Shown here piece after piece: positions 1 through 64,000 of a stretch of DNA of 64,000 nt; position 1 is the first letter of the stretch, and each line of letters opens with the position of its first letter. The notes beneath the pieces were generated by a model that saw nothing but the letters and a program-made list of their open reading frames with translations, was not told where the DNA came from and did no database searches. The translations under genes and the position numbers were made by a program. The DNA comes from an uncultured Candidatus Binatia bacterium (GTDB lineage Bacteria > Desulfobacterota > Binatia > UBA9968 > JAJDTQ01), in contig OZ219754.1 of assembly GCA_964291295.2 (NCBI GenBank), forward strand, positions 1 through 64,000. Reading direction: 5' to 3'.

Positions 1-3000
1 TCAGTCACCGCATCGTTGTCGTAGTCACCGTCAGACGGCGCGCTGGCGCCCGTCGCCGAGGAACCGCCGTAGCTGACATCAAAGGTCACCGACCGGCCAA
101 AGGCCGCAGGAGTCGTGATCGTCACCTCGGCATTGCCCGCCCCCTCGCCCACCGTCAGCGCGGTCGGCGTCGAAACCTCGGTCATCTGGATGGGCGTGGC
201 CGAAACCTCGCTGGAGGCGCCGCTGGCGCCGCCATTATTGATGGCGCGAATCTGGAAGAAATACTGTGTGTCGTTGGTCAGGCCGGTCACGTCATGGCTT
301 GTGGTGGTGTCCCTGGATCCCCGGATTTCGGTCCAGCCACCGTAGCCGCCGGATGGGCCTTCCTTCTGCCGGTACTGCCAGCCCGTGATGCTGTTGTCTT
401 CGGGATCGTTCCAACTCAGGGTGACCCGGGCATCGCCGGCGGTGGCCGTGACGCCGGTGGGTACAGCGGGTACGGCGACCGGCTTGGCGGTCACCTCGAC
501 GGAGGCCTCGCCGGCGCCGGAAGGATTGATGGCCCGAATCCGGAAGAAATACGCTTTGGAGTTGGTCAGGCCCGTCACGGTATGACTGGTAGTGTCGGCA
601 TCGGAGTTGGCGATGGGGATCCAGTTGCCATAAGTACCGCTGATGCCCTCCTTCTGCTGGTACTCCCAGCCGGTAATGCTGCCCCAGCCGCTGATGCTGC
701 CAGCCTCGGGATCGCTCCAGTTCAGGGTGACTTCGGTATCGCCGCTATCGGCAGTGACGAGGGCGCGGTGGGGCACGGGGATGGGCGCGACGGAAACCTC
801 GCTGGATTCAGCGCCGTTGCCGGTCAGATTGACGGCCCGAACCTGGAAGAAATACGCCCTGTTGTTGGTGAGGCCGGTCACCGTGTGGGTTGTAGTGCCG
901 GCATCGGAATTGGCCATGGGAATCCAATCACCGAAGGCGCCATTGAGTCCGGTCTTCTGCCGATACTCCCAGCCGGTGATGCTGTCGTCTCCGGGATCGG
1001 TCCAGGTGAGAATGACCCGGGCATCTCCGGGGGCGGCGGTCACGGTGGGCGCGGCCGGGGCGGGTGGGGGTGTGGTGGCTGTTACTGCAACCTGACCGAC
1101 ACCGGGCGCCAGCAGATTCGGTATCAGAGGCGAGTCGTACCGAAATGCGTGATTGATGACAGCCTTGCCTTCGGCCGCCGCGGTAATGGTGACTTCTTGC
1201 GGAACATTGTAGTTGTCCGCATTGAAGCGCAATAGCGCCGGGCTGACCCGTACCGCGCCCGGATTATCGCTTGCAATCAGGACTTCGCCCTTCCGGTCGC
1301 TGGAAAGAGTCACAGCATAGGTTTCGACCCCGCCCGGCGCCGTTATCGCAATCGTGTCCTTGCTGAGTTTCAGCAATGGCTTCTGTTTATTCCTGAAAAC
1401 TGCTGTCAGAGCATTCGACCACGCGCCATTCAAAACCGTGCTGCCATAAGAACCTTCCGCCCGAATTCCTCCAACCTCGATCAATGCGCCATCAGGAATT
1501 CCGGTCAGCAATAACGGAAAACTGAAGCTACGGTCATTGACCGTGCAGGAGGGAGGGATGCAAGACACACCTGTATAGCGTTGCGGCTGTCCTGTAGAAC
1601 CTTCCGCTCCCTTGATCCGGTAAATCACCCGCCACCTCACGAAACCGGTCGCGCCACGGACCAGCTCGCCGGCGCTGGCGCCGGCATGGCTCCAGGCAAG
1701 CGTGATTGATGAAGGGGAAGAAACGGTCGCCGAGGTCAAAATTGGCGCCGAGGCTACCGCACGAGGGGTTTGACTCGCTCCACGCGAAGGATTACTGTTT
1801 CCGTTGTCGTTGACCGCGCGAATTCTGAAGCCGTACAGGGTACCGTTATTCAGTCCCGAAATCGTATGTGTGGTCGTGCTTGCTGTCGAACCCGCGATAA
1901 CCTTCCAGGAGCCGTCCGCTACCCAACTCACCCGGCCCCCTGCCGATATACTCCGAAGCTGCTGATATTCCCAGCGCGTGATACTGGCGTCGCCCGGATT
2001 GTCCCAGTGCAGGCGTATCTGGCGATTGCCCACTACCGCCTCAAGGCCCGTTGGCGCGGCAGGCACCGCCAGCATTGTCACTTGCACTGCGCCCGCTTTG
2101 GGAACAGAGCCGACTCTGCCGAGGAATGAGTGATTGACCGTCGCTGTGCCGCCGGCCAGTCCGGTCACGGTGACCTGCTGCGGAACGTCATGGTCGTCCG
2201 CAGTGAAGGACAAGCTTGGGGGACTTACCGACAGCTTGGGCGTATCGCTCGTGATGCGCAAATCGCCCTCAAAGGCCCGGCTCAGCGCTACCGTGTAAGT
2301 CGCGATTCCGCCGGGCGCCCTTATCGTGATGGCAGGCTTGCTGATTTCCAAAAGCGATACGGCGTTGTTCCTGAAAACCACCGTGCGAACATTCGACCAC
2401 GGACCGGCAACCACAACGCCATCGCTGGCAAAGCCGGTCGCCCGAATGCGAACCTCGAACAGTGTGCCGTCGGGGACACCATCCAGACCCACCGAAACGG
2501 TTCGGGCTGCGGCCCTGCAGTTCGCGTCGCAATCAGCGCCGAACCCCCCGGCCGAATCGGAAAACCAATCCGTAACGGCACCGCCTTTCGGTCTCCAGCC
2601 TGTCTCCCATGATGCGAAGCGGGTTGCGCCACGGATAAAATCACCGGCGCGGGCGCCCGCGTGAGTCCAGTTCAGCTTGAGGCGCCCGTCGGGCGATGTG
2701 GCATGGATCAGGACCGGCGCCAACGGTGCGGACGATTCCGGCGTCGCTGTTGCGGTTGTTGAGGCAATGCCGCTGCCGTTGCTGTTTACCGCCCGGACCT
2801 TGAAGGTGTATTCAGTGCCGTTATTCAGGCTGGAAACCGTGTATGTCGTCGTGCTCGCCGTCGAACGCGGAATCGTCGTCCAGGAGCCGACCTGACCCGC
2901 GTCATCTTCCTGCTGATACTGCCATCCGGTAATGCTGGCATCGTACGGGTTGTCCCAATTCAAGGTCACCTGCCGATCGCCCGCTGTCGCCTCAAGGTTC

Positions 3001-5048
3001 GTTGGCTGGGCAGGCGCCGCCTGCGTGGTTACCTGCACCGTGCCTGCTTCGGGAGCAAAGTCGGCCGAGTGACGGATGGTCGCTGTGCCGCCAGCCAATC
3101 CGGTCACAGTGACCGTTTGCGGGTCGCTATAGTTGTCCGGAGTGAAATACAGACTCAAGGGGCTTACCCCCACCTTGCTGCTATCGCTCCTGAGGTTGAA
3201 GGTGACCCTCCCAACCGATTGGTTCAGCGCTACCGTGTAGGTCGCGGTTTCACCGGGCGCCGGTATGGTAATGGAAGTCTTGCTGAGTTTCAGCAGCGGC
3301 AGGGCGGCGTTCCTGTAAACCACTGTTTGAATGTTCGACCACGAACCTCCAACAAGAGTGCCGTCACTTTTTGAACCAATCGCCCGAATTCGGGTCTCGA
3401 GCAATACGCCGTTGACAATACGAGTAAAGCCCAGAGCCAACACACGGGTATCCACCGTGCATGAGCGGCAATTATGGGGTTTCCAGCTGGTTTCGCCCTT
3501 CGCCCTGTAATGCAACTGCCAGGTAATGAACCGGGTTGCATCCCGGATGAGATCGCCGGCACGGGTACCGGCGTGGCTCCAGACCAGAGAGATTTCCCTG
3601 TCGGCGGTTGCGGTAACCGAGTTCAGGACCGGCGCCGGCCGGGACGCGGCAGGGGTGGTGGCCGAGACCTCGTTGGAAGACGCGCCTTCACCAAATGAGC
3701 TGACCGCGCGGAGCTTGAAGAAATACTGCGTGTTGTCTGCGAGGCCGGTCCTGGTCCAAGTCCTGGTGGTGAGATTCGAGCCGGGGATCGGTGTCCAGTC
3801 GCCGTAGCTGCCGCTGGCGCCGACTTTCATTTGGTACTCCCAGCGCAGGATGCTGGCTTCGCCGTCGTTTGTCGGGTTGGTCGGATTTGTGCCCGACCAA
3901 CGCAGGATGACTTGCCCTTCTCCGGCTGTTGCGGTCAATACAGATGCTGCCGGAGGCGGCAGCCAGTAGGTCAAAACCTCGTTGGATGGCATCCCGTCGC
4001 CCGCCGGGGAAACAGCTCTGATCCTGTAGAGAATCGCTATGCCCTGAATAACCGGAAATAATTGACTCCTCTTCGTGGGATCAGCGGAAAAGGGCCTCCA
4101 AGCAATCCAGTCCCCGTTGCCGATCTTTCGCTGAAATTGCCAGCGTGTGATGCTGTTGTCCGGCGGAATCGTCCAACTCAGCTCGAAGTTCCTGGTAGGA
4201 ACAGGAATCCCGTTTACAAGTACGGGAGCGATAAGTTGGTTGGTGCTTCTTGCCGACAGTACGGGCGCAGCCGGAACCGCAGCGGGGGTGGCCGAGACCT
4301 CGCTGGATGCCGCACCCGCGCCAAACGGGCTGGCGGCGCGGACCTGGAAGAAATACTTCGTGCCGTTGGTCAGACCGGTTACAGTGTGGGTTGTGGTGGC
4401 GGCGTCGGAGTTCGGAATTCTGCTCCAGTTGCCATAGCTGCCGCCATCGGTCTTCTGCTGATACTCCCAGTGGGTGATGCTGTCATTTCTCGCATCGGGC
4501 CAGGCAAGGATGACCTGTTCACGGCCAGCGGACGCGGTCACGGCGGGCGCGTAGGGAGTGGCCGTTGGAGTCGCCGAGACTTCACTGGAGGCGGGGCCGC
4601 CGCCGTCCGCATTGGTGGCGCGGACCCGGAAGAAATACTCGGTGCCGTTCAACAGGCCGTTCGTGGTCCAGGTTCTGGTGATAGCGCCCGCATGATGCAT
4701 CGGCGCCCATGCGCTGTAACTGCCGCCGGAGCCAACCTTCACCTGATACTCCCAGCCGGTGATGCCCGTGGCAGTCGGAATGCTCCAGACGAGGGTGACC
4801 TGGGCATGACCTCCCGTGGCGGTGACGGTGGGCTTTACACTGGGTGGGGCAGAAGGGGGCGTCGGAGTGGGAGTCGGCGTCTGCGCCGTCGCGACCTCCA
4901 GAGTCAACAGAAGGAGGGCGAGAAGTACCCCGCTCAGGCAGTAGGCGGTTCTCCTGAAGGCGCCCACCGGTTCAGCCTCGCGTCCGGATTTCCGAGAGGA
5001 GGAAAAGGAATGGGGGGGGGGGGGGGGGGGTTGCGAAAGTGTCAACAC
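1..5048 (-). CDS. Giant secreted fibronectin type III repeat protein (putative adhesin), about 12 FN3 domains plus 3 Ig-like domains and the start of a Calx-beta-like domain; 3' end runs off the window
   Basis: Manual translation of the minus frame gives no stop from GTG 5048 (AAGGAAG RBS at 5054-5060) to position 3. It shows a signal peptide (RRTAYCLSGVLLALLLLTLEVATA|QTPTP) and repeated FN3 motifs (VTLxWxxPxDxSITGWEY...GLxNGTxYxFRVRAVN). The ORF track omits it, presumably because it has no stop in the window. Confidence 0.9.
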   Translation of the reverse strand, partial: MLTLSQPPPPPPHSFSSSRKSGREAEPVGAFRRTAYCLSGVLLALLLLTLEVATAQTPTPTPTPPSAPPSVKPTVTATGGHAQVTLVWSIPTATGITGWEYQVKVGSGGSYSAWAPMHHAGAITRTWTTNGLLNGTEYFFRVRATNADGGGPASSEVSATPTATPYAPAVTASAGREQVILAWPDARNDSITHWEYQQKTDGGSYGNWSRIPNSDAATTTHTVTGLTNGTKYFFQVRAASPFGAGAASSEVSATPAAVPAAPVLSARSTNQLIAPVLVNGIPVPTRNFELSWTIPPDNSITRWQFQRKIGNGDWIAWRPFSADPTKRSQLFPVIQGIAILYRIRAVSPAGDGMPSNEVLTYWLPPPAASVLTATAGEGQVILRWSGTNPTNPTNDGEASILRWEYQMKVGASGSYGDWTPIPGSNLTTRTWTRTGLADNTQYFFKLRAVSSFGEGASSNEVSATTPAASRPAPVLNSVTATADREISLVWSHAGTRAGDLIRDATRFITWQLHYRAKGETSWKPHNCRSCTVDTRVLALGFTRIVNGVLLETRIRAIGSKSDGTLVGGSWSNIQTVVYRNAALPLLKLSKTSITIPAPGETATYTVALNQSVGRVTFNLRSDSSKVGVSPLSLYFTPDNYSDPQTVTVTGLAGGTATIRHSADFAPEAGTVQVTTQAAPAQPTNLEATAGDRQVTLNWDNPYDASITGWQYQQEDDAGQVGSWTTIPRSTASTTTYTVSSLNNGTEYTFKVRAVNSNGSGIASTTATATPESSAPLAPVLIHATSPDGRLKLNWTHAGARAGDFIRGATRFASWETGWRPKGGAVTDWFSDSAGGFGADCDANCRAAARTVSVGLDGVPDGTLFEVRIRATGFASDGVVVAGPWSNVRTVVFRNNAVSLLEISKPAITIRAPGGIATYTVALSRAFEGDLRITSDTPKLSVSPPSLSFTADDHDVPQQVTVTGLAGGTATVNHSFLGRVGSVPKAGAVQVTMLAVPAAPTGLEAVVGNRQIRLHWDNPGDASITRWEYQQLRSISAGGRVSWVADGSWKVIAGSTASTTTHTISGLNNGTLYGFRIRAVNDNGNSNPSRGASQTPRAVASAPILTSATVSSPSSITLAWSHAGASAGELVRGATGFVRWRVIYRIKGAEGSTGQPQRYTGVSCIPPSCTVNDRSFSFPLLLTGIPDGALIEVGGIRAEGSYGSTVLNGAWSNALTAVFRNKQKPLLKLSKDTIAITAPGGVETYAVTLSSDRKGEVLIASDNPGAVRVSPALLRFNADNYNVPQEVTITAAAEGKAVINHAFRYDSPLIPNLLAPGVGQVAVTATTPPPAPAAPTVTAAPGDARVILTWTDPGDDSITGWEYRQKTGLNGAFGDWIPMANSDAGTTTHTVTGLTNNRAYFFQVRAVNLTGNGAESSEVSVAPIPVPHRALVTADSGDTEVTLNWSDPEAGSISGWGSITGWEYQQKEGISGTYGNWIPIANSDADTTSHTVTGLTNSKAYFFRIRAINPSGAGEASVEVTAKPVAVPAVPTGVTATAGDARVTLSWNDPEDNSITGWQYRQKEGPSGGYGGWTEIRGSRDTTTSHDVTGLTNDTQYFFQIRAINNGGASGASSEVSATPIQMTEVSTPTALTVGEGAGNAEVTITTPAAFGRSVTFDVSYGGSSATGASAPSDGDYDNDAVT
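5012..5030. repeat. G19 homopolymer (C19 on the coding strand) in the first codons of the FN3 gene
   Basis: 19 consecutive G; reads ...LSQ-PPPPPP-H... in frame with the GTG/TTG start. Confidence 0.9.
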
Positions 5049-5225
5049 CGGTTCTTCCTTGCAGCGGCGACAGATCGACTGTCACCCTTCTTTATTGTCT
5101 CGTCCCTCCGAAGGATCCGGTTGGCGCCCGACCGAAGCAGACAACCTCCCTTGCTTGCAGGCAAGGGAGAAGCGTATTCAACAAGAGAGCAAAGGCAGCG
5201 GCAATGCCTGCTCTGGCCCTGTGTT

Positions 5226-5251
5226 TGTGGCAAGTACATGTGGCAACTACA
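5226..5251. promoter_or_regulatory. 13-bp tandem direct repeat TGTGGCAA(G/C)TACA x2, candidate regulator site
   Basis: tgtggcaagtaca tgtggcaactaca in the divergent FN3/DUF2628 intergenic region. Confidence 0.35.
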
Positions 5252-5353
5252 GACAACTTATTCTGCCACGAAAAGGAATACCTGGACAAGCCGCAGCGCT
5301 TTCGAAGCGGGAGCCCGCGTGCGCGGCGGGTTCAGGCAGGAGGGTTCTTTCCC

Positions 5354-5722
5354 ATGAAGCAGTTCTCCGTTTTCCAACATCCCATTCGGGGCTACGAAGC
5401 CGTAAAGAACGGCTGGAGTTGGCCTGCCTTCTTTTTCACCTGGATCTGGGCGTTCGTGAAAAGACTCTGGCTGGTCGGGGTGATGGTGTTGTTGCCTGGT
5501 TTCTTCTTGTCCATGCCGCCGGAGCCTCAACTCTGGGGCATGCTGATCATCAGCATCGTGCTGGGCGCAATCGGGAACAGACTGCGGGTCAGACGACTGC
5601 GCAATGCCGGTTACGAACAGGTGGCAACCGTGGCGGCAGGGAAGCCCGACGCGGCGCTGGCCGTGCATCTCGCCGCTCACGGGAACCAGGGTCCGCTCCC
5701 GCCGGAAGGCTTCGTGAGATAG
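5354..5722 (+). CDS. DUF2628-like small membrane protein
   Basis: MKQFSVFQHP..GYEAVKNGWSWPAFFFTWIWAFVKRLW, two hydrophobic segments, C-terminal GN..R...L...GY...A.V.A pattern. Confidence 0.75.
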   Translation: MKQFSVFQHPIRGYEAVKNGWSWPAFFFTWIWAFVKRLWLVGVMVLLPGFFLSMPPEPQLWGMLIISIVLGAIGNRLRVRRLRNAGYEQVATVAAGKPDAALAVHLAAHGNQGPLPPEGFVR

Positions 5723-5780
5723 TTCGCGCCGGTGCGAAACCGTTCGGCGGTGCTCCCCACCACCGCCGAACCGCGGCCGC

Positions 5781-7085
5781 TCACTGGATCATCGTGTTCG
5801 GCAGAAACAGCGCGATCTCCGGGAACGCCACCAGGATGGCCAGGCAGACGGCCATGGCGATCCAGAACGGCAGGATGCCGGCGAAAATCCGGCTCATGGG
5901 CACGTCCGCGGCGATGCCCTTGACCACGAAGACGTTGACGCCCACCGGCGGGCTGATGAGGCCCATCTCCAGCACGATGACCATGACCACGCCGAACCAG
6001 ATGGGGTCGTATCCCAGGGTGATGATGATGGGATGTACGATGGGAAGGGTGAGCACCAGCATGGCGAACCCCTCCAGCATCATGCCCAGCACGATATAGG
6101 CGGCCAGCAGGATGGCAAGCACGGCCAGCCGGGGCAGTTCCATGCCCACCAGCAACTCGGCGAGGTCGGTGGGGATGTGTGTCAACGCCAGGAACGGGTT
6201 GAAGATGTGGGCGCCCACCAGGATGAGGAAGACCAGGGCGGTGGTGCGGACGCTCTCCAGCGTCATGGACGACAGCGACGACACCGACAGGCGGCCCCGC
6301 ACCAGCGCCAGCAGCATCGCCAGGAAGGCGCCCACCCCGGCGGCCTCGGTAGGGGTGAAGAGGCCCGCATAGATGCCGCCGATGGTCAGCGTGACCACGC
6401 CGATCATGGCGCTGGCCTGCCGAAAGGCCCGGATGCGGTCCCGGATGGTGGAGACCGGTCCCGGCGGCCCCAGTTCCGGGTTGATGCGGGTCTGGATGAA
6501 GATGGACAGGATGAACAGCGCGGTCAGCAGCAGCCCGGGAAAGACTCCGGCCAGAAACAGCCGTCCGATGGATTCCTCGGTGAGGATGGCATAGATCACG
6601 AAGCCGGTGCTGGGCGGGATGAGGATGCCCAGGGTGCCGCCGGCGGCGATGGCGCCGGTGGCCAGCCGCGGATCGTAGCGGTAGGCGCGCATCTCCGGCA
6701 GCGACACCTTGCCCATGGTGACGGCCGCCGCCACCGACGAGCCGGAGAGTGCCGCGAAGCCGGCGCAGGCGGCAATGGTGGCGGAGGCCAGCCCGCCGCG
6801 CCAGTGACCGAACCAGGCGTAGGCCGCGGCGTAGAGGTCGCGGCTCATGCCGGAAACCGTGGCGAAGTTCCCCATGAGCACGAACAGCGGGATGACGATG
6901 AGTTCGTAGTTGGTGGCGATGACGAACGGTTCGCTGCCGAGCACGGCCAAGGCCGGCCCCCAACCGTTGAGGACCCCGAATCCCAGCACTCCCATGAGCA
7001 TCATGGCGATGCCCACGGGCATCCTGAGCGCCAGGAGCACGAACAGCCCCGCCAGGCCCACAAGACCCGTGGTGGTGGGACTCAT
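5781..7085 (-). CDS. dctM: TRAP transporter large permease
   Basis: ALSGSS, GGTLGILIPPS, SIGRLFLAG, TPTEAA and PPVG motifs; highly hydrophobic. Confidence 0.93.
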   Translation of the reverse strand: MSPTTTGLVGLAGLFVLLALRMPVGIAMMLMGVLGFGVLNGWGPALAVLGSEPFVIATNYELIVIPLFVLMGNFATVSGMSRDLYAAAYAWFGHWRGGLASATIAACAGFAALSGSSVAAAVTMGKVSLPEMRAYRYDPRLATGAIAAGGTLGILIPPSTGFVIYAILTEESIGRLFLAGVFPGLLLTALFILSIFIQTRINPELGPPGPVSTIRDRIRAFRQASAMIGVVTLTIGGIYAGLFTPTEAAGVGAFLAMLLALVRGRLSVSSLSSMTLESVRTTALVFLILVGAHIFNPFLALTHIPTDLAELLVGMELPRLAVLAILLAAYIVLGMMLEGFAMLVLTLPIVHPIIITLGYDPIWFGVVMVIVLEMGLISPPVGVNVFVVKGIAADVPMSRIFAGILPFWIAMAVCLAILVAFPEIALFLPNTMIQ

Positions 7086-7609
7086 TCAGCCTTCTCTCGG
7101 GGAACTCGCGGCTCCTGGAGAAGGCCCGCGGCCGCCTGGAGCAGCAGCACCAGGGCAAACAGCAGCCAGCCGAAGCTCATGAGGAACATGAACGGATGGT
7201 GGGCGATCTCCACCAGGTTGCTGGCCTCGCCGTATTCGAGGGCGTCGAGGCCCTGGCGCAGGGCCTGCCACGCCACCACGGCGAACAGCACCGCGCCCAG
7301 CAGCCGCATGAGGGTGTCGGTGTAGCGCAGCCGACTCTCCGCCACCACCGCGCTGATGAGATCCACGGCCACGTGGCCGCCGGTCCATCCGCAATAGGGG
7401 ATCCCCAGAAAGACCACCACCGCCAAGCTCAGTTCGGAGATGTCCTGCGCACCGAGAATGGGAGCGTTGAAGACATAGCGCATCACCACCGCCACCACCG
7501 TCAGCAACATGAGCCACAGGAGCGCGGCTCCTCCCGCGAAGGCCAGGGACCGGGTGATCCAGGCGGCGGCCGCGGTCCCCGGCAGCGCGGTGCGCGTCGC
7601 GTCACCCAT
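7082..7609 (-). CDS. dctQ: TRAP transporter small permease
   Basis: V.MRY.FNAPI.G..DISE, GHVAVDL; 4 TM; overlaps the dctM start. Confidence 0.9.
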   Translation of the reverse strand: MGDATRTALPGTAAAAWITRSLAFAGGAALLWLMLLTVVAVVMRYVFNAPILGAQDISELSLAVVVFLGIPYCGWTGGHVAVDLISAVVAESRLRYTDTLMRLLGAVLFAVVAWQALRQGLDALEYGEASNLVEIAHHPFMFLMSFGWLLFALVLLLQAAAGLLQEPRVPREKAE

Positions 7610-7640
7610 GGGCGCGTGAAGTCGGGGTGGGCAGGGTGCC

Positions 7641-8654
7641 CTATCCGCCCATGGCGGCGAGGATATTCCCGGCGTCGATGCCCTTGTCGGAGAGAGCCTT
7701 GACGGTACTGGCCCGGACCCCGCTCAGCGCCTTGCGGAAACGCTTGTCCTCGGCGTCCGAGAGCGTGATCACCTCGCCCCGGCCGCTTTCCTTCTCGCCC
7801 GCCAGGGAGCCGGCCCCCGCCTTCTTGTAGATGGCGGCGGCCTTGAGGCTCAGAACCTCGCCCGAGGTCTCGTCGACGATCTTCCTGTGCTCCGCCGAGA
7901 GACCCTCATACGCTTTCCTGTTCATGACCAGGAAGAAGGCCGTGTTGGCGAAGGGGCCGACCGTATAGTACCTGGCCACCTCACCGATCTTGAAGCTCCG
8001 GATGACGCTCGGCGCCACCATGAGGCCGTCCACCACCCCGGTCTTGAGGGCGTTGTACATGCGCGTCACCGGCATGGAGACGGGCGTGGCTCCCAGCGCG
8101 CTGATGATGTCGCCCTGGAGCTTCGACGGGGTGCGTATCTTCATGCCCTTGACATCGTCCAGGGTCCGCACCGCCTTGTTCCGGGTCATGATGACGGCCT
8201 TGTCGTTGGTCCACAGCGCCAGCACCCGGGTCCTGGAGTACTCCCCCCGAATGGCGCCGATGGCCTTCCACATCATCCGGGTGGCGTCCACCGCGTCGGC
8301 GGCAAGTCCCGGCAACTCCACCAGCAGCGTCCTCGGGAACTGCGAGGACGTGTATCCCTGCAGACCGAAGGTGATGTCCGCGATGCCGTCCGCCGCCCGC
8401 TTGTACTGGGCTTGCGGCCCCTTGCCCAGTTCGCCGCCGGGATAAACCCGCACCGTCAGCGAGCCGTTGCTGCGCTGCGCCACCTCCTCGCCCCACGGCC
8501 GCATCATCAGCCGATCCATGGGATGCCTGGGGGAGGTGAAATGGGCGAGCTTGAGTTCCACCGCCTGCGCCGGCGAGAGCGCCGCCGCGAGCAGGCCGCA
8601 CACCGCCGATACCGTCGCCATTCTCCGCAAACCGGTCATGAGCGTCAGGAACAT
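7641..8654 (-). CDS. dctP: TRAP transporter substrate-binding protein
   Basis: Signal peptide, LKLAHF, VYPGGELG, GMKIRTP, ALGATPV, YNALKTGVVDG; ATG 8654 with GGAGA RBS. Confidence 0.9.
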   Translation of the reverse strand: MFLTLMTGLRRMATVSAVCGLLAAALSPAQAVELKLAHFTSPRHPMDRLMMRPWGEEVAQRSNGSLTVRVYPGGELGKGPQAQYKRAADGIADITFGLQGYTSSQFPRTLLVELPGLAADAVDATRMMWKAIGAIRGEYSRTRVLALWTNDKAVIMTRNKAVRTLDDVKGMKIRTPSKLQGDIISALGATPVSMPVTRMYNALKTGVVDGLMVAPSVIRSFKIGEVARYYTVGPFANTAFFLVMNRKAYEGLSAEHRKIVDETSGEVLSLKAAAIYKKAGAGSLAGEKESGRGEVITLSDAEDKRFRKALSGVRASTVKALSDKGIDAGNILAAMGG

Positions 8655-8868
8655 GGTCCGTTCTCCTTCCGAAATGTTCAAGGTCGCAGCGGCACGCAGA
8701 CTAGCGGAAGAATCGAAGCAGTGTCAACCGCGCGCCAGCGCCGCCCGCCGGGCGTTTCCGAGTCCCGTCGAGATTCTGTTCCGGCACCGTGACGGCTATA
8801 AACAGGGGACGGCCCGTGCATTGAATCGCGACACGGACTCTCCGCCGCGTCAACCGGGAAGGAACCCC

Positions 8869-10287
8869 ATGCAGAAGATCATCGACTCGCTGGCGGTGTA
8901 CTGTGAGCGGCGCATGGCCCGCATCATGCTCCTCGGCATCATCAGCGGGTTCCCCTGGGTGCTCATCGGCAGCAGCCTCAATCTGTGGCTCAAGGAAGAC
9001 GGTCTCAGCCGCACCACCATCGGCTTTGCCGGCCTGATCTTCGGAGTCTACGCCTTCAACTTCCTCTGGGCGCCGCTCATCGACCGCATCCGGATCCCCT
9101 GGCTCACGGGCCGGCTCGGGCACCGGCGCGCCTGGATCGTCACGCTCCAGGTCGTGATCGTGTCCTGCCTCGTGCTCTGGAGCCAGGTCGATCCCACGGC
9201 CAACCTGGCCGCGGTGGTGGGCATCGGCCTCGCCATCGCCATCGCGTCCGCCACGCAGGACATTGCCGTGGATGCGCTGCGGATCGAGCAGGTGGGCACT
9301 TCGGAGGGAGGGGCCATGGCCGCGGGCGCGGCCGTCGCCGTGGTGGGCTGGTGGACCGGCTACAAGGTGGGCGGCATCGTCGCGCTGGAGAGCGCCGCCG
9401 CCTTTCAGAACGCCGGGGTGGAAGACTACTGGCAGGCCACCTTCCTCGTTCTCGGGGCACTGGTGGTCCTCACCAACGTCGGCCTGTTGTTCGTGCACGA
9501 GCAGGGGACCGCCCAACGCATCGCTTCACAAGCCGCGGAAGAGGAGCGCATCGCCGCCGGACTTGGTGTCTCGGGTCGCGCCGGCCGCCTGGCCGCGTGG
9601 CTCGGAAGCACCGTGGCAAGCCCCCTGGTGAGCTTCTTCCGGCGCAACGGCTTCGCCATCGCCCTGACCGTGCTGGGGTTCATCTTCCTGTTCAAGATCG
9701 GCGAGGCCTTCATGGGCCGCATGTCCCTTCTCTTCTACCGGGAGATCGGCTTCTCGAAGTCCGACATCGCCATTTACTCCAAGGCGCTGGGCTGGATCAC
9801 GACCGTCGCCTTCACCGTTCTGGGCGGGTTCTTCGCCATCCGCATGGGCCTCATATGGGCCATGTTCCTGTCCGGCATCGCCATGGCCGCCACCAATCTC
9901 CTGTTCGCCCTGCTGTCATGGGTCGGCAAGTCCGAACTCCTGTTCGCCGCCGCGGTGGTGCTGGACGACCTCACCAGCGCCTTCGCCACCGTCACCTTCG
10001 TCGCCTTCATCTCCATGCTGGTGGACCGCACCTACACCGCCACCCAGTACGCCCTGCTGGCATCCATCGGCACCGCCGGACGCACCCTCCTGGCCGCCTC
10101 TTCCGGTGCCCTGGTGGATTGGCTGGAGGGCGACTGGGCCACCTTCTTCATCCTCACCACCTTGATGGTGATCCCGTCCCTGATCTGCCTGTGGGCCATC
10201 CGCGGCAAGCTGCGCGACCTGCTCGCCGGGGCGGAGGTGCGGCTGTCGGGTGGGCGCTCGGAAGAGAAGGCGGCAGAACCGGGCTGA
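8869..10287 (+). CDS. ampG: AmpG-family muropeptide MFS permease
   Basis: LLGIISGFP, NFLWAPLIDR, GHRRAW, SATQDIAVDALRIE, ATQYALL motifs. Confidence 0.88.
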   Translation: MQKIIDSLAVYCERRMARIMLLGIISGFPWVLIGSSLNLWLKEDGLSRTTIGFAGLIFGVYAFNFLWAPLIDRIRIPWLTGRLGHRRAWIVTLQVVIVSCLVLWSQVDPTANLAAVVGIGLAIAIASATQDIAVDALRIEQVGTSEGGAMAAGAAVAVVGWWTGYKVGGIVALESAAAFQNAGVEDYWQATFLVLGALVVLTNVGLLFVHEQGTAQRIASQAAEEERIAAGLGVSGRAGRLAAWLGSTVASPLVSFFRRNGFAIALTVLGFIFLFKIGEAFMGRMSLLFYREIGFSKSDIAIYSKALGWITTVAFTVLGGFFAIRMGLIWAMFLSGIAMAATNLLFALLSWVGKSELLFAAAVVLDDLTSAFATVTFVAFISMLVDRTYTATQYALLASIGTAGRTLLAASSGALVDWLEGDWATFFILTTLMVIPSLICLWAIRGKLRDLLAGAEVRLSGGRSEEKAAEPG

Positions 10288-10320
10288 GGCGCTTCGTTCG
10301 TTCGAGGATCGGAGAAACGC

Positions 10321-10355
10321 GTCATGAAGAGCGTGTCATGAAGGGCGTGTCATGA
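10321..10355. repeat. Short 14-bp tandem repeat (GCGTGTCATGAAGR, about 2.5 copies) between ampG and the tRNA 3' end
   Basis: gtcatgaaga gcgtgtcatgaagg gcgtgtcatga. Confidence 0.6.
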
Positions 10356-10402
10356 GTGAAGCGTGCAATGACGTGAAATGAGGGAGACGTGCATAAGGGG
10401 GT

Positions 10403-10495
10403 TGGCGGAGGGGGCGAGATTCGAACTCGCGGTCCACTGTTCAGGCGGACGCCGATTTTCAAGACCGGTGCCTTAAGCCGCTCGGCCACCCCTCC
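10403..10495 (-). tRNA. tRNA-Ser (anticodon TGA)
   Basis: Reverse complement GGAGGGGTGGCCGAGCGGCTTAAGGCA-CCGGT-CTTGAAA-ATCGG, long variable arm, GTTCGAATC, encoded CCA. Confidence 0.97.
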
Positions 10496-10496
10496 G

Positions 10497-10571
10497 TATC
10501 CGGGACAGTCGTGTCCGGGAAGACCTTGCCCGGGAAGACTTTGCCCGGGAAGGTCGTACCCGGGAAGGTCC
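10497..10571. repeat. 15-bp tandem repeat x5 (approx. TGCCCGGGAAGRYCK) immediately 5' of tRNA-Ser
   Basis: tatccgggacagtcg tgtccgggaagacct tgcccgggaagactt tgcccgggaaggtcg tacccgggaaggtcc. Confidence 0.8.
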
Positions 10572-10585
10572 GGGGCACCCCCGTA

Positions 10586-11065
10586 TCATGGGCGCTTCCG
10601 GGAATCCTGCCACTTGGTGAAGGGATTTGCCACAAGGTTGGCGTTGTAGAAGCGGGGATCGTGGGTAACTTCCTCACCGGCCCACGGAGGCTTGGTGAAC
10701 GGATGGTCTTCACGGTCCAGCTCGACCTCGACAATGACCAGGCCCCGATTGACGCCAAGGAACTCGTCCACTTCCCAGACCAGACCGTCGTGTTCCAGCC
10801 GGCGGCGCACCTTCTCGATGACGGGCCGCTCGCAGAGCCGCAGCAACTCGTCCGCTTCTTCCAGCGGGATGGCGTACTCGTACTCGGAACGGGTGGCGCC
10901 CCGGGTGATTCCCTTGATGGCGAGGGTGGCCTTGCCGCCCTCGATGCGCACGCGCACGGTGCATTCCGGCCGGGTGCTCAGGTAGCCCTGGCGGAGGACA
11001 ATGCCCTCGGCCTTGCGCCATTCCTCTCCCGTGACCAGGAACTTGCGCTCCACCTCCCGCGCCAT
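10586..11065 (-). CDS. CYTH domain protein (triphosphate tunnel metalloenzyme)
   Basis: EVERKFLV, QGYL, VRVR, R.E.EY.IP, IEK.R, WEVDEF, AEVEL-like, EVT.DPRFYN. Confidence 0.92.
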   Translation of the reverse strand: MAREVERKFLVTGEEWRKAEGIVLRQGYLSTRPECTVRVRIEGGKATLAIKGITRGATRSEYEYAIPLEEADELLRLCERPVIEKVRRRLEHDGLVWEVDEFLGVNRGLVIVEVELDREDHPFTKPPWAGEEVTHDPRFYNANLVANPFTKWQDSRKRP

Positions 11066-11106
11066 GACATCCTTCGTGACCGGGCCGGCCCCGCGCATCG
11101 CGGCGG

Positions 11107-12102
11107 CTATTTCACCCGGTGCAGGACATTCTCGGCCAAGGCATGGATGTACTCCTTCCGGCCGGAGAGATCCTTGGGCATGTTGAGCAGAGTCATGCCC
11201 ACGTACTCCACGCCGTCCGCCGCCAGGCGTCCGAGATCCTCCAGGCAGTCATCACCGTTGCCGGCCACGGCCCAGGCATGGACCTCGGAGTCGGAGGCGA
11301 TGTTGATCTTGACCATGGTGTCTTCCTGCATGTTCCAGCTGCTGTACATCTTGTAGGAAGAGGCTGCGGACTCCCGCGCCTGGGCGATGGCGGTCTCCTT
11401 GTCGCCGGCAAAGGCCACACCCCGGGAGATGGTGATGTGGCCGGCGTCCTGGCCGGTCACGCCGCGCTCGTGGCGGTAGATGGAGATGAGACGGGCGACA
11501 TCGTCGAAGCCCACCTGGGGCGCCAGGTAGGCGGCGTCGGCGATCCGGGCGGAGCGGCGCACCGCACCCTCGCTCTGGCATGCGATCCAGATGGGCGGAT
11601 GAGGCTTCTGCAAGGGCACGAACCCCATCCTCGCCTTGTGCACGGTCCAGTACCGGCCCTCGTGGTCGATCTCCTCGCCGGTCCACAGCCGCTTCATCAC
11701 CTCAATGGACTCGGTGAGACGGGAGACCCGCTCCTTGCGGTTCGAACCCACGGCCTCGAGCTCCGTATCGCGGTAGCCGAGGCCGACGCCCAGCACGAAC
11801 CGGCCCTTGGCGATGTGGTCCAGGGTGGCCGCGTCTTCCGCCACCTGGAGCGGGTTGTGGAGCGGCAACAGCACGATGCCGGTCTGCAACCGCATCCCGC
11901 CCACCTCCGGGGCCAGCCGCGCCAGCATCGGGAAGGGCTGCGGCCAGATGGTGGGGTGCGACACCCAGTGCTGCGGCATGGTGACGGCGGCGAAGCCGCA
12001 ATCACGGATCACGTGACAGATCTCGACGGCTTCGTCGATCTGCTCGTGCAGCGGCCGCGTCGGATTGGTGAAGAAAGAACGCAAGTAGATGCCGAGTTCC
12101 AC
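11107..12102 (-). CDS. LLM-class flavin-dependent oxidoreductase
   Basis: LPLHNPLQVAEDAATLD..AKGRFVLGVGLGYR..E, PLQKPHPPIWIA. Confidence 0.88.
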   Translation of the reverse strand: MELGIYLRSFFTNPTRPLHEQIDEAVEICHVIRDCGFAAVTMPQHWVSHPTIWPQPFPMLARLAPEVGGMRLQTGIVLLPLHNPLQVAEDAATLDHIAKGRFVLGVGLGYRDTELEAVGSNRKERVSRLTESIEVMKRLWTGEEIDHEGRYWTVHKARMGFVPLQKPHPPIWIACQSEGAVRRSARIADAAYLAPQVGFDDVARLISIYRHERGVTGQDAGHITISRGVAFAGDKETAIAQARESAASSYKMYSSWNMQEDTMVKINIASDSEVHAWAVAGNGDDCLEDLGRLAADGVEYVGMTLLNMPKDLSGRKEYIHALAENVLHRVK

Positions 12103-12264
12103 GAAATCCCCCCGGGCGTTGATGGATTGATGCGGCCCTGGGAGCGATGGCGATCATGGCAATAATGGCGATGTATCGCCCGCGCCCCGGGCCGCGAGTC
12201 ACGCAAGTGTCGGCGATGGCTGTCGAAAGGCTGCCCCTACTTCATGGCAATTCGGATGCGGGGT

Positions 12265-12287
12265 TGTCAACTTGCCCCAAGTTGACA
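12265..12287. promoter_or_regulatory. Perfect 10-3-10 palindrome TGTCAACTTG-ccc-CAAGTTGACA between the divergent LLM and tcuA genes; candidate operator
   Basis: Exact inverted repeat with a TTGACA hexamer on each strand. Confidence 0.6.
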
Positions 12288-12318
12288 GAATCGGGTGCGT
12301 CCACTAACAGAGGACGTC

Positions 12319-13737
12319 ATGGCTTCATCATCCACCGGAGGGGGTTCCGGAGCGGTTCCGGAGGTCGACGTGCTCATCGCGGGCGGTGGAAACGCGGCGA
12401 TGTGCGCGGCCATCATGGCCCGTCACGGCGGTGCCAGCGTGCGCGTGCTGGAGGCGGCGCCGAAAGAGTTTCGCGGCGGCAACAGCCGCCACACGCGCAA
12501 CCTCCGCTACATGCACGAGGGCGAGGACGGATTCCTTACCGGCACGTATCCGGAGGACGAGTTCTACGAGGACCTGCTGCGGGTGACCGGCGGCGACACC
12601 AACGAGGAACTGGCGCGCTTCTGCATCCGCGAGTCCCGGGATGCGGGCGAGTGGATGTCGGCCCACGGCATCCGCTGGCAGCCGTCGCTGCGCGGCACGC
12701 TGCAACTGTCGCGGACCAACGCCTTTTTCCTGGGTGGCGGCAAGGCCCTGATGAACGCCTACTACGACACCGCCGAGAAGATGGGCGTCCAGGCGGAGTA
12801 CGAGACCGAGGTGCGGGAACTGAACATCGAGGACGGCGTGTTCCGCTCGGCGGTGGTGGAACACAAGGGTGCGCGCCGGGAGGTGGCGGCCAAGGCTTTC
12901 GTCGGCGCCGCCGGCGGCTTCGAGGCCAACGTCCCCTGGCTCAAGGAATACTGGGGCGAGGCGGCAGACAACTTCATCATACGCGGCACCCCCTACAACA
13001 AGGGCCGGGTGCTGCGGCAGCTGTTCGACGCGGGCGCGAAGCCGGCGGGACGAGCCAAGGGCTTCCACGCCATTGCGCTGGACGGGCGCGCGCCCAGGTT
13101 CGACGGCGGCATCGTGACGCGGCTCGACTGCGTCCCCTTCGGAGTCGTGCTCAACAAGCACTCGGAGCGCTTCTACGACGAGGGCGAGGACTTCTGGCCC
13201 AAGCGTTACGCCATCTGGGGAACCCTCATCGCCGGCCAGCCGGAGCAGGAAGCCTGTTGCATCGTGGATGCCAAGTCCATCGACCTGTTTCTGCCCTCGG
13301 TCTTTCCGCCCTTCCAGGCGGACTCCATCCGGCAGCTGGCCGCCGCCATGGACCTCAACCCGGCCAAGGTGGAGGAGACGGTCCGGGCGTTCAACCGTTC
13401 CGTCCGGCCCGGGACCTTCGATCCGACGATACTGGACGACTGCGCCACCGAGGGCATGGATCCGCCCAAGAGCCATTGGGCGCGCGCCATCGACACCCCG
13501 CCGTTCTATGGCTATCCGCTGAGGCCGGGGATCACCTTCACGTACATGGGCGTCGCCGTGAACAAGCAGTGCCAGGTGCTTTTCGACGGGGACCAGCCCT
13601 CTCCGAACATCTTCGCGGCCGGCGAGATGATGTCGGGCAACATCCTCGGCAAGGGATATCTGGCGGGATTCGGCATGACCATCGGAACGGTGTTCGGCCG
13701 CATCGCAGGAAGGGAGGCCGCACGTGCCGTCGTCTGA
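12319..13737 (+). CDS. tcuA: FAD-dependent tricarballylate dehydrogenase TcuA (CobZ-like)
   Basis: GGGNAAMCAA, RGGNSRHTRNLR, LSRTNAFFLGGGKAL, DGGIVTRLDCV, FYDEGEDFWPKRYAIWG, RPGITFTY. Confidence 0.92.
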   Translation: MASSSTGGGSGAVPEVDVLIAGGGNAAMCAAIMARHGGASVRVLEAAPKEFRGGNSRHTRNLRYMHEGEDGFLTGTYPEDEFYEDLLRVTGGDTNEELARFCIRESRDAGEWMSAHGIRWQPSLRGTLQLSRTNAFFLGGGKALMNAYYDTAEKMGVQAEYETEVRELNIEDGVFRSAVVEHKGARREVAAKAFVGAAGGFEANVPWLKEYWGEAADNFIIRGTPYNKGRVLRQLFDAGAKPAGRAKGFHAIALDGRAPRFDGGIVTRLDCVPFGVVLNKHSERFYDEGEDFWPKRYAIWGTLIAGQPEQEACCIVDAKSIDLFLPSVFPPFQADSIRQLAAAMDLNPAKVEETVRAFNRSVRPGTFDPTILDDCATEGMDPPKSHWARAIDTPPFYGYPLRPGITFTYMGVAVNKQCQVLFDGDQPSPNIFAAGEMMSGNILGKGYLAGFGMTIGTVFGRIAGREAARAVV

Positions 13738-14842
13738 GCATCTCGAGGAAGCCAACCGGGTCATGACCATCTGCAACGCCTGCCGCTACTGCGCGGGCTT
13801 CTGCGCGGTATTTCCGGCCATGGAGCGGCGCCGCACGTTCGACACCAAGGATCTGGTCTACCTGTCCAACCTGTGCTTCGAGTGCCGCGCCTGCTACTAC
13901 GCCTGCCAGTACGCGCCGCCCCACGAGTTCGCGGTCAACGTGCCCCAGGCGCTGTCGCGCCTGCGGGCCGACACCTACGCCGACTACGCCTGGCCCCGGG
14001 TGCTGTCGGGCCTGTACCGGAACAACGCCTTCCTGGTGGGGCTCATCACCACGCTCTGCGTCGTCGCGGGTTTCGTGCTCACGCTGGTGTTTCAGGGCGG
14101 CACGACACTGTTCTCGGCCCACCAGGGCGACGGTGCATTCTACGCAGTGGTGCCCTACGGCGCCATGGTGTTCCCGGCCGCGGTGATGTTCTTCTATGCG
14201 ATCTTCGCGCTGCTGGCGGGATTCGTGAGCTTCTGGCGGCGCACCCGGGGCGGCCTCTCGGACCTGATCGATCTGTCCGCCTTCGCGCGCGCCATGAAGG
14301 AGGCCTTCGGCCTGCAGTACATGAAAGGCGGCGGCGACGGCTGCAACTACCCCGACGAGAAGTTCTCCAAGAGCCGGATGTGGCACCACCACCTGGTGTT
14401 CTATGGCTTCGCGCTGGACTTCGCCGCCACCACCGTCGCCGCGTTCTATCACCACTTCCTCCACTGGGAAGCCCCCTATCCGTACCTGAGCCTGCCGGTG
14501 GTGTTCGGAACGGTGGGCGGAGTCATGATGTGCATCGGCACGGTGGGGCTGCTCTACCTCAAGTCACGAAGCGACCCGGACCCGGCCGAGGAGACCATGC
14601 TCAGCCTCGACAGGACCTTCCTCTGGATGCTGTTCCTGACCAGCTTCACCGGACTGCTCCTGCTGGTGTTCCGGGAAACCGCCGCCATGGGGACGCTGCT
14701 GGTCATCCACCTGGGCGTCGTGGCCGGACTCTTCCTGACCCTGCCCTACAGCAAGTTCGCACACGCGGTGTACCGCTACGCCGCGCTGATCCAGAACGCC
14801 ATCGAAGTGCGGGAAGACGAGAGCAAGGTGGTCCTGGGCTGA
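13724..14842 (+). CDS. tcuB: Tricarballylate utilization 4Fe-4S membrane protein TcuB
   Basis: ICNACRYCAGFCAVFPAM, CFECRACYYACQYAPPHEF, LPYSKFAH; overlaps the tcuA end. Confidence 0.92.
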   Translation: MPSSEHLEEANRVMTICNACRYCAGFCAVFPAMERRRTFDTKDLVYLSNLCFECRACYYACQYAPPHEFAVNVPQALSRLRADTYADYAWPRVLSGLYRNNAFLVGLITTLCVVAGFVLTLVFQGGTTLFSAHQGDGAFYAVVPYGAMVFPAAVMFFYAIFALLAGFVSFWRRTRGGLSDLIDLSAFARAMKEAFGLQYMKGGGDGCNYPDEKFSKSRMWHHHLVFYGFALDFAATTVAAFYHHFLHWEAPYPYLSLPVVFGTVGGVMMCIGTVGLLYLKSRSDPDPAEETMLSLDRTFLWMLFLTSFTGLLLLVFRETAAMGTLLVIHLGVVAGLFLTLPYSKFAHAVYRYAALIQNAIEVREDESKVVLG

Positions 14843-14939
14843 GCCGGGACCGCCGGCCCGGCCAGGAGCCCGTACCGCAAGGGTTCTTGAAGTTCCGGTG
14901 GGGCGGCGGCATTCCGCAGAGCGGTCCGGTGTCTGTGAA

Positions 14940-16046
14940 TCAGTTCCGGTTCATCAGTTCGCCCATGCGCTTGCGACGGAACTCCAGAAAAGCGGGGACG
15001 TGGTCCATGCTGCCCACCGGCTCGGCCCAATCGAACTTTCCGAGGTCCCAGTCGGGGTCGTCACAGGGTCTTATCGCCAAGGGCGGCGGCACGACACGGC
15101 ATAGGTTGCCGTAGAGTGCCAGCGCCCGCCTCTGGATGAGGCTGCGCAACCTGGGCGAAAAGTCCGTGGGCCTGAGAAATGCCGCTGGCGCATAGACCGT
15201 GTTGGCCGCGCTGGTGAACAACCCGTATAACGGTGCCGGCTCACCAACATCCGACGGCAGATCCAGTTCGTCCCGCCAGCGATTCCCGTGCTCCTTGTGG
15301 TCGAGGAGGTGCGCGAGCTGGTAACCATCCGGCCCTCTCTTGGAAAACCGCTTGCCAGTGAAAACAAATGCCCACAGCTGCTTCGGGTAGTCGTTATCAT
15401 CAAGCTTGAGGCATTGCGCGGGTAACTCGGAGAGCGTCGTCCGTCTCCGGAACGCCGCGATCTCCGTGCTTCCGGCATAACGTCGAATACCCGGAAAGGC
15501 GCAGGGCGAGCCTTCCCATAGATAGATGCCAGGGTCTATGCCGAGCGCTTCCAGCCGGGAGGACCACTCGGCCCGCAAGCGCTGGTTCTCTTCGGTGACC
15601 GCGCCGACTATACCGGGATCGAGGAACCGCACGAACCGCACCATCGCCCGAGCAAGTTCAAGCAAGTCCTTCTCGCTCGGCTGCGACCAGGCCGACCAGT
15701 CCGCTCCCAACCGACGGGGTCGCTGCTCTCTTGGCCGTGGCTTTGCCGCAACTGCGGCCCGACCGGCCGGGCCGCCGGCCGCTTTCCGATAATCGCGATA
15801 GAGACGAACCGCGCTCCTGAGCGTCGCTGTACCGTTGTAGATGTCACCCTTGATCTCGATTCCGTGCTTCGGCGCTCCCGGACGCAGGCGGTCCAGAAGG
15901 CCGGCCAACTCATCCACATCGTAATGATCGTCGAGATTGCCTTCATACGGCTCGACCCGTCTGCAGTTGCTGATTCGACTCCCGACGGTCCGAGGGTCCA
16001 GTTGCCGCTCGACGCTCAACCAGCTTCTGAACCGTTCTTCCTGCAT
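14940..16046 (-). CDS. Hypothetical protein, putative nuclease (helical N-terminal domain plus His-Me/HNH-like C-terminal motif)
   Basis: ATG 16046 with GGAGAG RBS. N-terminal F..WL....T..SRISNCRRVE...GNLD.HY...ATLRSA..LY resembles N-termini of restriction-associated proteins; C-terminal GYQLAHLLDHK...GLFTSAAN..Y.P resembles a bba-Me motif (judged by eye). Confidence 0.55.
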   Translation of the reverse strand: MQEERFRSWLSVERQLDPRTVGSRISNCRRVEPYEGNLDDHYDVDELAGLLDRLRPGAPKHGIEIKGDIYNGTATLRSAVRLYRDYRKAAGGPAGRAAVAAKPRPREQRPRRLGADWSAWSQPSEKDLLELARAMVRFVRFLDPGIVGAVTEENQRLRAEWSSRLEALGIDPGIYLWEGSPCAFPGIRRYAGSTEIAAFRRRTTLSELPAQCLKLDDNDYPKQLWAFVFTGKRFSKRGPDGYQLAHLLDHKEHGNRWRDELDLPSDVGEPAPLYGLFTSAANTVYAPAAFLRPTDFSPRLRSLIQRRALALYGNLCRVVPPPLAIRPCDDPDWDLGKFDWAEPVGSMDHVPAFLEFRRKRMGELMNRN

Positions 16047-16050
16047 CCCG

Positions 16051-17001
16051 CTACTCTCCCCAACTGTCCATGTACTCCTGTACCTGCTTCCCGGCAGGGA
16101 TGATGTGAGGATTCTTTCCCCACCTGCGCCCTTGGCAAATCGCCTCGATGACGTCTGCACGCCAGCACAAACCCAGCGCAGCCTCGTTCTCGACTCTCCC
16201 GACTCGGCCGCTGTAGCAACCGACGAACATGGTGCCTTCACTGCCGAAAAGCGCCACATCGTCCCGCTCCCAAAAGCCCGGTTCCTTCGGGTCGACCCTG
16301 CGGTAAGGATCTCGTGTATCCCACGAACCATGAAATCTGGCAAAAACGGGAGAGCCTGACATGCCCGATCGTGTGAGAGCATCAACAAAAAAAGCGGGGA
16401 TACGGATACCTCCTACGAGACCGCCATAGCTCGAAAGCTTGCCGCCAAGATCGACATCGTAGTGAGGCTCCGACGCGACATAACCGGCTTTCCATAGCGG
16501 CAAGCCGAAACCAATACTAATCGCATGAGGAAAGCCGATCACGAAGACGACGCATCCGGGCTCCACGGGTATTTTGACTTCACTGATGCGGTTCGCCGCG
16601 TTATGCATGAATTCGGGGCACGTGCCTGGTCTGTTCATGGGAATCGCAACCACATCACAGGACGCTCCGAATTCTGGATGCTCGAACCATACCGGCTGTT
16701 CTCCGCGATAGAGCGGAATACGGTGAGGCCCGATCGCGAATGTTCCGCTTCGGCGGTCGCCCATATCCCAGGAGGCCAACTTGGCCGTCAGGCTGATGGT
16801 TTCGACGAATGGGTGGGTCAACGGTTCCCGGGTCATGAAGTGGCGACCGCTGACTACATGCCAATTGGTGATCAGGAACCAATCCCCGTCCGTCTCGAAA
16901 AAGAAGGCACTGGCAGACGACAGAATCCGACCGTCTTGATCCTGGGTCAGCAATTGAAACGGGCATTGCGAATACGTACTTCTGATTCCGTGCTGCGGCA
17001 T
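16051..17001 (-). CDS. Trypsin-like (S1) serine protease, no signal peptide
   Basis: Catalytic triad motifs LITNWHV, CDVVAI and SGMSGSPV; VFVIGFP. Confidence 0.85.
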   Translation of the reverse strand: MPQHGIRSTYSQCPFQLLTQDQDGRILSSASAFFFETDGDWFLITNWHVVSGRHFMTREPLTHPFVETISLTAKLASWDMGDRRSGTFAIGPHRIPLYRGEQPVWFEHPEFGASCDVVAIPMNRPGTCPEFMHNAANRISEVKIPVEPGCVVFVIGFPHAISIGFGLPLWKAGYVASEPHYDVDLGGKLSSYGGLVGGIRIPAFFVDALTRSGMSGSPVFARFHGSWDTRDPYRRVDPKEPGFWERDDVALFGSEGTMFVGCYSGRVGRVENEAALGLCWRADVIEAICQGRRWGKNPHIIPAGKQVQEYMDSWGE

Positions 17002-17701
17002 GAATCGCTCAAGCTTCGGCAGAATTTGATGCCCTTACCTCACAACGCGCACTCAGGCAACTCCAACTTCTCACTATATACCCACCTGATGGCAGGAGAC
17101 GGGCTGGTTCGGTGTTACGCGGTCGATGGACTGCGATTCGTCGTCCGGTAGCTCGCGTATAGCGGTAGTCAGAGCCTTCTGCAGCGCTTACTTGTATGCG
17201 TCGAACATCTCAACTACGCGACTTCGCGCCCCTCAGGAGATTCAGAGAAACCGCAGCGCCATCCTCGTAATAGAAACGCACCGGCCACCGTTGCTCCGAC
17301 GCGGACGAAGGATACCGGTGGCTGAGAAACCGCAGTTGAGATAAGCCGCAGAACTTTAGCGGCGAACTGGGGAGTACACATCGGCGAAGTTCTGCAGGTT
17401 ATCGGCATACCCCCGCGTCAAGCGATCCGCTGTAGGAGTTGAAGTAGGGTACGCCGCATCCTCCAAGGTCAGCGGCGCATCACTGCCACCCCTTGTCGAA
17501 CCGACGGGCGCCGAACCATCCCACCTTGAGCGACCGCTCCGCTTCCGGAGGAATTTACTGGAGCTCTTGTAGGAAGTCCTCGAGCATCCCATTTATAGTA
17601 TAGTGTCGATCGTCGCCCTTGCTCGTCATAGCCATATGATATCAAATGAGATTGTGTGATAGGTGATAACGTAAAGCTGCCAACAATTAGGAAGCATAAT
17701 C

Positions 17702-18865
17702 TCACCTTACCAAGCCTTCGCCAAGCACTTCCTCAACGATCTCATTACTGTCGAGAAAGTCCACCGATACCAAGTCATCTTCCGGGTCATGCCCGGCTAA
17801 CCTAACTTCTTCGATTACTTGCTGCATAGTGTTCACAATCTTGCGAGGAGTGATTTCAGTAAGTTGTGAGGCGATTGCCTCGATCGCCCCTTTCTCAAAC
17901 GGGAAAAAATCCTCCCTACCATCCTGACTTATCCTATTTCTATTGAAAATTTCTCGAACAAAGATGACTGCATCGTCTTTGTTTAGTCCCAACAACTCAA
18001 TCTGGCGATGAATACGGCCCAAAATATAGTCAAAGAACAATACTGGCAGCTGTGAAATTTCTGCTGATAGCGCGATCACCATGCAGAAGCAGTTCGGGCA
18101 ATTGTCGTAGATCTGCCGAAGAATATCGTTGACCTCGCGCGCCTCCTTAATGCTCGCGCGCTCGAGATCGTCTAGGTCGTCGATAAAGAGGTAGCTAGCC
18201 TTCTTGAATCGACGCCTATCGGAATCCGAGATTTCCATTTCGTGCACAAAAAGGTTAACGAGTCGCGTAAAAATCATCATAGCTTGGTAATCAGCGAGTG
18301 CCTTTGGCGCGATCAAAGTCCGGAAATCCTCCTCTTGTTGGCAATGATAAAGCACCTTCGCGAAGTTATTCAGCTCGACTGGAGGAATCAATATTTCGAT
18401 GATCTTATCCGCTGAAATCTCGTGATCGTACCCACGAGCAGTTCGACAAAGAGCAATACATTCCATCAGAAAATTATGGAACGCCTGCGTATTCGACAAC
18501 AGGTCTGACCTAGCAACGATATCGTCGAGAAAGGCTCCCGCAAACGTTAGCTTGCCCTTGTCCTTGCGTAGCGTCGGTATAAAGTAACAGACCGAGTCGA
18601 AATCGTCCTTGTCGTCATGCAAAATCTTGTTTTGTGCCCAGAGAAGGGCATGAGATTTCCCGGTTCCATAGTCGCCATATAGCATCAGGAAATTCGCATT
18701 TCCCACTTGGTCAGCCAAAGAGCGATGCAAATACTTGACAATTTGCCTTTTCTGCTGTTCATAGCCAACCCAGATGGATGCCCTGGGATCTGCGGCAAAA
18801 TTTGGGTTGGAACGGAACGGGTTACCGTTCAGGTTCGCTTTCTTATAGTAGTCTGCTGGCAACAT
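17702..18865 (-). CDS. AAA+-type P-loop ATPase (gene 5 of the island operon)
   Basis: N-terminal NPF, Walker A GDYGTGKS, Walker B LFIDDLD, lid FPF...AI...TPRK; start overlaps the upstream stop (TGATG; in-frame alternatives at 18868 and 18871). Confidence 0.8.
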   Translation of the reverse strand: MLPADYYKKANLNGNPFRSNPNFAADPRASIWVGYEQQKRQIVKYLHRSLADQVGNANFLMLYGDYGTGKSHALLWAQNKILHDDKDDFDSVCYFIPTLRKDKGKLTFAGAFLDDIVARSDLLSNTQAFHNFLMECIALCRTARGYDHEISADKIIEILIPPVELNNFAKVLYHCQQEEDFRTLIAPKALADYQAMMIFTRLVNLFVHEMEISDSDRRRFKKASYLFIDDLDDLERASIKEAREVNDILRQIYDNCPNCFCMVIALSAEISQLPVLFFDYILGRIHRQIELLGLNKDDAVIFVREIFNRNRISQDGREDFFPFEKGAIEAIASQLTEITPRKIVNTMQQVIEEVRLAGHDPEDDLVSVDFLDSNEIVEEVLGEGLVR

Positions 18866-19818
18866 CACCATTTTGCATTCTCCAGTTTTTGCCACTGCCC
18901 CCGCGCCAGAAATCGACGCACATCGGGTAGTTCATATCCGTTCATCATCAGCTCCGCAACATACTTTTCCACAAAGCCCAACTCATCCTCGCGAACCCCG
19001 TAGCATAACTCTTCGTTACAGGGCGCCTCACCGAGTGCCATTCCGGCCGATGTGAGATTTGCAGATCCCACGAGGATCAACGACGAATATCGGCTACCCT
19101 CGCGTAGACCCGGCTCATAGCGTCGACTTTCGTCGAAAACAAAACAATACAGCTTGGTGTGAAGTTTCGGATAGACGAATATGCCGACGCCGAGATCGGA
19201 CAGTTTCTCCATCCATTCGATATTCCGATCCTTCGGTGGGGCGGTAAACAGGACGACGCTAGCCCCGTCTTCCACTTGCTCCAGCAACAGCCTACCAAAC
19301 CGCGCCGTCGGCGCGAGGAGGTCACCGTTCACAAAGGGCGCTACAAGCCAAATATCCCGGTGCGGCAGATTCCTCCGAGCGAAGATTTCGCGGCTGATCT
19401 GCGCCGATGGCAGGTTTCGCTTGAACCGGTTCACTGGTGGTGCGATCGCTTGCGACCTCTCTTTCGTACCAATCGCGCCAAGCCCTGCTGGCAGGGCTGA
19501 GCCTGCTTCCGCTACTGGAAGTGCCGATTCGACCGCGCCGTCCTGAGGTTCGGCCAGCCGATCCTCGACACTGTGCTCACCGGCCCGGAACAAATACGTG
19601 TCCGCTCCCTTGCGCAGGAAGATCACGCGGTAGGAAGTGCGCCGTCGACTTACGTAACGAATCCACGCGTTCCTAATCCCTTGATAGGGGTGATCGTCCG
19701 AATCGTCGCGAAACGTCCCGTCCAGACGGATCGTCTTCTGCAAGACCCGCCGCGCAAAATGCGGGTCACTGTGGCCCTGCAGGTCAGCGACAAACTCAGG
19801 AAGCAGGAAAACTGGCAT
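18865..19818 (-). CDS. RelE/ParE-like N-terminal domain fused to a single-HKD phospholipase D-family nuclease domain (gene 4)
   Basis: N-terminal EFVADL...HPYQG...W...YRVIF....YLFRAGEH; C-terminal WLVAPFV, LHTKLY, VGSANLT..G...NEE. Confidence 0.75.
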   Translation of the reverse strand: MPVFLLPEFVADLQGHSDPHFARRVLQKTIRLDGTFRDDSDDHPYQGIRNAWIRYVSRRRTSYRVIFLRKGADTYLFRAGEHSVEDRLAEPQDGAVESALPVAEAGSALPAGLGAIGTKERSQAIAPPVNRFKRNLPSAQISREIFARRNLPHRDIWLVAPFVNGDLLAPTARFGRLLLEQVEDGASVVLFTAPPKDRNIEWMEKLSDLGVGIFVYPKLHTKLYCFVFDESRRYEPGLREGSRYSSLILVGSANLTSAGMALGEAPCNEELCYGVREDELGFVEKYVAELMMNGYELPDVRRFLARGQWQKLENAKW

Positions 19819-19820
19819 GG

Positions 19821-21035
19821 CTATTTCCTCACGCTCAACGTGCCACCCGTGTTCCTAGACTGCCTGAATGCCAAGCAGCGTTCCTCCCCTTTCTGTTCCC
19901 TTGCAACGACCGCCGGGATGTCGAGCACCCGCATCTCCGTCGCACAAGCCAGCGCGACTGCCACTGGATAGGCGACTGCAACCGGCAACTCACGACGCAA
20001 CATGACCTTACGGACATGCAAGCTTCGAAACACGGCCATCATATCACCTATCAGCGAGAGAGCCTTGTCCGAGTCTCCTTCTTCGGGCGCCTTCACTTTA
20101 AGACCGGCATACGCGTATCCGAAATCGACAAGGCTCGTCCACAGGCTTCTTGCGCTCTCGCCGAACTGATCCGGTCGGAAACCGGAGCGCACTGACTCAT
20201 AGTCCATTGGCCAGAAGGTGAAGCGGTCATGCGCATCAACATAACCAGTTTCCCGGAGCCTTGCAATGAACTCATGACCGAGCCGGCTCAACATACGCTG
20301 ATCTCTATCCCACAGGCCGAGCGAGGAGGCCCAATCCCGACGACGCGGCGGTACTTTCCGAAAATAGTCGTCCGAAAACTTGACCCTCTCACTCTCATTC
20401 GCCGTGCGTCCTGGTTCACTCTCAACCTGCAATGGCTCGGTACGCCTAAGTGAGGCCACCGACCGTCTTGTCCCGGTGCGGCCCTTGTTTTTCTCTTGGT
20501 GCTCAATCGTAATCACCCGGTTGATGTGTTCAGCGGAGGCCTTGCCGGGCATGAACCTCCGCGCGTCGCTGCGCTTTTGAGTCATCATTTGATGCAGCGT
20601 ATCCTTGATTCGCTGTTCCTGAAATCCGGCTAAGAGCAAATTCATGAAGATCTCGCCGTCGTTTACCAGAATGCTCCACAGCAGGAGAAAGTCTTGCGCG
20701 GCGTCTTGGTCAGGCTTGTTGTTCAACAGTTTGGTTGCGATTGCCATCGCATCAAGGTTCTCAAGAACGAGGATATCGCCAGCCGTTCTCTGGATCAGAC
20801 GCAGCGAATGAAAAAAGTCAGCGATGTGCTTTTCCGCGCTCTTGTCGCGTCCCCAGTTTCCGTCCTCTTTCCTACCTGTCACCAACTCACTCCAGCTGCC
20901 CACCGTCAAATCGTGATCTTGCAAATACCGCGCGACCAATCCGCCCACACGTTTGGCGGTGGACTCTAGTCCTACCGAATAGCCGACTTTCCGGAAGAGA
21001 ACGGAATAGGGGTCAGAATGGGCTGTAGCCGCCAT
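19821..21035 (-). CDS. Hypothetical protein, 404 aa (gene 3)
   Basis: Long ORF overlapping the upstream gene by 23 bp and 2 bp from the next start; no catalytic motif recognised. Confidence 0.75.
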   Translation of the reverse strand: MAATAHSDPYSVLFRKVGYSVGLESTAKRVGGLVARYLQDHDLTVGSWSELVTGRKEDGNWGRDKSAEKHIADFFHSLRLIQRTAGDILVLENLDAMAIATKLLNNKPDQDAAQDFLLLWSILVNDGEIFMNLLLAGFQEQRIKDTLHQMMTQKRSDARRFMPGKASAEHINRVITIEHQEKNKGRTGTRRSVASLRRTEPLQVESEPGRTANESERVKFSDDYFRKVPPRRRDWASSLGLWDRDQRMLSRLGHEFIARLRETGYVDAHDRFTFWPMDYESVRSGFRPDQFGESARSLWTSLVDFGYAYAGLKVKAPEEGDSDKALSLIGDMMAVFRSLHVRKVMLRRELPVAVAYPVAVALACATEMRVLDIPAVVAREQKGEERCLAFRQSRNTGGTLSVRK

Positions 21036-22410
21036 GTGCGCTTACCCTCGGACGCATCTGAACTAGGACTGTGCGGCTGCTCGCTTGGTCACCGAGGAAA
21101 CACTGACCGGCATCTAGGACTCGCACCATGTCCCCGAAATCACTCAAGGTGGTGCCCGCGAACCTCATACTGCGTACCGACCTCGTCGGAATACGGTTCA
21201 CCGCGGCGTTGATGTCGCTTTGGAAACTCAGCCGATGGTTGAAGGTCACGTTCACTTGGCTCAAGATCCGATCGTCAAGCGCCGACGGCTGTTGTGTGGC
21301 CAAAATCAAAGAAAGGCCGGCATCCCGACCTCGCTTCACATACTCAACGAGCGCGCTGCGTGCCGCCGAGATGTCACCGCTTGGTGCCACAACATGTGCT
21401 TCGTCGATGACCAGCCAAACTCGATCCGGTGTTCCATCGTCCTCGAACGGTTTCCCGAAGAAACTCGATGTCTTCTTCCTGTTGTGGTGTTTACCAAGAA
21501 TATCGAACAGGTTTCGAGCAATCACGGCGGTGATCAGAGACTTATCTTCGTTCCGCAACTCCCACAGCGACAAGATATTACAGATTCCGTCTTCCAGAAA
21601 GTCTCTTACCGTCAAACCGCTTGCAGAGAATAGATCCGTGCGCCGGTAGTCGTCCAGCTTGTAAGAGATCGCGTTTCGCGAAGACTCCGCGACGGTTGGC
21701 CAATTGCTGTCGTCCGCGATGAAAGCGAGCATGTCAGATAGTTCGAAGTCCGCTTCTCCCAGAGCCTCTAGTGTTGCTGCAACGATGTGTCCTTGAGGGC
21801 TGTAGACCTCTTGGCCAAGCAACGCGCACCATTCTTCGGCGCACACATCTCTCGGCCTGATCTGGAGTGTTTTTTCGTTGCCGAGGAACGTTGTCGTCCC
21901 GGGAGGCGTATACACCCTCGTCTCTGCCAAATTAGTGGGTTCGATATTCCAGCGTACGAGTTCCTCCAGTTGCATCTTGTTTGCAGGGATCGTTTGGCGC
22001 GGCGCATAGCCCAACGTCCAGAACTGGCTCTGCGTATCGATCACGATCGAGGTAATCGGCTTCACATGGTTCTGAATAGGCGACTTGTTTTGTAGCTTCG
22101 AAATGCCTTCAACGAGCACGCCAAGGTCAAAGCTTTTTCCACTTCCACGTGTACCCGTGATGTAAATTACATGCGGGAAGGTAGTATCCAGCCAAGCATC
22201 GGCTCCCAGATAACTCTTACCCTTGGTCGACTCCAGAAGTTTTCCGATGTAGATCAGATTATCGTAGTCCTCACCTTGCAACGCGCGACCGAAAACAACA
22301 TTCTGTCCTTTTTGAACATACTGCAATTTGACTAACGGATCCTCGACCGAGTAGGGACTCTGTTGGATGACGGCCCCAAACCGTTCAGCCGATTTGCTCA
22401 AGAAACTCAT
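21013..22410 (-). CDS. HerA/FtsK-superfamily ATPase (DUF87-type) (gene 2)
   Basis: PHV.YI.GTRGSGKS, IDTQSQF, LVIDEAH, KRGRDAG, LATQQPSALD; ATG 22410 overlaps the upstream gene end. Confidence 0.88.
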   Translation of the reverse strand: MSFLSKSAERFGAVIQQSPYSVEDPLVKLQYVQKGQNVVFGRALQGEDYDNLIYIGKLLESTKGKSYLGADAWLDTTFPHVIYITGTRGSGKSFDLGVLVEGISKLQNKSPIQNHVKPITSIVIDTQSQFWTLGYAPRQTIPANKMQLEELVRWNIEPTNLAETRVYTPPGTTTFLGNEKTLQIRPRDVCAEEWCALLGQEVYSPQGHIVAATLEALGEADFELSDMLAFIADDSNWPTVAESSRNAISYKLDDYRRTDLFSASGLTVRDFLEDGICNILSLWELRNEDKSLITAVIARNLFDILGKHHNRKKTSSFFGKPFEDDGTPDRVWLVIDEAHVVAPSGDISAARSALVEYVKRGRDAGLSLILATQQPSALDDRILSQVNVTFNHRLSFQSDINAAVNRIPTRSVRSMRFAGTTLSDFGDMVRVLDAGQCFLGDQASSRTVLVQMRPRVSAHGGYSPF

Positions 22411-24256
22411 TCTGATATTCCTTGTACGACAGCCATGCTGGTCGGTCGCCCGAGTGCAAAAGAAGCACTCTCGTCGGCCGTAGCGCGTCCAAGTAGTGTG
22501 CGTGGTTCGCCGCTCCAATAAAAGCAACCCGGCCCGTTGCAATAATCTGCTTGCGTAGATTATGGGCGACTATCTTCGCAATAAGAGGATCCAAATCGCT
22601 GCAAAATTCATCCAGCAACCACACTTCCTCGTCTCGGAGAAGTAGGTCTGCGATCATTGCCCGGTATTGCTGACCTCGACTCAGCATCCAGTAAGGCTTT
22701 ATGAACGCCAAGGCCTCGGACAGCCCGACACGGCTAAGCGCAGCGAACGCCCGCTGCGGAGTAGACTTATCGGCCAATACTTCGAAAACCGAAATGTCAT
22801 CCCGCAAAGGCCGCAACCATCCCGCAGAGTATTTCAGGCTCCCGGCGAGCTTCACCGTCAAGTTACCATCGGCTCCCTTCTCGGGATCGAGCGCGTTCAA
22901 CAACACGCTTTTGCCGCTTCCGCTACTGCCGACGACCAGAATGATGTTGCCGTTCGAAGCCCTAACGGCCACGTCCTGAACGATGTCCGCGTAAACAGTG
23001 TCGCCCTTCAAACCAAAGGCATCCATGATGACTTTGGTCGAGCGGGTCTCGGGAATCTGGTATTTCGCTCGAATTGACAAGCTATCAATATTGATGTATG
23101 TGCTCTTGGCCGAAAACCCCACCGCGTCCCCATCCTCGTCATCCTCGGGCGGCGAGGACCTCAATGCTGCCCGAAGATACTCGGAAGCATAATCGTCGAG
23201 CGGACACAGATAGTACGGAATCGGGTTGCGGATCACCGACCGGAGCATTGCCCACTCACCCGTATTTAGCGCATTCTGGTTCTGCTCGACTTTTCGTCTG
23301 AGCACTTCAAGGCCTTCCTTGAAGGTGATCTGAATGGTATTGCAATAGTCCTTCAACACGCGGAAGTACTTGCGCTGCAAAGTCATTATACCGAACTCTC
23401 CGCATGGCGAACGCTCCATCTGCTCCATGTCCTTTATGACGCGCGAGAGATTGCCTTCTGTTTTCCCAATATATTTAAAGCCCGACGATGACACAAAATC
23501 AATATGGGTCAACATCTCAGCGGAAATTTCCACAAAAATCGGGCGCATGCCGCCAATATGCCAGCGTTCAGCAGAAAAGGTCTTCGCAGCCTTGATAATC
23601 CTCCGCGTAATGCCAAGGCCTCGTAGTTCCGGTCTCACGACGATTCGTCCAATTCTGACAATTGCATTCAGATAACCCTTCATCGCATGCTGATCCCAAC
23701 GCTCCCAACGAATAGAGCGTTTCGGGTGTCGAAAGGGCTTATTGAACAAATTGTGCCGCGGCTTACACATCATCAGCGGCATTTGCAGGTCGACATAAGC
23801 CGCAGGAAGCCACTGCTTGCCGATCCGGACGTCGGCGTAAAGAACAGCGCGGCGGCCGCCAACTGTTGTCGTCGAGTTCTTTGATTCGGTGGCAGGACTT
23901 CTTTCCGCTAACGAATTGTTCGTCTTGTAGTGAAACTGCTCTAGAAACTCCAGGCCACGCATTGCGGCTTCAGAATTGATTTCGCGAATATTGATTCGAA
24001 ATTTATCCCTTCCGATCGATACCGTGTCGGTCGTTGAAAATAGAGGGGTCAGCGGAATAGGCGACTCTGCTTCGTCCTTTGCCACTACGAATACCTTGTT
24101 CGATCCGGCTGCGCCAAAGTGAATGCGGTCTCCTTTACCGACAACAGCAAACCGATGGAGGCGCACCACCACGGAGGCGCCGTCACCACCTTTTACCGTC
24201 AAGTTCTTAATATGACCCTTCGGGTTGACTGTGAGGACGCTATAGATCTTGGACAT
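22385..24256 (-). CDS. GNAT acetyltransferase-ABC ATPase fusion (COG2401-type) (gene 1)
   Basis: LEQFHY; GNAT motif A RIGRIVVRPELRGLGI; VE..AEM....F....GF.Y; ABC Walker A GSSGSGKS, signature LSRGQQYR, Walker B LLDEF..DLD, H-loop AANH; no TM segments. Confidence 0.85.
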   Translation of the reverse strand: MSKIYSVLTVNPKGHIKNLTVKGGDGASVVVRLHRFAVVGKGDRIHFGAAGSNKVFVVAKDEAESPIPLTPLFSTTDTVSIGRDKFRINIREINSEAAMRGLEFLEQFHYKTNNSLAERSPATESKNSTTTVGGRRAVLYADVRIGKQWLPAAYVDLQMPLMMCKPRHNLFNKPFRHPKRSIRWERWDQHAMKGYLNAIVRIGRIVVRPELRGLGITRRIIKAAKTFSAERWHIGGMRPIFVEISAEMLTHIDFVSSSGFKYIGKTEGNLSRVIKDMEQMERSPCGEFGIMTLQRKYFRVLKDYCNTIQITFKEGLEVLRRKVEQNQNALNTGEWAMLRSVIRNPIPYYLCPLDDYASEYLRAALRSSPPEDDEDGDAVGFSAKSTYINIDSLSIRAKYQIPETRSTKVIMDAFGLKGDTVYADIVQDVAVRASNGNIILVVGSSGSGKSVLLNALDPEKGADGNLTVKLAGSLKYSAGWLRPLRDDISVFEVLADKSTPQRAFAALSRVGLSEALAFIKPYWMLSRGQQYRAMIADLLLRDEEVWLLDEFCSDLDPLIAKIVAHNLRKQIIATGRVAFIGAANHAHYLDALRPTRVLLLHSGDRPAWLSYKEYQNEFLEQIG

Positions 24257-24499
24257 TGCGCTGACCTTGCTTCGTTCGGTGGCTGTTCAGATCCTAAGAG
24301 TGTGCGTCGCAGGAACTGTGGCGTTGGGCAAGGGGTTCTGGGTCGCTGATGGACCGGTTGGACACAGATGAATGGGAGAGTTTCAAAAACGTCGCAGCGT
24401 CCGTCCCAGCAACACGGTCGCTCGTTCACTGACGATTCGCATGAGCGGCATCCCTCTCATGTCAACGGTCGGCGGCTCTACGACTGGCTCGGCATGTCA

Positions 24500-25200
24500 C
24501 CAACTCCCCCAATGCACTTCAAGTTCAACGCCAAGCACATCAAATACCACTCGCCTCGCACCTTCTCCACTTCGCGTAGGCCGAATCGCCGGAACTTCAA
24601 CACATCCTTGATTCAGCCGTTCGGCTCCTCCGAGACCCACGTGCGTTTCGCTGGACTCTCCTCGCCCGGCTTCCGCCGCGGACATCATCGACCGCACGTT
24701 GCACCGCTTCCAACCACGCTTTTGCCTGCTCGACTACCGCCAAGCGCTTCCCCATCTCTGCAACTCTTCCGGCAAAGCCTCTCCATGCCTCTTTCCACCG
24801 TAGCGGTCATCTTCTTCGACATCAACCGCCCCACCCTCGCCAGCAACCCCTGAATCTCTCCCTCCTGCCGAGCGTCGTCCTGTAACATCCGCCCGTCGCT
24901 CATCGCCTTGCGCTTGCTCGAATTCACCCGAACCTTTGTCCCGTCCACCGACAACATCCCAAACCACACCACATCCACGAAACGCCGCTTAAAGTCCTCT
25001 AAATGACGCCACCGAAACTCACAAATCGTCCGGTGCGGAGGAAAGTCTTCCACACCATGTACCCGGAGCGCCAGATACCCCGACGGAAGCCACTTGTGGG
25101 TTCGGCGGCAGCAACGGTAGCGGCTCCGGCTCGTTGGGATGAAATGTCGTCGGCAACCAACCAATCATCCATCAACAAGTTCTTGTCAGCTTGCACAACC
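24500..25200 (-). pseudogene. Degraded IS1182-family transposase (approximate limits)
   Basis: Fragments in several frames: FPPHRTICEFR.RHL..F, DGTKVRVNSSKRKAMS..RM, DVEEDDRYG, and C-terminal SEEPNG*IKDVLKFRRFGLR..EKVRGEW.LMCLALNLK; in-frame stop and internal deletion. Confidence 0.8.
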
Positions 25201-25250
25201 CCTCCCCATCAAAGCTGTCCCCTCACCAACCTCTTCTGCTGCGCACAGTC

Positions 25251-26249
25251 CTAACAGGTATCGAACAGGCGCTGGATGGCGTCCGGGTCCTGGGTGACGG
25301 TGAGGGCGAGGGCCAGTAGCACCCGGGCCTTCCAGGGCTGGAGGTTGTCGGCGGTGACCACGCCGCGCTTGCGCAGACCGGGGCTTCGGGCGACCCGGCC
25401 GGAACCCACACGGCTGCCAATGCATACCGTCACGCCCTTCTCGCGGGCGCGTTCGAAGGCTTCGTCCTGTGCCGGCGTGGGCCGGCCGGCGCCGCTGGCC
25501 GCGCAGACGATGCCCCTTGCTCCCGCGGCCACGCTGGCGTCGATCAGGACCCCGTCCGCGCCCGCGTGCGTCACCACCACATCCACCCGGGGCAGCGACT
25601 CCAGACCGGTCACGTCGAACTCGGCGGCGGCGGTGTGCGGCCTGGCCGTGCGGTGGTAGTAACGCACCTGCCCGTCGGCGTCGGCGAAGCCCAACGGCCC
25701 CAGGTCCCGTCCCTGGAATGCCTCGACGCGGTACGTGGCCGTCTTGGTCAGATCCCGGGCGCCGTAGATCCGGTCGTTCATCACCGCCAGCACGCCCTGA
25801 CCCCGGGAATCCGGATGCGCCGCCACCCGCACGGCGTTCAACAGATTGAGAAAGCCGTCCGCGCCCAACGCCGATGCCGGGCGCATGGACCCCACCAGCA
25901 CCACCGGACGGTGGGACCGGAGCACCAGGTTCAGGAAGCAGGCGGTCTCTTCGAGGGTGTTGGTGCCGTGGGTGATGACCACGCCGTCGGTGCCGCCGCG
26001 CTCGAGGATCCCGTGCAGCAATCCCGCCAGGTCGAGCCAGTCCCGGTCCACCAGGGCATGGCTCGGGAGGCGCCGGAACGGAATCTGCTCCACATGGGCG
26101 ATGCCGGCCAGTTCGGGGACGGAGCCCACCAGCTCGCCGTCGCCGAGCCGCCTGTTGTTCTCGATGTACCAGGCGAGATCAAGGCGGTCGGCGCCGACGG
26201 AATCGATGGTGCCTCCGGTGAGGATCAGGGCAACTCGGGGCAGGGTCAT
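25251..26249 (-). CDS. L-asparaginase family protein (cytoplasmic)
   Basis: ILTGGTID, ITHGTNTLEET, PVVLVGSMRP, ADG..NL, KARVLLALAL. Confidence 0.92.
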   Translation of the reverse strand: MTLPRVALILTGGTIDSVGADRLDLAWYIENNRRLGDGELVGSVPELAGIAHVEQIPFRRLPSHALVDRDWLDLAGLLHGILERGGTDGVVITHGTNTLEETACFLNLVLRSHRPVVLVGSMRPASALGADGFLNLLNAVRVAAHPDSRGQGVLAVMNDRIYGARDLTKTATYRVEAFQGRDLGPLGFADADGQVRYYHRTARPHTAAAEFDVTGLESLPRVDVVVTHAGADGVLIDASVAAGARGIVCAASGAGRPTPAQDEAFERAREKGVTVCIGSRVGSGRVARSPGLRKRGVVTADNLQPWKARVLLALALTVTQDPDAIQRLFDTC

Positions 26250-26412
26250 GGTGAGGGTTCCGGGTCCGTCGAGACGAGCGGGATCATGGCAACGCCGAAG
26301 TCGGCCGGAAAACTATCCGACCAACCGTCTCCCGGTCAACCGGGAAGCGTGTCCGGCGGTCGCCTCTGTCGGTCATCTCTGTCGGTCACCTCCGGCAGGC
26401 GGGTGCGGTGTC

Positions 26413-28269
26413 TCACGGCTTGCGCGCACCGGGCGACAGCCGCACGCGCACCAGGATCGGGTCATGGTCGCTGGCGCGCGCCGCGGTGGCCGCGAACTCC
26501 GTGTTGACGTGCACGATGTCCACCTCGGCGGACGGGCTCAGCGACGGGCTCACCAGGATATGGTCCAGGGACTGGGCGTTGCCCTCGAAGATGTAGCTGT
26601 AGCGCTCGGTCGGAGGCAGCTTCCGGGTGAGATTGGAAAGACGGCGTTCGAGGATCCGGAGCGGCGAGACGAACGTGAACTCGTTGAAGTCGCCCAGCGC
26701 GACGATATCCGCGCCGCCCCGCGCCGCCAGCCTCCGGACCGCGAAGTCGTGGATCGCGCGGGCCTGCCTCCGGCGGCGTCCCACCCCGCCGTTGACCGCC
26801 GGGTCTTCCTGACGCTCGGCAACCGGCTGGACCTCTCCGAACAGCGGCGCACTGCCGCGCTTGGAGTTGAAGTGGCTGTTGACCACGGTCACGGGACCGT
26901 GGCCCGGGACCCGGGACCGGAAGGTCGCCACCAGGGGCAGACGGCCATTGAAGAACGGATTGCCCGGACGCGTCCGCTGGTCCACGGGGTCGGTGACCGT
27001 GCCCACCGACCCCGGAACGAGCGCCACGCGCGCAGGGTTGTAGAGGAAGGCCACGCGGATGTTGCCGCCGGGTTGGCCGCCGCTGGTGTCGCTGCCGATG
27101 AACGGATGATCGATGAAGCGGTAGCGCACCGGCCCCAGGGCGGCGATGCGGTCGGCCAGCAACCGCAACGTGACGTTGGCGGCCTTCACTCCGCTCCTGG
27201 CGGAACCGTCGTTGTCCTGCACCTCCTGGAGGGCCAGGATATCGGGATACCGGAGATTCCGCGCAATGACGGCGGCGACCGCGTCGAAGCGGCCCCCGGC
27301 CACATCCTTGTCCCCGTCGGCGTCGTTGGGGTCGAGATTGAGCACGTTGAAGGAGGCGAGGGTCATGTAGCCGTCTCTGGCGGCCAGAGCGGTCGTTTCC
27401 GGAACCAGCCGGCCCCGGGCCGTTTTGAACGGGCGCGTGAACCGGACCTCGTAGTTGCCGAACCCGTAGCTCATCACGCCGGTGACGTTCCCCAGGGAAT
27501 CGCCCACGCTGACGTCCGGCGTGACCATCGGACTGAGACCGGGATCGTCGTTGATCTTGATGCGCTCCGGATTGAAGTCGCCCGGGCGCAGGGTGAGGAC
27601 GCCGCGCCGGCTCAGGCCCGAAGGGGAGACCCCGCGAGGCAGTACGAAGATCTCGCCGAAGCGGCTCGTCGGACTGATGGCGACGGCGTTTCGCACCGTG
27701 ACCCGCATGCCTTCCAGGGTTTCGTAGAAGTCGATGCCGTCCTGTCCGGGATCGAAAACGGTAATGCCGTCGTTGTCGATGATCCGGTCGGGCGGTGTGC
27801 GCCCACCCGCCCCCAGCACCACCGGATGGGGAAGCCGATGGCCTCGGGACAACCGCGCGAGCCGCGGGCGGATGATCTGGGTGATGGTGAGGTTGCGGGT
27901 GGATGCGCCGCCGGGCTGGTACTCGGACACCATGCCGCGCACACGGACGTTGTCGCCCGGCGCCACCGCCGGTGTCCTCCGCGTGAAGACGAAAACGGCA
28001 TCCGAAGTATCGGGGTCGCCGTCCCCGGCCGCATCCTGCAGATAGAACCCGTTGGTATCGACGGCCGTCACGGTGCCCGTGGCGGTGACCCGCTGACCGC
28101 GAAAAGGCGAGATGTGACCGCGGCCCTGGATCCGTCCGATGGACGTCGTGACCGCGGCGCTGGCAACGCGCGTCTCATGGATGGAACCGTTGGCGCCGGG
28201 TTGAAGACAGGCAACCACCGGCGGCGCCAGGAGCAGGGCGCACACGCACCGGACCGCCCTCCCCGCCAT
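26413..28269 (-). CDS. Secreted endonuclease/exonuclease/phosphatase (ExeM/YhcR-like OB-fold plus EEP); start uncertain (28269-28347)
   Basis: IQGRGHISP..G..V, GFYLQD..GDGDP.TSDAVFV, FYETLEGMRV, FNVLNL, ALQEVQDN, NSHFNSK, GDFN, LDHILVS, SDHDP. Confidence 0.9.
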   Translation of the reverse strand: MAGRAVRCVCALLLAPPVVACLQPGANGSIHETRVASAAVTTSIGRIQGRGHISPFRGQRVTATGTVTAVDTNGFYLQDAAGDGDPDTSDAVFVFTRRTPAVAPGDNVRVRGMVSEYQPGGASTRNLTITQIIRPRLARLSRGHRLPHPVVLGAGGRTPPDRIIDNDGITVFDPGQDGIDFYETLEGMRVTVRNAVAISPTSRFGEIFVLPRGVSPSGLSRRGVLTLRPGDFNPERIKINDDPGLSPMVTPDVSVGDSLGNVTGVMSYGFGNYEVRFTRPFKTARGRLVPETTALAARDGYMTLASFNVLNLDPNDADGDKDVAGGRFDAVAAVIARNLRYPDILALQEVQDNDGSARSGVKAANVTLRLLADRIAALGPVRYRFIDHPFIGSDTSGGQPGGNIRVAFLYNPARVALVPGSVGTVTDPVDQRTRPGNPFFNGRLPLVATFRSRVPGHGPVTVVNSHFNSKRGSAPLFGEVQPVAERQEDPAVNGGVGRRRRQARAIHDFAVRRLAARGGADIVALGDFNEFTFVSPLRILERRLSNLTRKLPPTERYSYIFEGNAQSLDHILVSPSLSPSAEVDIVHVNTEFAATAARASDHDPILVRVRLSPGARKP

Positions 28270-28499
28270 CCCGACCCGGCGTTCCCCCATCAAAGACCGC
28301 ATGTCACGACCCGTGTTATCCCACCGCGGCATGGACCTCAAACGCACCCGCAGATCCCGGCCGCTGCCTCAGTCCCGGCCGCCGCCCGCTGTTGTTTCCC
28401 GCCCGGCGTACCCGTTGCCCATTTCCGGTCCTGTCGGTATGCTCGGGGTGTGCACAGGAGTACTGTTCGGCGTGCCGTCCTGGCGAAAGGAGGATTGCC

Positions 28500-29315
28500 A
28501 TGTCCGTCATCATGATCTACGAGGGCATCTCCGGGGCTGAGGAAGTCGCCCGGCGGGTGGCCCGGTCCCTCGACTACAGGTGCGTGGGCCGGGAAGACCT
28601 GGCGGCCACGCTCGCGCACCACGGCGTGCCGCGCGCCAAGCTCGACGAGATCACGGAGAAGGAGCCGCACTGGTGGGAACAGTGGCTCCGGGACCTCCGC
28701 CCTTACCGGGTCGCGCTCCAGGCCGCCATGTGCGAGATGGCTCAGGACGGTCCGCTCGTCTACCACGGGCACCTGGGACACGAGCTTCTTCCCGGAGTGC
28801 CCCACGTTCTCAAGGTCTTCGTGACCGGCTCCATGGAGTTGCGCGTCGAACTGCTGCGCTCGCGCCTGGCGGTGGACGAGAGCACCATTCGCAAACAACT
28901 CGAACACACCGACAGGGCCCGCGCCCGGCGGCTGGTGGCCCTGTTCGGCAACGACTGGCAGGACGCGACCCGTTACCACCTGGTGGTGAATCTCGCCATG
29001 GGCGTGGAAGCCGCGAGCGAGGTGATCCGCACCACGGCCGGACTCCAGGCGTTCGCCGAGACACCGGCCTCCAGGCAGGCCTTCGAAGACCTTGCGCTGG
29101 CCAGAAAGACGCAGGCGACCCTGCTTCAGTCCGAACTGTATCGCGACCTGCCCATCGACGTGAAGGCATGCGAGGGCACGGTCACCGTGTCCGGAATGGT
29201 CTCGACGCCGATCACGGTGGAAGAGGTGGTGGCCACCGTCAAGACCATTCCCGAGGTTCGCGAGGTGACGGCGAATCTCGTGGTGATCCCACGGCGCCAC
29301 TCGAACGTCGAATAG
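28500..29315 (+). CDS. Cytidylate kinase-like protein with C-terminal BON domain
   Basis: GAEEVARRVA..L.Y, VYHGHLGH, LKVFV...E.RV, D..RAR, YHLVVN; C-terminal IDVK...G.VTVSG.V...IPEVREV. Confidence 0.75.
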   Translation: MSVIMIYEGISGAEEVARRVARSLDYRCVGREDLAATLAHHGVPRAKLDEITEKEPHWWEQWLRDLRPYRVALQAAMCEMAQDGPLVYHGHLGHELLPGVPHVLKVFVTGSMELRVELLRSRLAVDESTIRKQLEHTDRARARRLVALFGNDWQDATRYHLVVNLAMGVEAASEVIRTTAGLQAFAETPASRQAFEDLALARKTQATLLQSELYRDLPIDVKACEGTVTVSGMVSTPITVEEVVATVKTIPEVREVTANLVVIPRRHSNVE

Positions 29316-29323
29316 CCGCGGCC

Positions 29324-29345
29324 CCGGCCGGGAGAGCCCGGCCGG
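29324..29345. terminator. GC-rich hairpin after the cytidylate kinase-like gene (no U tract)
   Basis: CCGGCCGGG-agag-CCCGGCCGG. Confidence 0.3.
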
Positions 29346-29926
29346 CCCCCGAGCGGGCACCGAGGAGCACCGCGGAGAATCTTCGCGGTACGGAGATCCG
29401 CCAAGTCCCCGGTCGTGCCCGTGCATACCCATTCCGAATCTGAATCAGTATTGCCACAGATCATGGCAGGCGCCTCCGGTATCCGGTTGATTGGAAGCGC
29501 GAACCGGCCGCATGGCGCACCCGGTTCCCAAGCCGTCGCACGTTCTTGAGCCGTCGCACACCGAGGCTGGCCCTGAAGGGCGAAAAGACGCTTCTCGGTG
29601 AACTCCTGAAAGGATCTCCGCAGATGGAAGACCAAACAGAAAAATTGCTGAATTTCGCCGGGCTTTCGTCATTCCAGGAAAGGGGCAGGCGCGCGGGGAT
29701 GACACAGGGAGGCGAAATTCGGGACGGGGGATGAGGTCATGACAACGGCGATGGACGCGTCGGGGATGCAAGATCTGCCGCGGCCATCCGGTCGGGACGC
29801 GATCCGCCACACGTGCGCGCAACTTTGCCTCTGCCTTGGCTGCAACGTGACCCATATGCCTCGAGGCCGGGGCGTGTGGGTCATGGTCAAGACTTGCCGG
29901 GGTGCGGGAACGCCCGACGTGCGGCC

Positions 29927-32593
29927 ATGGGCATCATGAATCGCGGCAGGCGCGAGAATTGTCGGACGCCAGGGAGGATCGGGATTGCCTGCTCCTTGGC
30001 CCTGTGCGTGACCCTCGCTCTGGCGGGCTGCGGAGGCTCCACGGGCGGCGGCCCGCCCGCCGGCACACCGAACCCCGCAGACGACGGCCCGCCCGCCGGC
30101 ACACCGAACCCCGTAGACGGCGGCCCGCCCGCCGGGGCACCGAACCCCGTAGACGACGGCCCGCCCGCCGGCACACCGAACCCCGCAGACGACGGCCCGC
30201 CCGCCGGCACACCGGACCCCGCAGACGGCGGCCCGCCTGCCGGCACACCGAACCCCGCAGACGACGGCCCGCCCGCCGGGGCACCGAACCGAACCCCGTA
30301 GACGGCGGCCCGCCCGCCGGCACACCGGACCCCGTAGACGACGGCCCGCCCGCCGGCACACCGGACCCCGTAGACGGCGGCCCGCCTGCCGGCACACCGA
30401 ACCCCGTGGATGACGGTTCGCGGACGCCATCATCCTGTCCGGCCGACACCGTTGCCACCCACCCTTCCCTTGAACTTGGCTGCATCGCAAGGGAGGTATT
30501 TCTCCGGAAGGCGAAGGAGTGGTCCCGCGATTACAGGAGCGAAGCGGGTTTCCGAAATCAATGGGGCCTGGAAACCATTGGCGCCGACCATGCCTATGCC
30601 CATCTGCGCCTCCTCAAGGGAGGCGATGTGGAGCCCGGGGAAGGCGTCACCATTGGCTTTGTCGATACCGGCATCGATAGGGATCACCCTTCTTTTGCAG
30701 ACACCGCCGTTACCGAGAGTTTCCTGAACGGAGCGGAGGACGAGAACGGCGACAGACATTCCCACGGAACCTGGGTCGCCAGCATTGCAGCCGGCGATCG
30801 GGTATCCGATCCCGATGCCCATCACGGAGTGGCCTGGGGTGCCGATATCGCCATGTTCGCTATCCCGCCCGGAGATTACCGTTACCAACCCGCCTCGCTC
30901 GCACAGTTGAACAGTAGAGACCCCAGTGATTCCGGACTTTTCAAATTCGCTTTGGGGGAACAGATCGATATCTTGAACGTAACCATGGGCTTTGACGGAA
31001 ATATCGAAGATTACAGCAATAAACAAATACGCAAGAACTACGCCAGAACCATAGCCGCCCTTGCGCAAGAAAACACAAAGGAGAAAGCAATTCTTGTATG
31101 GAGCGCAGGCAATAACCATGGACGCGCATGCAGCGCGGCTCAAGTCGGGGCCAAACGGTGTGTCAATGACAGGGTCAATGCCTCCTCCCCCAAGCTCTGG
31201 CCTGGTCTGCCCGCTCGCATAGCGGAGTTGCGAGGCCATTCGATCGCGGTCGCCGCCATGGAGCAGGACGGCGCCATTGCGGAATACTCCAATCGCTGCG
31301 GCATCGCCGCCGATTACTGTATCGCCGCACCGGGCACGGATGTCCGGGCCGCCGATTTCGGACCAGCCAATGGAGTGAGTGGTGTTCGAGGATGGAGAGC
31401 CGTGCCAGGAACGTCCTATGCCGCGCCGATGGTCAGTGGGGGACTGGCCATCATGAAGCAGATCTTCCGGGGCCAACTCTCCAATACCGAACTGGTGAGC
31501 CGCCTGTTTGCCACGGCCAACAAGACGGGCATTTATGCCGACCGCTCCACCTATGGTCAGGGCCTCCTGGACTTGGGCGCCGTGGGGTACGGCCACTTTC
31601 ATACGACCCGGCGGGACCGTGGCGCAGCCGGACGCACGGGCCGGTGTCGCGGGCTCGGCGCTACGTCCGGGCCGAGCCTTGGGGGACAGCTTCATCCGCG
31701 CTCTCGGGCCGCGCGAGGTCGCCGCCTTCGACGAACCCGGCGCGCCCTTCTGGTTCGCGGCCGGCGACTTTGTGCGGCCGCCCCCGCAACGCGCCGCGCC
31801 CGTTCTACCGGACCGGCTTTTCGCCGATTCCGGGAAGCCCCGGCCGGAGGACGGCGCATGGAGACTGCATGCCCGGCCCCCCGGCCGGTTTCCCGGCCAT
31901 CTTGCGCTTGCCGACGGAGCCGCCCGCTTCGACCTCTCCACGCCCTGGGACTGGTCCGCCGCCTTCTTCCAGCGACCGCGGGAGAGAGGGGGCCAGCCCC
32001 TTTCGGGCTTCGCCGCGCAATGGCGGCCCGCCGACCTGTCGGCGGTCGCCCTGCAGGCCGCCTGGCTCACAGAGCCGGACAGCCTGCTGGGCAGTTCCGC
32101 TTCCGGAGCCTTCGGGCGGCTCGCGGGCCACACCGCTTTTCTCTCGGCCCGGCTGGAGGCGGACGGACCTCCGGGATGGCGACTGACGGCTCAGGGAGAA
32201 CTGGGCGCCGTGCGTCTGGACTCCATCGGCGGGCCGTTCATCCGTGATATCTCCACATTGCGCACCAGCGCCTTTCGCGTGGCCGCCGCCCACATCCTCT
32301 CTCCCGCCGGCGCAACCGTGCGCTTCGCCGTGGCGCAGCCGATCCGCGTCACGGATGGGGTTGCGCTCCTCCATCTGCCCACAGGCCGTACCGTTGACGG
32401 ACGGGTGGCCGGCGAGACCGTCGGCGTCGAGCTTGCACCGACCGGCCGCCAACTTGACTTGAGCGCGCGGATCGACCACTCCCTGGCTGGCGGTGTGCTC
32501 ACCCTCGAGTCCGTCTGGAGCCGGCAGCCCGGCCACCGGACGGACTCGCCCTCGGAATGGACGGTCCGGTCCGCATGGAAGAAGCAATTCTGA
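29927..32593 (+). pseudogene. S8 (subtilisin-like) lipoprotein protease with C-terminal beta-rich domain; two frameshifts (about 30290 and 31580)
   Basis: Lipobox LALAGC; triad motifs GFVDTGID, HGTWVASIAAG, GTSYAAPMVSG; SAGN; YGQGLLDL; C-terminal PTGRQLDL...W...F. Coding is split over three frames (track ORFs 29813-30301, 29902-32247, 31508-32593). Confidence 0.85.
30044..30408 (+). repeat. 36-bp coding tandem repeat x10 (D(D/G)GPPAGTP(N/D)P(A/V)); unit 7 carries a 5-bp GAACC duplication
   Basis: Units start at 30044, 30080, 30116, 30152, 30188, 30224, 30260 (41 bp), 30301, 30337 and 30373. Confidence 0.95.
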
Positions 32594-32791
32594 TGCGGAC
32601 GCCGGAGCACGGGTGAAGCAGCGTAACCCGCCGCAGTTCGGTGCCGTCGATGCCCGGGGCCGTTGGGTGACCAACGGTCTTTCAAGACCGGCAACCTGCG
32701 GGAACTCGTCAAGTCGCTCGAACTTCAGGGCCGGCGACGTTGGATCGAGTTGTGGCTGCCGTCGTGGAGCGGACCCGCGCGCGTGGCGCCG

Positions 32792-33151
32792 TCACGCCTT
32801 CTTGTCGTAGTAGCGCAACTCGAAGGTGATGCAGCCGTGGGGGCTCTTGTAGGGTCCGTGCACCATGCCCGGCGGGCGGCAGCCGTACATGCCCTTGGTG
32901 AACTCCTGGCCCAGGCGCGTGTCCACCAGGCTGCCTTCGACGATGATGACCTCTTCCCAGAAGTCATGCACGACGGTCTCGTCGGTTTCCACGCCGGCCG
33001 GGAAGTTGACCATGCGGGTGTAGTTCCCCGTTTCCGGATCCTCGCTCAGGATCTTCTCGGTGATCCCTTCGGCGGTGGCTCCTGAACCTGCGCCCACCGG
33101 GCGCCAGTCGATGGTGCCGGTGTCGAAAAACTCTCTCTCTTGCTTCGGCAT
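32792..33151 (-). CDS. Cupin domain protein (ChrR-like)
   Basis: EKILS.D...G.YTR...F..G......HDFWEEV, GMY.CRPPG..HGP. Confidence 0.85.
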   Translation of the reverse strand: MPKQEREFFDTGTIDWRPVGAGSGATAEGITEKILSEDPETGNYTRMVNFPAGVETDETVVHDFWEEVIIVEGSLVDTRLGQEFTKGMYGCRPPGMVHGPYKSPHGCITFELRYYDKKA

Positions 33152-33163
33152 CTCTCTCCTCCG

Positions 33164-33976
33164 TCAGACTGTGGGGCAGTCGATCAGAACCCGGTCGTTG
33201 AAGGCCGGGAAGGTGGATCGGATCTCCGGGATCCGGTCCAGGTCCAGGTCCGCACGCACGACGCATTCGCCGTCGCCGCCGGCGGCCAGGGGCGTCCCCC
33301 AAGGGTCGGCCACCGTGCTGTGGCCGACAAAAGCCTTGCCCCGGTTGCTGCCGGTACAGTTGCTGGAAACCAGGTAGACCTGGTTCTCCAGGGCACGGAC
33401 GCGGTTCAGCAGCAGCCAGGCCTCGAGCCGGGGATAGGGCCAGGCCGAGGCCACCAGGAAGACTTCGGCCCCGGCCACGGCCATCTGGCGGTAAAGCTCC
33501 GGAAACCGCAGGTCGTAGCAGGTCGACAGGCCGAACTTTCCCAGCTCGGTATCCACCACCGCCGGCGCCTCGCCCCGCGCCAGCAGCCGCGCCTCCTCCG
33601 ACTGGTACCCGAAGAGATGGATCTTGCGATAGGTCCCGGCGATCTGGCCCTGCCGGTCGATGAGGACGCTGGTGTTGTAGCAGGCGCCTCCGTCCTCCTC
33701 CACGATGCTGCCGCCAAAGAGGAAGCAGCCCTTGGCCGCGGCCTTCTCCCGCAGCATGGACACGGTGGGGCCGGACAGGCGCTCGCTCTGCGCGCGGTAG
33801 TCTTCGAAGGCGAAGTAGCCGACGTTCCAGATCTCCGGCAGAAGGACAAGGTCGGCGTCCTCCAGGCCGTCGATGAGGGCCGCGGCGCGGCGGAGGTTGG
33901 AGTCCTTGCCGCCGTCGTCCATGCCCATCTGAATGGATGCGACGCGGATCCGTCGTTCTTGAGGGTCACTCACCAT
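33164..33976 (-). CDS. Carbon-nitrogen hydrolase (nitrilase/amidase family)
   Basis: E-K-C triad motifs LLPEIW, YRKIHLF and TCYDLRFPE; RALENQ. Confidence 0.92.
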   Translation of the reverse strand: MVSDPQERRIRVASIQMGMDDGGKDSNLRRAAALIDGLEDADLVLLPEIWNVGYFAFEDYRAQSERLSGPTVSMLREKAAAKGCFLFGGSIVEEDGGACYNTSVLIDRQGQIAGTYRKIHLFGYQSEEARLLARGEAPAVVDTELGKFGLSTCYDLRFPELYRQMAVAGAEVFLVASAWPYPRLEAWLLLNRVRALENQVYLVSSNCTGSNRGKAFVGHSTVADPWGTPLAAGGDGECVVRADLDLDRIPEIRSTFPAFNDRVLIDCPTV

Positions 33977-34016
33977 GGGCCTCGAATGTCGGCGTTCCAC
34001 GGCCGGAGGGCCGCGT

Positions 34017-34715
34017 TTACGCGAGCCAGTCCACCGGGCGTATGCGGTAGCGGAACGACAACTCGCGCCCGAGGACGTCGTCGGAAAGGCAGCCCTCGAA
34101 GGTGGGCGAGAACAGCAGTGCACCGCCCAGGCTGGGCATGGTGCCCATGTACAGCACCATGCCGTCCAGCGACCCGTCCGTCACCACGGATCTCACTCCG
34201 CGGAGGAAGTCGTCAACCGTCAGGAAGTCGCCCAGGGATCCTTCCTGGTAGAGCGTCCGCCGTCCCTCCACCTCTATCCAGCTCCGGAGCTGCAACCGCT
34301 CCCAGTGGGGCGCCACCTCCGCGAGCTTCCACACCTGGCGGGACAACACCTTGGGGCAGATGACCTTGGACTTGGCGATGCTCGCCTTCTCCAGCTCCCG
34401 GTCCGTGTGATCGCTGCCCACGCCGATGTAGACCTGGTCTCCCCGGAACAGGAACACCACCTCCACCTCGCCGGAAGTGTCGCCGCCCAGCACCTCGATC
34501 TCGTCGTCGGTGGTGACCCGATCCCGCGTCACCGCGAAGTACGCGGGGATTCGGTCCGGTGCGGCAACGCCGTGGGCCTTGAGCTCCTCCACGTGCTTCA
34601 TGGCCCCTTCCCGGTTCCGGCCGGTGAACCCGGCGTCCAGGATCCGCGCCACCGGAAACTCCAGGTCCGAACGGCCGCCGTCGGCCGCGGCCACTGTCAG
34701 ATGCAGCGTGCGCAC
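34017..34715 (-). CDS. DUF2848-family protein (FAH-fold-like)
   Basis: AGFTGR......HVEEL...GV..P, TSGEVE, GVGSDHTDRELE......SK..CPK; GTG start after GGAGA. Confidence 0.82.
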   Translation of the reverse strand: MRTLHLTVAAADGGRSDLEFPVARILDAGFTGRNREGAMKHVEELKAHGVAAPDRIPAYFAVTRDRVTTDDEIEVLGGDTSGEVEVVFLFRGDQVYIGVGSDHTDRELEKASIAKSKVICPKVLSRQVWKLAEVAPHWERLQLRSWIEVEGRRTLYQEGSLGDFLTVDDFLRGVRSVVTDGSLDGMVLYMGTMPSLGGALLFSPTFEGCLSDDVLGRELSFRYRIRPVDWLA

Positions 34716-34772
34716 GTTCGTTTCTCCCGTTGCCCCGAACACCGTGCGGGCGCGGGCGGTGCGAGGTCCGCC

Positions 34773-35771
34773 CTACGATGCGAAATGGGGCGCAATCTTT
34801 TCCGCAATGAGATGCAGCTGCTCGATGTCCGGGCCCGCGGGCTGCAGGGTGACGTGGTCCAGCCCGGCCGCCTCCAACACCTTCAGCTTGGCCACGATCT
34901 GGTCGATGCTGCCGACCATGTAGCATTCCTGAAGATGTTCCCAGCTCCGGTTGCTGCCCATCATGCGCTCGATGTGAGGCCGCTGGAGCCGCAGCGCCTC
35001 GTCCGGGTCCCGGGTGTCCACGACATGGATGGCCTGGACGTGGGCGAAGCCCAGGGTGGCGGGATCCCGCCCTTCCGACTTCAGAAACGCGCTGACGGTC
35101 TCGAAGTCCCGACGGACCCATTCGAGCTTTCCCGAGGCGCGGCAGGTGAAGACATCGGCGTGTCTGGCGATGCGCCGCATCACGGTCTTCACCATATAGG
35201 GCTTGTCCGGGGACAGCCGGTCGGGGATGCGCGAACCGCCGGCAACCCAGACTTCCGGGTATCGGGGCGGCATGGGATCGATGGTGACGTCGTCGAACTG
35301 GAAGAACTCGCCCTTGAAGGAGACATGCCTCTCGGTCAGCAACCGCTTCACCGCGTCCAGGATCTCGTCGGTACGGCGCCCCCGCTCCCGCAGGTCGATG
35401 CCCATGGCGTCGAACTCGGGCTTGCTCCAGCCCGGCCCCACGCCGAAGAAGAACCGCCCGCCGGATATGTAGTCCAGGGTGGCGATCTCCTTGGCCAGCA
35501 GCACGGGGTGCCGCAACGGCAGCACCAGGATGTGGGTGCCCAACCGGATGCGCTCGGTGCACGCCGCTGCCGCCGATAGGCAGATGAGCGGATCCATCCA
35601 CGAGCCGCCGTAAAGGCCCGGGGCGTCCGTAAGGTGATCCCACACGGTCAAGGACTCGAACTTCAGCTCCTCGGTCTGCCGGGCGTAGTCCTGCACCACG
35701 GTGTGCGCCATCCGGTAGTCCATGTCCGGCCAGGCGTAGGTGGGGATGGTAATGCCAAGCTTGAGACTCAC
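34773..35771 (-). CDS. LLM-class flavin/F420-dependent oxidoreductase
   Basis: WDHL, T.RIRLGT.ILVLPLRHPVLLAKEIATLD.ISGGRF..GVG.GW...EF, RG.RTDE. Confidence 0.9.
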   Translation of the reverse strand: MSLKLGITIPTYAWPDMDYRMAHTVVQDYARQTEELKFESLTVWDHLTDAPGLYGGSWMDPLICLSAAAACTERIRLGTHILVLPLRHPVLLAKEIATLDYISGGRFFFGVGPGWSKPEFDAMGIDLRERGRRTDEILDAVKRLLTERHVSFKGEFFQFDDVTIDPMPPRYPEVWVAGGSRIPDRLSPDKPYMVKTVMRRIARHADVFTCRASGKLEWVRRDFETVSAFLKSEGRDPATLGFAHVQAIHVVDTRDPDEALRLQRPHIERMMGSNRSWEHLQECYMVGSIDQIVAKLKVLEAAGLDHVTLQPAGPDIEQLHLIAEKIAPHFAS

Positions 35772-35775
35772 ATAG

Positions 35776-35856
35776 GCTCCTTCAGCTTTGCTCCTTCAGC
35801 TTTGCTCCTTCAGCTTTGCTCCTTCAGCTTTGCTCCTTCAGCTTTGCTCCTTCAGC
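35776..35856. repeat. Perfect 14-bp tandem repeat GCTCCTTCAGCTTT x5.8, followed by GCGGCTTGCGGCTCGA x2 (35855-35887)
   Basis: Direct inspection; each unit reads AAAGCTGAAGGAGC on the minus strand. Confidence 0.95.
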
Positions 35857-36007
35857 GGCTTGCGGCTCGACGCGGCTTGCGGCTCGATCCCGAACAGTTA
35901 GAAAGACTGGCCGGCAATGTCAAGGACGCGGGGCGCGGGCGCTTTGACACACCGCCGGAACTGAAGTAGGCCTTCGGCTCAAGAGAGGAAGAGAGGAGAG
36001 GCGATCC

Positions 36008-37045
36008 ATGGCAAGCGTTCCGATCATCGACGCGGACGGGCACATTCTCGAAGACAACGACGAGCTCGAGAAGTATTTCGAGGGCCCTTACGAAGGCCAT
36101 CGGCGGCACAAGGTCTTCGGCCTGTTCCCGTCGCTGGACGGCTGGCCCCGGGGCGCCGTCAAGGGGCTCCGGAAAGCCAGCCGGACCTCACCGGAGAACT
36201 GGCTGGAGTTCATCGACGGAGCCGGCATCGAGGCGGCGGTGCTCTATCCCACCGCGGGGCTGGCCTTCGGCCTGATCCAGGATCCAGACTGGGCCTGCGC
36301 ACTGGCCCGGGCCTACAACAACTGGTTCCACGACAAATATGCCCGGACCAGCCCGCGGCTCAAGGGCGTCGCGATCCTGCCGGTGCACGACGTGCCGCGG
36401 GCGGTCGAAGAACTGCGCCGCGCGGTGACCGGGCAGGGAATGGCCGCTGGCCTGCTGCCTGCGGTCAACGTACTCCACAAGGGGTTCGGTCACTCCGACT
36501 TTCACCCGCTCTACGAGGAAGCGCAGCGCCTGGACTGCCCGCTGGCGATCCACGGCGGCCCGAGTCAGGGGCTCGGGTTCGACCACCTCCGGACCATGTC
36601 CATGATCCACACCCTGGAGCACCCCATCGCCCAGATGATCCAGATGACCAGCATGGTGCTGGACGGCGTGTTCGAGCTCTTTCCGAAGCTACGGGTGGGC
36701 TATCTGGAGGCCGGCGCCGGCTGGGTGCCCTACATGATGGAGCGCATGGACGACAAGTTCCACGTGGACCGCAAGCGCAGACACTTCCCGCTGAAAAAGC
36801 CCCCCAGCGCGTATATCCGGGAAGGCAATGTCTTCTTCACCTGCGAACTGGACGAGAAGGTTCTCGACGTGGTGGCGCGGGAACTGGGCGAGGACACCCT
36901 GATGTACCCGTCGGACTATCCGCACGAAAAGGCGGTGTCCGAGTTTGGCGCCGACATCCCCGCGTTCCTGGAGCGCCCCGATCTGTCCGGGGGACTGAAA
37001 CGGAAGATCCTGTACGACAACGCCAAGCGGTTCTACGGAATATAG
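36008..37045 (+). CDS. Amidohydrolase family protein (Amidohydro_2)
   Basis: IIDADGHILE, AVLYPT, ARAYNNW, PLAIH, GVFE.FPKLR...LEAGAGW.P, SDYPH. Confidence 0.92.
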   Translation: MASVPIIDADGHILEDNDELEKYFEGPYEGHRRHKVFGLFPSLDGWPRGAVKGLRKASRTSPENWLEFIDGAGIEAAVLYPTAGLAFGLIQDPDWACALARAYNNWFHDKYARTSPRLKGVAILPVHDVPRAVEELRRAVTGQGMAAGLLPAVNVLHKGFGHSDFHPLYEEAQRLDCPLAIHGGPSQGLGFDHLRTMSMIHTLEHPIAQMIQMTSMVLDGVFELFPKLRVGYLEAGAGWVPYMMERMDDKFHVDRKRRHFPLKKPPSAYIREGNVFFTCELDEKVLDVVARELGEDTLMYPSDYPHEKAVSEFGADIPAFLERPDLSGGLKRKILYDNAKRFYGI

Positions 37046-37092
37046 CCCGCGCTTCGGCGGACTCGCTTCGGGCGGACTCGAAAACCGCCTCC

Positions 37093-38550
37093 CTATCCCT
37101 CCGGCCGCTGGCCCAGGCGAACCGAGAGGTCCGGCCGCCGGATGAAGATCTGGCTGGTCGCCGCACGCTCGGTGAGCGACCTGACCAGCCCCACGAGACT
37201 GCCGCCGTTCCGGGTCCGGGCCGGCGCCTGCCGCATGGCGCGCACGTCCTCTTCGGAGGTGAAGTAGCGCAGCAGCAACTCGTCGTCCGACACGCCCGGG
37301 CCGCCGATCTTCTCCCGCAACTCCTTGACCGAGCTTTCCGGGGGCCGCCAACTCTTGAGCTCTCTGGCCCGCGGCCGGTCCAGAATCCGGTCGCGGACGT
37401 CCGGGTCCATTGACGAGCACTCCTCCTCGCCCCACCACCCCATCGCGTACAGGATCACCTCATCGGTGACCTGCCGGTAGCGCTGGCCCAGGATCACGTT
37501 GATGGCGCACTGGCTGCCGACGAACTGGGAGTATGGCGTCACCATGACGGGATAGCCGAACTCCTCCCGCACGCGGCACGCCTCTTCCAGCACCTCGCCG
37601 AGCCGGTCCCCCATGCCGATGCCGGCGAGCTGGTGGCGCAGGTTCGAGATCATTCCACCGGGAACCTGGTGCAGGAAGTGGTACGCATCGTAGGGAAGCG
37701 GCGCACCCAGGGGCAAGCCTTCCTCCTGCGCCACCCGGGTGAAGTGCTCCGATACCGGCCGAAGGCCCTCCTCGTCGATGATCGGCGTGTAGCCCAGGGC
37801 GCGGGCGTTCCGGGCGATGTGGAACAATGACGGGTTGGACGAACCATCCGACAGCGGCGGCAGCGCCGCATTGATGATGGGGATGCCCGCCTTGATGGCG
37901 TCGAGGGTGCACAGCGGCCCGAGACCGCTGTTGCAGTGGGTGTGGAACTCCACCGGAATTCCGCCGGCGTTCTCCAGCACCACCGGCGCCAGCGAGCGTG
38001 TGCGGTCCGGCGTCAGCAGGCCGCCGGGGTCCTTCAGGCAGATGCGCTTCACCGCCAGCTTCGCCGCCGCGCGGGTCCGCGCCGCGTAGTATGCGTCGGT
38101 GTGCTTGGGCGAAATGGAAAAGATCAGGTTGACGATGCTCTCCAGTCCCGCCTCGGCGGCCGTCCGGACCTGATCGGCCCACACCGCCGGGGTATTGGAA
38201 GGGTCGGAGGTCCGCGCCTCGCTGATGCCGTTGGCCGCCAGCCGCTGGAGCCAGAGCTGCTGCACGGCCGGAGGGGTGTGCTGAAAGGCGGCCATGTAAC
38301 GGTTTCGGATGAGCCGCAGCGGCGTCCGGGGACTCTTCGCCTTGACCCGCCGTATGCGCTCCCAAGGATCGTCCTTGAGCTCGCGCACGCACTTCTTGAA
38401 GAAAGCCGAGGCAATGATCTCCATGCCCAGGAATCCCGCCGCGTCCATCCTTGAGGCCACCGGCAGGATCATGTCCGTCCGAATCCCCATGGCCCAAAGG
38501 CTCGACGGACCATCACGAAGCGTCGTGTCGACGAAATGGATATCCCTCAT
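37093..38550 (-). CDS. Pyruvate carboxylase subunit B / oxaloacetate decarboxylase alpha-like carboxyltransferase, no biotinyl domain
   Basis: FVDTTLRDG, DPWERIR, CLKDPGGLLTP, EFHTHCNSG, HQVPGGMISN, GYPVMVTPYSQ.VG; no C-terminal EAMKM. Confidence 0.85.
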   Translation of the reverse strand: MRDIHFVDTTLRDGPSSLWAMGIRTDMILPVASRMDAAGFLGMEIIASAFFKKCVRELKDDPWERIRRVKAKSPRTPLRLIRNRYMAAFQHTPPAVQQLWLQRLAANGISEARTSDPSNTPAVWADQVRTAAEAGLESIVNLIFSISPKHTDAYYAARTRAAAKLAVKRICLKDPGGLLTPDRTRSLAPVVLENAGGIPVEFHTHCNSGLGPLCTLDAIKAGIPIINAALPPLSDGSSNPSLFHIARNARALGYTPIIDEEGLRPVSEHFTRVAQEEGLPLGAPLPYDAYHFLHQVPGGMISNLRHQLAGIGMGDRLGEVLEEACRVREEFGYPVMVTPYSQFVGSQCAINVILGQRYRQVTDEVILYAMGWWGEEECSSMDPDVRDRILDRPRARELKSWRPPESSVKELREKIGGPGVSDDELLLRYFTSEEDVRAMRQAPARTRNGGSLVGLVRSLTERAATSQIFIRRPDLSVRLGQRPEG

Positions 38551-38646
38551 GCCGGGGAGCATACCGAATCGGAGACACCATGGACAGGGTGAGTCTTGTC
38601 CAATGCTAAGAGAGCCTGAAGCAGGGGTGTCGGGGATCATCAGGAG

Positions 38647-39255
38647 ATGATCGTGACACTTCGAACGGAACGTCTTGGGACTATCGAGCAGGTCGCGGCC
38701 TTCGTCGAGGCGAGCGAGCCTGTAGACTTTCACCCGACCGAGCGAGCGACACCTGCGAGTTCGTGAAGCGGACCCTGGTGCGGCTCGGCTACAGTGGGAT
38801 GGACAAGCCGTACAAGGCGCGGGTGAAGCGCTTTCTGGAGAAGACCACCGGCTACTCTCGCGCGCACGGCTGATTCGCCCGTACCGCAAGACCGGTCGGG
38901 TCGTGGACCGACGCCAGGGCAACGGCCCTTCGCCCGGGTCTGATCGCCGGCAGACATTCGGCTACTGGCGCGGGTGGACGAGGACCTGGGCCAGATCTCG
39001 GGCTTGGTCACGCGGGTGGTGCTGCAGCGCGATTTCCACCTCTTCGGGGACATACGCTTCGAGCGGCTGGCGGGGATATCGGCGAGCCACCTCTACGTGG
39101 CTCCCCGCATCCAACGGAGACAGCGCACGGTCGTCGTCGGCACCCGTGCCGGGGCCGTGGGCGAACGACACGCCCCGCACGGCCCGCCTTCCTGCGCGTG
39201 AACACCGTCCACCAAGGCGACCGCGGCGGTGCCAAGGGCGTCTACCGGATCAAGA
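38647..39255 (+). pseudogene. Degraded integrase-core (rve/DDE) transposase
   Basis: Frameshifted fragments MIVTLRTERL..IEQVAAFVEASEPVDF, FLEKTTGYSRA, VDEDLGQISG, FGDIRFERLAGISASHLY, GER..P, FLRVNTVHQGD..G.KGVY.I. Confidence 0.7.
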
Positions 39256-40023
39256 TGGAATACGGCTGGCGGAGGCCAGGCCAGCGGCGGACCGCGTCGG
39301 GCCGGCAGGACGTCCGGAACAATCAACCGCGCTGGCGGCGGTCGGCGAAGATACCGAGGCTGCGCCAGCTCCAGATATGCACCCCGCAATGCCGCAGTTT
39401 GACCCCCGTCGCGATGATGATATCGTCGCGGGCCGGGTGCATCTCCTCAGCGCCTTCGCGGTGACGATCGTGCCCGGCCCTTGCGTGCCGTGCCGCCAGA
39501 CTGGACGGGAACGATCTCGCCGTTCGCGAGCGAGCGGAACCGCTCCACGACATAACGGTCGTCGTCGAGACCGCCTCCGACGAAATGGATGAGATAGGTG
39601 CGCGCGTCGCCGCGCGGTGCGATTGCTGCCTGCATCGTGCCGTGCTCCTTCGACAGGTGAATGGGAACAGCGGCAGCGCCCCCCTCCGTCCGGAGCGCCG
39701 AACGCCGCCCTGCTCACGGCCAGACCTCTCCTCCTGCCGGTGGGAGGCGCGTGGATGGAGGCAACGGCGGGACTGCCATGCAGCGGACAGGATCGCGGCG
39801 CGAGTTGAAAAGCCACACCGGGCATCATAAAAGGAGGAATGAAGGCGGATGTACGCGAGGCTCCACACCCGTCATGGTCATGACCGTCATTTGCCTGTCC
39901 TCCTCAAGATGGTTCTGCGAAGTCTTTTGTGAGGAGAGACCCGCCGCCGGTTTATGCTTGACGTAATGCGGATGTCGCTGCCTGGACGCGCGCCGTGCGG
40001 CCGCAGCGGGAACGTGAATTGTC

Positions 40024-40305
40024 GTGATCGTCGGCTTCGCTGACAGGAAAACCGAGGCGTTTTACGAGGGCCGCCGGGTAGCGGCCTTCTCCAGCTTTGC
40101 CCGCACCCCTTCGCACAAGCTCGACCAGCTCGATGCCGCCATCGTGCTGGGCGACTTGGCGCGGCCCGGCAATCGACTGAAGGCGCTCAAAGGTCGGCGC
40201 AGGGGACAATGGAGCATTCGCATCAACGACCAGTGGCGGATCTGCTTCAAATGGCCCGAGGGCAGTTCCGGGCCGACCGAAGTTGAAATCGTCGACTACC
40301 ATTGA
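40024..40305 (+). CDS. higB: HigB toxin (RelE/ParE superfamily)
   Basis: MI..FAD..TE.F..G, KL.QLDAA..L.DL..PGNRL.AL.G.R.GQWSIRINDQWRICF.W...VEIVDYH. Confidence 0.92.
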   Translation: MIVGFADRKTEAFYEGRRVAAFSSFARTPSHKLDQLDAAIVLGDLARPGNRLKALKGRRRGQWSIRINDQWRICFKWPEGSSGPTEVEIVDYH

Positions 40306-40321
40306 AAGGAGGAAACAGGAC

Positions 40322-40633
40322 ATGCGTGAACCCATCCATCCCGGCGAAACGCTGCGTGAGGACCTCGCGGCGCTCGGCATGAGCGCGGCGGAGTTGGCGC
40401 GACGCATCGAAGTGCCGGTAAATCGCATCACCGAGATTCTTAACGGCCGGCGGTCGGTCACGGGCGATACCGCCCTGCGCTTGGGGCGCTTTTTCGGCAC
40501 CTCGGGCGAGTTCTGGCTCAATCTCCAGAAGCTCTACGAGCTGCGGAGTGCGGAACAGAAGAACGGGGCGAAGATCGCCCGGCTGAAGCCGCTGGGACCG
40601 GAATCGGATATCCAGCCGCATGCGCTCACTTGA
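40322..40633 (+). CDS. higA: HigA antitoxin (HTH)
   Basis: PIHPGE.L.E, LAR.I.VP.NRIT.I.NG.R.VT.DTALRL.RFFGTS.EFWLNLQ..YEL; AGGAGG RBS. Confidence 0.93.
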   Translation: MREPIHPGETLREDLAALGMSAAELARRIEVPVNRITEILNGRRSVTGDTALRLGRFFGTSGEFWLNLQKLYELRSAEQKNGAKIARLKPLGPESDIQPHALT

Positions 40634-40689
40634 ACCGCCGCCCCCCACCGCCGCGGTCGAGGAGTCGTGATGCATCAGGACCCCGGGCC

Positions 40690-43600
40690 ATGACGGAAGA
40701 TCAGATGAACCTCGACCTTGCGGGACGGCCGAGTGCGCGCATCATCCTCGACCGCATTCGCGAGGAGAGCCGCGACGAGTCGGAGAAGGGCCGCTGGTTC
40801 GAACAGTTGTTCATGCGGATCGCGCGTCAGGAGCCGGAGTTCGAGATCGACGGAATCTCGCGCTGGGCGGAATGGCCCGAGCGCGAGGCGTTGACCAAGC
40901 TCGACGGGCGCGACATCGGGATCGATCTCGTGGCGCGGCGCACAACGGGCGAGTGGGTCGCCATCCAGTGCAAGTGCTACGACGACCGCCATGTGCTCGG
41001 CAAAGGCGAAATCGACAAGTTTCTCGGCGGCTCGCAACAGCCGATTTTTCGTCTGCGGTGGGTGGTGGCGACCTGCAGATGGGGCCGAAACGCGGAGCGC
41101 GCCATCCAGAACGCCCATCCCGAAGTCAGACAGATCGACTTCAGGCAGCACCTTGACGTTCTGGTCGAAGAGCAGGATACCGGGCGTCCGGTACAGGAGC
41201 CGTGGCCGCTTCAAGCCGAAGCGATGGAGGACGCGGTCAGCGGGCTTGCCAACCACGACCGGGGCCGCCTCATCATGGCCTGCGGCACGGGCAAGACCTT
41301 CACTTCCCTTCGCATCGCCGAGCAGATTGTCGAGGACGGGCAGCGCATCCTGTTCGCCGCCCCGACCATCGCGCTGGTCTCGCAGGCGCGGCGGGAGTGG
41401 CTCCGCCAGACCACGCGCAAGCTTGCATGCATCGTCGTGTGTTCCGATCCGACGGCCGGTGGACGCAACGAGAACGAGGATATCCGGGTCTCCGAACTCG
41501 AATGCCCGGTAACGACGGACCCCGGCGAGATCGCGCGGGCGCTTGCCGGCAACGGCGCGACCCGTGTTGTTTTCTGCACCTACCATTCCCTGGGGCGGGT
41601 GAGCGAAGCTCAGGCACTGCATGGCGCACCGGCCTTCGATCTGGCCATTGCCGACGAGGCGCACCGCACCACCGGAGTGATTTTCGACGGACGCGGGGCC
41701 GGCGATGGCCGCAAGGTGGATTTCCAGGAGTTCCACGACGACGCGCGGTTGCAATCCCGCAAGCGCCTCTACATGACAGCCACCCCGCGGCTCTACACCG
41801 AACGCTCCAAAGGCAAGCTCGCCAAACAGGGAATTGACGTTGTCGACATGGGCGACTACGCGGTCTACGGGCCGGAACTTCATCGGCTTCCGTTCGCCAA
41901 GGCCGTGGAACACAAAATGCTGTCCGACTATCGGGTGATTGTCCTCGGTGTCAGCGCAGGAAGCGTCACGCAGGGGCTGCGGCGGCGTCTCGAAGGGATC
42001 GACCCGCCGGCGCAGAGCAAGCAGGTTCCGACCACCAACGACATGACGCGCGTACTCGGCATGTCGCTCGCCGTGAACGGCGTCACCGAAGGCAAGGCGC
42101 TGGAACAGCCGGGCAAACTCCCGCGCACCATGGCGTTTGCCAACAGCATCGCTCGTTCGAAGTGGTACACCGAAGCGCTCATGGAGAGCGAGGTTCTGCG
42201 GGCAACCACCCGGCGCATGCGGGATGGCCGGGCGATGAAGGTCGTTGCCCGGCACCTTGATGCGTCGGCCAGCGCGCTCCGGCGCAACCAGGAACTGCGG
42301 GAGCTGGCCCATGCCGGCACAGACGGGGAATGTCGGGTGGTGTGCAACGTCAAGCTCTTCACCGAGGGTGTGGACGTGCCATCTCTCGACGCCGTTGCCT
42401 TCCTGGACCCCCGGGACAGCCAGGTCGATGTCGTGCAGGCTGTCGGGCGGGTGATGCGAAGGGCAGAGGGCAAGCGCTTCGGCTACATCATCATTCCAGT
42501 CGTCATTGAACCAGGCCGGGATGTCGCGGCCGCGCTTGAGCGGGGTACGGAGGGCTACAGGACGGTAGGACGGGTGCTGCGGGCGCTCCAGGCCCATGAC
42601 GGACGCCTTGCGGAATCGCCCGCCAACTTCATCAAGGTCTACGAACAGTCCGGATCAAGAGTGCCGGGAGATCCCACCAGTGGCATGGTCAGCGAGGGCG
42701 AGTACAACCAGCGCGAACTGGATCTCAAGGAGGCCGAGCAGGGAATATACGCACATGTCGCCGCGGCGTCGGGGCTCGGCAAACCCGGACAGCTCGTCGC
42801 CGACGAGATCGCCGATGCAGTCCGGCGCGCCAGCGCCGTGCTCCAGGAAGAAGCGATGGAAGGACCACTCGCGGACGCGCTTGAGCTCATGCCGGAAGAC
42901 AAAGGGGGTGCGAAGGGGGTCTGCACCATCGCCGCGCTCATGCTTTGCAACGCCTGCCTGCTGCAACGCCGCCTGCGTGACGAACCGGAGATGAGTACCA
43001 TCGAGCGGCTCGACAAGGTGGCGGGAGCACAGCACCCGAGAAAGTTTCTTGAAGACGCATGGGAGGCGATCCTTGAAAAGGACTATGTGCCGGTATTTCG
43101 ACCCGCGCTTGCGGTGCTCGGAGCCTTGCGCGACGGCAAGGCGATTGATGATGCCATCCGCATGGTCGCCGAGTGCGCCAACCGTGTCGCCGATTCCCTG
43201 AGCGATCTCGGCTACGACCACGCGGGGCCGCTCTACCACCGCATCCTTGGATCGGCGAAGAGTGACGGGGCGTTCTATACCAACAACCTGTCGGCGCTCA
43301 TGCTGGCAAGGCTGGCGTTCACGCGGGATTTCGTCGACTGGTCCGACCCGGAGGCGGTTGCGAAACTCCGGATCATTGATCCCGCGTGCGGGACCGGAAC
43401 GCTGCTCATGGCCACGCTCCGGACCATCAAGGCCCGTGTGGCTGAAATTGGGGGGGGGGGGGGGGGGGGCAGTGCAGGAAACTCCCTGCACAGGCGCCTC
43501 GTGGAGGATGTTCTCTGCGGCCTCGACATCAATCAACACGGCGTTCAACTTGCCGCGTGCAACATGACCCTCGGCGCCCCGACCGTAGACTACGCGCGCA

Positions 43601-45108
43601 TGAACTTGGCCACCATGCCTCATGGTCCCCGGGCGGGCGGGCGGCCGAAGGCGGGATCGCTGGAGATACTGACGGCGGCGGCGGACACCCGGGCAAATCT
43701 GCGATTCATGATCGCCCCGCGCCGCTCGCTTGGAGTCCTGGACACCACTCAAGTCAACGAAAGCAAAGAGATTCGGTTCCCGCTGCGTGACCTTGACGCC
43801 GTGATCATGAACGCACCGTTCACCGCGAACGATAACCGTAGCAGGAAATACGGTGACGAGGGTCGCAAGGCCATGCAGCGTCATGAGCTCGGCATACAGA
43901 AGAGTCTTGCGGATAGAGGAGACCCGATGGCGGGTGCCGCCGTCACGGCGAACAGCATCAGGACATTCTTCACTCCCCTTGCGGACATGCTCATCCGCAA
44001 AGCTTCTGGCCTGCTCGCCATGGTTATTCCCACCACAGCTTGCATTGGCCCGAGCGGGACGGAGGAACGCCGCTTTCTTGCCGAGCGCTTCCACATTGAA
44101 ACCGTCGTGACCAGCCACGATCCGCGCAGGCCCAATTTCAGCGAGAACACTGCCATTCATGAATCGCTGCTGATATGCAGTCGTCGGACCGGAGACGGCG
44201 TCCGCAAGGACCGTTCCACACGCTTCGTTGCCTTGCGCACGATGCCCAAAACGCCTGTGGAAGCGATTGAAGCCGCAGAAGGCATCAAGACGGGTGCTGC
44301 AGGCAAATGGTTCACCGTTTACGAACAGCCGGAGAAACTGATCCGGGCGGGAGACTGGCGACCGTGCCAATTTCTTGATCCGGAGCTTGTCGACGCCGCA
44401 ATGCGTCTCGAAAAAGAAAAAGGGCTCGTGCCCTTGGAGAGCCGATATCGGCTCGGTCCGGCCGGGCAGCGTATTCGAGATGCCTTTCGTCCGGTCGATG
44501 GGGATGGCGACAGCTACCGAGTGTTCTGGGGGCGATCCCAGGATCTGCGGACCACGATGCAGGCTGTTCCGGAGCAGACCGTGGTGGACAAGAAGCCGGC
44601 GCTCGCCGCGCGGTATCGGCAACAGGCGGGGCGCGTCCTTGTAGCAGCGAAGTTCAACACGAATTCTGGCCGGCTCCTCGCCATCTTCAGCGACAGTCAC
44701 GCGCTGGGCTCGATGTGGGTTCCGATTCAGACCACGAACACGGAAGAAGCGAAAGCGTTGTGCGCATGGCTCAACAGCACCCTCGGTGCACTCGGATTCC
44801 TGATGAGGCGAGGTGCGACATTGATGAACCCGTCGTTTTCGCAGGCCGAGCTTGCCACGCTCCGCGTTCCGGACTTCAGGACGGTAAATGCCGGCATGCT
44901 GGCCGCAGCGTTCGAGCAAACCAAAGGCATGCCGGTCGAACCCTGGAAGAAGGCGGCTGACGACGACATGCGTGACTGCCTTGACCGGGCCGCAGCCGCC
45001 ACGACGGGGATCAGTTTGGCATCAATTCGCGACTCAAGGGCGCGGATCAGCCGCGAACCGACCATCGCCAATGAACACGCCGCTGCGGAAAGCGAGAACG
45101 AATGGTGA
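40690..45108 (+). CDS. Type ISP-like single-polypeptide restriction-modification enzyme (Mrr-like nuclease + SF2 helicase + N6-adenine methyltransferase + TRD)
   Basis: DIGIDLVA...AIQCKCY; MACGTGKT, DEAHRT, MTATPR, EGVDVPSLD, QAVGRVMR; GAFYT, DPACGTGT, VIMNAPF. Confidence 0.85.
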   Translation: MTEDQMNLDLAGRPSARIILDRIREESRDESEKGRWFEQLFMRIARQEPEFEIDGISRWAEWPEREALTKLDGRDIGIDLVARRTTGEWVAIQCKCYDDRHVLGKGEIDKFLGGSQQPIFRLRWVVATCRWGRNAERAIQNAHPEVRQIDFRQHLDVLVEEQDTGRPVQEPWPLQAEAMEDAVSGLANHDRGRLIMACGTGKTFTSLRIAEQIVEDGQRILFAAPTIALVSQARREWLRQTTRKLACIVVCSDPTAGGRNENEDIRVSELECPVTTDPGEIARALAGNGATRVVFCTYHSLGRVSEAQALHGAPAFDLAIADEAHRTTGVIFDGRGAGDGRKVDFQEFHDDARLQSRKRLYMTATPRLYTERSKGKLAKQGIDVVDMGDYAVYGPELHRLPFAKAVEHKMLSDYRVIVLGVSAGSVTQGLRRRLEGIDPPAQSKQVPTTNDMTRVLGMSLAVNGVTEGKALEQPGKLPRTMAFANSIARSKWYTEALMESEVLRATTRRMRDGRAMKVVARHLDASASALRRNQELRELAHAGTDGECRVVCNVKLFTEGVDVPSLDAVAFLDPRDSQVDVVQAVGRVMRRAEGKRFGYIIIPVVIEPGRDVAAALERGTEGYRTVGRVLRALQAHDGRLAESPANFIKVYEQSGSRVPGDPTSGMVSEGEYNQRELDLKEAEQGIYAHVAAASGLGKPGQLVADEIADAVRRASAVLQEEAMEGPLADALELMPEDKGGAKGVCTIAALMLCNACLLQRRLRDEPEMSTIERLDKVAGAQHPRKFLEDAWEAILEKDYVPVFRPALAVLGALRDGKAIDDAIRMVAECANRVADSLSDLGYDHAGPLYHRILGSAKSDGAFYTNNLSALMLARLAFTRDFVDWSDPEAVAKLRIIDPACGTGTLLMATLRTIKARVAEIGGGGGGGSAGNSLHRRLVEDVLCGLDINQHGVQLAACNMTLGAPTVDYARMNLATMPHGPRAGGRPKAGSLEILTAAADTRANLRFMIAPRRSLGVLDTTQVNESKEIRFPLRDLDAVIMNAPFTANDNRSRKYGDEGRKAMQRHELGIQKSLADRGDPMAGAAVTANSIRTFFTPLADMLIRKASGLLAMVIPTTACIGPSGTEERRFLAERFHIETVVTSHDPRRPNFSENTAIHESLLICSRRTGDGVRKDRSTRFVALRTMPKTPVEAIEAAEGIKTGAAGKWFTVYEQPEKLIRAGDWRPCQFLDPELVDAAMRLEKEKGLVPLESRYRLGPAGQRIRDAFRPVDGDGDSYRVFWGRSQDLRTTMQAVPEQTVVDKKPALAARYRQQAGRVLVAAKFNTNSGRLLAIFSDSHALGSMWVPIQTTNTEEAKALCAWLNSTLGALGFLMRRGATLMNPSFSQAELATLRVPDFRTVNAGMLAAAFEQTKGMPVEPWKKAADDDMRDCLDRAAAATTGISLASIRDSRARISREPTIANEHAAAESENEW
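43450..43469 (+). repeat. G20 homopolymer inside the methyltransferase domain, in frame (Gly7)
   Basis: att GGG GGG GGG GGG GGG GGG GGc agt. Confidence 0.9.
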
Positions 45109-45316
45109 CTTGCGGCAGCCACGAACGTCACCTTGCCTGGCCTCATCCAAGGGCAGGAAGCGGTTTGGACCAGCCAGCGAATTCTGTCGCTGTTCGGGAG
45201 CGTCACGCTGCACTTTGACCTGACGGCCGGGGCGGTCATGGGCAGGCGCCGCTGACGCAGCCGCCGCCTCCGCGTTCCTCTCCCACCTCTCCCGAGGTCG
45301 TTCGCGCCCCTCGCCA

Positions 45317-45739
45317 TCAATCGTCGAAGCCCGACTTGCCGGTCATCCGGAGGCCCGCCTGGCGCAGCCGGCGGAACCACGGGTAGAAGAAACGCGCTCG
45401 TCCGGGGCTTGCGCCCAGCCATCTCGTCAATCTGTTGAACCAGCCGGATTCGGCGGCGAGGGAACCGAGCACGGTCATGGCCTCGGCTCCCTGGTAACGC
45501 CGCCCTTCCAGCACCAGGATCATGCCGTCCTCGAGGTTGCATCCGCCGCGCCGAAGCGCCTCCACGAGTTCGGGGGCCTGCCTGCCGTCGACGAGTTGAA
45601 GGCGCTCCCCGGACGGGGTTCTGAACCGGCACTTCCGCACATACGTCCGGCAGTAGACGCATTCGCCGTCATAGAGCAGGAAGTGGTCGTGAGGAGAGTC
45701 CGCGGCGGCGTTGCCGCGCGCGGCTTCTGATGAGGCCAA
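45317..45739 (-). CDS. DUF393/DCC1-like thiol-disulfide oxidoreductase
   Basis: LLYDGECVYC (DxxCxxC), LVDGR, GM.L...G..Y.GAEA, FYP. Confidence 0.8.
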   Translation of the reverse strand: MASSEAARGNAAADSPHDHFLLYDGECVYCRTYVRKCRFRTPSGERLQLVDGRQAPELVEALRRGGCNLEDGMILVLEGRRYQGAEAMTVLGSLAAESGWFNRLTRWLGASPGRARFFYPWFRRLRQAGLRMTGKSGFDD

Positions 45740-45817
45740 CTGCGCTCCTTCTCCAGGCCTGTCAGGAGTTGCGTCCGGCTCGCCTGCCGGTGCTCCCCGC
45801 CGCGGGAAGCAGGACGC

Positions 45818-47104
45818 TCAAGGTCGAGGGCTCGCTTGGCGGCCGTGAGAGGAGGAGCCGGAGTCAGACCTCTCCCCTTTGTGGAACACGACCTTGAGAT
45901 GGTCTTCTGTCGCGTCGAATTCGGGTTCCGTTCCATTGTGCTCCCGCAGGAGAGGAATCATCTTGTGACGCACTCCCATCCCGCGCGCGTCCACGTACCC
46001 GTAGTCGCGAAGCACGTCCACGATCAACGGGTTGCGTGCCGATCTCTGGCCCGCGATCATCTTCTCGACGGTCATGGAATTCTGCAATGCGCCCGGGCTG
46101 AGGATTTCGAGCCGGTCCGCATAACGTACGACCTCGATCTCTTCGTTTCGGGTCCAGTCCCGGTGAGCCACTGCATTGACGACGGCCTCCCGAATGGCCG
46201 CAATCGGATAGAACCAACGACGTTCACGGCGCAATGACATGCCCGCTTCCATGGTTTCTTCCGACACGAATGGCCGCATCGCATTGAGGAGTCCTTCAAG
46301 AAGACCGTTTCCCGCGATTTCGGCAGCGCCCCCGGCAGGGAGATTTCTCAGAGCGACCAAAGGGCCGTCCAGGATTCGGTCATCAAGAGATCTGTAGCTC
46401 TTGTCCTCGCCCTGGAATGCCATCCACCGAATACCGCCCTGATGCAGAAGCCGCCGCGGGGAATGGCCGAAAAGCACGAGACCCGCGATGGTACATACCG
46501 GAGGTTCCCTGTCCAATTGACTCATGAAACCCAAGCCGCAAAGCCGCTCGTGCCATTCCGAATCCCTTGCCGGAATCTCCTTGTCCCCCACGATCCGGGA
46601 CAGATAGTTCTTCAACCGATCCCGACCGAGATCGTCCAGCCCGCTACCCGAGACCGGCAGCCGTTCCGCGTGCAGCATGCCGCCCAATGCGTGCAGCCGC
46701 GCCTGTTGCTCCCGTGTTGCCAGCCGGGACGTGCTCCCCAGGCGGATATAGATATCTTCCCGGCCCCGGTCACGCACCACATAGGGCTTGGCAACCCCCT
46801 GGCTCACGGTAACCACCGCTACCCGGTGCCGCTCGTCGACTTGAATCTCCTCATAGAACGGAATGATCATCGGATGGACATGACGACCGAAAACCGTGTC
46901 CATGACCCAGCGTTCCAGATCCTCACGCCGAATGCCGCCAACGGTCCCGTCATCGTCAACGCCGAGCAAAATGCGCCCGCCCTGAAAGTTCGCCAGTGCC
47001 ACCACCTCTCTGGCGAGCTGCTCCGGGCGAAGGTCATCCCGCTTGAACTCCACTCCGGAATTCTCGCCGTTCGCAATCAATTCCAAAAGTTCGGCTCTGG
47101 TCAT
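45818..47104 (-). CDS. AlbA_2 (Schlafen-like) domain plus HATPase_c_4 (RecG C-terminal-like) protein
   Basis: GENSGVEFKRD, VALAN.QGG.ILLGVDDDG, AIREAVVNAVAHRD, LEI.SPG, RNP.I..VL, G.G. Confidence 0.87.
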   Translation of the reverse strand: MTRAELLELIANGENSGVEFKRDDLRPEQLAREVVALANFQGGRILLGVDDDGTVGGIRREDLERWVMDTVFGRHVHPMIIPFYEEIQVDERHRVAVVTVSQGVAKPYVVRDRGREDIYIRLGSTSRLATREQQARLHALGGMLHAERLPVSGSGLDDLGRDRLKNYLSRIVGDKEIPARDSEWHERLCGLGFMSQLDREPPVCTIAGLVLFGHSPRRLLHQGGIRWMAFQGEDKSYRSLDDRILDGPLVALRNLPAGGAAEIAGNGLLEGLLNAMRPFVSEETMEAGMSLRRERRWFYPIAAIREAVVNAVAHRDWTRNEEIEVVRYADRLEILSPGALQNSMTVEKMIAGQRSARNPLIVDVLRDYGYVDARGMGVRHKMIPLLREHNGTEPEFDATEDHLKVVFHKGERSDSGSSSHGRQASPRP

Positions 47105-47315
47105 TCCAGTCAAACCCGTACTTGCCTTGGCGTTGCTCTCGGCGTTGGATACAGACTCGTTTGCCCCCTGCCACGCCTTCCGGTCGCAACACGCGGGATC
47201 ATGAGTTGCCACTCCACGTGTCCTGCTCCGGAAGCATCCGCCGTGGTCCGGGCACCGTGGTCCCGGACTTGCGAGGCCGCTGCGCGCGAACCTCCGGCCC
47301 GGGTCCGCTTGTCTG

Positions 47316-48764
47316 TCAAGAGACGATGCTGCCGCGCTCGATCACGAAGGTCCGATCCAGCAGGCCGGCGAGGTGAACGTCGTTGGACTCGGCCACCAGC
47401 ACCGATGCGCCTTCCTTCTTGAGGTCGTCCAGGATTTCCACCATCCGCCGGGCGAAGACCGGAGCGATACCCTCGCCGGGCTCGTCCAGCAGCAGCAGCC
47501 GGGTTCCGCACATGAGCGCACGGGCAAAGGCGACAAACTTCTGCTGACCGCCGGACAGGGTGGTGGCACCGCGCTGGCGGAACTCTTCCACCTCGGGCAT
47601 GAGGCCGTAGATCCACCGAAGACGTTCCCGGGAGTTGCCCGCGCCGGTGGCCCAGACGGGCAACAGGATGTTCTCCTCGGCAGTGAGTTCCGGCACCAGC
47701 CGGCGGTCCTCGGGCATGAAGCCGATGCCCAGGTGCGCACGGCCATGGGCCGGGACCGCGGCGAGGTCCATGCCGCCAAGCTGAATCCGGCCCCGCCCCA
47801 CCGACAGCGCCCCCATGACCGCGCGCATGAAGGTGGTCTTGCCCGCGCCGTTGCGGCCGATGAGGCCGCACATGGATCCCGACGCGACGCGGAGATGGAC
47901 GCCGCGCAGGACCGACGTGGTGCCGATGCTCACGTCGAGGTCGCTGACGGCCAGCGTGTCCTCGGCGGACGGGGGACGCCCGGATGCCGCCGCGGGCGAT
48001 GCCTTCGCGTCCGCCGTCGGCCCCTGGCCCAGTACGTACTCGCGGACGCCTTCGTCCTTCAGGGCCTGGGCGGTGGGGGCGTCGCAGATGATCTCCCCCT
48101 GATAGAAGGCGAGCACGCGGTCCACGTAGCGTTCGACAATCTCCATGTCGTGCTCGATGAACAGCACGGTGGTGCGCTCCTCCTTCAGCGCCTGCATGAG
48201 GATGTCCATGATGGCGAACTTCTCCTCCGCGCTGATACCGCTGGTGGGCTCGTCCAGCATGAGCAGCTTCGGCTTGCGCACCGCGGCCATGGCGATGTCG
48301 AGCAGCTTGCGTATGCCCTGGGGCAGCGCCGAACCCATGACGTCGCGGTATTCGGCAATCTGGTAGCGCGCCAGATGAGCCTCCACCCGGGCCGCCCGCT
48401 GCTCCTTCATGAGCGGCGTCAGCAGGCCCAATCCGTCTTCGTCGGCAACGCCGAAGGCCATCATCAGATTGTCGAAGGCGGTCTCCGAGAGAAAGACCTG
48501 GGGAACCTGGAAGGAGCGGCAAAGGCCCATGCGCGCGATGGCACGCACCGAGAGGCCGAGGATGTCGCGGCCCATGAATACGATGCTGCCGCCGCCGGGC
48601 GGGAGATGGCCGGTGACCATGTTGACGAAGGTGGTCTTGCCCGCGCCGTTGGCGCCGATGACACCCACGGTCTCCCCTTCCTCCACCACCACGTTGATGT
48701 CGCGGGCGGCCACCACCGCGCCGAAGGACTTCTCGAGATCGCGGACTTCCAGGACCGTGGCCAT
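47316..48764 (-). CDS. Branched-chain amino acid-type ABC ATPase, LivG-LivF fusion
   Basis: Two Walker A motifs (GANGAGKTT, GRNGAGKTT), two LDEP motifs, IEHDM, LSGGQQ, joined by an Ala/Pro linker. Confidence 0.88.
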   Translation of the reverse strand: MATVLEVRDLEKSFGAVVAARDINVVVEEGETVGVIGANGAGKTTFVNMVTGHLPPGGGSIVFMGRDILGLSVRAIARMGLCRSFQVPQVFLSETAFDNLMMAFGVADEDGLGLLTPLMKEQRAARVEAHLARYQIAEYRDVMGSALPQGIRKLLDIAMAAVRKPKLLMLDEPTSGISAEEKFAIMDILMQALKEERTTVLFIEHDMEIVERYVDRVLAFYQGEIICDAPTAQALKDEGVREYVLGQGPTADAKASPAAASGRPPSAEDTLAVSDLDVSIGTTSVLRGVHLRVASGSMCGLIGRNGAGKTTFMRAVMGALSVGRGRIQLGGMDLAAVPAHGRAHLGIGFMPEDRRLVPELTAEENILLPVWATGAGNSRERLRWIYGLMPEVEEFRQRGATTLSGGQQKFVAFARALMCGTRLLLLDEPGEGIAPVFARRMVEILDDLKKEGASVLVAESNDVHLAGLLDRTFVIERGSIVS

Positions 48765-48771
48765 GCCCTGC

Positions 48772-49749
48772 CTACGCCTCTTCCTTTTCTGCACGGAGCG
48801 CGCCGCTCCCGCTCCGGCGCCGTTCCACCAGCGACCACAGGCCGTTGGGCAGGAACATGATGATGGCGAGCAGCGTTCCTCCCATGATCAACTGCCAGAT
48901 GCCCGGGAACAGGTCGAAGGCATAGGTGCGGATGAGTTCGTACATCAGCGCGCCGATGAAGGGGGCGCTGACGTTCCCGGTACCGCTCAGGATGGCGATG
49001 AAGACGAAGTCCCCGGACACGGGCCAGTACACCATGGAGTCCGGGTCCACGTGACCGATGGTGAGGGCGGCGACGGTGCCGCCGAATCCGCCAAGGAGTC
49101 CGGAAATGACGTATTTCGCATGGATCGCCCGCTCCGCCGCATAGCCCAGATAGCCCAGCCGGATCTCGTTCTCGCGCACCGCGGTGGTCATGTTGCCCAG
49201 GGTGGAGCGCAGGTACAGGTGTACGAGGACCGCGACGCCCCAGGTCAGGAGCGCCGCGAAAACGAACAGCGCGGCCTTGTTGTCCGCGCCCACGGGAGCA
49301 TACCCGAGATACGTCGTCGCCTCCAGGCTGATGCCGTCCGTGGACCCCAGCTCCTCAAGCTTGGCCAGGACGCCGTAGAGGATCATGGAGAAAGCCATGT
49401 TGAGCAGCGCGAAGAAGATGCCCCGGTACTGCCGCAGCAGGAACCCCAGTCCGAAAGCGCACAGACCGGCGGTCAGCGTGCCGCACGCGATGGTCAGAAA
49501 GGCGTCGGTGATGCCCAGGTACCGACTCATGAGGCCCACGGTGTAGGCGCCGAACCCGAAGTAGAGGGCGTGGCCGAAGGAGATCAGCCCGCAGCGCCAG
49601 AGCACCAGCAAACCCAACGCCACCGCCCCCCGGGCCATGGAGAGCGTCAGGATCAACCGGAACCACTCCGGCACCACGAAATTGGCGAACAGCAGCGCGG
49701 CGAGGCCCAGGGTCAGGCCCAGGAGCGTCTTGTCCTGGCGCCAGTTCAT
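48772..49749 (-). CDS. livM: Branched-chain amino acid ABC permease (LivM-like)
   Basis: GLISFGHA.YFG.GAY, GIFFALL, AVRENE.R, G..SAPFIGA, FLPNGL. Confidence 0.87.
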   Translation of the reverse strand: MNWRQDKTLLGLTLGLAALLFANFVVPEWFRLILTLSMARGAVALGLLVLWRCGLISFGHALYFGFGAYTVGLMSRYLGITDAFLTIACGTLTAGLCAFGLGFLLRQYRGIFFALLNMAFSMILYGVLAKLEELGSTDGISLEATTYLGYAPVGADNKAALFVFAALLTWGVAVLVHLYLRSTLGNMTTAVRENEIRLGYLGYAAERAIHAKYVISGLLGGFGGTVAALTIGHVDPDSMVYWPVSGDFVFIAILSGTGNVSAPFIGALMYELIRTYAFDLFPGIWQLIMGGTLLAIIMFLPNGLWSLVERRRSGSGALRAEKEEA

Positions 49750-50648
49750 ATGCGTCTCTCCCTGGCCGGCGCGAACAGCCCCTGGGGGCGGACGATCAGC
49801 ACCACCGCCATGATCATGTAGATGACGAACAACTCCAGGGCCGGCTCCTGGTGGACCGCGAACGCCCGCGCCACGCCCACGATGGCCGAGCCGATGAGGG
49901 CGCCGGGAATGCTGCCCATGCCGCCGATGACCACCACGGCGAAGGCCAGCACGATCACCTCCACTCCGATACCGGGCTGGACCGAGATTGCCGGCGCCTG
50001 GTAGGCGCCGCCAAGGGCGCCCAGGAAGGAACCCAGCATGAAGGTGAGCAGAAAGACCCGGTTGACGTTGATTCCCATGGCCTGCGCCAACTCGCGGTCA
50101 TGGATCACCGCCAGCAACAGCTTGCCGAAGGTGGTGCGGTTGAGCCCATACCAGAGCGCCGCGGCGATCACCGCCGCCAGCAGCACCATGGACAGGCTGT
50201 AGTTGTCGAAGGGAAGCCCGGCGATCTCCGTCTGGCCCAGCAGGCCCAGGGGCTCCGGGGCGAGATAGGGATCCGTGCCCCAGATCAGCAGCAGCACGTC
50301 CTCAAGCACCAGGAACGCCGCAAAGGTCGCCAGCACGATGATGTGCTCGTCCTCGTGGTAGAGATGACGGAGCAGGCCGCGCTCGATGACGAGGCCGAAG
50401 ACGACACCGAGGAACAGCGCCGCCAGCAGCATCACCGCGAAGGCGCCGAACTGGGGCCAGTCCAACTGGAAATACAGGATCAGCAGCGTGGCCGTGAGAT
50501 AGGCGCCGAAGGCGTAAAGCGCCCCGTGGGTCACGTTGAGGAGCTTCTGGACCCCGCAGATGACGGTCAGGCCCACGGCCACCGTGAACAGGTACGAACC
50601 GTAAACGAGACCGTCGACCAGGATGATGAGTAGCAGCTCGGGATCCAA
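49746..50648 (-). CDS. livH: Branched-chain amino acid ABC permease (LivH-like)
   Basis: AVGLT...G....LN..HG, A.AMGIN, AFAVVVIGGMGS..GA, RPQGLF. Confidence 0.88.
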   Translation of the reverse strand: MDPELLLIILVDGLVYGSYLFTVAVGLTVICGVQKLLNVTHGALYAFGAYLTATLLILYFQLDWPQFGAFAVMLLAALFLGVVFGLVIERGLLRHLYHEDEHIIVLATFAAFLVLEDVLLLIWGTDPYLAPEPLGLLGQTEIAGLPFDNYSLSMVLLAAVIAAALWYGLNRTTFGKLLLAVIHDRELAQAMGINVNRVFLLTFMLGSFLGALGGAYQAPAISVQPGIGVEVIVLAFAVVVIGGMGSIPGALIGSAIVGVARAFAVHQEPALELFVIYMIMAVVLIVRPQGLFAPARERRI

Positions 50649-50686
50649 CGGCTCCCCCGTGCACGGGAATGGATGAGGAAGTGGAT

Positions 50687-50725
50687 AAAAACGGACCCGG
50701 GCCGCCGCACTTCGGCGCCCGGGTC
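50687..50725 (-). terminator. Intrinsic terminator or stabilising hairpin downstream of the substrate-binding gene
   Basis: Minus strand GACCCGGG-CGCCG-aagtg-CGGCG-g-CCCGGGTC followed by cgTTTTT. Confidence 0.6.
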
Positions 50726-50751
50726 ACGAAGAGACTAGACCGGGGCGCCGC

Positions 50752-52077
50752 TCAGTCGCACTTGGCGCCCTTCATGCCGCCCTTGACCCAGTCCGCCGCG
50801 TGGACCCCTTCCGGCGGGTTCACGCACTCGGCCTTGAACTCGGCCACGTCCCGGACCACCACTTCGCCCTTGGCCTCATCCCACTCGGCATAGCCCCAGC
50901 GGTCCGAGGTCACCGCCTGGTGGCCTTTGCCGAGAGACATCTTGACCTTGGCGGCGACGATGTCGAAAGTGGCGTGCTCCAGCGCCTTGATTACCTGGTC
51001 CGTGGACGGGAACTTGCCGCCATTGGCCTTCATGGCCTTGTCATGGGCGTACTTGGCCGCCAGGATGCCATCGGCGTAGTGATAGGCCGGCGACGAAGGC
51101 GGCTCCTTGTACGCCTTGCGGTATTCGCTCCGGAACCATTTGTTCATGGGAGTATCGACACCCGCCGCGTACATCCCGTAGGGACCGCGCGCGAGCTGTC
51201 CCCGCGGAAACTTGCTGCGGAGCCGGTGGGCCGTTATCTCGCCCACCGTCAGGGCGAACGACTTGCGATTGAACAGTCCCCGGGCGGTGCCCTGGGCGAT
51301 CAGGGCCTCCAGGTCGCCCCCCCAGAGGCTCGAATGCACCAGCTGCTGTTTGGCCCTGAGCAGCACCGAGATCTCGGTGCCGTACTGGCCGGAGAACAGT
51401 TTGGGAAACTGCTGCTTGCTGGCCGGCTTGATGTCCGGTGCCAGGGTCTGCATGGCCAGGCTGAAATCGCGCCAGGCATCCTGACCCCAGGCGTAGTTCT
51501 GGTTGATGCCGATGTAGCCGTCCCGGGCCTCGTTCCGGCGTTTCTTGACGATGTAGTGCGCGGCACCGACATTGCCGGCCGTGCTGTGGTTGATGATGCG
51601 GAAGACATACTTCGGTTCCGTCACCAGCTCCTCGAAGATGCGCGGCGTGCCGCATATCGCCATCAGGGTCAGCACCCGAAGCTCTTCGGCCACCCGGGCG
51701 ACCGCGGCGCAACTGCCGGAAGAGATGTAGCCGACCACGACGTCCACGCCCTCTTTCTGCACCTTGTTGCGCAACTCCGTGACCTGCTTGGTGCCGCCGC
51801 CGGTTTCATCGTACAACAACAACTCCACCTTGCGGCCGGCAAGCCCGACACTGTCGTAGGGCGCCGGCAGCGTACCTTCGTTGATGGCGCGGACCACCAG
51901 TTCCGCGCCGTTCCTGGACGCGAAACCGTAGGTCGGCGCGCCGCCTCCGGTAAGGAACGTCGGAACCGCCAGCTTGACGGTCTGTGCCGAAACCGCGCCC
52001 GCCGCCAGCAACACCGCCGCCAGCGCCAAGCTCAACGCATGCCAACGAATGGCTCTTGCACGAGGAATTGCACTCAT
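50752..52077 (-). CDS. ABC transporter substrate-binding protein (LivK/PBP1-like)
   Basis: Signal peptide, G..LAV..IN, GRKVEL...DE, VVGYISSG, NYAWGQD. Confidence 0.88.
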   Translation of the reverse strand: MSAIPRARAIRWHALSLALAAVLLAAGAVSAQTVKLAVPTFLTGGGAPTYGFASRNGAELVVRAINEGTLPAPYDSVGLAGRKVELLLYDETGGGTKQVTELRNKVQKEGVDVVVGYISSGSCAAVARVAEELRVLTLMAICGTPRIFEELVTEPKYVFRIINHSTAGNVGAAHYIVKKRRNEARDGYIGINQNYAWGQDAWRDFSLAMQTLAPDIKPASKQQFPKLFSGQYGTEISVLLRAKQQLVHSSLWGGDLEALIAQGTARGLFNRKSFALTVGEITAHRLRSKFPRGQLARGPYGMYAAGVDTPMNKWFRSEYRKAYKEPPSSPAYHYADGILAAKYAHDKAMKANGGKFPSTDQVIKALEHATFDIVAAKVKMSLGKGHQAVTSDRWGYAEWDEAKGEVVVRDVAEFKAECVNPPEGVHAADWVKGGMKGAKCD

Positions 52078-52130
52078 GTCAGCCTCCCGTTACTTGTACC
52101 CACCTTGTGCCTGTATATCTGCAATATGCA

Positions 52131-52224
52131 ACTGTATGACAACAACTGAATGACAACCTGTATGACACCTGCACCCGTATCACGCCTGTACGACACATGT
52201 CACATGTATCACACCTGTATCATG
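52131..52224. repeat. Degenerate 11-bp direct-repeat array (approx. CCTGTATSACA x7) in a divergent promoter region
   Basis: actgtatgaca 52131, actgaatgaca 52145, cctgtatgaca 52157, cccgtatcacg 52174, cctgtacgaca 52185, catgtatcaca 52203, cctgtatcatg 52214. Confidence 0.65.
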
Positions 52225-52352
52225 CCCGCCCCGTACCCGCGGCCTGCGCCCGCGGCCGGTGCGGCCTTGAACTGGAACACGGAACACCGGGAACCCGTCG
52301 AAGCCGATCATCTCACAATCCCCTGGAAATGGCCAGACCGGAGAAATCGAAC

Positions 52353-52973
52353 ATGGCACAAGGCATGAGTCAACGAGGCAAGGTCGATCTGGAAGGACTT
52401 CACGGCACCGAGGTCCAGGCGGTGAAAGGCATCCAGCCGCCGGCGGACATGCCGTTCCGCATCGGCGGCATGGGACATGCGGTGCTGGTGGTCCGGGACA
52501 TCGACGTGTCGGTCCGGTTCTACACGCAGGTGCTCGGCTTCAAGGTGTCCGACGTCTATCCCGAAAGCATGGTTCCTGGCCGAATGGTCTTCCTGCGTTT
52601 CAACCGGGACCACCACGGGCTCGGCCTCGTCGGTCAGGCCAGGCAGGCTTCGGCAGGCCGCGAACTGCACCACCTGGCGTTCGAGGTCCCCGCCCTTGAC
52701 GACGTGTTCCGCGCCAGGGACCACCTCGAAAAGAACGGCGTCCCGATCGACTTCCATGGCCGGCGTCGAGCCGGTTGTCAGGTATCGGTGGAGTTCCGGG
52801 ATCCCGACGGCCACAGCCTGGAGCTCTTCTGGGGGCTCGACAAGGTGGACTGGAACGACACAGCGCGCCCGCCCGAAGAATGGGTGCCGAGCCCCTCGCT
52901 TGAAGAGGCCCTTGACAACGCCCCGCCGGGACAGGACACCACCCTCGCCGACCCCGGCCTGCGTCGCGCATAG
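52353..52973 (+). CDS. VOC/glyoxalase family protein (extradiol dioxygenase C-terminal-like)
   Basis: GHAVL.V.D...S..FY..VLGF..SD, FLR...DHH.L, LHHLAFEV, F.DPDG..LEL. Confidence 0.85.
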   Translation: MAQGMSQRGKVDLEGLHGTEVQAVKGIQPPADMPFRIGGMGHAVLVVRDIDVSVRFYTQVLGFKVSDVYPESMVPGRMVFLRFNRDHHGLGLVGQARQASAGRELHHLAFEVPALDDVFRARDHLEKNGVPIDFHGRRRAGCQVSVEFRDPDGHSLELFWGLDKVDWNDTARPPEEWVPSPSLEEALDNAPPGQDTTLADPGLRRA

Positions 52974-53023
52974 CTGCATGGTGGTTCGTCCGGGTTCGTC
53001 CCGCGCACGGGCGGGACGAATGG

Positions 53024-54724
<1,701 letters not shown>

Positions 54725-54732
<8 letters not shown>

Positions 54733-55525
54733 GCCTGTTTGTGGCATCTGGGAGAGCGAGCGGCAAGCTGCCGCCGGCGCCTTTCCCGGTCCGCGGCTGC
54801 GGTGATTCGCAGGACTCCCGCACCGGCCTGAAGCTGCGGCGGTGAATGGGACAGGGGCCGTAGAGGTCCAGGGCCGCGGCATGACGGCGGGTTTGATAGC
54901 CCTTGTGGCTGCCGAACCCGTACTCCGGATAGAGGGCGTCGAACTCCACCATCATGCGGTCCCGCGCCACCTTGGCGATGATGGATGCCGCGGCGATGGA
55001 AAAGCACCGGCGGTCGCCGCCCTTCAGGGTCTGCTGTGCCGGTGGCGCGGCCCAGGGACCGCCGCCTTGCCGCAGACTGGCAACCGGAATGCCGTGAGGT
55101 CCGTCGACCATGACGAAGTCCGGCATGGCCTTCAGACCTCGGAGCGCACGGGCCATGGCCAGGAGGCTGGCACGCAGGATGTTGAGCCGGTCGATCTCCC
55201 CCGGGTCCGCCGCACCCACCGCCCAGGAAGCCGCCCGCTCCCTGATCCAGTCGGCCAGGCGCTCACGCCGGCGGGCGCTCAGGACCTTCGAGTCCTTGAT
55301 GTCGGGGTTGAAGATACCGGGCTCGAACACCACTGCCGCGGCCACCACCGGCCCCGCCAGCGGTCCCCGGCCGGCCTCGTCCACTCCGGCGATGCGCCGG
55401 AATCCGCGGGCGCGGGCGTCCGCTTCATGGGCGGTGCCGTCGGGGCCGCCGGAGTCGGCGCCGCCGGGGCCGGGGCCGCGCAGGCCGTCCGGCGGTGGAG
55501 CGGGAGGGGTTCGTTTGCCGGCCAT
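54725..55525 (-). CDS. rnhB: Ribonuclease HII
   Basis: AGVDEAGRGPLAGPVVAAAV, DSK.L, EID.LNI, IAAASIIAKV.RD, HKGY, IHRRSF. Confidence 0.96.
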
Positions 55526-55550
55526 TCGGGACGCATGATATGAAACCGGC

Positions 55551-55856
55551 GTGAAAATCTCCAGCAAAGAGAAGATCACCAGCGAAGAGGTCCGGCACGT
55601 GGCCGCCCTCGCCCGTCTCGACCTCGCTCCGGACGAGCGGGAGCGGCTTGCCGTCCAGTTGGGCCGCATCCTCGAATACATGGACAAGCTCAACGAACTC
55701 GACACCAAGGGCGTCGAGCCGCTGTCCCACGCCGTGGACGTGGTCAACGTCTTTCGACCGGACCGCGTTGTCAACGAGCCGCGAACCGAAGCCCTGCTGC
55801 GCAACGCTCCCGCCCGGGACCACACCTTTCTCAGCGTCCCGAAGATCATTGAATGA
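55551..55856 (+). CDS. gatC: Asp/Glu-tRNA amidotransferase subunit C
   Basis: I..EEV.HVA.LARL, IL.Y..KL.ELDT.GVEP, NAP......VPKIIE. Confidence 0.95.
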   Translation: MKISSKEKITSEEVRHVAALARLDLAPDERERLAVQLGRILEYMDKLNELDTKGVEPLSHAVDVVNVFRPDRVVNEPRTEALLRNAPARDHTFLSVPKIIE

Positions 55857-55925
55857 GACGGGCCGCTCTCCCGTCGTTCGTCCCGGGCGCGCCGGAGCGC
55901 GAGCGGAACGAAGCCGAAGGATGCC

Positions 55926-57413
55926 ATGACCGTTGATCGGGGCTTGCCCGGCATTCACGAACTGCACCACCGGCTGCGGCGCCGTGAGTTGAGCGCCGTC
56001 GAGCTTGCCGAGGCGCTGTTCGACCACATCGAGGCCACGGACGGCGCCATCGGCGCCTACCTCGCGGTGTGCCGGGACAGGGGCATGGAAGACGCGCGCC
56101 GGGCGGACGCCCGATTTGCCGCCGGCGAGGTGGCCTCGAAGCTCCTGGGCATCCCGGTGGCGCTCAAGGACGTGCTCCTCACCGAAGGCGTGCCCACCAC
56201 CTGCGCGTCGAAGATCCTGCAAGGGTTCACGCCGCCCTGCGACGGCACCGCCGTGCGCCGCCTCGGGGAGGCGGGGACGGTGCTGCTGGGCAAGACCAAC
56301 ATGGACGAGTTCGCCATGGGCTCCTCCACCGAGAACTCCGGCTTCTCCATCACCCGAAACCCCTGGAACCTCGACCATGTCCCGGGCGGCTCGTCCGGCG
56401 GCTCGGCGGCCGCGGTGGCGGCAGGCCAGTGCATCGCCGCACTGGGCACCGACACCGGCGGGTCGATTCGTCAACCGGCGTCGTTCTGCGGCGTGGTGGG
56501 ACTCAAGCCCACCTACGGACGGGTGAGCCGGTTCGGCGTGGTGGCCTATGCCTCTTCGCTGGACCAGGTGGGCCCCATCACCCGGAACGTGACCGACTGT
56601 GCGCTGGTGCTGCAGGCCATTGCGGCCCACGATCCGGCGGATTCCACCTCGGTGGACATACCGGCGCCCGACTACGCCGCGGCGCTGACGGGCGACATCA
56701 AGGGACTCCGTATCGGCGTTCCCCGGGAGTACTTTGCGGCGGGGCTCCAGCCCGAGGTGGAGCAGGCGGTGCGGCGGGGCATCGGCGAACTGGAAAAGGC
56801 CGGCGCCGTGGTGATCGAAGTGTCGCTGCCGCGCAACGACTACGCCGTGCCCGCCTACTACGTCATCGCCGCGGCCGAGGCCAGTTCGAACCTCGCCCGC
56901 TACGACGGCATGCGCTACGGACGCCGGGTGCAGGCCGAAGACCTGACCTCCACCTACATGAAGAGCCGCGCCCAGGGTTTCGGGCACGAGGTGAAACGGC
57001 GGATCATGCTCGGCACCTACGTGCTCTCCGCCGGCTACTACGACGCCTACTACCTCAAGGCGCAAAAGGTGAGAACGCTGCTCAAGCGGGACATCGAAGC
57101 GGCGATGACGAAGTGCGACGCCATCGTCGCGCCCACCTGCCCCACCACCGCATTCAAGCTCGACGAGATGACCCACGACCCGCTGCGGATGTACCTCTCG
57201 GACATCCTCACCATTTCGGTGAACCTTGCCGGCCTGCCCGCGCTGTCCGTGCCCTGCGGCTTCGACAGCGCCGGACTCCCCATCGGCATGCAGATCATCG
57301 GCAGGCCTTTCGACGAGGCCACGCTGCTGCGGCTGGGCCATGCCTACGAGCAGGCCACCGAGTGGCACACCCGCAGACCCGTGCTCCCGTTCCGCGAGCG
57401 GGCGCTGCCGTGA
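55926..57413 (+). CDS. gatA: Asp/Glu-tRNA amidotransferase subunit A
   Basis: [72 protein letters not shown]. Confidence 0.97.
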
Positions 57414-57741
57414 ATACCGTGAAACCCGTGGTGGAGCAGGCGTTGCGGGGTCGCTTCGACTCCCGCGGACAGTCCATGGCGCGGACGCGATGACATGGGT
57501 GATGACATCGTGAAACGTTCCGAACCAACGAGGTTGAGCCTGGGTGGGTGGAGGGGCTGAAAATCTCGCGGTTCGTTCTTCGCCCGCAGCGTGCGCACTC
57601 GCTTCGATTCGGCGCCGGCCCTGTGCGGAAATCAGGGTCAATCCAGGAACCAGACTTGCCGTGACGCGGGAACGCCAGCGGGGCCGCCATGGGCTTCATG
57701 AGTCGCGGCAAGCGCAAGGACTGTCGGACGCCAAGGAGAAT

Positions 57742-58283
57742 TGCCTGTTCGCCACGGCCAACAAGACCGGCCTCTACGCCGACCGGGCCATCTACGGCCA
57801 GGGCCTTCTGGACCTGAACGCCGCCACGAATCCCTGGGGCGTGGTCGGCATCATGGGACCCGGCCGGACAATGGCGCAGCAGGGCGAACGGGCCAGCGTC
57901 GCGGGCTCCGCCCTGCGCCTGAGTCGAACCCTGGGGGACAGCTTCATGCGCGTGCTCGGGCCGCGCGCGTGACGGCCGCACACGCCATCTCTCCCGCGGG
58001 CGCGGCCGTGCGGTTCGCCGTGGCGCAGCCGGTCCGCGTCACCGATGGAGCGGCCGCCCTCGATCTGCCGACAGGCCGCACCGCCGGTAGACGGATGGCG
58101 GGAGAAACCATCGGCGTCGGACTCGCGCCAACAGGCCGGCAACTGGACCTGATCGCGCGCATCGACTGGCCCCTGGGCGGCGGCGCGCTTGCCCTTGAGC
58201 CCGTCCGGAGCCAAGAGCCCGGCCATCGAGCCGGCGCACCGTCGGGGCGAACGCTCCTGGCGGGATGGAGAAAGAGATTCTGA
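57742..58283 (+). pseudogene. Internally deleted relic of an S8-protease gene C-terminus (paralogue of about 31503-32593)
   Basis: LFATANKTGLYADRAIYGQGLLDL, LGDSF.R.LGPR, then a jump to VRFAVAQPVRVTDG...LPTGRT...PTGRQLDL...W.K.F. Confidence 0.8.
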
Positions 58284-58514
58284 TGCGGGCACCGCAGGGC
58301 CGGAGGGGCCTTCTCCGTTCGGCATCAACGCGCCCGGACCGGAGCGCGGGGAGGGGCCGGCCGCGCGGCGTCCCTGCGGCGAGCGGTCAATGCGCCGCCC
58401 CGCGGAATGGCAATGGCTTCATGCGATACATGGCGTCATCCGCGACCCGTGGGTGAGAACAGCCAAGCTGCCACACACCTTGAGCGGACAACGCCGGGAG
58501 AGAGAGGACCCTCC

Positions 58515-60692
58515 ATGAACGTTCAGACGCACGAAGAGCTTAAAGCCAGGATATGGGAAATCGCCAACCGGCTCAGGGGGCCGTACCGGCCTCCCCAGTA
58601 TCGCCTGGTCATGCTTCCCATGGTCGTCCTGCGCCGGCTCGATTGTGTCCTGGAACCGACCAGGGATGCCGTCCTCAAGAAGCACGATGAGCTTTTGGGG
58701 CAACAGATGCCCGAAAAGGCAATCCACCATCTGCTCGGCAAGGCCGCCGGACCGATGCGGAAACACCCCCTATACAACACAAGTCCCTACAGTTTTTCCC
58801 GGCTGCTCGGCGATGCCGAGAACATCGCTCCGAATCTCATAGCGTACATCAACGACTTTTCCCCCACCGCGCGGCAGATCTTCGAACGTTTCAAGTTCGC
58901 CGACCAGATCGAGGAACTCGACAAACACAACCGCCTCTTCGCCATCGTCAAGGCAATGGCCGATGTGGATCTTCACCCCGACCGGATCGACAATCTCCAG
59001 ATGGGCTATCTGTTCGAGCATCTGGTGATGCGATTCAACGAACAGGCCAACGAGGAGGCCGGGGATCACTTTACGCCGCGGGAGGTCATCCGCCTGATGG
59101 CGAACCTCATCTATACCGGCGAACAGGATGTCTACAGGCCCGGCATTTACCGCACGATCTACGATCCGGCGTGCGGAACCGGCGGCATGCTCTCCGAATC
59201 CGTGAAGCTGATCCTCGCACAGAACGAGCGGGCGAAGCTCGCACTCTACGGCCAGGAATACAACGACGAGTCCTGGGCGATCTGCTGCGCCGACATGCTC
59301 ATCAAGGACGAGGACACGGCCAACATCGTCCTCGGAGACACCCTCGGCGACGGCAAGACAGGGGACGGCTATGAGGACAAGCACTTCCACTACCTCATGG
59401 CCAACCCGCCTTTCGGCGTCGAATGGAAAGACCAGAAAAACGCGGTCGAACGCGAGCACAAGACCATGGGTTTTTCGGGGCGGTTTGGCGCGGGGCTTCC
59501 GGCCATCAGTGACGGCTCGTTCCTTTTTCTTCAGCACATGATTGCCAAGATGCATCCCTATCAGGAAGGCGGCGAGGACCAGCCGGGATCGAAGATCGCC
59601 ATCGTCTTCAACGGTTCGCCGCTCTTCTCGGGCGACGCCGGATCGGGGCCGTCCAACATTCGCCGCTGGATCATCGAGAACGACTGGCTCGACGCCATCG
59701 TGGCACTGCCCGACCAGCTGTTCTACAACACCGGCATCTTCACCTATGTCTGGCTGGTGACGAACCGCAAGCCGGACGAGCGGCGCGGCAAGGTGCAACT
59801 CATTGACGGGACTCGCTTCTTTGAGAAGATGAAGAAGAGCCTCCACAACAAGCGCAACGAGATCACCGAAGACCAGATCCGCCACCTCACCCGCGTGTAC
59901 GGCAAATGTCAGGACGGGGAGACGGCCCAGGTATCCATTGACGGCGCGACCGAGACCCGCGTCATATCCCGCATCTTCGAGAACCGCGAGTTCGGGTTCC
60001 TCAAGGTGACGGTCGAGCGCCCCTTGCGAATGAACTTCGAAGCGACGCCGGAGCGCATCGCGAAGTTGCACGGGCAGACGGCCTTTGCGAATCTGGCGAA
60101 GTCGAAGAAGCGGCGGGATGCGGCCGCGGTCGAGCGCGAGACTGCGGAGGGGCGGAAGCAACAGCAGACCATCCGCGCCGCGCTTGCGACGCTTGAAGGG
60201 AACGGGCGTTACATGGACCGGGGGGCTTTTGAGGCCGATGTGATGGGCGCTGCCAGACAGGCTGGTCTCAAGATTTCGGCCCCGATCAGAAACGCGATTT
60301 TTGCAGCCCTCGGCGAGCGCGACCCGGACGCCGAAGTATGCCGCGACGGCAAGGGCCGGCCGGAGGCCGACGGCGAGCTCCGGGACACCGAGAACATTCC
60401 CTTGCCGCCCGGAACGGAATTGCCGCTGCCGATGGACTTCGGGCCGGACAAGCCCAATGACCGGCTTGTTGAAGCCTTTCGGGATGAAATCGACGCCTAC
60501 ATGGTGCGCGAGGTCCTGCCGCATGTGCCGGGTGCCTGGGTAGATTACGACAAAACGAAGGTCGGCTACGAGATTCCGATCAACCGGCATTTCCACGTCT
60601 ATAAGCCGCCGCGGCTGCTCGACGAGATTGAGGCGGATATTGCCGAGATCGAAGGGGAGATCGCCGGGTTGTTGAAGGGGTTGGCGGTGTGA
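58515..60692 (+). CDS. hsdM: Type I R-M methyltransferase subunit
   Basis: IW.IA..LRG, GDHFTPREV, YDPACGTGGML, YGQE, ANPPFG, LFYNTGI.TY, KVGYEIP..R.F. Confidence 0.95.
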   Translation: MNVQTHEELKARIWEIANRLRGPYRPPQYRLVMLPMVVLRRLDCVLEPTRDAVLKKHDELLGQQMPEKAIHHLLGKAAGPMRKHPLYNTSPYSFSRLLGDAENIAPNLIAYINDFSPTARQIFERFKFADQIEELDKHNRLFAIVKAMADVDLHPDRIDNLQMGYLFEHLVMRFNEQANEEAGDHFTPREVIRLMANLIYTGEQDVYRPGIYRTIYDPACGTGGMLSESVKLILAQNERAKLALYGQEYNDESWAICCADMLIKDEDTANIVLGDTLGDGKTGDGYEDKHFHYLMANPPFGVEWKDQKNAVEREHKTMGFSGRFGAGLPAISDGSFLFLQHMIAKMHPYQEGGEDQPGSKIAIVFNGSPLFSGDAGSGPSNIRRWIIENDWLDAIVALPDQLFYNTGIFTYVWLVTNRKPDERRGKVQLIDGTRFFEKMKKSLHNKRNEITEDQIRHLTRVYGKCQDGETAQVSIDGATETRVISRIFENREFGFLKVTVERPLRMNFEATPERIAKLHGQTAFANLAKSKKRRDAAAVERETAEGRKQQQTIRAALATLEGNGRYMDRGAFEADVMGAARQAGLKISAPIRNAIFAALGERDPDAEVCRDGKGRPEADGELRDTENIPLPPGTELPLPMDFGPDKPNDRLVEAFRDEIDAYMVREVLPHVPGAWVDYDKTKVGYEIPINRHFHVYKPPRLLDEIEADIAEIEGEIAGLLKGLAV

Positions 60693-61969
60693 GCTACTTT
60701 GCGCACAGCGATGAACGGCCTGAATGGGCGGCACAGCTCCCTGAAGATTGGGAATGCGACTGGCTGAAGTGGTCGGTTGATCTATGCACAAACCGCCCAA
60801 CCGTAGAGGAGCAAGAGGCGCTTCCATACATCGCTAACGAGCATATCGCGTCGTGGACAGGAAGACTCTTGATCGAGGAACCGAAACCGGCTGAAGCAGA
60901 CAGTCGGACATTTCAGCAAAACGATGTGCTTTTCAACAAGCTTCGGCCGTACCTTGCCAAGGTCCATCACGCGGAATTTCACGGGGTTAGTTCGGGAGAG
61001 TTGCTTTGCTTGCGACCAACGCATGTTATAGAGTCGCGCTTCCTCTTCTACTTGCTCTTGTCCAAAGGCTTCATCGACACGGTCAATGCGGAGACGTTCG
61101 GGGCCAAGATGCCCCGCGCCGATTGGGAGATTGTCGGCCATCAACCCCTGCCTCTTCCCCCACTCGTCACCCAACGGCGGATCGCGCAGTTTCTGGATGA
61201 AAAGACGGCGAAGATCGACGGGCTGATCGAAAAGAAGCGGGCGCTTCTGGACCTACTGGCCGAGAAACGTCAGGCGCTCATCACCCGCGCCGTCACCAAG
61301 GGGATTGAGCCAGATGCGGCGATGAAACCGTCCGGGATCGAATGGATCGGCGATATTCCGGCGCATTGGGAAATACGACGTGTCAAAGAACTCGGGGAGC
61401 TTATTGGAGGCACTGGCTTTCCTCATGATTTTCAGGGCCAATGTGGTCTTGAGTTGCCCTTTTTTAAGGTCGCTGATCTCGGTCGAATCTCCCAAAACCA
61501 GAAGATGCTGGGTACCGAAAACTCCGTTGATCGCACCACGGCCAAATTTCTTGGAGCTTCAATTATTTTACCGGATGACGTGGCATTCGCAAAGGTCGGA
61601 GCAGCGCTGCTCTTGAACCGATTCCGTCGTATCGGAGCTCCTTGCTGCATTGACAATAACATGATGGCATTTCGCTCCGATCCTAGAATCTCCCCTGATT
61701 TCACACTTTATACGTTGAGTCGGATAAACTTCTCTGACATCGTGAATCCAGGAGCTGTTCCTTCGGTAAATAGTAACCAAGTAGGACAGATTGAAATAGC
61801 GCTACCACGTCTGAACGAACAGATCAGAATCGCGCAATTTTTGGATGAGAAGACGGCGGAGATTGACGGACTGCACGAACTAGTCGTCCATTCCGTCGAC
61901 AAACTTGCGGAATACCGCTCGGCCTTGATCACAGCCGCCGTTACAGGACAACTCGCGGAGCTACAATGA
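60689..61969 (+). CDS. hsdS: Type I R-M specificity subunit
   Basis: Two TRDs, each followed by Q.RIAQFLDEKTA.IDGL; KPSG.EWIG.IP.HW; R.ALIT.AVT. Confidence 0.95.
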   Translation: MSYFAHSDERPEWAAQLPEDWECDWLKWSVDLCTNRPTVEEQEALPYIANEHIASWTGRLLIEEPKPAEADSRTFQQNDVLFNKLRPYLAKVHHAEFHGVSSGELLCLRPTHVIESRFLFYLLLSKGFIDTVNAETFGAKMPRADWEIVGHQPLPLPPLVTQRRIAQFLDEKTAKIDGLIEKKRALLDLLAEKRQALITRAVTKGIEPDAAMKPSGIEWIGDIPAHWEIRRVKELGELIGGTGFPHDFQGQCGLELPFFKVADLGRISQNQKMLGTENSVDRTTAKFLGASIILPDDVAFAKVGAALLLNRFRRIGAPCCIDNNMMAFRSDPRISPDFTLYTLSRINFSDIVNPGAVPSVNSNQVGQIEIALPRLNEQIRIAQFLDEKTAEIDGLHELVVHSVDKLAEYRSALITAAVTGQLAELQ

Positions 61970-62040
61970 TTCTCGGCGCTGCCGCATATTTCGGGCGTTC
62001 CGCCGATCGGCTCAGCGTTTCCGCAGAAGAGGTTTGCCCC

Positions 62041-62148
62041 GTGCCCGGCCACACCGAACGCAATTACGAGCCAGCGATTGAAGCCGGGCTGACCGGATCC
62101 GGTGGCTACGAGACGCGGAACCCGGAAGCCTTTGACGAAACGTATTGA
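62041..62148 (+). pseudogene. Truncated copy of the hsdR 5' end (35 codons)
   Basis: MPGHTERNYEPAIEAGLTGSGGYETRNPEAFDET-Y* aligns without gaps to MATHTERAFEAAIEAGLTGVGGYEKRSPSAFDET at 63832. Confidence 0.85.
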
Positions 62149-62149
62149 C

Positions 62150-63307
62150 ATGACTCGAGTCGCCGTCAGTCCTGACGTCCTTCGCTGGGCTCGGGAGCGT
62201 GCCGGGTTGGGATTGGCCGACCTGCAGGGCAAGTTCCCGAGGTTGGCGGATTGGGAAAGCGCATCCAGCCGGCCCACGATGCGGCAGTTGCAAGCCTTCG
62301 CCAAAGCGACGCGGGTGCCGTACGGTTTTCTTTTTCTGCCGGAACCGCCGGCGATGGGCCTGCCGTTCGCGGACTTTCGCGCGGTCGAGAGTCGACGACC
62401 TCAAGGCATCAGTCCGGAGTTGATGGATACCGTCCATCTCATGCGGCGGCGGCAGGCCTGGTTGCGGGAAGAGCGGATGGAAGCGGAAGCGGCGCCGGTG
62501 GACTTTGTCGGCGCCGCATCGCTTTCGGACGACCCGGCGGCGGTCGGCCGGCACATGCGGCAGGTGCTTGGGCTGGTTGACGGCTGGGCGGGGCGGGTGC
62601 CGAACTGGACGGCCGCCGTGGGTGAACTGCGCAAGGCCATCGAAGCACTCGGCGTCATGGCGGTCATCAACGGCGTCGCCGGCAACAACAACCATCGCGG
62701 ACTGGACGTGAACGAGTTTCGCGGTTTTGCCCTGAGTGACCCTCACGCCCCGTTGATCTTTATCAACGGGGCCGATGCAAAGTCCGCCCAGATGTTCACC
62801 CTTGCGCACGAACTGGCGCATCTGTGGTTGGGCGATGCAGGCGAGGGCCTGTCCGGTTTCGAGGGGCTGCAACCGGGCGGCGGAAAGGTCGAGCGATTTT
62901 GCGACCGGGCGGCGGCCGAATTCCTCGTCCCTGCCGCCGAAATTCGCGCCGCCTGGCATCGGGTTGCCGATGGCCGAGCACCTTTGGAGAAGCTGGCCGG
63001 GCGCTTCAAGGTCAGCCCGGTGGTGATGGGACGGCGGGCCATGGATCTGGGTTTGATGGAACGCGACGAATTTTTCCTTTTCTACCGCGATTACACCCGA
63101 AGAGAACACCAGGAAAGGCAGGCAGGACCGGGCGGCGGAGATTTCTACAACAATCAGCACAATCGGGTGGGGCGGCTGTTTGCTTCTCACCTGATCCGGG
63201 CCGCCAAGGAAGGGCGCATCGGCTTCAAGGAAGACTACGACCTGACCGGACTGAATGGTGGTGCGTTCCAGCGGTATGTTCGCAAGCTTGAAATCACGCT
63301 GCCATGA
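62150..63307 (+). CDS. HTH-XRE + ImmA/IrrE family zinc metallopeptidase
   Basis: LRWARERAG, WE....PT..QL, P..DFR, EFRGFAL, FING.D..SAQ.FTLAHELAH, E.FC...AAE.L.P. Confidence 0.92.
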   Translation: MTRVAVSPDVLRWARERAGLGLADLQGKFPRLADWESASSRPTMRQLQAFAKATRVPYGFLFLPEPPAMGLPFADFRAVESRRPQGISPELMDTVHLMRRRQAWLREERMEAEAAPVDFVGAASLSDDPAAVGRHMRQVLGLVDGWAGRVPNWTAAVGELRKAIEALGVMAVINGVAGNNNHRGLDVNEFRGFALSDPHAPLIFINGADAKSAQMFTLAHELAHLWLGDAGEGLSGFEGLQPGGGKVERFCDRAAAEFLVPAAEIRAAWHRVADGRAPLEKLAGRFKVSPVVMGRRAMDLGLMERDEFFLFYRDYTRREHQERQAGPGGGDFYNNQHNRVGRLFASHLIRAAKEGRIGFKEDYDLTGLNGGAFQRYVRKLEITLP

Positions 63308-63828
63308 GTTCGACACCCGGCTACCTCATCGATTCCGACGTGCTGATCACGGCGAAGAACCGATACCATGCGTTTCCGATCTGTCCGGGGTTCCGGGACA
63401 GCGTCCTGCACGGCCATTCGCTCGGACACATCCACAGCATGGATCGAGTCAGACAGGAGTTGCTCCTCGGCCACAGTGACGATGACCTGGTGCAATGGAT
63501 TGGTCACTCCGTACCCGCAGGCTTCTTTCTCGGCAGCGACGTCGGCGAAGTCGCCGCCGCCTTCACGCGGCTCATGCTCTGGGTGCTGCGCCACGAGCAG
63601 TATTACGACGAAGCCAAGGCCAAGTTTGCCAGCGGTGCGGATGGCTGGCTGGTCGCTCACGGCATGACGAGCGGAAAGACCGTTGTCACCAACGAGCAGC
63701 CGCGCCCGGGGTCGCGCAACCAGATCAAGCTGCCCGATGTCCGTGATGCCTTCAACGTCGATTTCGAAGATACCTTCGCCGTGCTGCATACGCTCGGCGT
63801 CCAGTACCGCTTTTCACCAGACGGGTGA
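63304..63828 (+). CDS. DUF4411-family PIN-domain protein
   Basis: YLIDSD.LI.A...Y......PGF, V..EL....DDL..W, ADGWLVA, VVT.E......IKLPD; ATGA overlap with the upstream gene. Confidence 0.87.
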   Translation: MSSTPGYLIDSDVLITAKNRYHAFPICPGFRDSVLHGHSLGHIHSMDRVRQELLLGHSDDDLVQWIGHSVPAGFFLGSDVGEVAAAFTRLMLWVLRHEQYYDEAKAKFASGADGWLVAHGMTSGKTVVTNEQPRPGSRNQIKLPDVRDAFNVDFEDTFAVLHTLGVQYRFSPDG

Positions 63829-63831
63829 CCG

Positions 63832-64000
63832 ATGGCCACGCACACCGAGAGAGCCTTTGAAGCTGCCATCGAGGCCGGGCTGACCGGCGTTGGCGGCTAT
63901 GAGAAGCGGAGCCCGAGCGCCTTTGACGAAACGCTGGCCCTCTTTCCGGCCGACGTCACCGGTTTTCTGAAGGACAGCCAGCCGGCCAGGTGGCAGGCGC
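63832..64000 (+). CDS. hsdR: Type I R-M restriction subunit, 5' part (runs off the window)
   Basis: HTE.AFE..IE..L....GY......FD...ALFP.DV..FL..SQP..W is a typical HsdR N-terminus; follows hsdM-hsdS. Confidence 0.8.
   Translation, partial: MATHTERAFEAAIEAGLTGVGGYEKRSPSAFDETLALFPADVTGFLKDSQPARWQA

Follow-up and report, generated by a model that had tools for sequence, protein, structure and literature searches.

A mobile five-gene cassette combining a HerA-type ATPase with a GNAT-ABC protein: a possible immune system that may acylate nucleic acids

Results and Discussion

Organisation and acquisition of the locus

Five tightly packed genes of an uncultured Candidatus Binatia bacterium raise the question whether they constitute an uncatalogued immune system and, if so, whether this system marks nucleic acids chemically. 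A preliminary description of the window, i.e. the whole stretch of 64,000 nucleotides that was analysed, had reported five coupled reading frames at 17702-24256 and interpreted them as a system of self-marking, by acylation of DNA or protein, combined with restriction or abortive infection. All five frames and all four junctions were found as described, whereas the interpretation is partly supported. The features are the following:

22385-24256, minus strand: g1, 623 aa, GNAT-ABC ATPase; residues ~1-100 N-terminal part with no fold assigned, ~100-290 GNAT acyltransferase, then a helical linker, ~415-623 ABC ATPase
21013-22410, minus strand: g2, 465 aa counted from the ATG at 22410, HerA/FtsK ATPase
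19821-21035, minus strand: g3, 404 aa, family-less protein
18865-19818, minus strand: g4, 317 aa; residues 1 to ~95 putative RelE/ParE-like domain, a variable linker, C-terminal single-HKD PLD domain (Nuc/NgoFVII-type)
17702-18871 (alternative 5' end 18895), minus strand: g5, AAA_16/BrxC-like NTPase
24685-25164, minus strand: IS-like transposase relic at the right edge of the island, a neighbour outside the system
14853..25250, no strand: low-GC genomic island of 10.4 kb with the cassette inside, inserted between tcuB and the asparaginase gene

The overlaps amount to 26 bp (g1/g2) and 23 bp (g2/g3), and a 2-bp gap separates g3 from g4. The stop codon of g4 is spanned by ATGGTGATG, where g4 and g5 overlap by 7 nt or 1 nt (TGATG), set by the choice of the g5 ATG; g5 probably starts with the ATG at 18871, the alternatives being GTG at 18895 and ATG at 18865. 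The block is AT-rich as claimed before, with GC contents of 0.47-0.59 compared to 0.63-0.70 in the flanks. No convincing membrane helix was found in the cassette (maximal Kyte-Doolittle value over 19 residues, 1.84), in agreement with the earlier statement that membrane components are missing.

The flanking genes were confirmed as tcuB, by a 48% identical homologue annotated as such, and as an asparaginase gene, by Pfam. Genome G418, which belongs to the same genus, lacks the island: a spacer of 112 bp there connects the equivalents of window positions 14852 and ~25270. This empty site and the low-GC profile identify the island as an insertion, within which the cassette was acquired. The relic at its edge had been called an IS1182 relic. 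An IS-like nature is supported by ~970 plasmid records matched at ~34% identity by tblastn; its assignment to IS1182 is putative, as the reading frame matched no Pfam family and the one plasmid record inspected has no annotation beneath the match.

Conservation and distribution of the five-gene unit

Comparison with 58 fetched related loci revealed all five genes in identical order in 29 of them, and another 26 (24 + 2) are cut by contig ends with the remaining genes colinear. The order thus recurs in 55/58 loci and three deviate. L009 lacks HerA and keeps the other four genes; L008 is decayed, with g4 truncated, g5 almost gone and g1-g3 intact. As no flanking gene is common to the whole family, the unit comprises exactly five genes, which bears out its description as a self-contained system. 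Values of dN/dS were 0.03-0.15 in the more diverged pairs with unsaturated dS and 0.10-0.32 in the near-identical pair L022-L028, which shows very few substitutions. Together, these comparisons show a single conserved unit of five translationally coupled genes that evolves under purifying selection.

The cassette is rare, patchily distributed and horizontally mobile. Copies closely related in g1 (67-82% identity) were found in Alpha- and Gammaproteobacteria, and a more distant one (57%) in a Spirochaetia MAG; g3 was found in none of 400 sampled other genomes of the same phylum. The cassette did not occur in the 50,697 phage records, 72,556 plasmid records and viral contigs searched, a result that is neutral as to a defence role. 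Flanks of 11 genome loci include IetS (beside L010), a DrmD-like helicase (L008), a type I REase (L009) and AbiEi (L011), while pooled flanks contain pAgo, Aga-SIR2 and type I S and MTase subunits as well as TrbI (3 members), VirB8, CagX, RPA, DUF2840 and integrases (2 members). As counted in these flanks, the cassette often adjoins known defence or conjugative-element genes, and the mobile or defence-rich setting suggested earlier was recovered.

Predicted functions of the encoded proteins

The catalytic motifs previously claimed for the GNAT, ABC, HerA and PLD domains and for g5 are all present in the window copies. Searches with g1 identified an ABC ATPase domain in Pfam (ABC_tran, 1.4e-11) and ABC nucleotide-binding domains in the PDB (best profile match 1e-16). 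The GNAT assignment proved real, Acetyltransf_1 matching 17/18 family members (best 3.8e-6). The window copy has R212-G-L-G215 as its GNAT motif A, and its ABC domain shows Walker A, Walker B and the signature LSRGQ. Residues invariant across 37 g1 sequences are H109, Y110, G134, R135, R201, R204, R212, G213 and N269 in the GNAT part and Walker A K449, S526, G528, Q529, D549 and E550 in the ABC part, with intact ABC motifs in 37/37. A polyanionic substrate would be compatible with the large number of Arg, Lys and His residues that never vary in the GNAT domain; enzymes of the GNAT family also acetylate small molecules, aminoacyl-tRNA and proteins.

In six loci (L021, L022, L028, L033, L042 and L043), g1 carries a ~110-aa C-terminal extension identified as an ASCH domain. 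When 5.8 billion proteins were searched with its profile, PF04266 was present in all 41 matches; E-values ranged from 1e-15 to 1e-10 for standalone ASCH proteins, and matched fragments are annotated with ABC_tran and ASCH. The window copy is devoid of this domain, which occurs in only these six of the g1 sequences examined. Hydrolysis of N4-acetylcytidine by ASCH proteins is reportedly the subject of a bioRxiv preprint (10.64898/2026.02.27.708502). ASCH is the fold of N4-acylcytosine/N4-acetylcytidine amidohydrolases, N4-acetylcytidine is hydrolysed by such proteins, and the extension of g1 retains the K-x-x-T-x-R spacing of the catalytic Lys21, Thr24 and Arg26 of YqfB (PMC6972931). Its fusion to g1 in one clade provides independent support for nucleobase acylation as the putative chemistry of g1. 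Alternatively, the ASCH domain could sense modified phage DNA.

The g2 protein is a HerA/FtsK-superfamily P-loop ATPase and probably a hexameric DNA translocase. It matched DUF87 in Pfam (1.2e-7), HerA models in PADLOC (E-values as low as 2.9e-14) and solved HerA chains in the PDB (9c1m, 2.2e-11; 8xau, 5.8e-10). Walker A and B, present in the window copy, are invariant in 47/47 sequences, as are R360 and R362. With a mean pairwise identity of 0.61, g2 is the slowest-evolving of the five genes.

The lowest mean identity (0.34) was observed for g3, which gave no match in Pfam, PADLOC, NCBIfam or the PDB. A profile search of 1.84 billion representatives returned 154 matches; among the 150 listed, ~85 are full-length (~400 aa) and the others shorter fragments. 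The leads provided by Atlas, all below 0.9, were RE_AlwI, FokI recognition domains and BpuJI_N. The g3 family is closed, and g3 is the fastest-evolving subunit and a candidate specificity or adaptor component. As it is not detectably DUF4007-like (hhalign probability 1%), a DNA-binding role would be only an analogy.

For g4, the C-terminal domain matched PLDc_2 in 17/25 members (best 8.6e-8) and RE_NgoFVII in 13/25, and the window copy contains the PLD motifs H220-x-K222 and GSxN254. Three weak lines point to the RelE assignment of the N-terminal domain made before: an hhalign match to the ParE_toxin alignment (E 0.0021, 78 colinear columns), YoeB_toxin and ParE_toxin matches in 1/25 members each, and Atlas scores for RelE-like/ParE (0.90) and YafQ (0.89). 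In this domain, D42, H43, R54 and R64 are invariant in 42/42 sequences and R78, H82 and E85 are kept in 41/42. The PLD nucleophile H220, by comparison, is retained in 31/42 and replaced in 11/42 sequences, and 12/42 lack a complete H-K-N triad. Mapped on the HerA tree, the losses of the triad number at least four, one of them in a diversified clade of seven loci. All five ORFs are intact in these lineages, no replacement nuclease gene recurs in their flanks, and the PLD domain of the His-less pair L002/L004 still shows a dN/dS of 0.027. As the losses occurred with all five genes intact, PLD cleavage is not the universal output of the cassette, which weakens the strict restriction logic proposed earlier, namely cleavage of unmarked DNA by the PLD domain.

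The g5 protein, previously named an AAA+ ATPase, is indeed a P-loop NTPase by its motifs. Its profile is, however, AAA_16/ORC-Cdc6/BrxC-like rather than that of a classical AAA+ protein: 24 members matched AAA_16 (21), AAA_22 (17), BrxC_BrxD (9), TniB (6) and NACHT (5), and PDB searches gave only marginal matches to AAA+ loaders (TnsC 0.21, DnaI 0.14). The window copy contains Walker A K72 and Walker B D231-E232 (M9 numbering); K72 and D231 are invariant in 38/38 sequences, and R286 and P342 are invariant as well.

Relation to known systems

No catalogued system in PADLOC-DB 2.0 covers the five-gene unit: g1, g2 and g5 received domain-level matches only, and no model exists for g3 or g4. The literature search likewise found no paper describing this combination. 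The earlier claim of novelty thus stands for the combination, while the general architecture has precedents (PMC10853773, PMC12839542).

The first precedent is the HerA/FtsK 'capture' anti-invader systems, described computationally (Rakesh, Aravind & Krishnan, NAR 2024, PMC10853773), in which a mobile operon, as here, encodes a HerA/FtsK ATPase together with a nuclease, an accessory protein that evolves fast and a P-loop ATPase of the ORC/Cdc6 type, and invading DNA is proposed to be intercepted and translocated towards an effector. As far as the consulted parts of that paper go, these systems use REase, inactive-REase domains and multi-wHTH (DndG/SspB/FokI-like) proteins, with no mention of a GNAT-ABC(-ASCH) protein; here, PLD is fused to a RelE-like domain and g3 has no detectable wHTH or DUF4007 signal.

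The second precedent is BREX-related capture (BRC; NAR 2026, PMC12839542, computational), rare but phylogenetically wide (45 taxa), which has recruited a GNAT, proposed to drive DNA modification, alongside HerA/FtsK, a BrxC-like ATPase and a fast-evolving protein that is DNA-binding in BRC. The defining components of BRC are PglZ, DUF6079, a STAND NTPase, DUF4007 and, in many cases, TGT; searches of the cassette detected none of them. The GNAT of the cassette, in contrast, is fused to an ABC ATPase and its effector is a RelE-PLD protein.

Other likenesses are partial. SIR2-HerA and DUF4297-HerA share a defence-type HerA, and their HerA chains are the best solved relatives of g2; yet the cassette has five genes instead of two and neither a SIR2 nor a DUF4297 partner, and g2 scored far under the cut-off of the NCBIfam HerA_antiphage models (35.7 bits vs 850). 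MADS is likewise rare, multi-gene and multi-ATPase, and PADLOC mad3 (g1 ABC, 9e-9) and mad8 (g2, 6.8e-16) were the best, partial matches, but MADS consists of eight genes, among them those for kinases, for an m6A methyltransferase and for the OLD-like Toprim nuclease MAD3-MAD4 (PMC13662399), and none of these is present here. The GNAT-like domain of Druantia DruA (PF14236, formerly DUF4338) aligned with g1 over 194 columns (hhalign probability 30%, E 5.5e-4) containing FHY, GGRR, PRH and W..W motifs, and both proteins occur in defence contexts; the PF14236 HMM did not match g1 when run against the genome, and the cassette is without DruB-E partners.

TmcA and NAT10 are ATPase-coupled GNAT enzymes writing N4-acetylcytidine. 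In the ASCH-bearing variant of g1, a writer-type domain of this kind is united with an eraser-kind domain of the YqfB type (PMC6972931). TmcA differs by its helicase-type ATPase and its housekeeping role on tRNA/rRNA, whereas g1 has an ABC ATPase and resides in a mobile HerA/PLD cassette.

A possible mechanism and its alternatives

The cassette has the appearance of an immune system not yet catalogued, and it may mark nucleic acid chemically in a new way. We tentatively favour, at somewhat less than an even chance, a mobile five-gene anti-invader system that follows the HerA/FtsK capture scheme and has an arm for acylating nucleic acids. In such a system, g5 and the fast-evolving g3 would recognise target DNA and load onto it, and HerA would pump or hold it. 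Dimerised on ATP via its ABC domains, g1 would transfer an acyl group from acyl-CoA to a nucleobase, the most plausible position being N4 of cytosine, with DNA a likelier substrate than RNA; in the clade that has it, the ASCH domain might read or remove this mark. As output, the always-conserved RelE/ParE-like domain of g4 probably cleaves RNA and arrests translation, and the PLD domain may cut DNA in lineages retaining the HKD triad. The acyl mark could either label self DNA, following a restriction-modification logic, or disable invader nucleic acid.

Somewhat unlikely is an abortive-infection or capture system operating without a mark, in which the ATPases would sense and hold invader DNA, g4 would be the effector (RelE-like, and PLD where active), the GNAT of g1 a second toxic effector or a regulator acetylating protein or aminoacyl-tRNA, and ASCH a sensor of modified phage DNA. 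TacT/AtaT-type GNAT toxins acetylate aminoacyl-tRNA or protein targets. Such a system would agree with the RelE-like domain being the invariant part of g4, with PLD catalysis being dispensable in at least four lineages and with the lack of a recognisable dedicated reader of unmodified DNA in the cassette. Moreover, ASCH domains fused to restriction nucleases have been described as modified-DNA binders and GNAT domains fused to DndF have been proposed as protein-targeting co-effectors (PMC10853773). However, writer- and eraser-type domains of the same chemistry lie on one polypeptide in the ASCH clade, with the YqfB-like motif kept, for which a common acyl-cytosine substrate is the simpler explanation. 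Strong conservation of g1, always the first gene, also suggests a central enzyme and not a reserve toxin, and no antitoxin-like partner of a constitutively toxic GNAT is apparent.

We consider unlikely the strict restriction-modification analogue of the preliminary description, with g1 constitutively acylating host DNA and HerA, g3, g5 and PLD degrading unmarked DNA. In its set of domains the cassette is similar to Dnd, BREX and Dpd-like systems, the fusion with ASCH speaks for a mark on nucleobases, and the decay of L008, a single case, follows the order expected if a modifier must outlast the restriction arm; but the repeated loss of the PLD triad from otherwise intact cassettes, with the His-less domain still under constraint, speaks against it.

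Improbable, finally, is non-immune cargo for DNA processing by a mobile element (segregation, transfer, replication control or anti-defence) or a RelE-like addiction module: HerA/FtsK and ORC-like ATPases also serve DNA segregation and conjugation, several loci lie amid conjugation genes and RelE/ParE domains are classic addiction toxins, yet the cassette itself encodes neither an integrase nor a relaxase nor a replication protein, shares no flanking gene across loci, is absent from the plasmid and phage records searched, often adjoins bona fide defence genes and has an effector-like GNAT, PLD and RelE-like content.

Location and boundaries of the cassette

All five minus-strand open reading frames (ORFs) of the preliminary description were recovered and are designated g1 to g5.

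22385-24256, minus strand: g1, ORF encoding a GNAT-ABC ATPase
21013-22410, minus strand: g2, ORF encoding a HerA/FtsK ATPase, start codon ATG at 22410
19821-21035, minus strand: g3, ORF encoding a 404-aa protein without known family
18865-19818, minus strand: g4, ORF encoding a PLD domain preceded by a probable RelE/ParE-like domain
17702 to 18871 or 18895, minus strand: g5, ORF encoding an AAA_16/BrxC-like P-loop NTPase

The gene junctions agree with the earlier account (two overlaps of 26 bp and 23 bp, then a 2-bp gap, then ATGGTGATG spanning the stop of g4), and so does the AT-rich character of the block, with a GC content of 0.47-0.59 within the cassette versus 0.63-0.70 outside. The neighbouring genes had also been named correctly: tcuB lies to the left, as assigned via a homologue with 48% identity annotated tcuB, and an asparaginase gene to the right. 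The ORF formerly taken for an IS1182 relic can be called IS-like because about 970 plasmid records match it at about 34% identity, but it gave no Pfam match and its placement in the IS1182 family was not confirmed.

In G418, a genome of the same genus with an empty site, window positions 14852 and ~25270 are joined with 112 bp in between; the cassette therefore sits inside a 10.4-kb insertion. The other contents of this island, namely a 482-aa ORF without family, a trypsin-like peptidase and the IS-like relic, are not conserved alongside the cassette at other loci. The peptidase gene (16051-17001, minus strand) overlaps the 482-aa ORF (14940-16388, minus strand); the former matched Trypsin_2 at 2.6e-5 and the PADLOC candidate PDC-S45 at 1.2e-6, the latter gave no family match, and the two may be separate cargo. 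A 21-nt inverted repeat with 81% complementarity has one arm just within the left border of the island (14887-14907) and the other just upstream of g1 beside the IS-like relic (24580-24600), and may represent the two ends of an old transposon or have arisen by chance. A search for direct repeats around the island gave no convincing result, and no Rfam families were found inside the island, while a promoter scan returned 0 sigma-70-like sites and terminator-like sites occurred only at chance level.

The high-GC flank contains two long ORFs that overlap and run in opposite directions (25846-28515, plus strand; 26413-28347, minus strand). The minus-strand ORF carries Exo_endo_phos at 1.8e-14 and its plus-strand partner has no Pfam match; this 889-aa plus-strand ORF is probably spurious. 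The sequencing runs X2 and X3, which bear the same organism label and belong to the same study as the cassette-bearing run, contain almost no sampled cassette words, which would fit strain-specific carriage and is no proof of absence.

Conservation and distribution

A pattern-based scan with one genome per species yielded 11 related loci from Alpha- and Gammaproteobacteria and one Spirochaetia metagenome-assembled genome (MAG), and a scan of metagenome contigs with a g3 profile added 47 more; no cassette was found in the viral contigs scanned. Hidden Markov models (HMMs) of all five proteins were run against all ORFs of the 58 loci, a gene being counted as complete when at least 85% of its model was covered. 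All five genes are complete, with order and strand conserved, at 29 loci; 24 others are colinear where visible and cut by contig ends, two (L040, L044) lie on very short contigs cut near their ends, and three deviate. Among the deviant loci, L008 has a truncated g4 and a remnant of g5, L009 lacks g2 and L057 is a lone g3 fragment. The conserved gene order anticipated by the preliminary description is thus borne out by 29 of the 58 loci, with a further 26 colinear though cut, and this recurrence rules out a chance cluster of ORFs. The locus counts are not fully independent because certain metagenome contigs come in near-identical pairs (L017/L019, L032/L038, L042/L043 and L049/L050). None of the flanking genes is common to the whole family among the loci compared. 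The cassette is a real, sharply bounded unit.

The more diverged pairs gave dN/dS values of 0.03-0.15 for all five genes, calculated only where synonymous sites were unsaturated; the near-identical pair L022-L028 gave 0.10-0.32, values resting on very few substitutions. Mean pairwise identity among 30 complete systems was highest for g2 (0.61), followed by g5 (0.50), g1 (0.45), g4 (0.39) and g3 (0.34), the fastest-evolving subunit. Cassettes of this kind are rare. Searches with the g3 profile had no match in 400 other genomes sampled within the same phylum, in 72,556 plasmid records or in 50,697 phage records, and only 154 matches in 1.84 billion cluster representatives.

In the Spirochaetia MAG locus (L009, 9965-15200) the HerA gene is absent and g1 and g3 overlap directly, each with a short novel terminal extension. 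This locus is either a natural HerA-less four-gene variant or the outcome of a recent deletion.

The GNAT-ABC protein and its ASCH-bearing variant

The ABC domain of g1 is intact, with Walker A, signature S-x-G-Q, Walker B and D-loop invariant in 37 of 37 sequences. It is closer to the nucleotide-binding domains of transporters and ABC-F proteins than to those of the SMC or OLD type. The GNAT match of the window's g1 taken alone is weak (E 0.011-0.035); across the family the previously proposed identity holds, with Acetyltransf_1 found in 17 and Acetyltransf_7 in 16 of 18 diverse members. GNAT proteins bind acyl-CoA through motif A, R/Q-x-x-G-x-G/A. Within the region matched by the GNAT profile, all 37 sequences have the corresponding R212 and G213, and 30 of the 37 have G215. 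The N-terminal domain and the linker gave no match among the comparisons made.

A profile comparison aligned the GNAT region of g1 with DruA (PF14236) over 194 columns (hhalign, E 5.5e-4, probability 30%), and the DruA HMM does not detect g1; by these sequence comparisons the relation is a lead, not membership. As a separate observation, the same HMM marked seven sites elsewhere in the window's own genome (G000:C1, e.g. 698978-699370, 1537314-1537706, 2794939-2795331 and 3518990-3519382). Five of them fall within 786-810-aa open frames, and four of these make up two equal-score pairs; the other two fall within 321-aa frames. The pattern suggests a multi-copy element with a DruA-like domain, which is unrelated to the cassette.

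At six loci (L021, L022, L028, L033, L042 and L043), which group together with support on the HerA tree, g1 is extended at its C-terminus by a domain of about 110 aa; the window's own g1 has no such domain. A profile of the extra domain searched against 5.8 billion proteins gave 41 matches, all 41 with Pfam ASCH (PF04266). Standalone ASCH proteins scored 1e-15 to 1e-10 with this profile, and some matched fragments are annotated ABC_tran plus ASCH. Weaker, concordant ASCH matches came from PDB entry 3iuw (E 0.11) and from hhalign (E 3.5e-4), the latter obtained against two clean ASCH sequences whereas a heterogeneous five-sequence alignment gave no match. The domain contains GxKTSTIR, i.e. K-x-x-T-x-R. 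In the report on the E. coli ASCH protein YqfB, Lys21, Thr24 and Arg26 are described as essential for N4-acetylcytidine hydrolysis (PMC6972931), and the spacing of these residues equals that in the extra domain of g1.

Because a GNAT domain (writer-type) and an ASCH domain (eraser- or reader-type) share one polypeptide in this clade, the domain fusion would suggest that g1 leaves a product of the N4-acylcytosine type on nucleic acid. We judge the chances that g1 acylates a nucleobase to be about even. The main rival explanation assigns different roles to the same two domains: in an abortive or capture system, the GNAT domain would be an effector or regulator and the ASCH domain a sensor of modified phage DNA. 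We consider this rival somewhat unlikely.

The proteins encoded by g2, g3 and g5

The identification of g2 as a HerA/FtsK ATPase was upheld by Pfam (DUF87, 1.2e-7), by the PADLOC HerA models and by solved structures, the closest being defence-type HerA chains (2.2e-11). Its Walker A and B motifs are invariant in 47 of 47 sequences.

For g3, no match was found in Pfam, PADLOC, NCBIfam or PDB. Assignment to DUF4007 was rejected by profile comparison (hhalign probability 1%). A language-model atlas gave only sub-threshold leads to type IIS DNA-recognition domains (FokI recognition domains, 0.87), and self-comparison gave a hint of internal duplication at only E 0.07.

The AAA+ ATPase formerly assigned to g5 stands as a P-loop ATPase, and its family is more precisely AAA_16/AAA_22/BrxC-like: among 24 members, AAA_16 matched 21, AAA_22 17, BrxC_BrxD nine and Bac_DnaA four. 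The Walker motifs and a candidate arginine finger are invariant.

The effector candidate g4

The preliminary description had seen in g4 a fusion of RelE and PLD domains. Its PLD part was confirmed, with PLDc_2 matching the C-terminal domain in 17 and the RE_NgoFVII PLD domain in 13 of 25 members. PLD/HKD nucleases have the catalytic motif H-x-K ... G-S-x-N, and the window's g4 has it in full (H220, K222, N254). The PLD domain is the sole nuclease-type domain of the cassette; restriction-endonuclease-fold families matched none of the five proteins.

The RelE part rests on three weak lines which agree. The N-terminal 95 residues aligned with ParE_toxin over 78 colinear columns (hhalign, E 0.0021, probability 14%), YoeB_toxin and ParE_toxin each matched one of 25 members, and the neighbours of the domain in the atlas are RelE-like, ParE and YafQ clusters (0.89-0.90). 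The window's genome copy of g4 was not matched by the ParE_toxin HMM. These residues are probably RelE/ParE-like. Toxins of the RelE/ParE type have the BECR fold, catalytic basic and His residues, and usually an adjacent antitoxin. No antitoxin partner was identified for this domain of g4.

The two domains differ in how their key residues are conserved. H220 is present in 31 of 42 sequences (N in nine, C in one, Q in one), K222 in 33 and N254 in 31, and the complete triad in 30 of 42. On the HerA tree, which comprises 39 rows and leaves out the g4-bearing loci L009, L027 and L034 having no full g2, the triad disappeared on at least four occasions. One of these falls in a diversified seven-locus clade with N-R-E at the three positions; L025, with Q-R-E, is an independent loss. 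The triad-less lineages retain all five ORFs, no recurring replacement nuclease gene was found in their flanks, and the PLD domain of the His-less pair L002/L004 shows a dN/dS of 0.027. In the RelE-like domain, by contrast, all 42 sequences have D42, H43, R54 and R64, and 41 have R78, H82 and E85. Since the triad was repeatedly lost while the ORFs were kept and no replacement nuclease appeared, the sequences argue that not every cassette can have PLD-mediated DNA cleavage as its output; what stays constant in the predicted effector is the RelE-like domain. The repeated loss of the triad with retention of the domain provides a natural experiment by which the importance of each effector could be judged.

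Genomic context

The flanks of the 11 genome loci were scanned as 108 ORFs of at least 150 aa, and ten of the largest were then scanned singly. IetS lies directly upstream of the cassette in L010, a DrmD-like SNF2 helicase flanks L008, a type I restriction subunit L009 and AbiEi L011. Pooled flank matches, which are not assigned to a locus, include the defence proteins IetA, pAgo with an Aga-SIR2 protein, and type I S and MTase subunits, and the mobility proteins TrbI in three members, VirB8, CagX, replication initiator A and phage-type integrases in two members. Because of these defence and conjugation genes, which are a raw neighbour tally from 11 genome loci, the cassette can be said to travel in defence islands and conjugative elements. 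A non-defence role, in the service of a mobile element, appears improbable.

Comparison with described systems and possible function

As the preliminary description expected, no full PADLOC match was obtained: PADLOC-DB 2.0 has no model matching g3 or g4, divergent members included, and its matches are domain-level only, to g1 (mad3), g2 (mad8, HerA) and g5. In the literature searched we did not find a description of the five-gene combination; a listing in supplements or in an ABC-ATPase classification may exist. Several known systems were rejected. SIR2-HerA and DUF4297-HerA are excluded, with no SIR2 or DUF4297 in g1 or g3-g5, and the NCBIfam HerA_antiphage model scores far under its cut-offs. 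MADS, outlined as an eight-gene operon with an m6A methyltransferase, kinases and a MAD3-MAD4 OLD-like ATPase/Toprim module (PMC13662399), is matched only partially through mad3 and mad8, and neither a methyltransferase nor a Toprim or kinase domain is encoded in the cassette. BREX-related capture (BRC), as defined by PglZ, DUF6079, STAND NTPase, DUF4007 and TGT (PMC12839542), is likewise excluded, since Pfam and PADLOC found no PglZ, DUF6079 or DUF4007 in the five proteins; the DUF4007 HMM gave 0 matches across the window's whole genome.

In outline the cassette appears to fit a general template, HerA/FtsK capture, in which HerA is combined with a nuclease, an ORC/Cdc6-like ATPase and a DNA-binding protein that evolves fast (PMC10853773). 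It contains the HerA/FtsK ATPase in the form of g2; g5 is a candidate counterpart of the ORC/Cdc6-like ATPase, and g3 may be that of the DNA-binding protein. In contrast to the systems outlined there, it has a RelE-PLD protein instead of a REase or inactive-REase effector, its g3 shows no detectable wHTH signature where the template has a multi-wHTH protein, and it adds the GNAT-ABC(-ASCH) enzyme (PMC10853773). The five-gene combination is uncatalogued; the general template is already described computationally.

Taken together, the cassette is likely an anti-invader system. More specifically, it could be a HerA-capture-type defence to which a nucleic-acid acylation arm is joined and in which the RelE-like/PLD protein would serve as dual effector, a reading that we hold tentatively, at somewhat under an even chance. 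In its most detailed form, the discriminating signal would be an acyl group, most likely N4-acetyl, that a GNAT-ABC writer powered by ATP places on cytosine in DNA, with an ASCH reader or eraser fused to it in one clade; HerA, g5 and g3 would act according to this mark, and RelE-PLD would be a dual RNA/DNA effector. This chain of steps as a whole is doubtful. That the acyl mark is a self-label in the style of restriction-modification, as the preliminary description had proposed for the GNAT-ABC protein, seems unlikely.

To our knowledge, modification-based bacterial immunity so far relies on methylation, phosphorothioation, 7-deazaguanine insertion and glycosylation of DNA. If the acyl-mark reading is true, it would give prokaryotic immunity its first epigenetic self/non-self mark based on acylation, would add acyl-CoA-dependent, ATP-coupled nucleobase acylation to the chemistry of immune DNA marking, and would provide a bacterial setting for N4-acylcytosine writers and erasers beyond tRNA and rRNA. 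Without acylation too, the cassette is a bounded, strongly conserved, uncatalogued five-gene system which can be cloned as a single 6.6-kb piece, and it offers an experimental handle on the HerA/FtsK capture concept, purely computational to date.

An extended gene arrangement in one clade

In a clade of seven loci (L019, L022, L028, L029, L033, L042 and L043), the cassette is followed by three more conserved same-strand genes (e.g. L022:8227-11840). The first encodes a 283-aa protein without known family, the second a 435-aa BrxC/BrxD-family ATPase (PF10923 on 89 of 89 profile matches) and the third a paralogue of 450-565 aa whose C-terminus resembles sigma-70 region 4 by eye. These eight genes may be an extended version of the system or the cassette together with a tightly linked second system.
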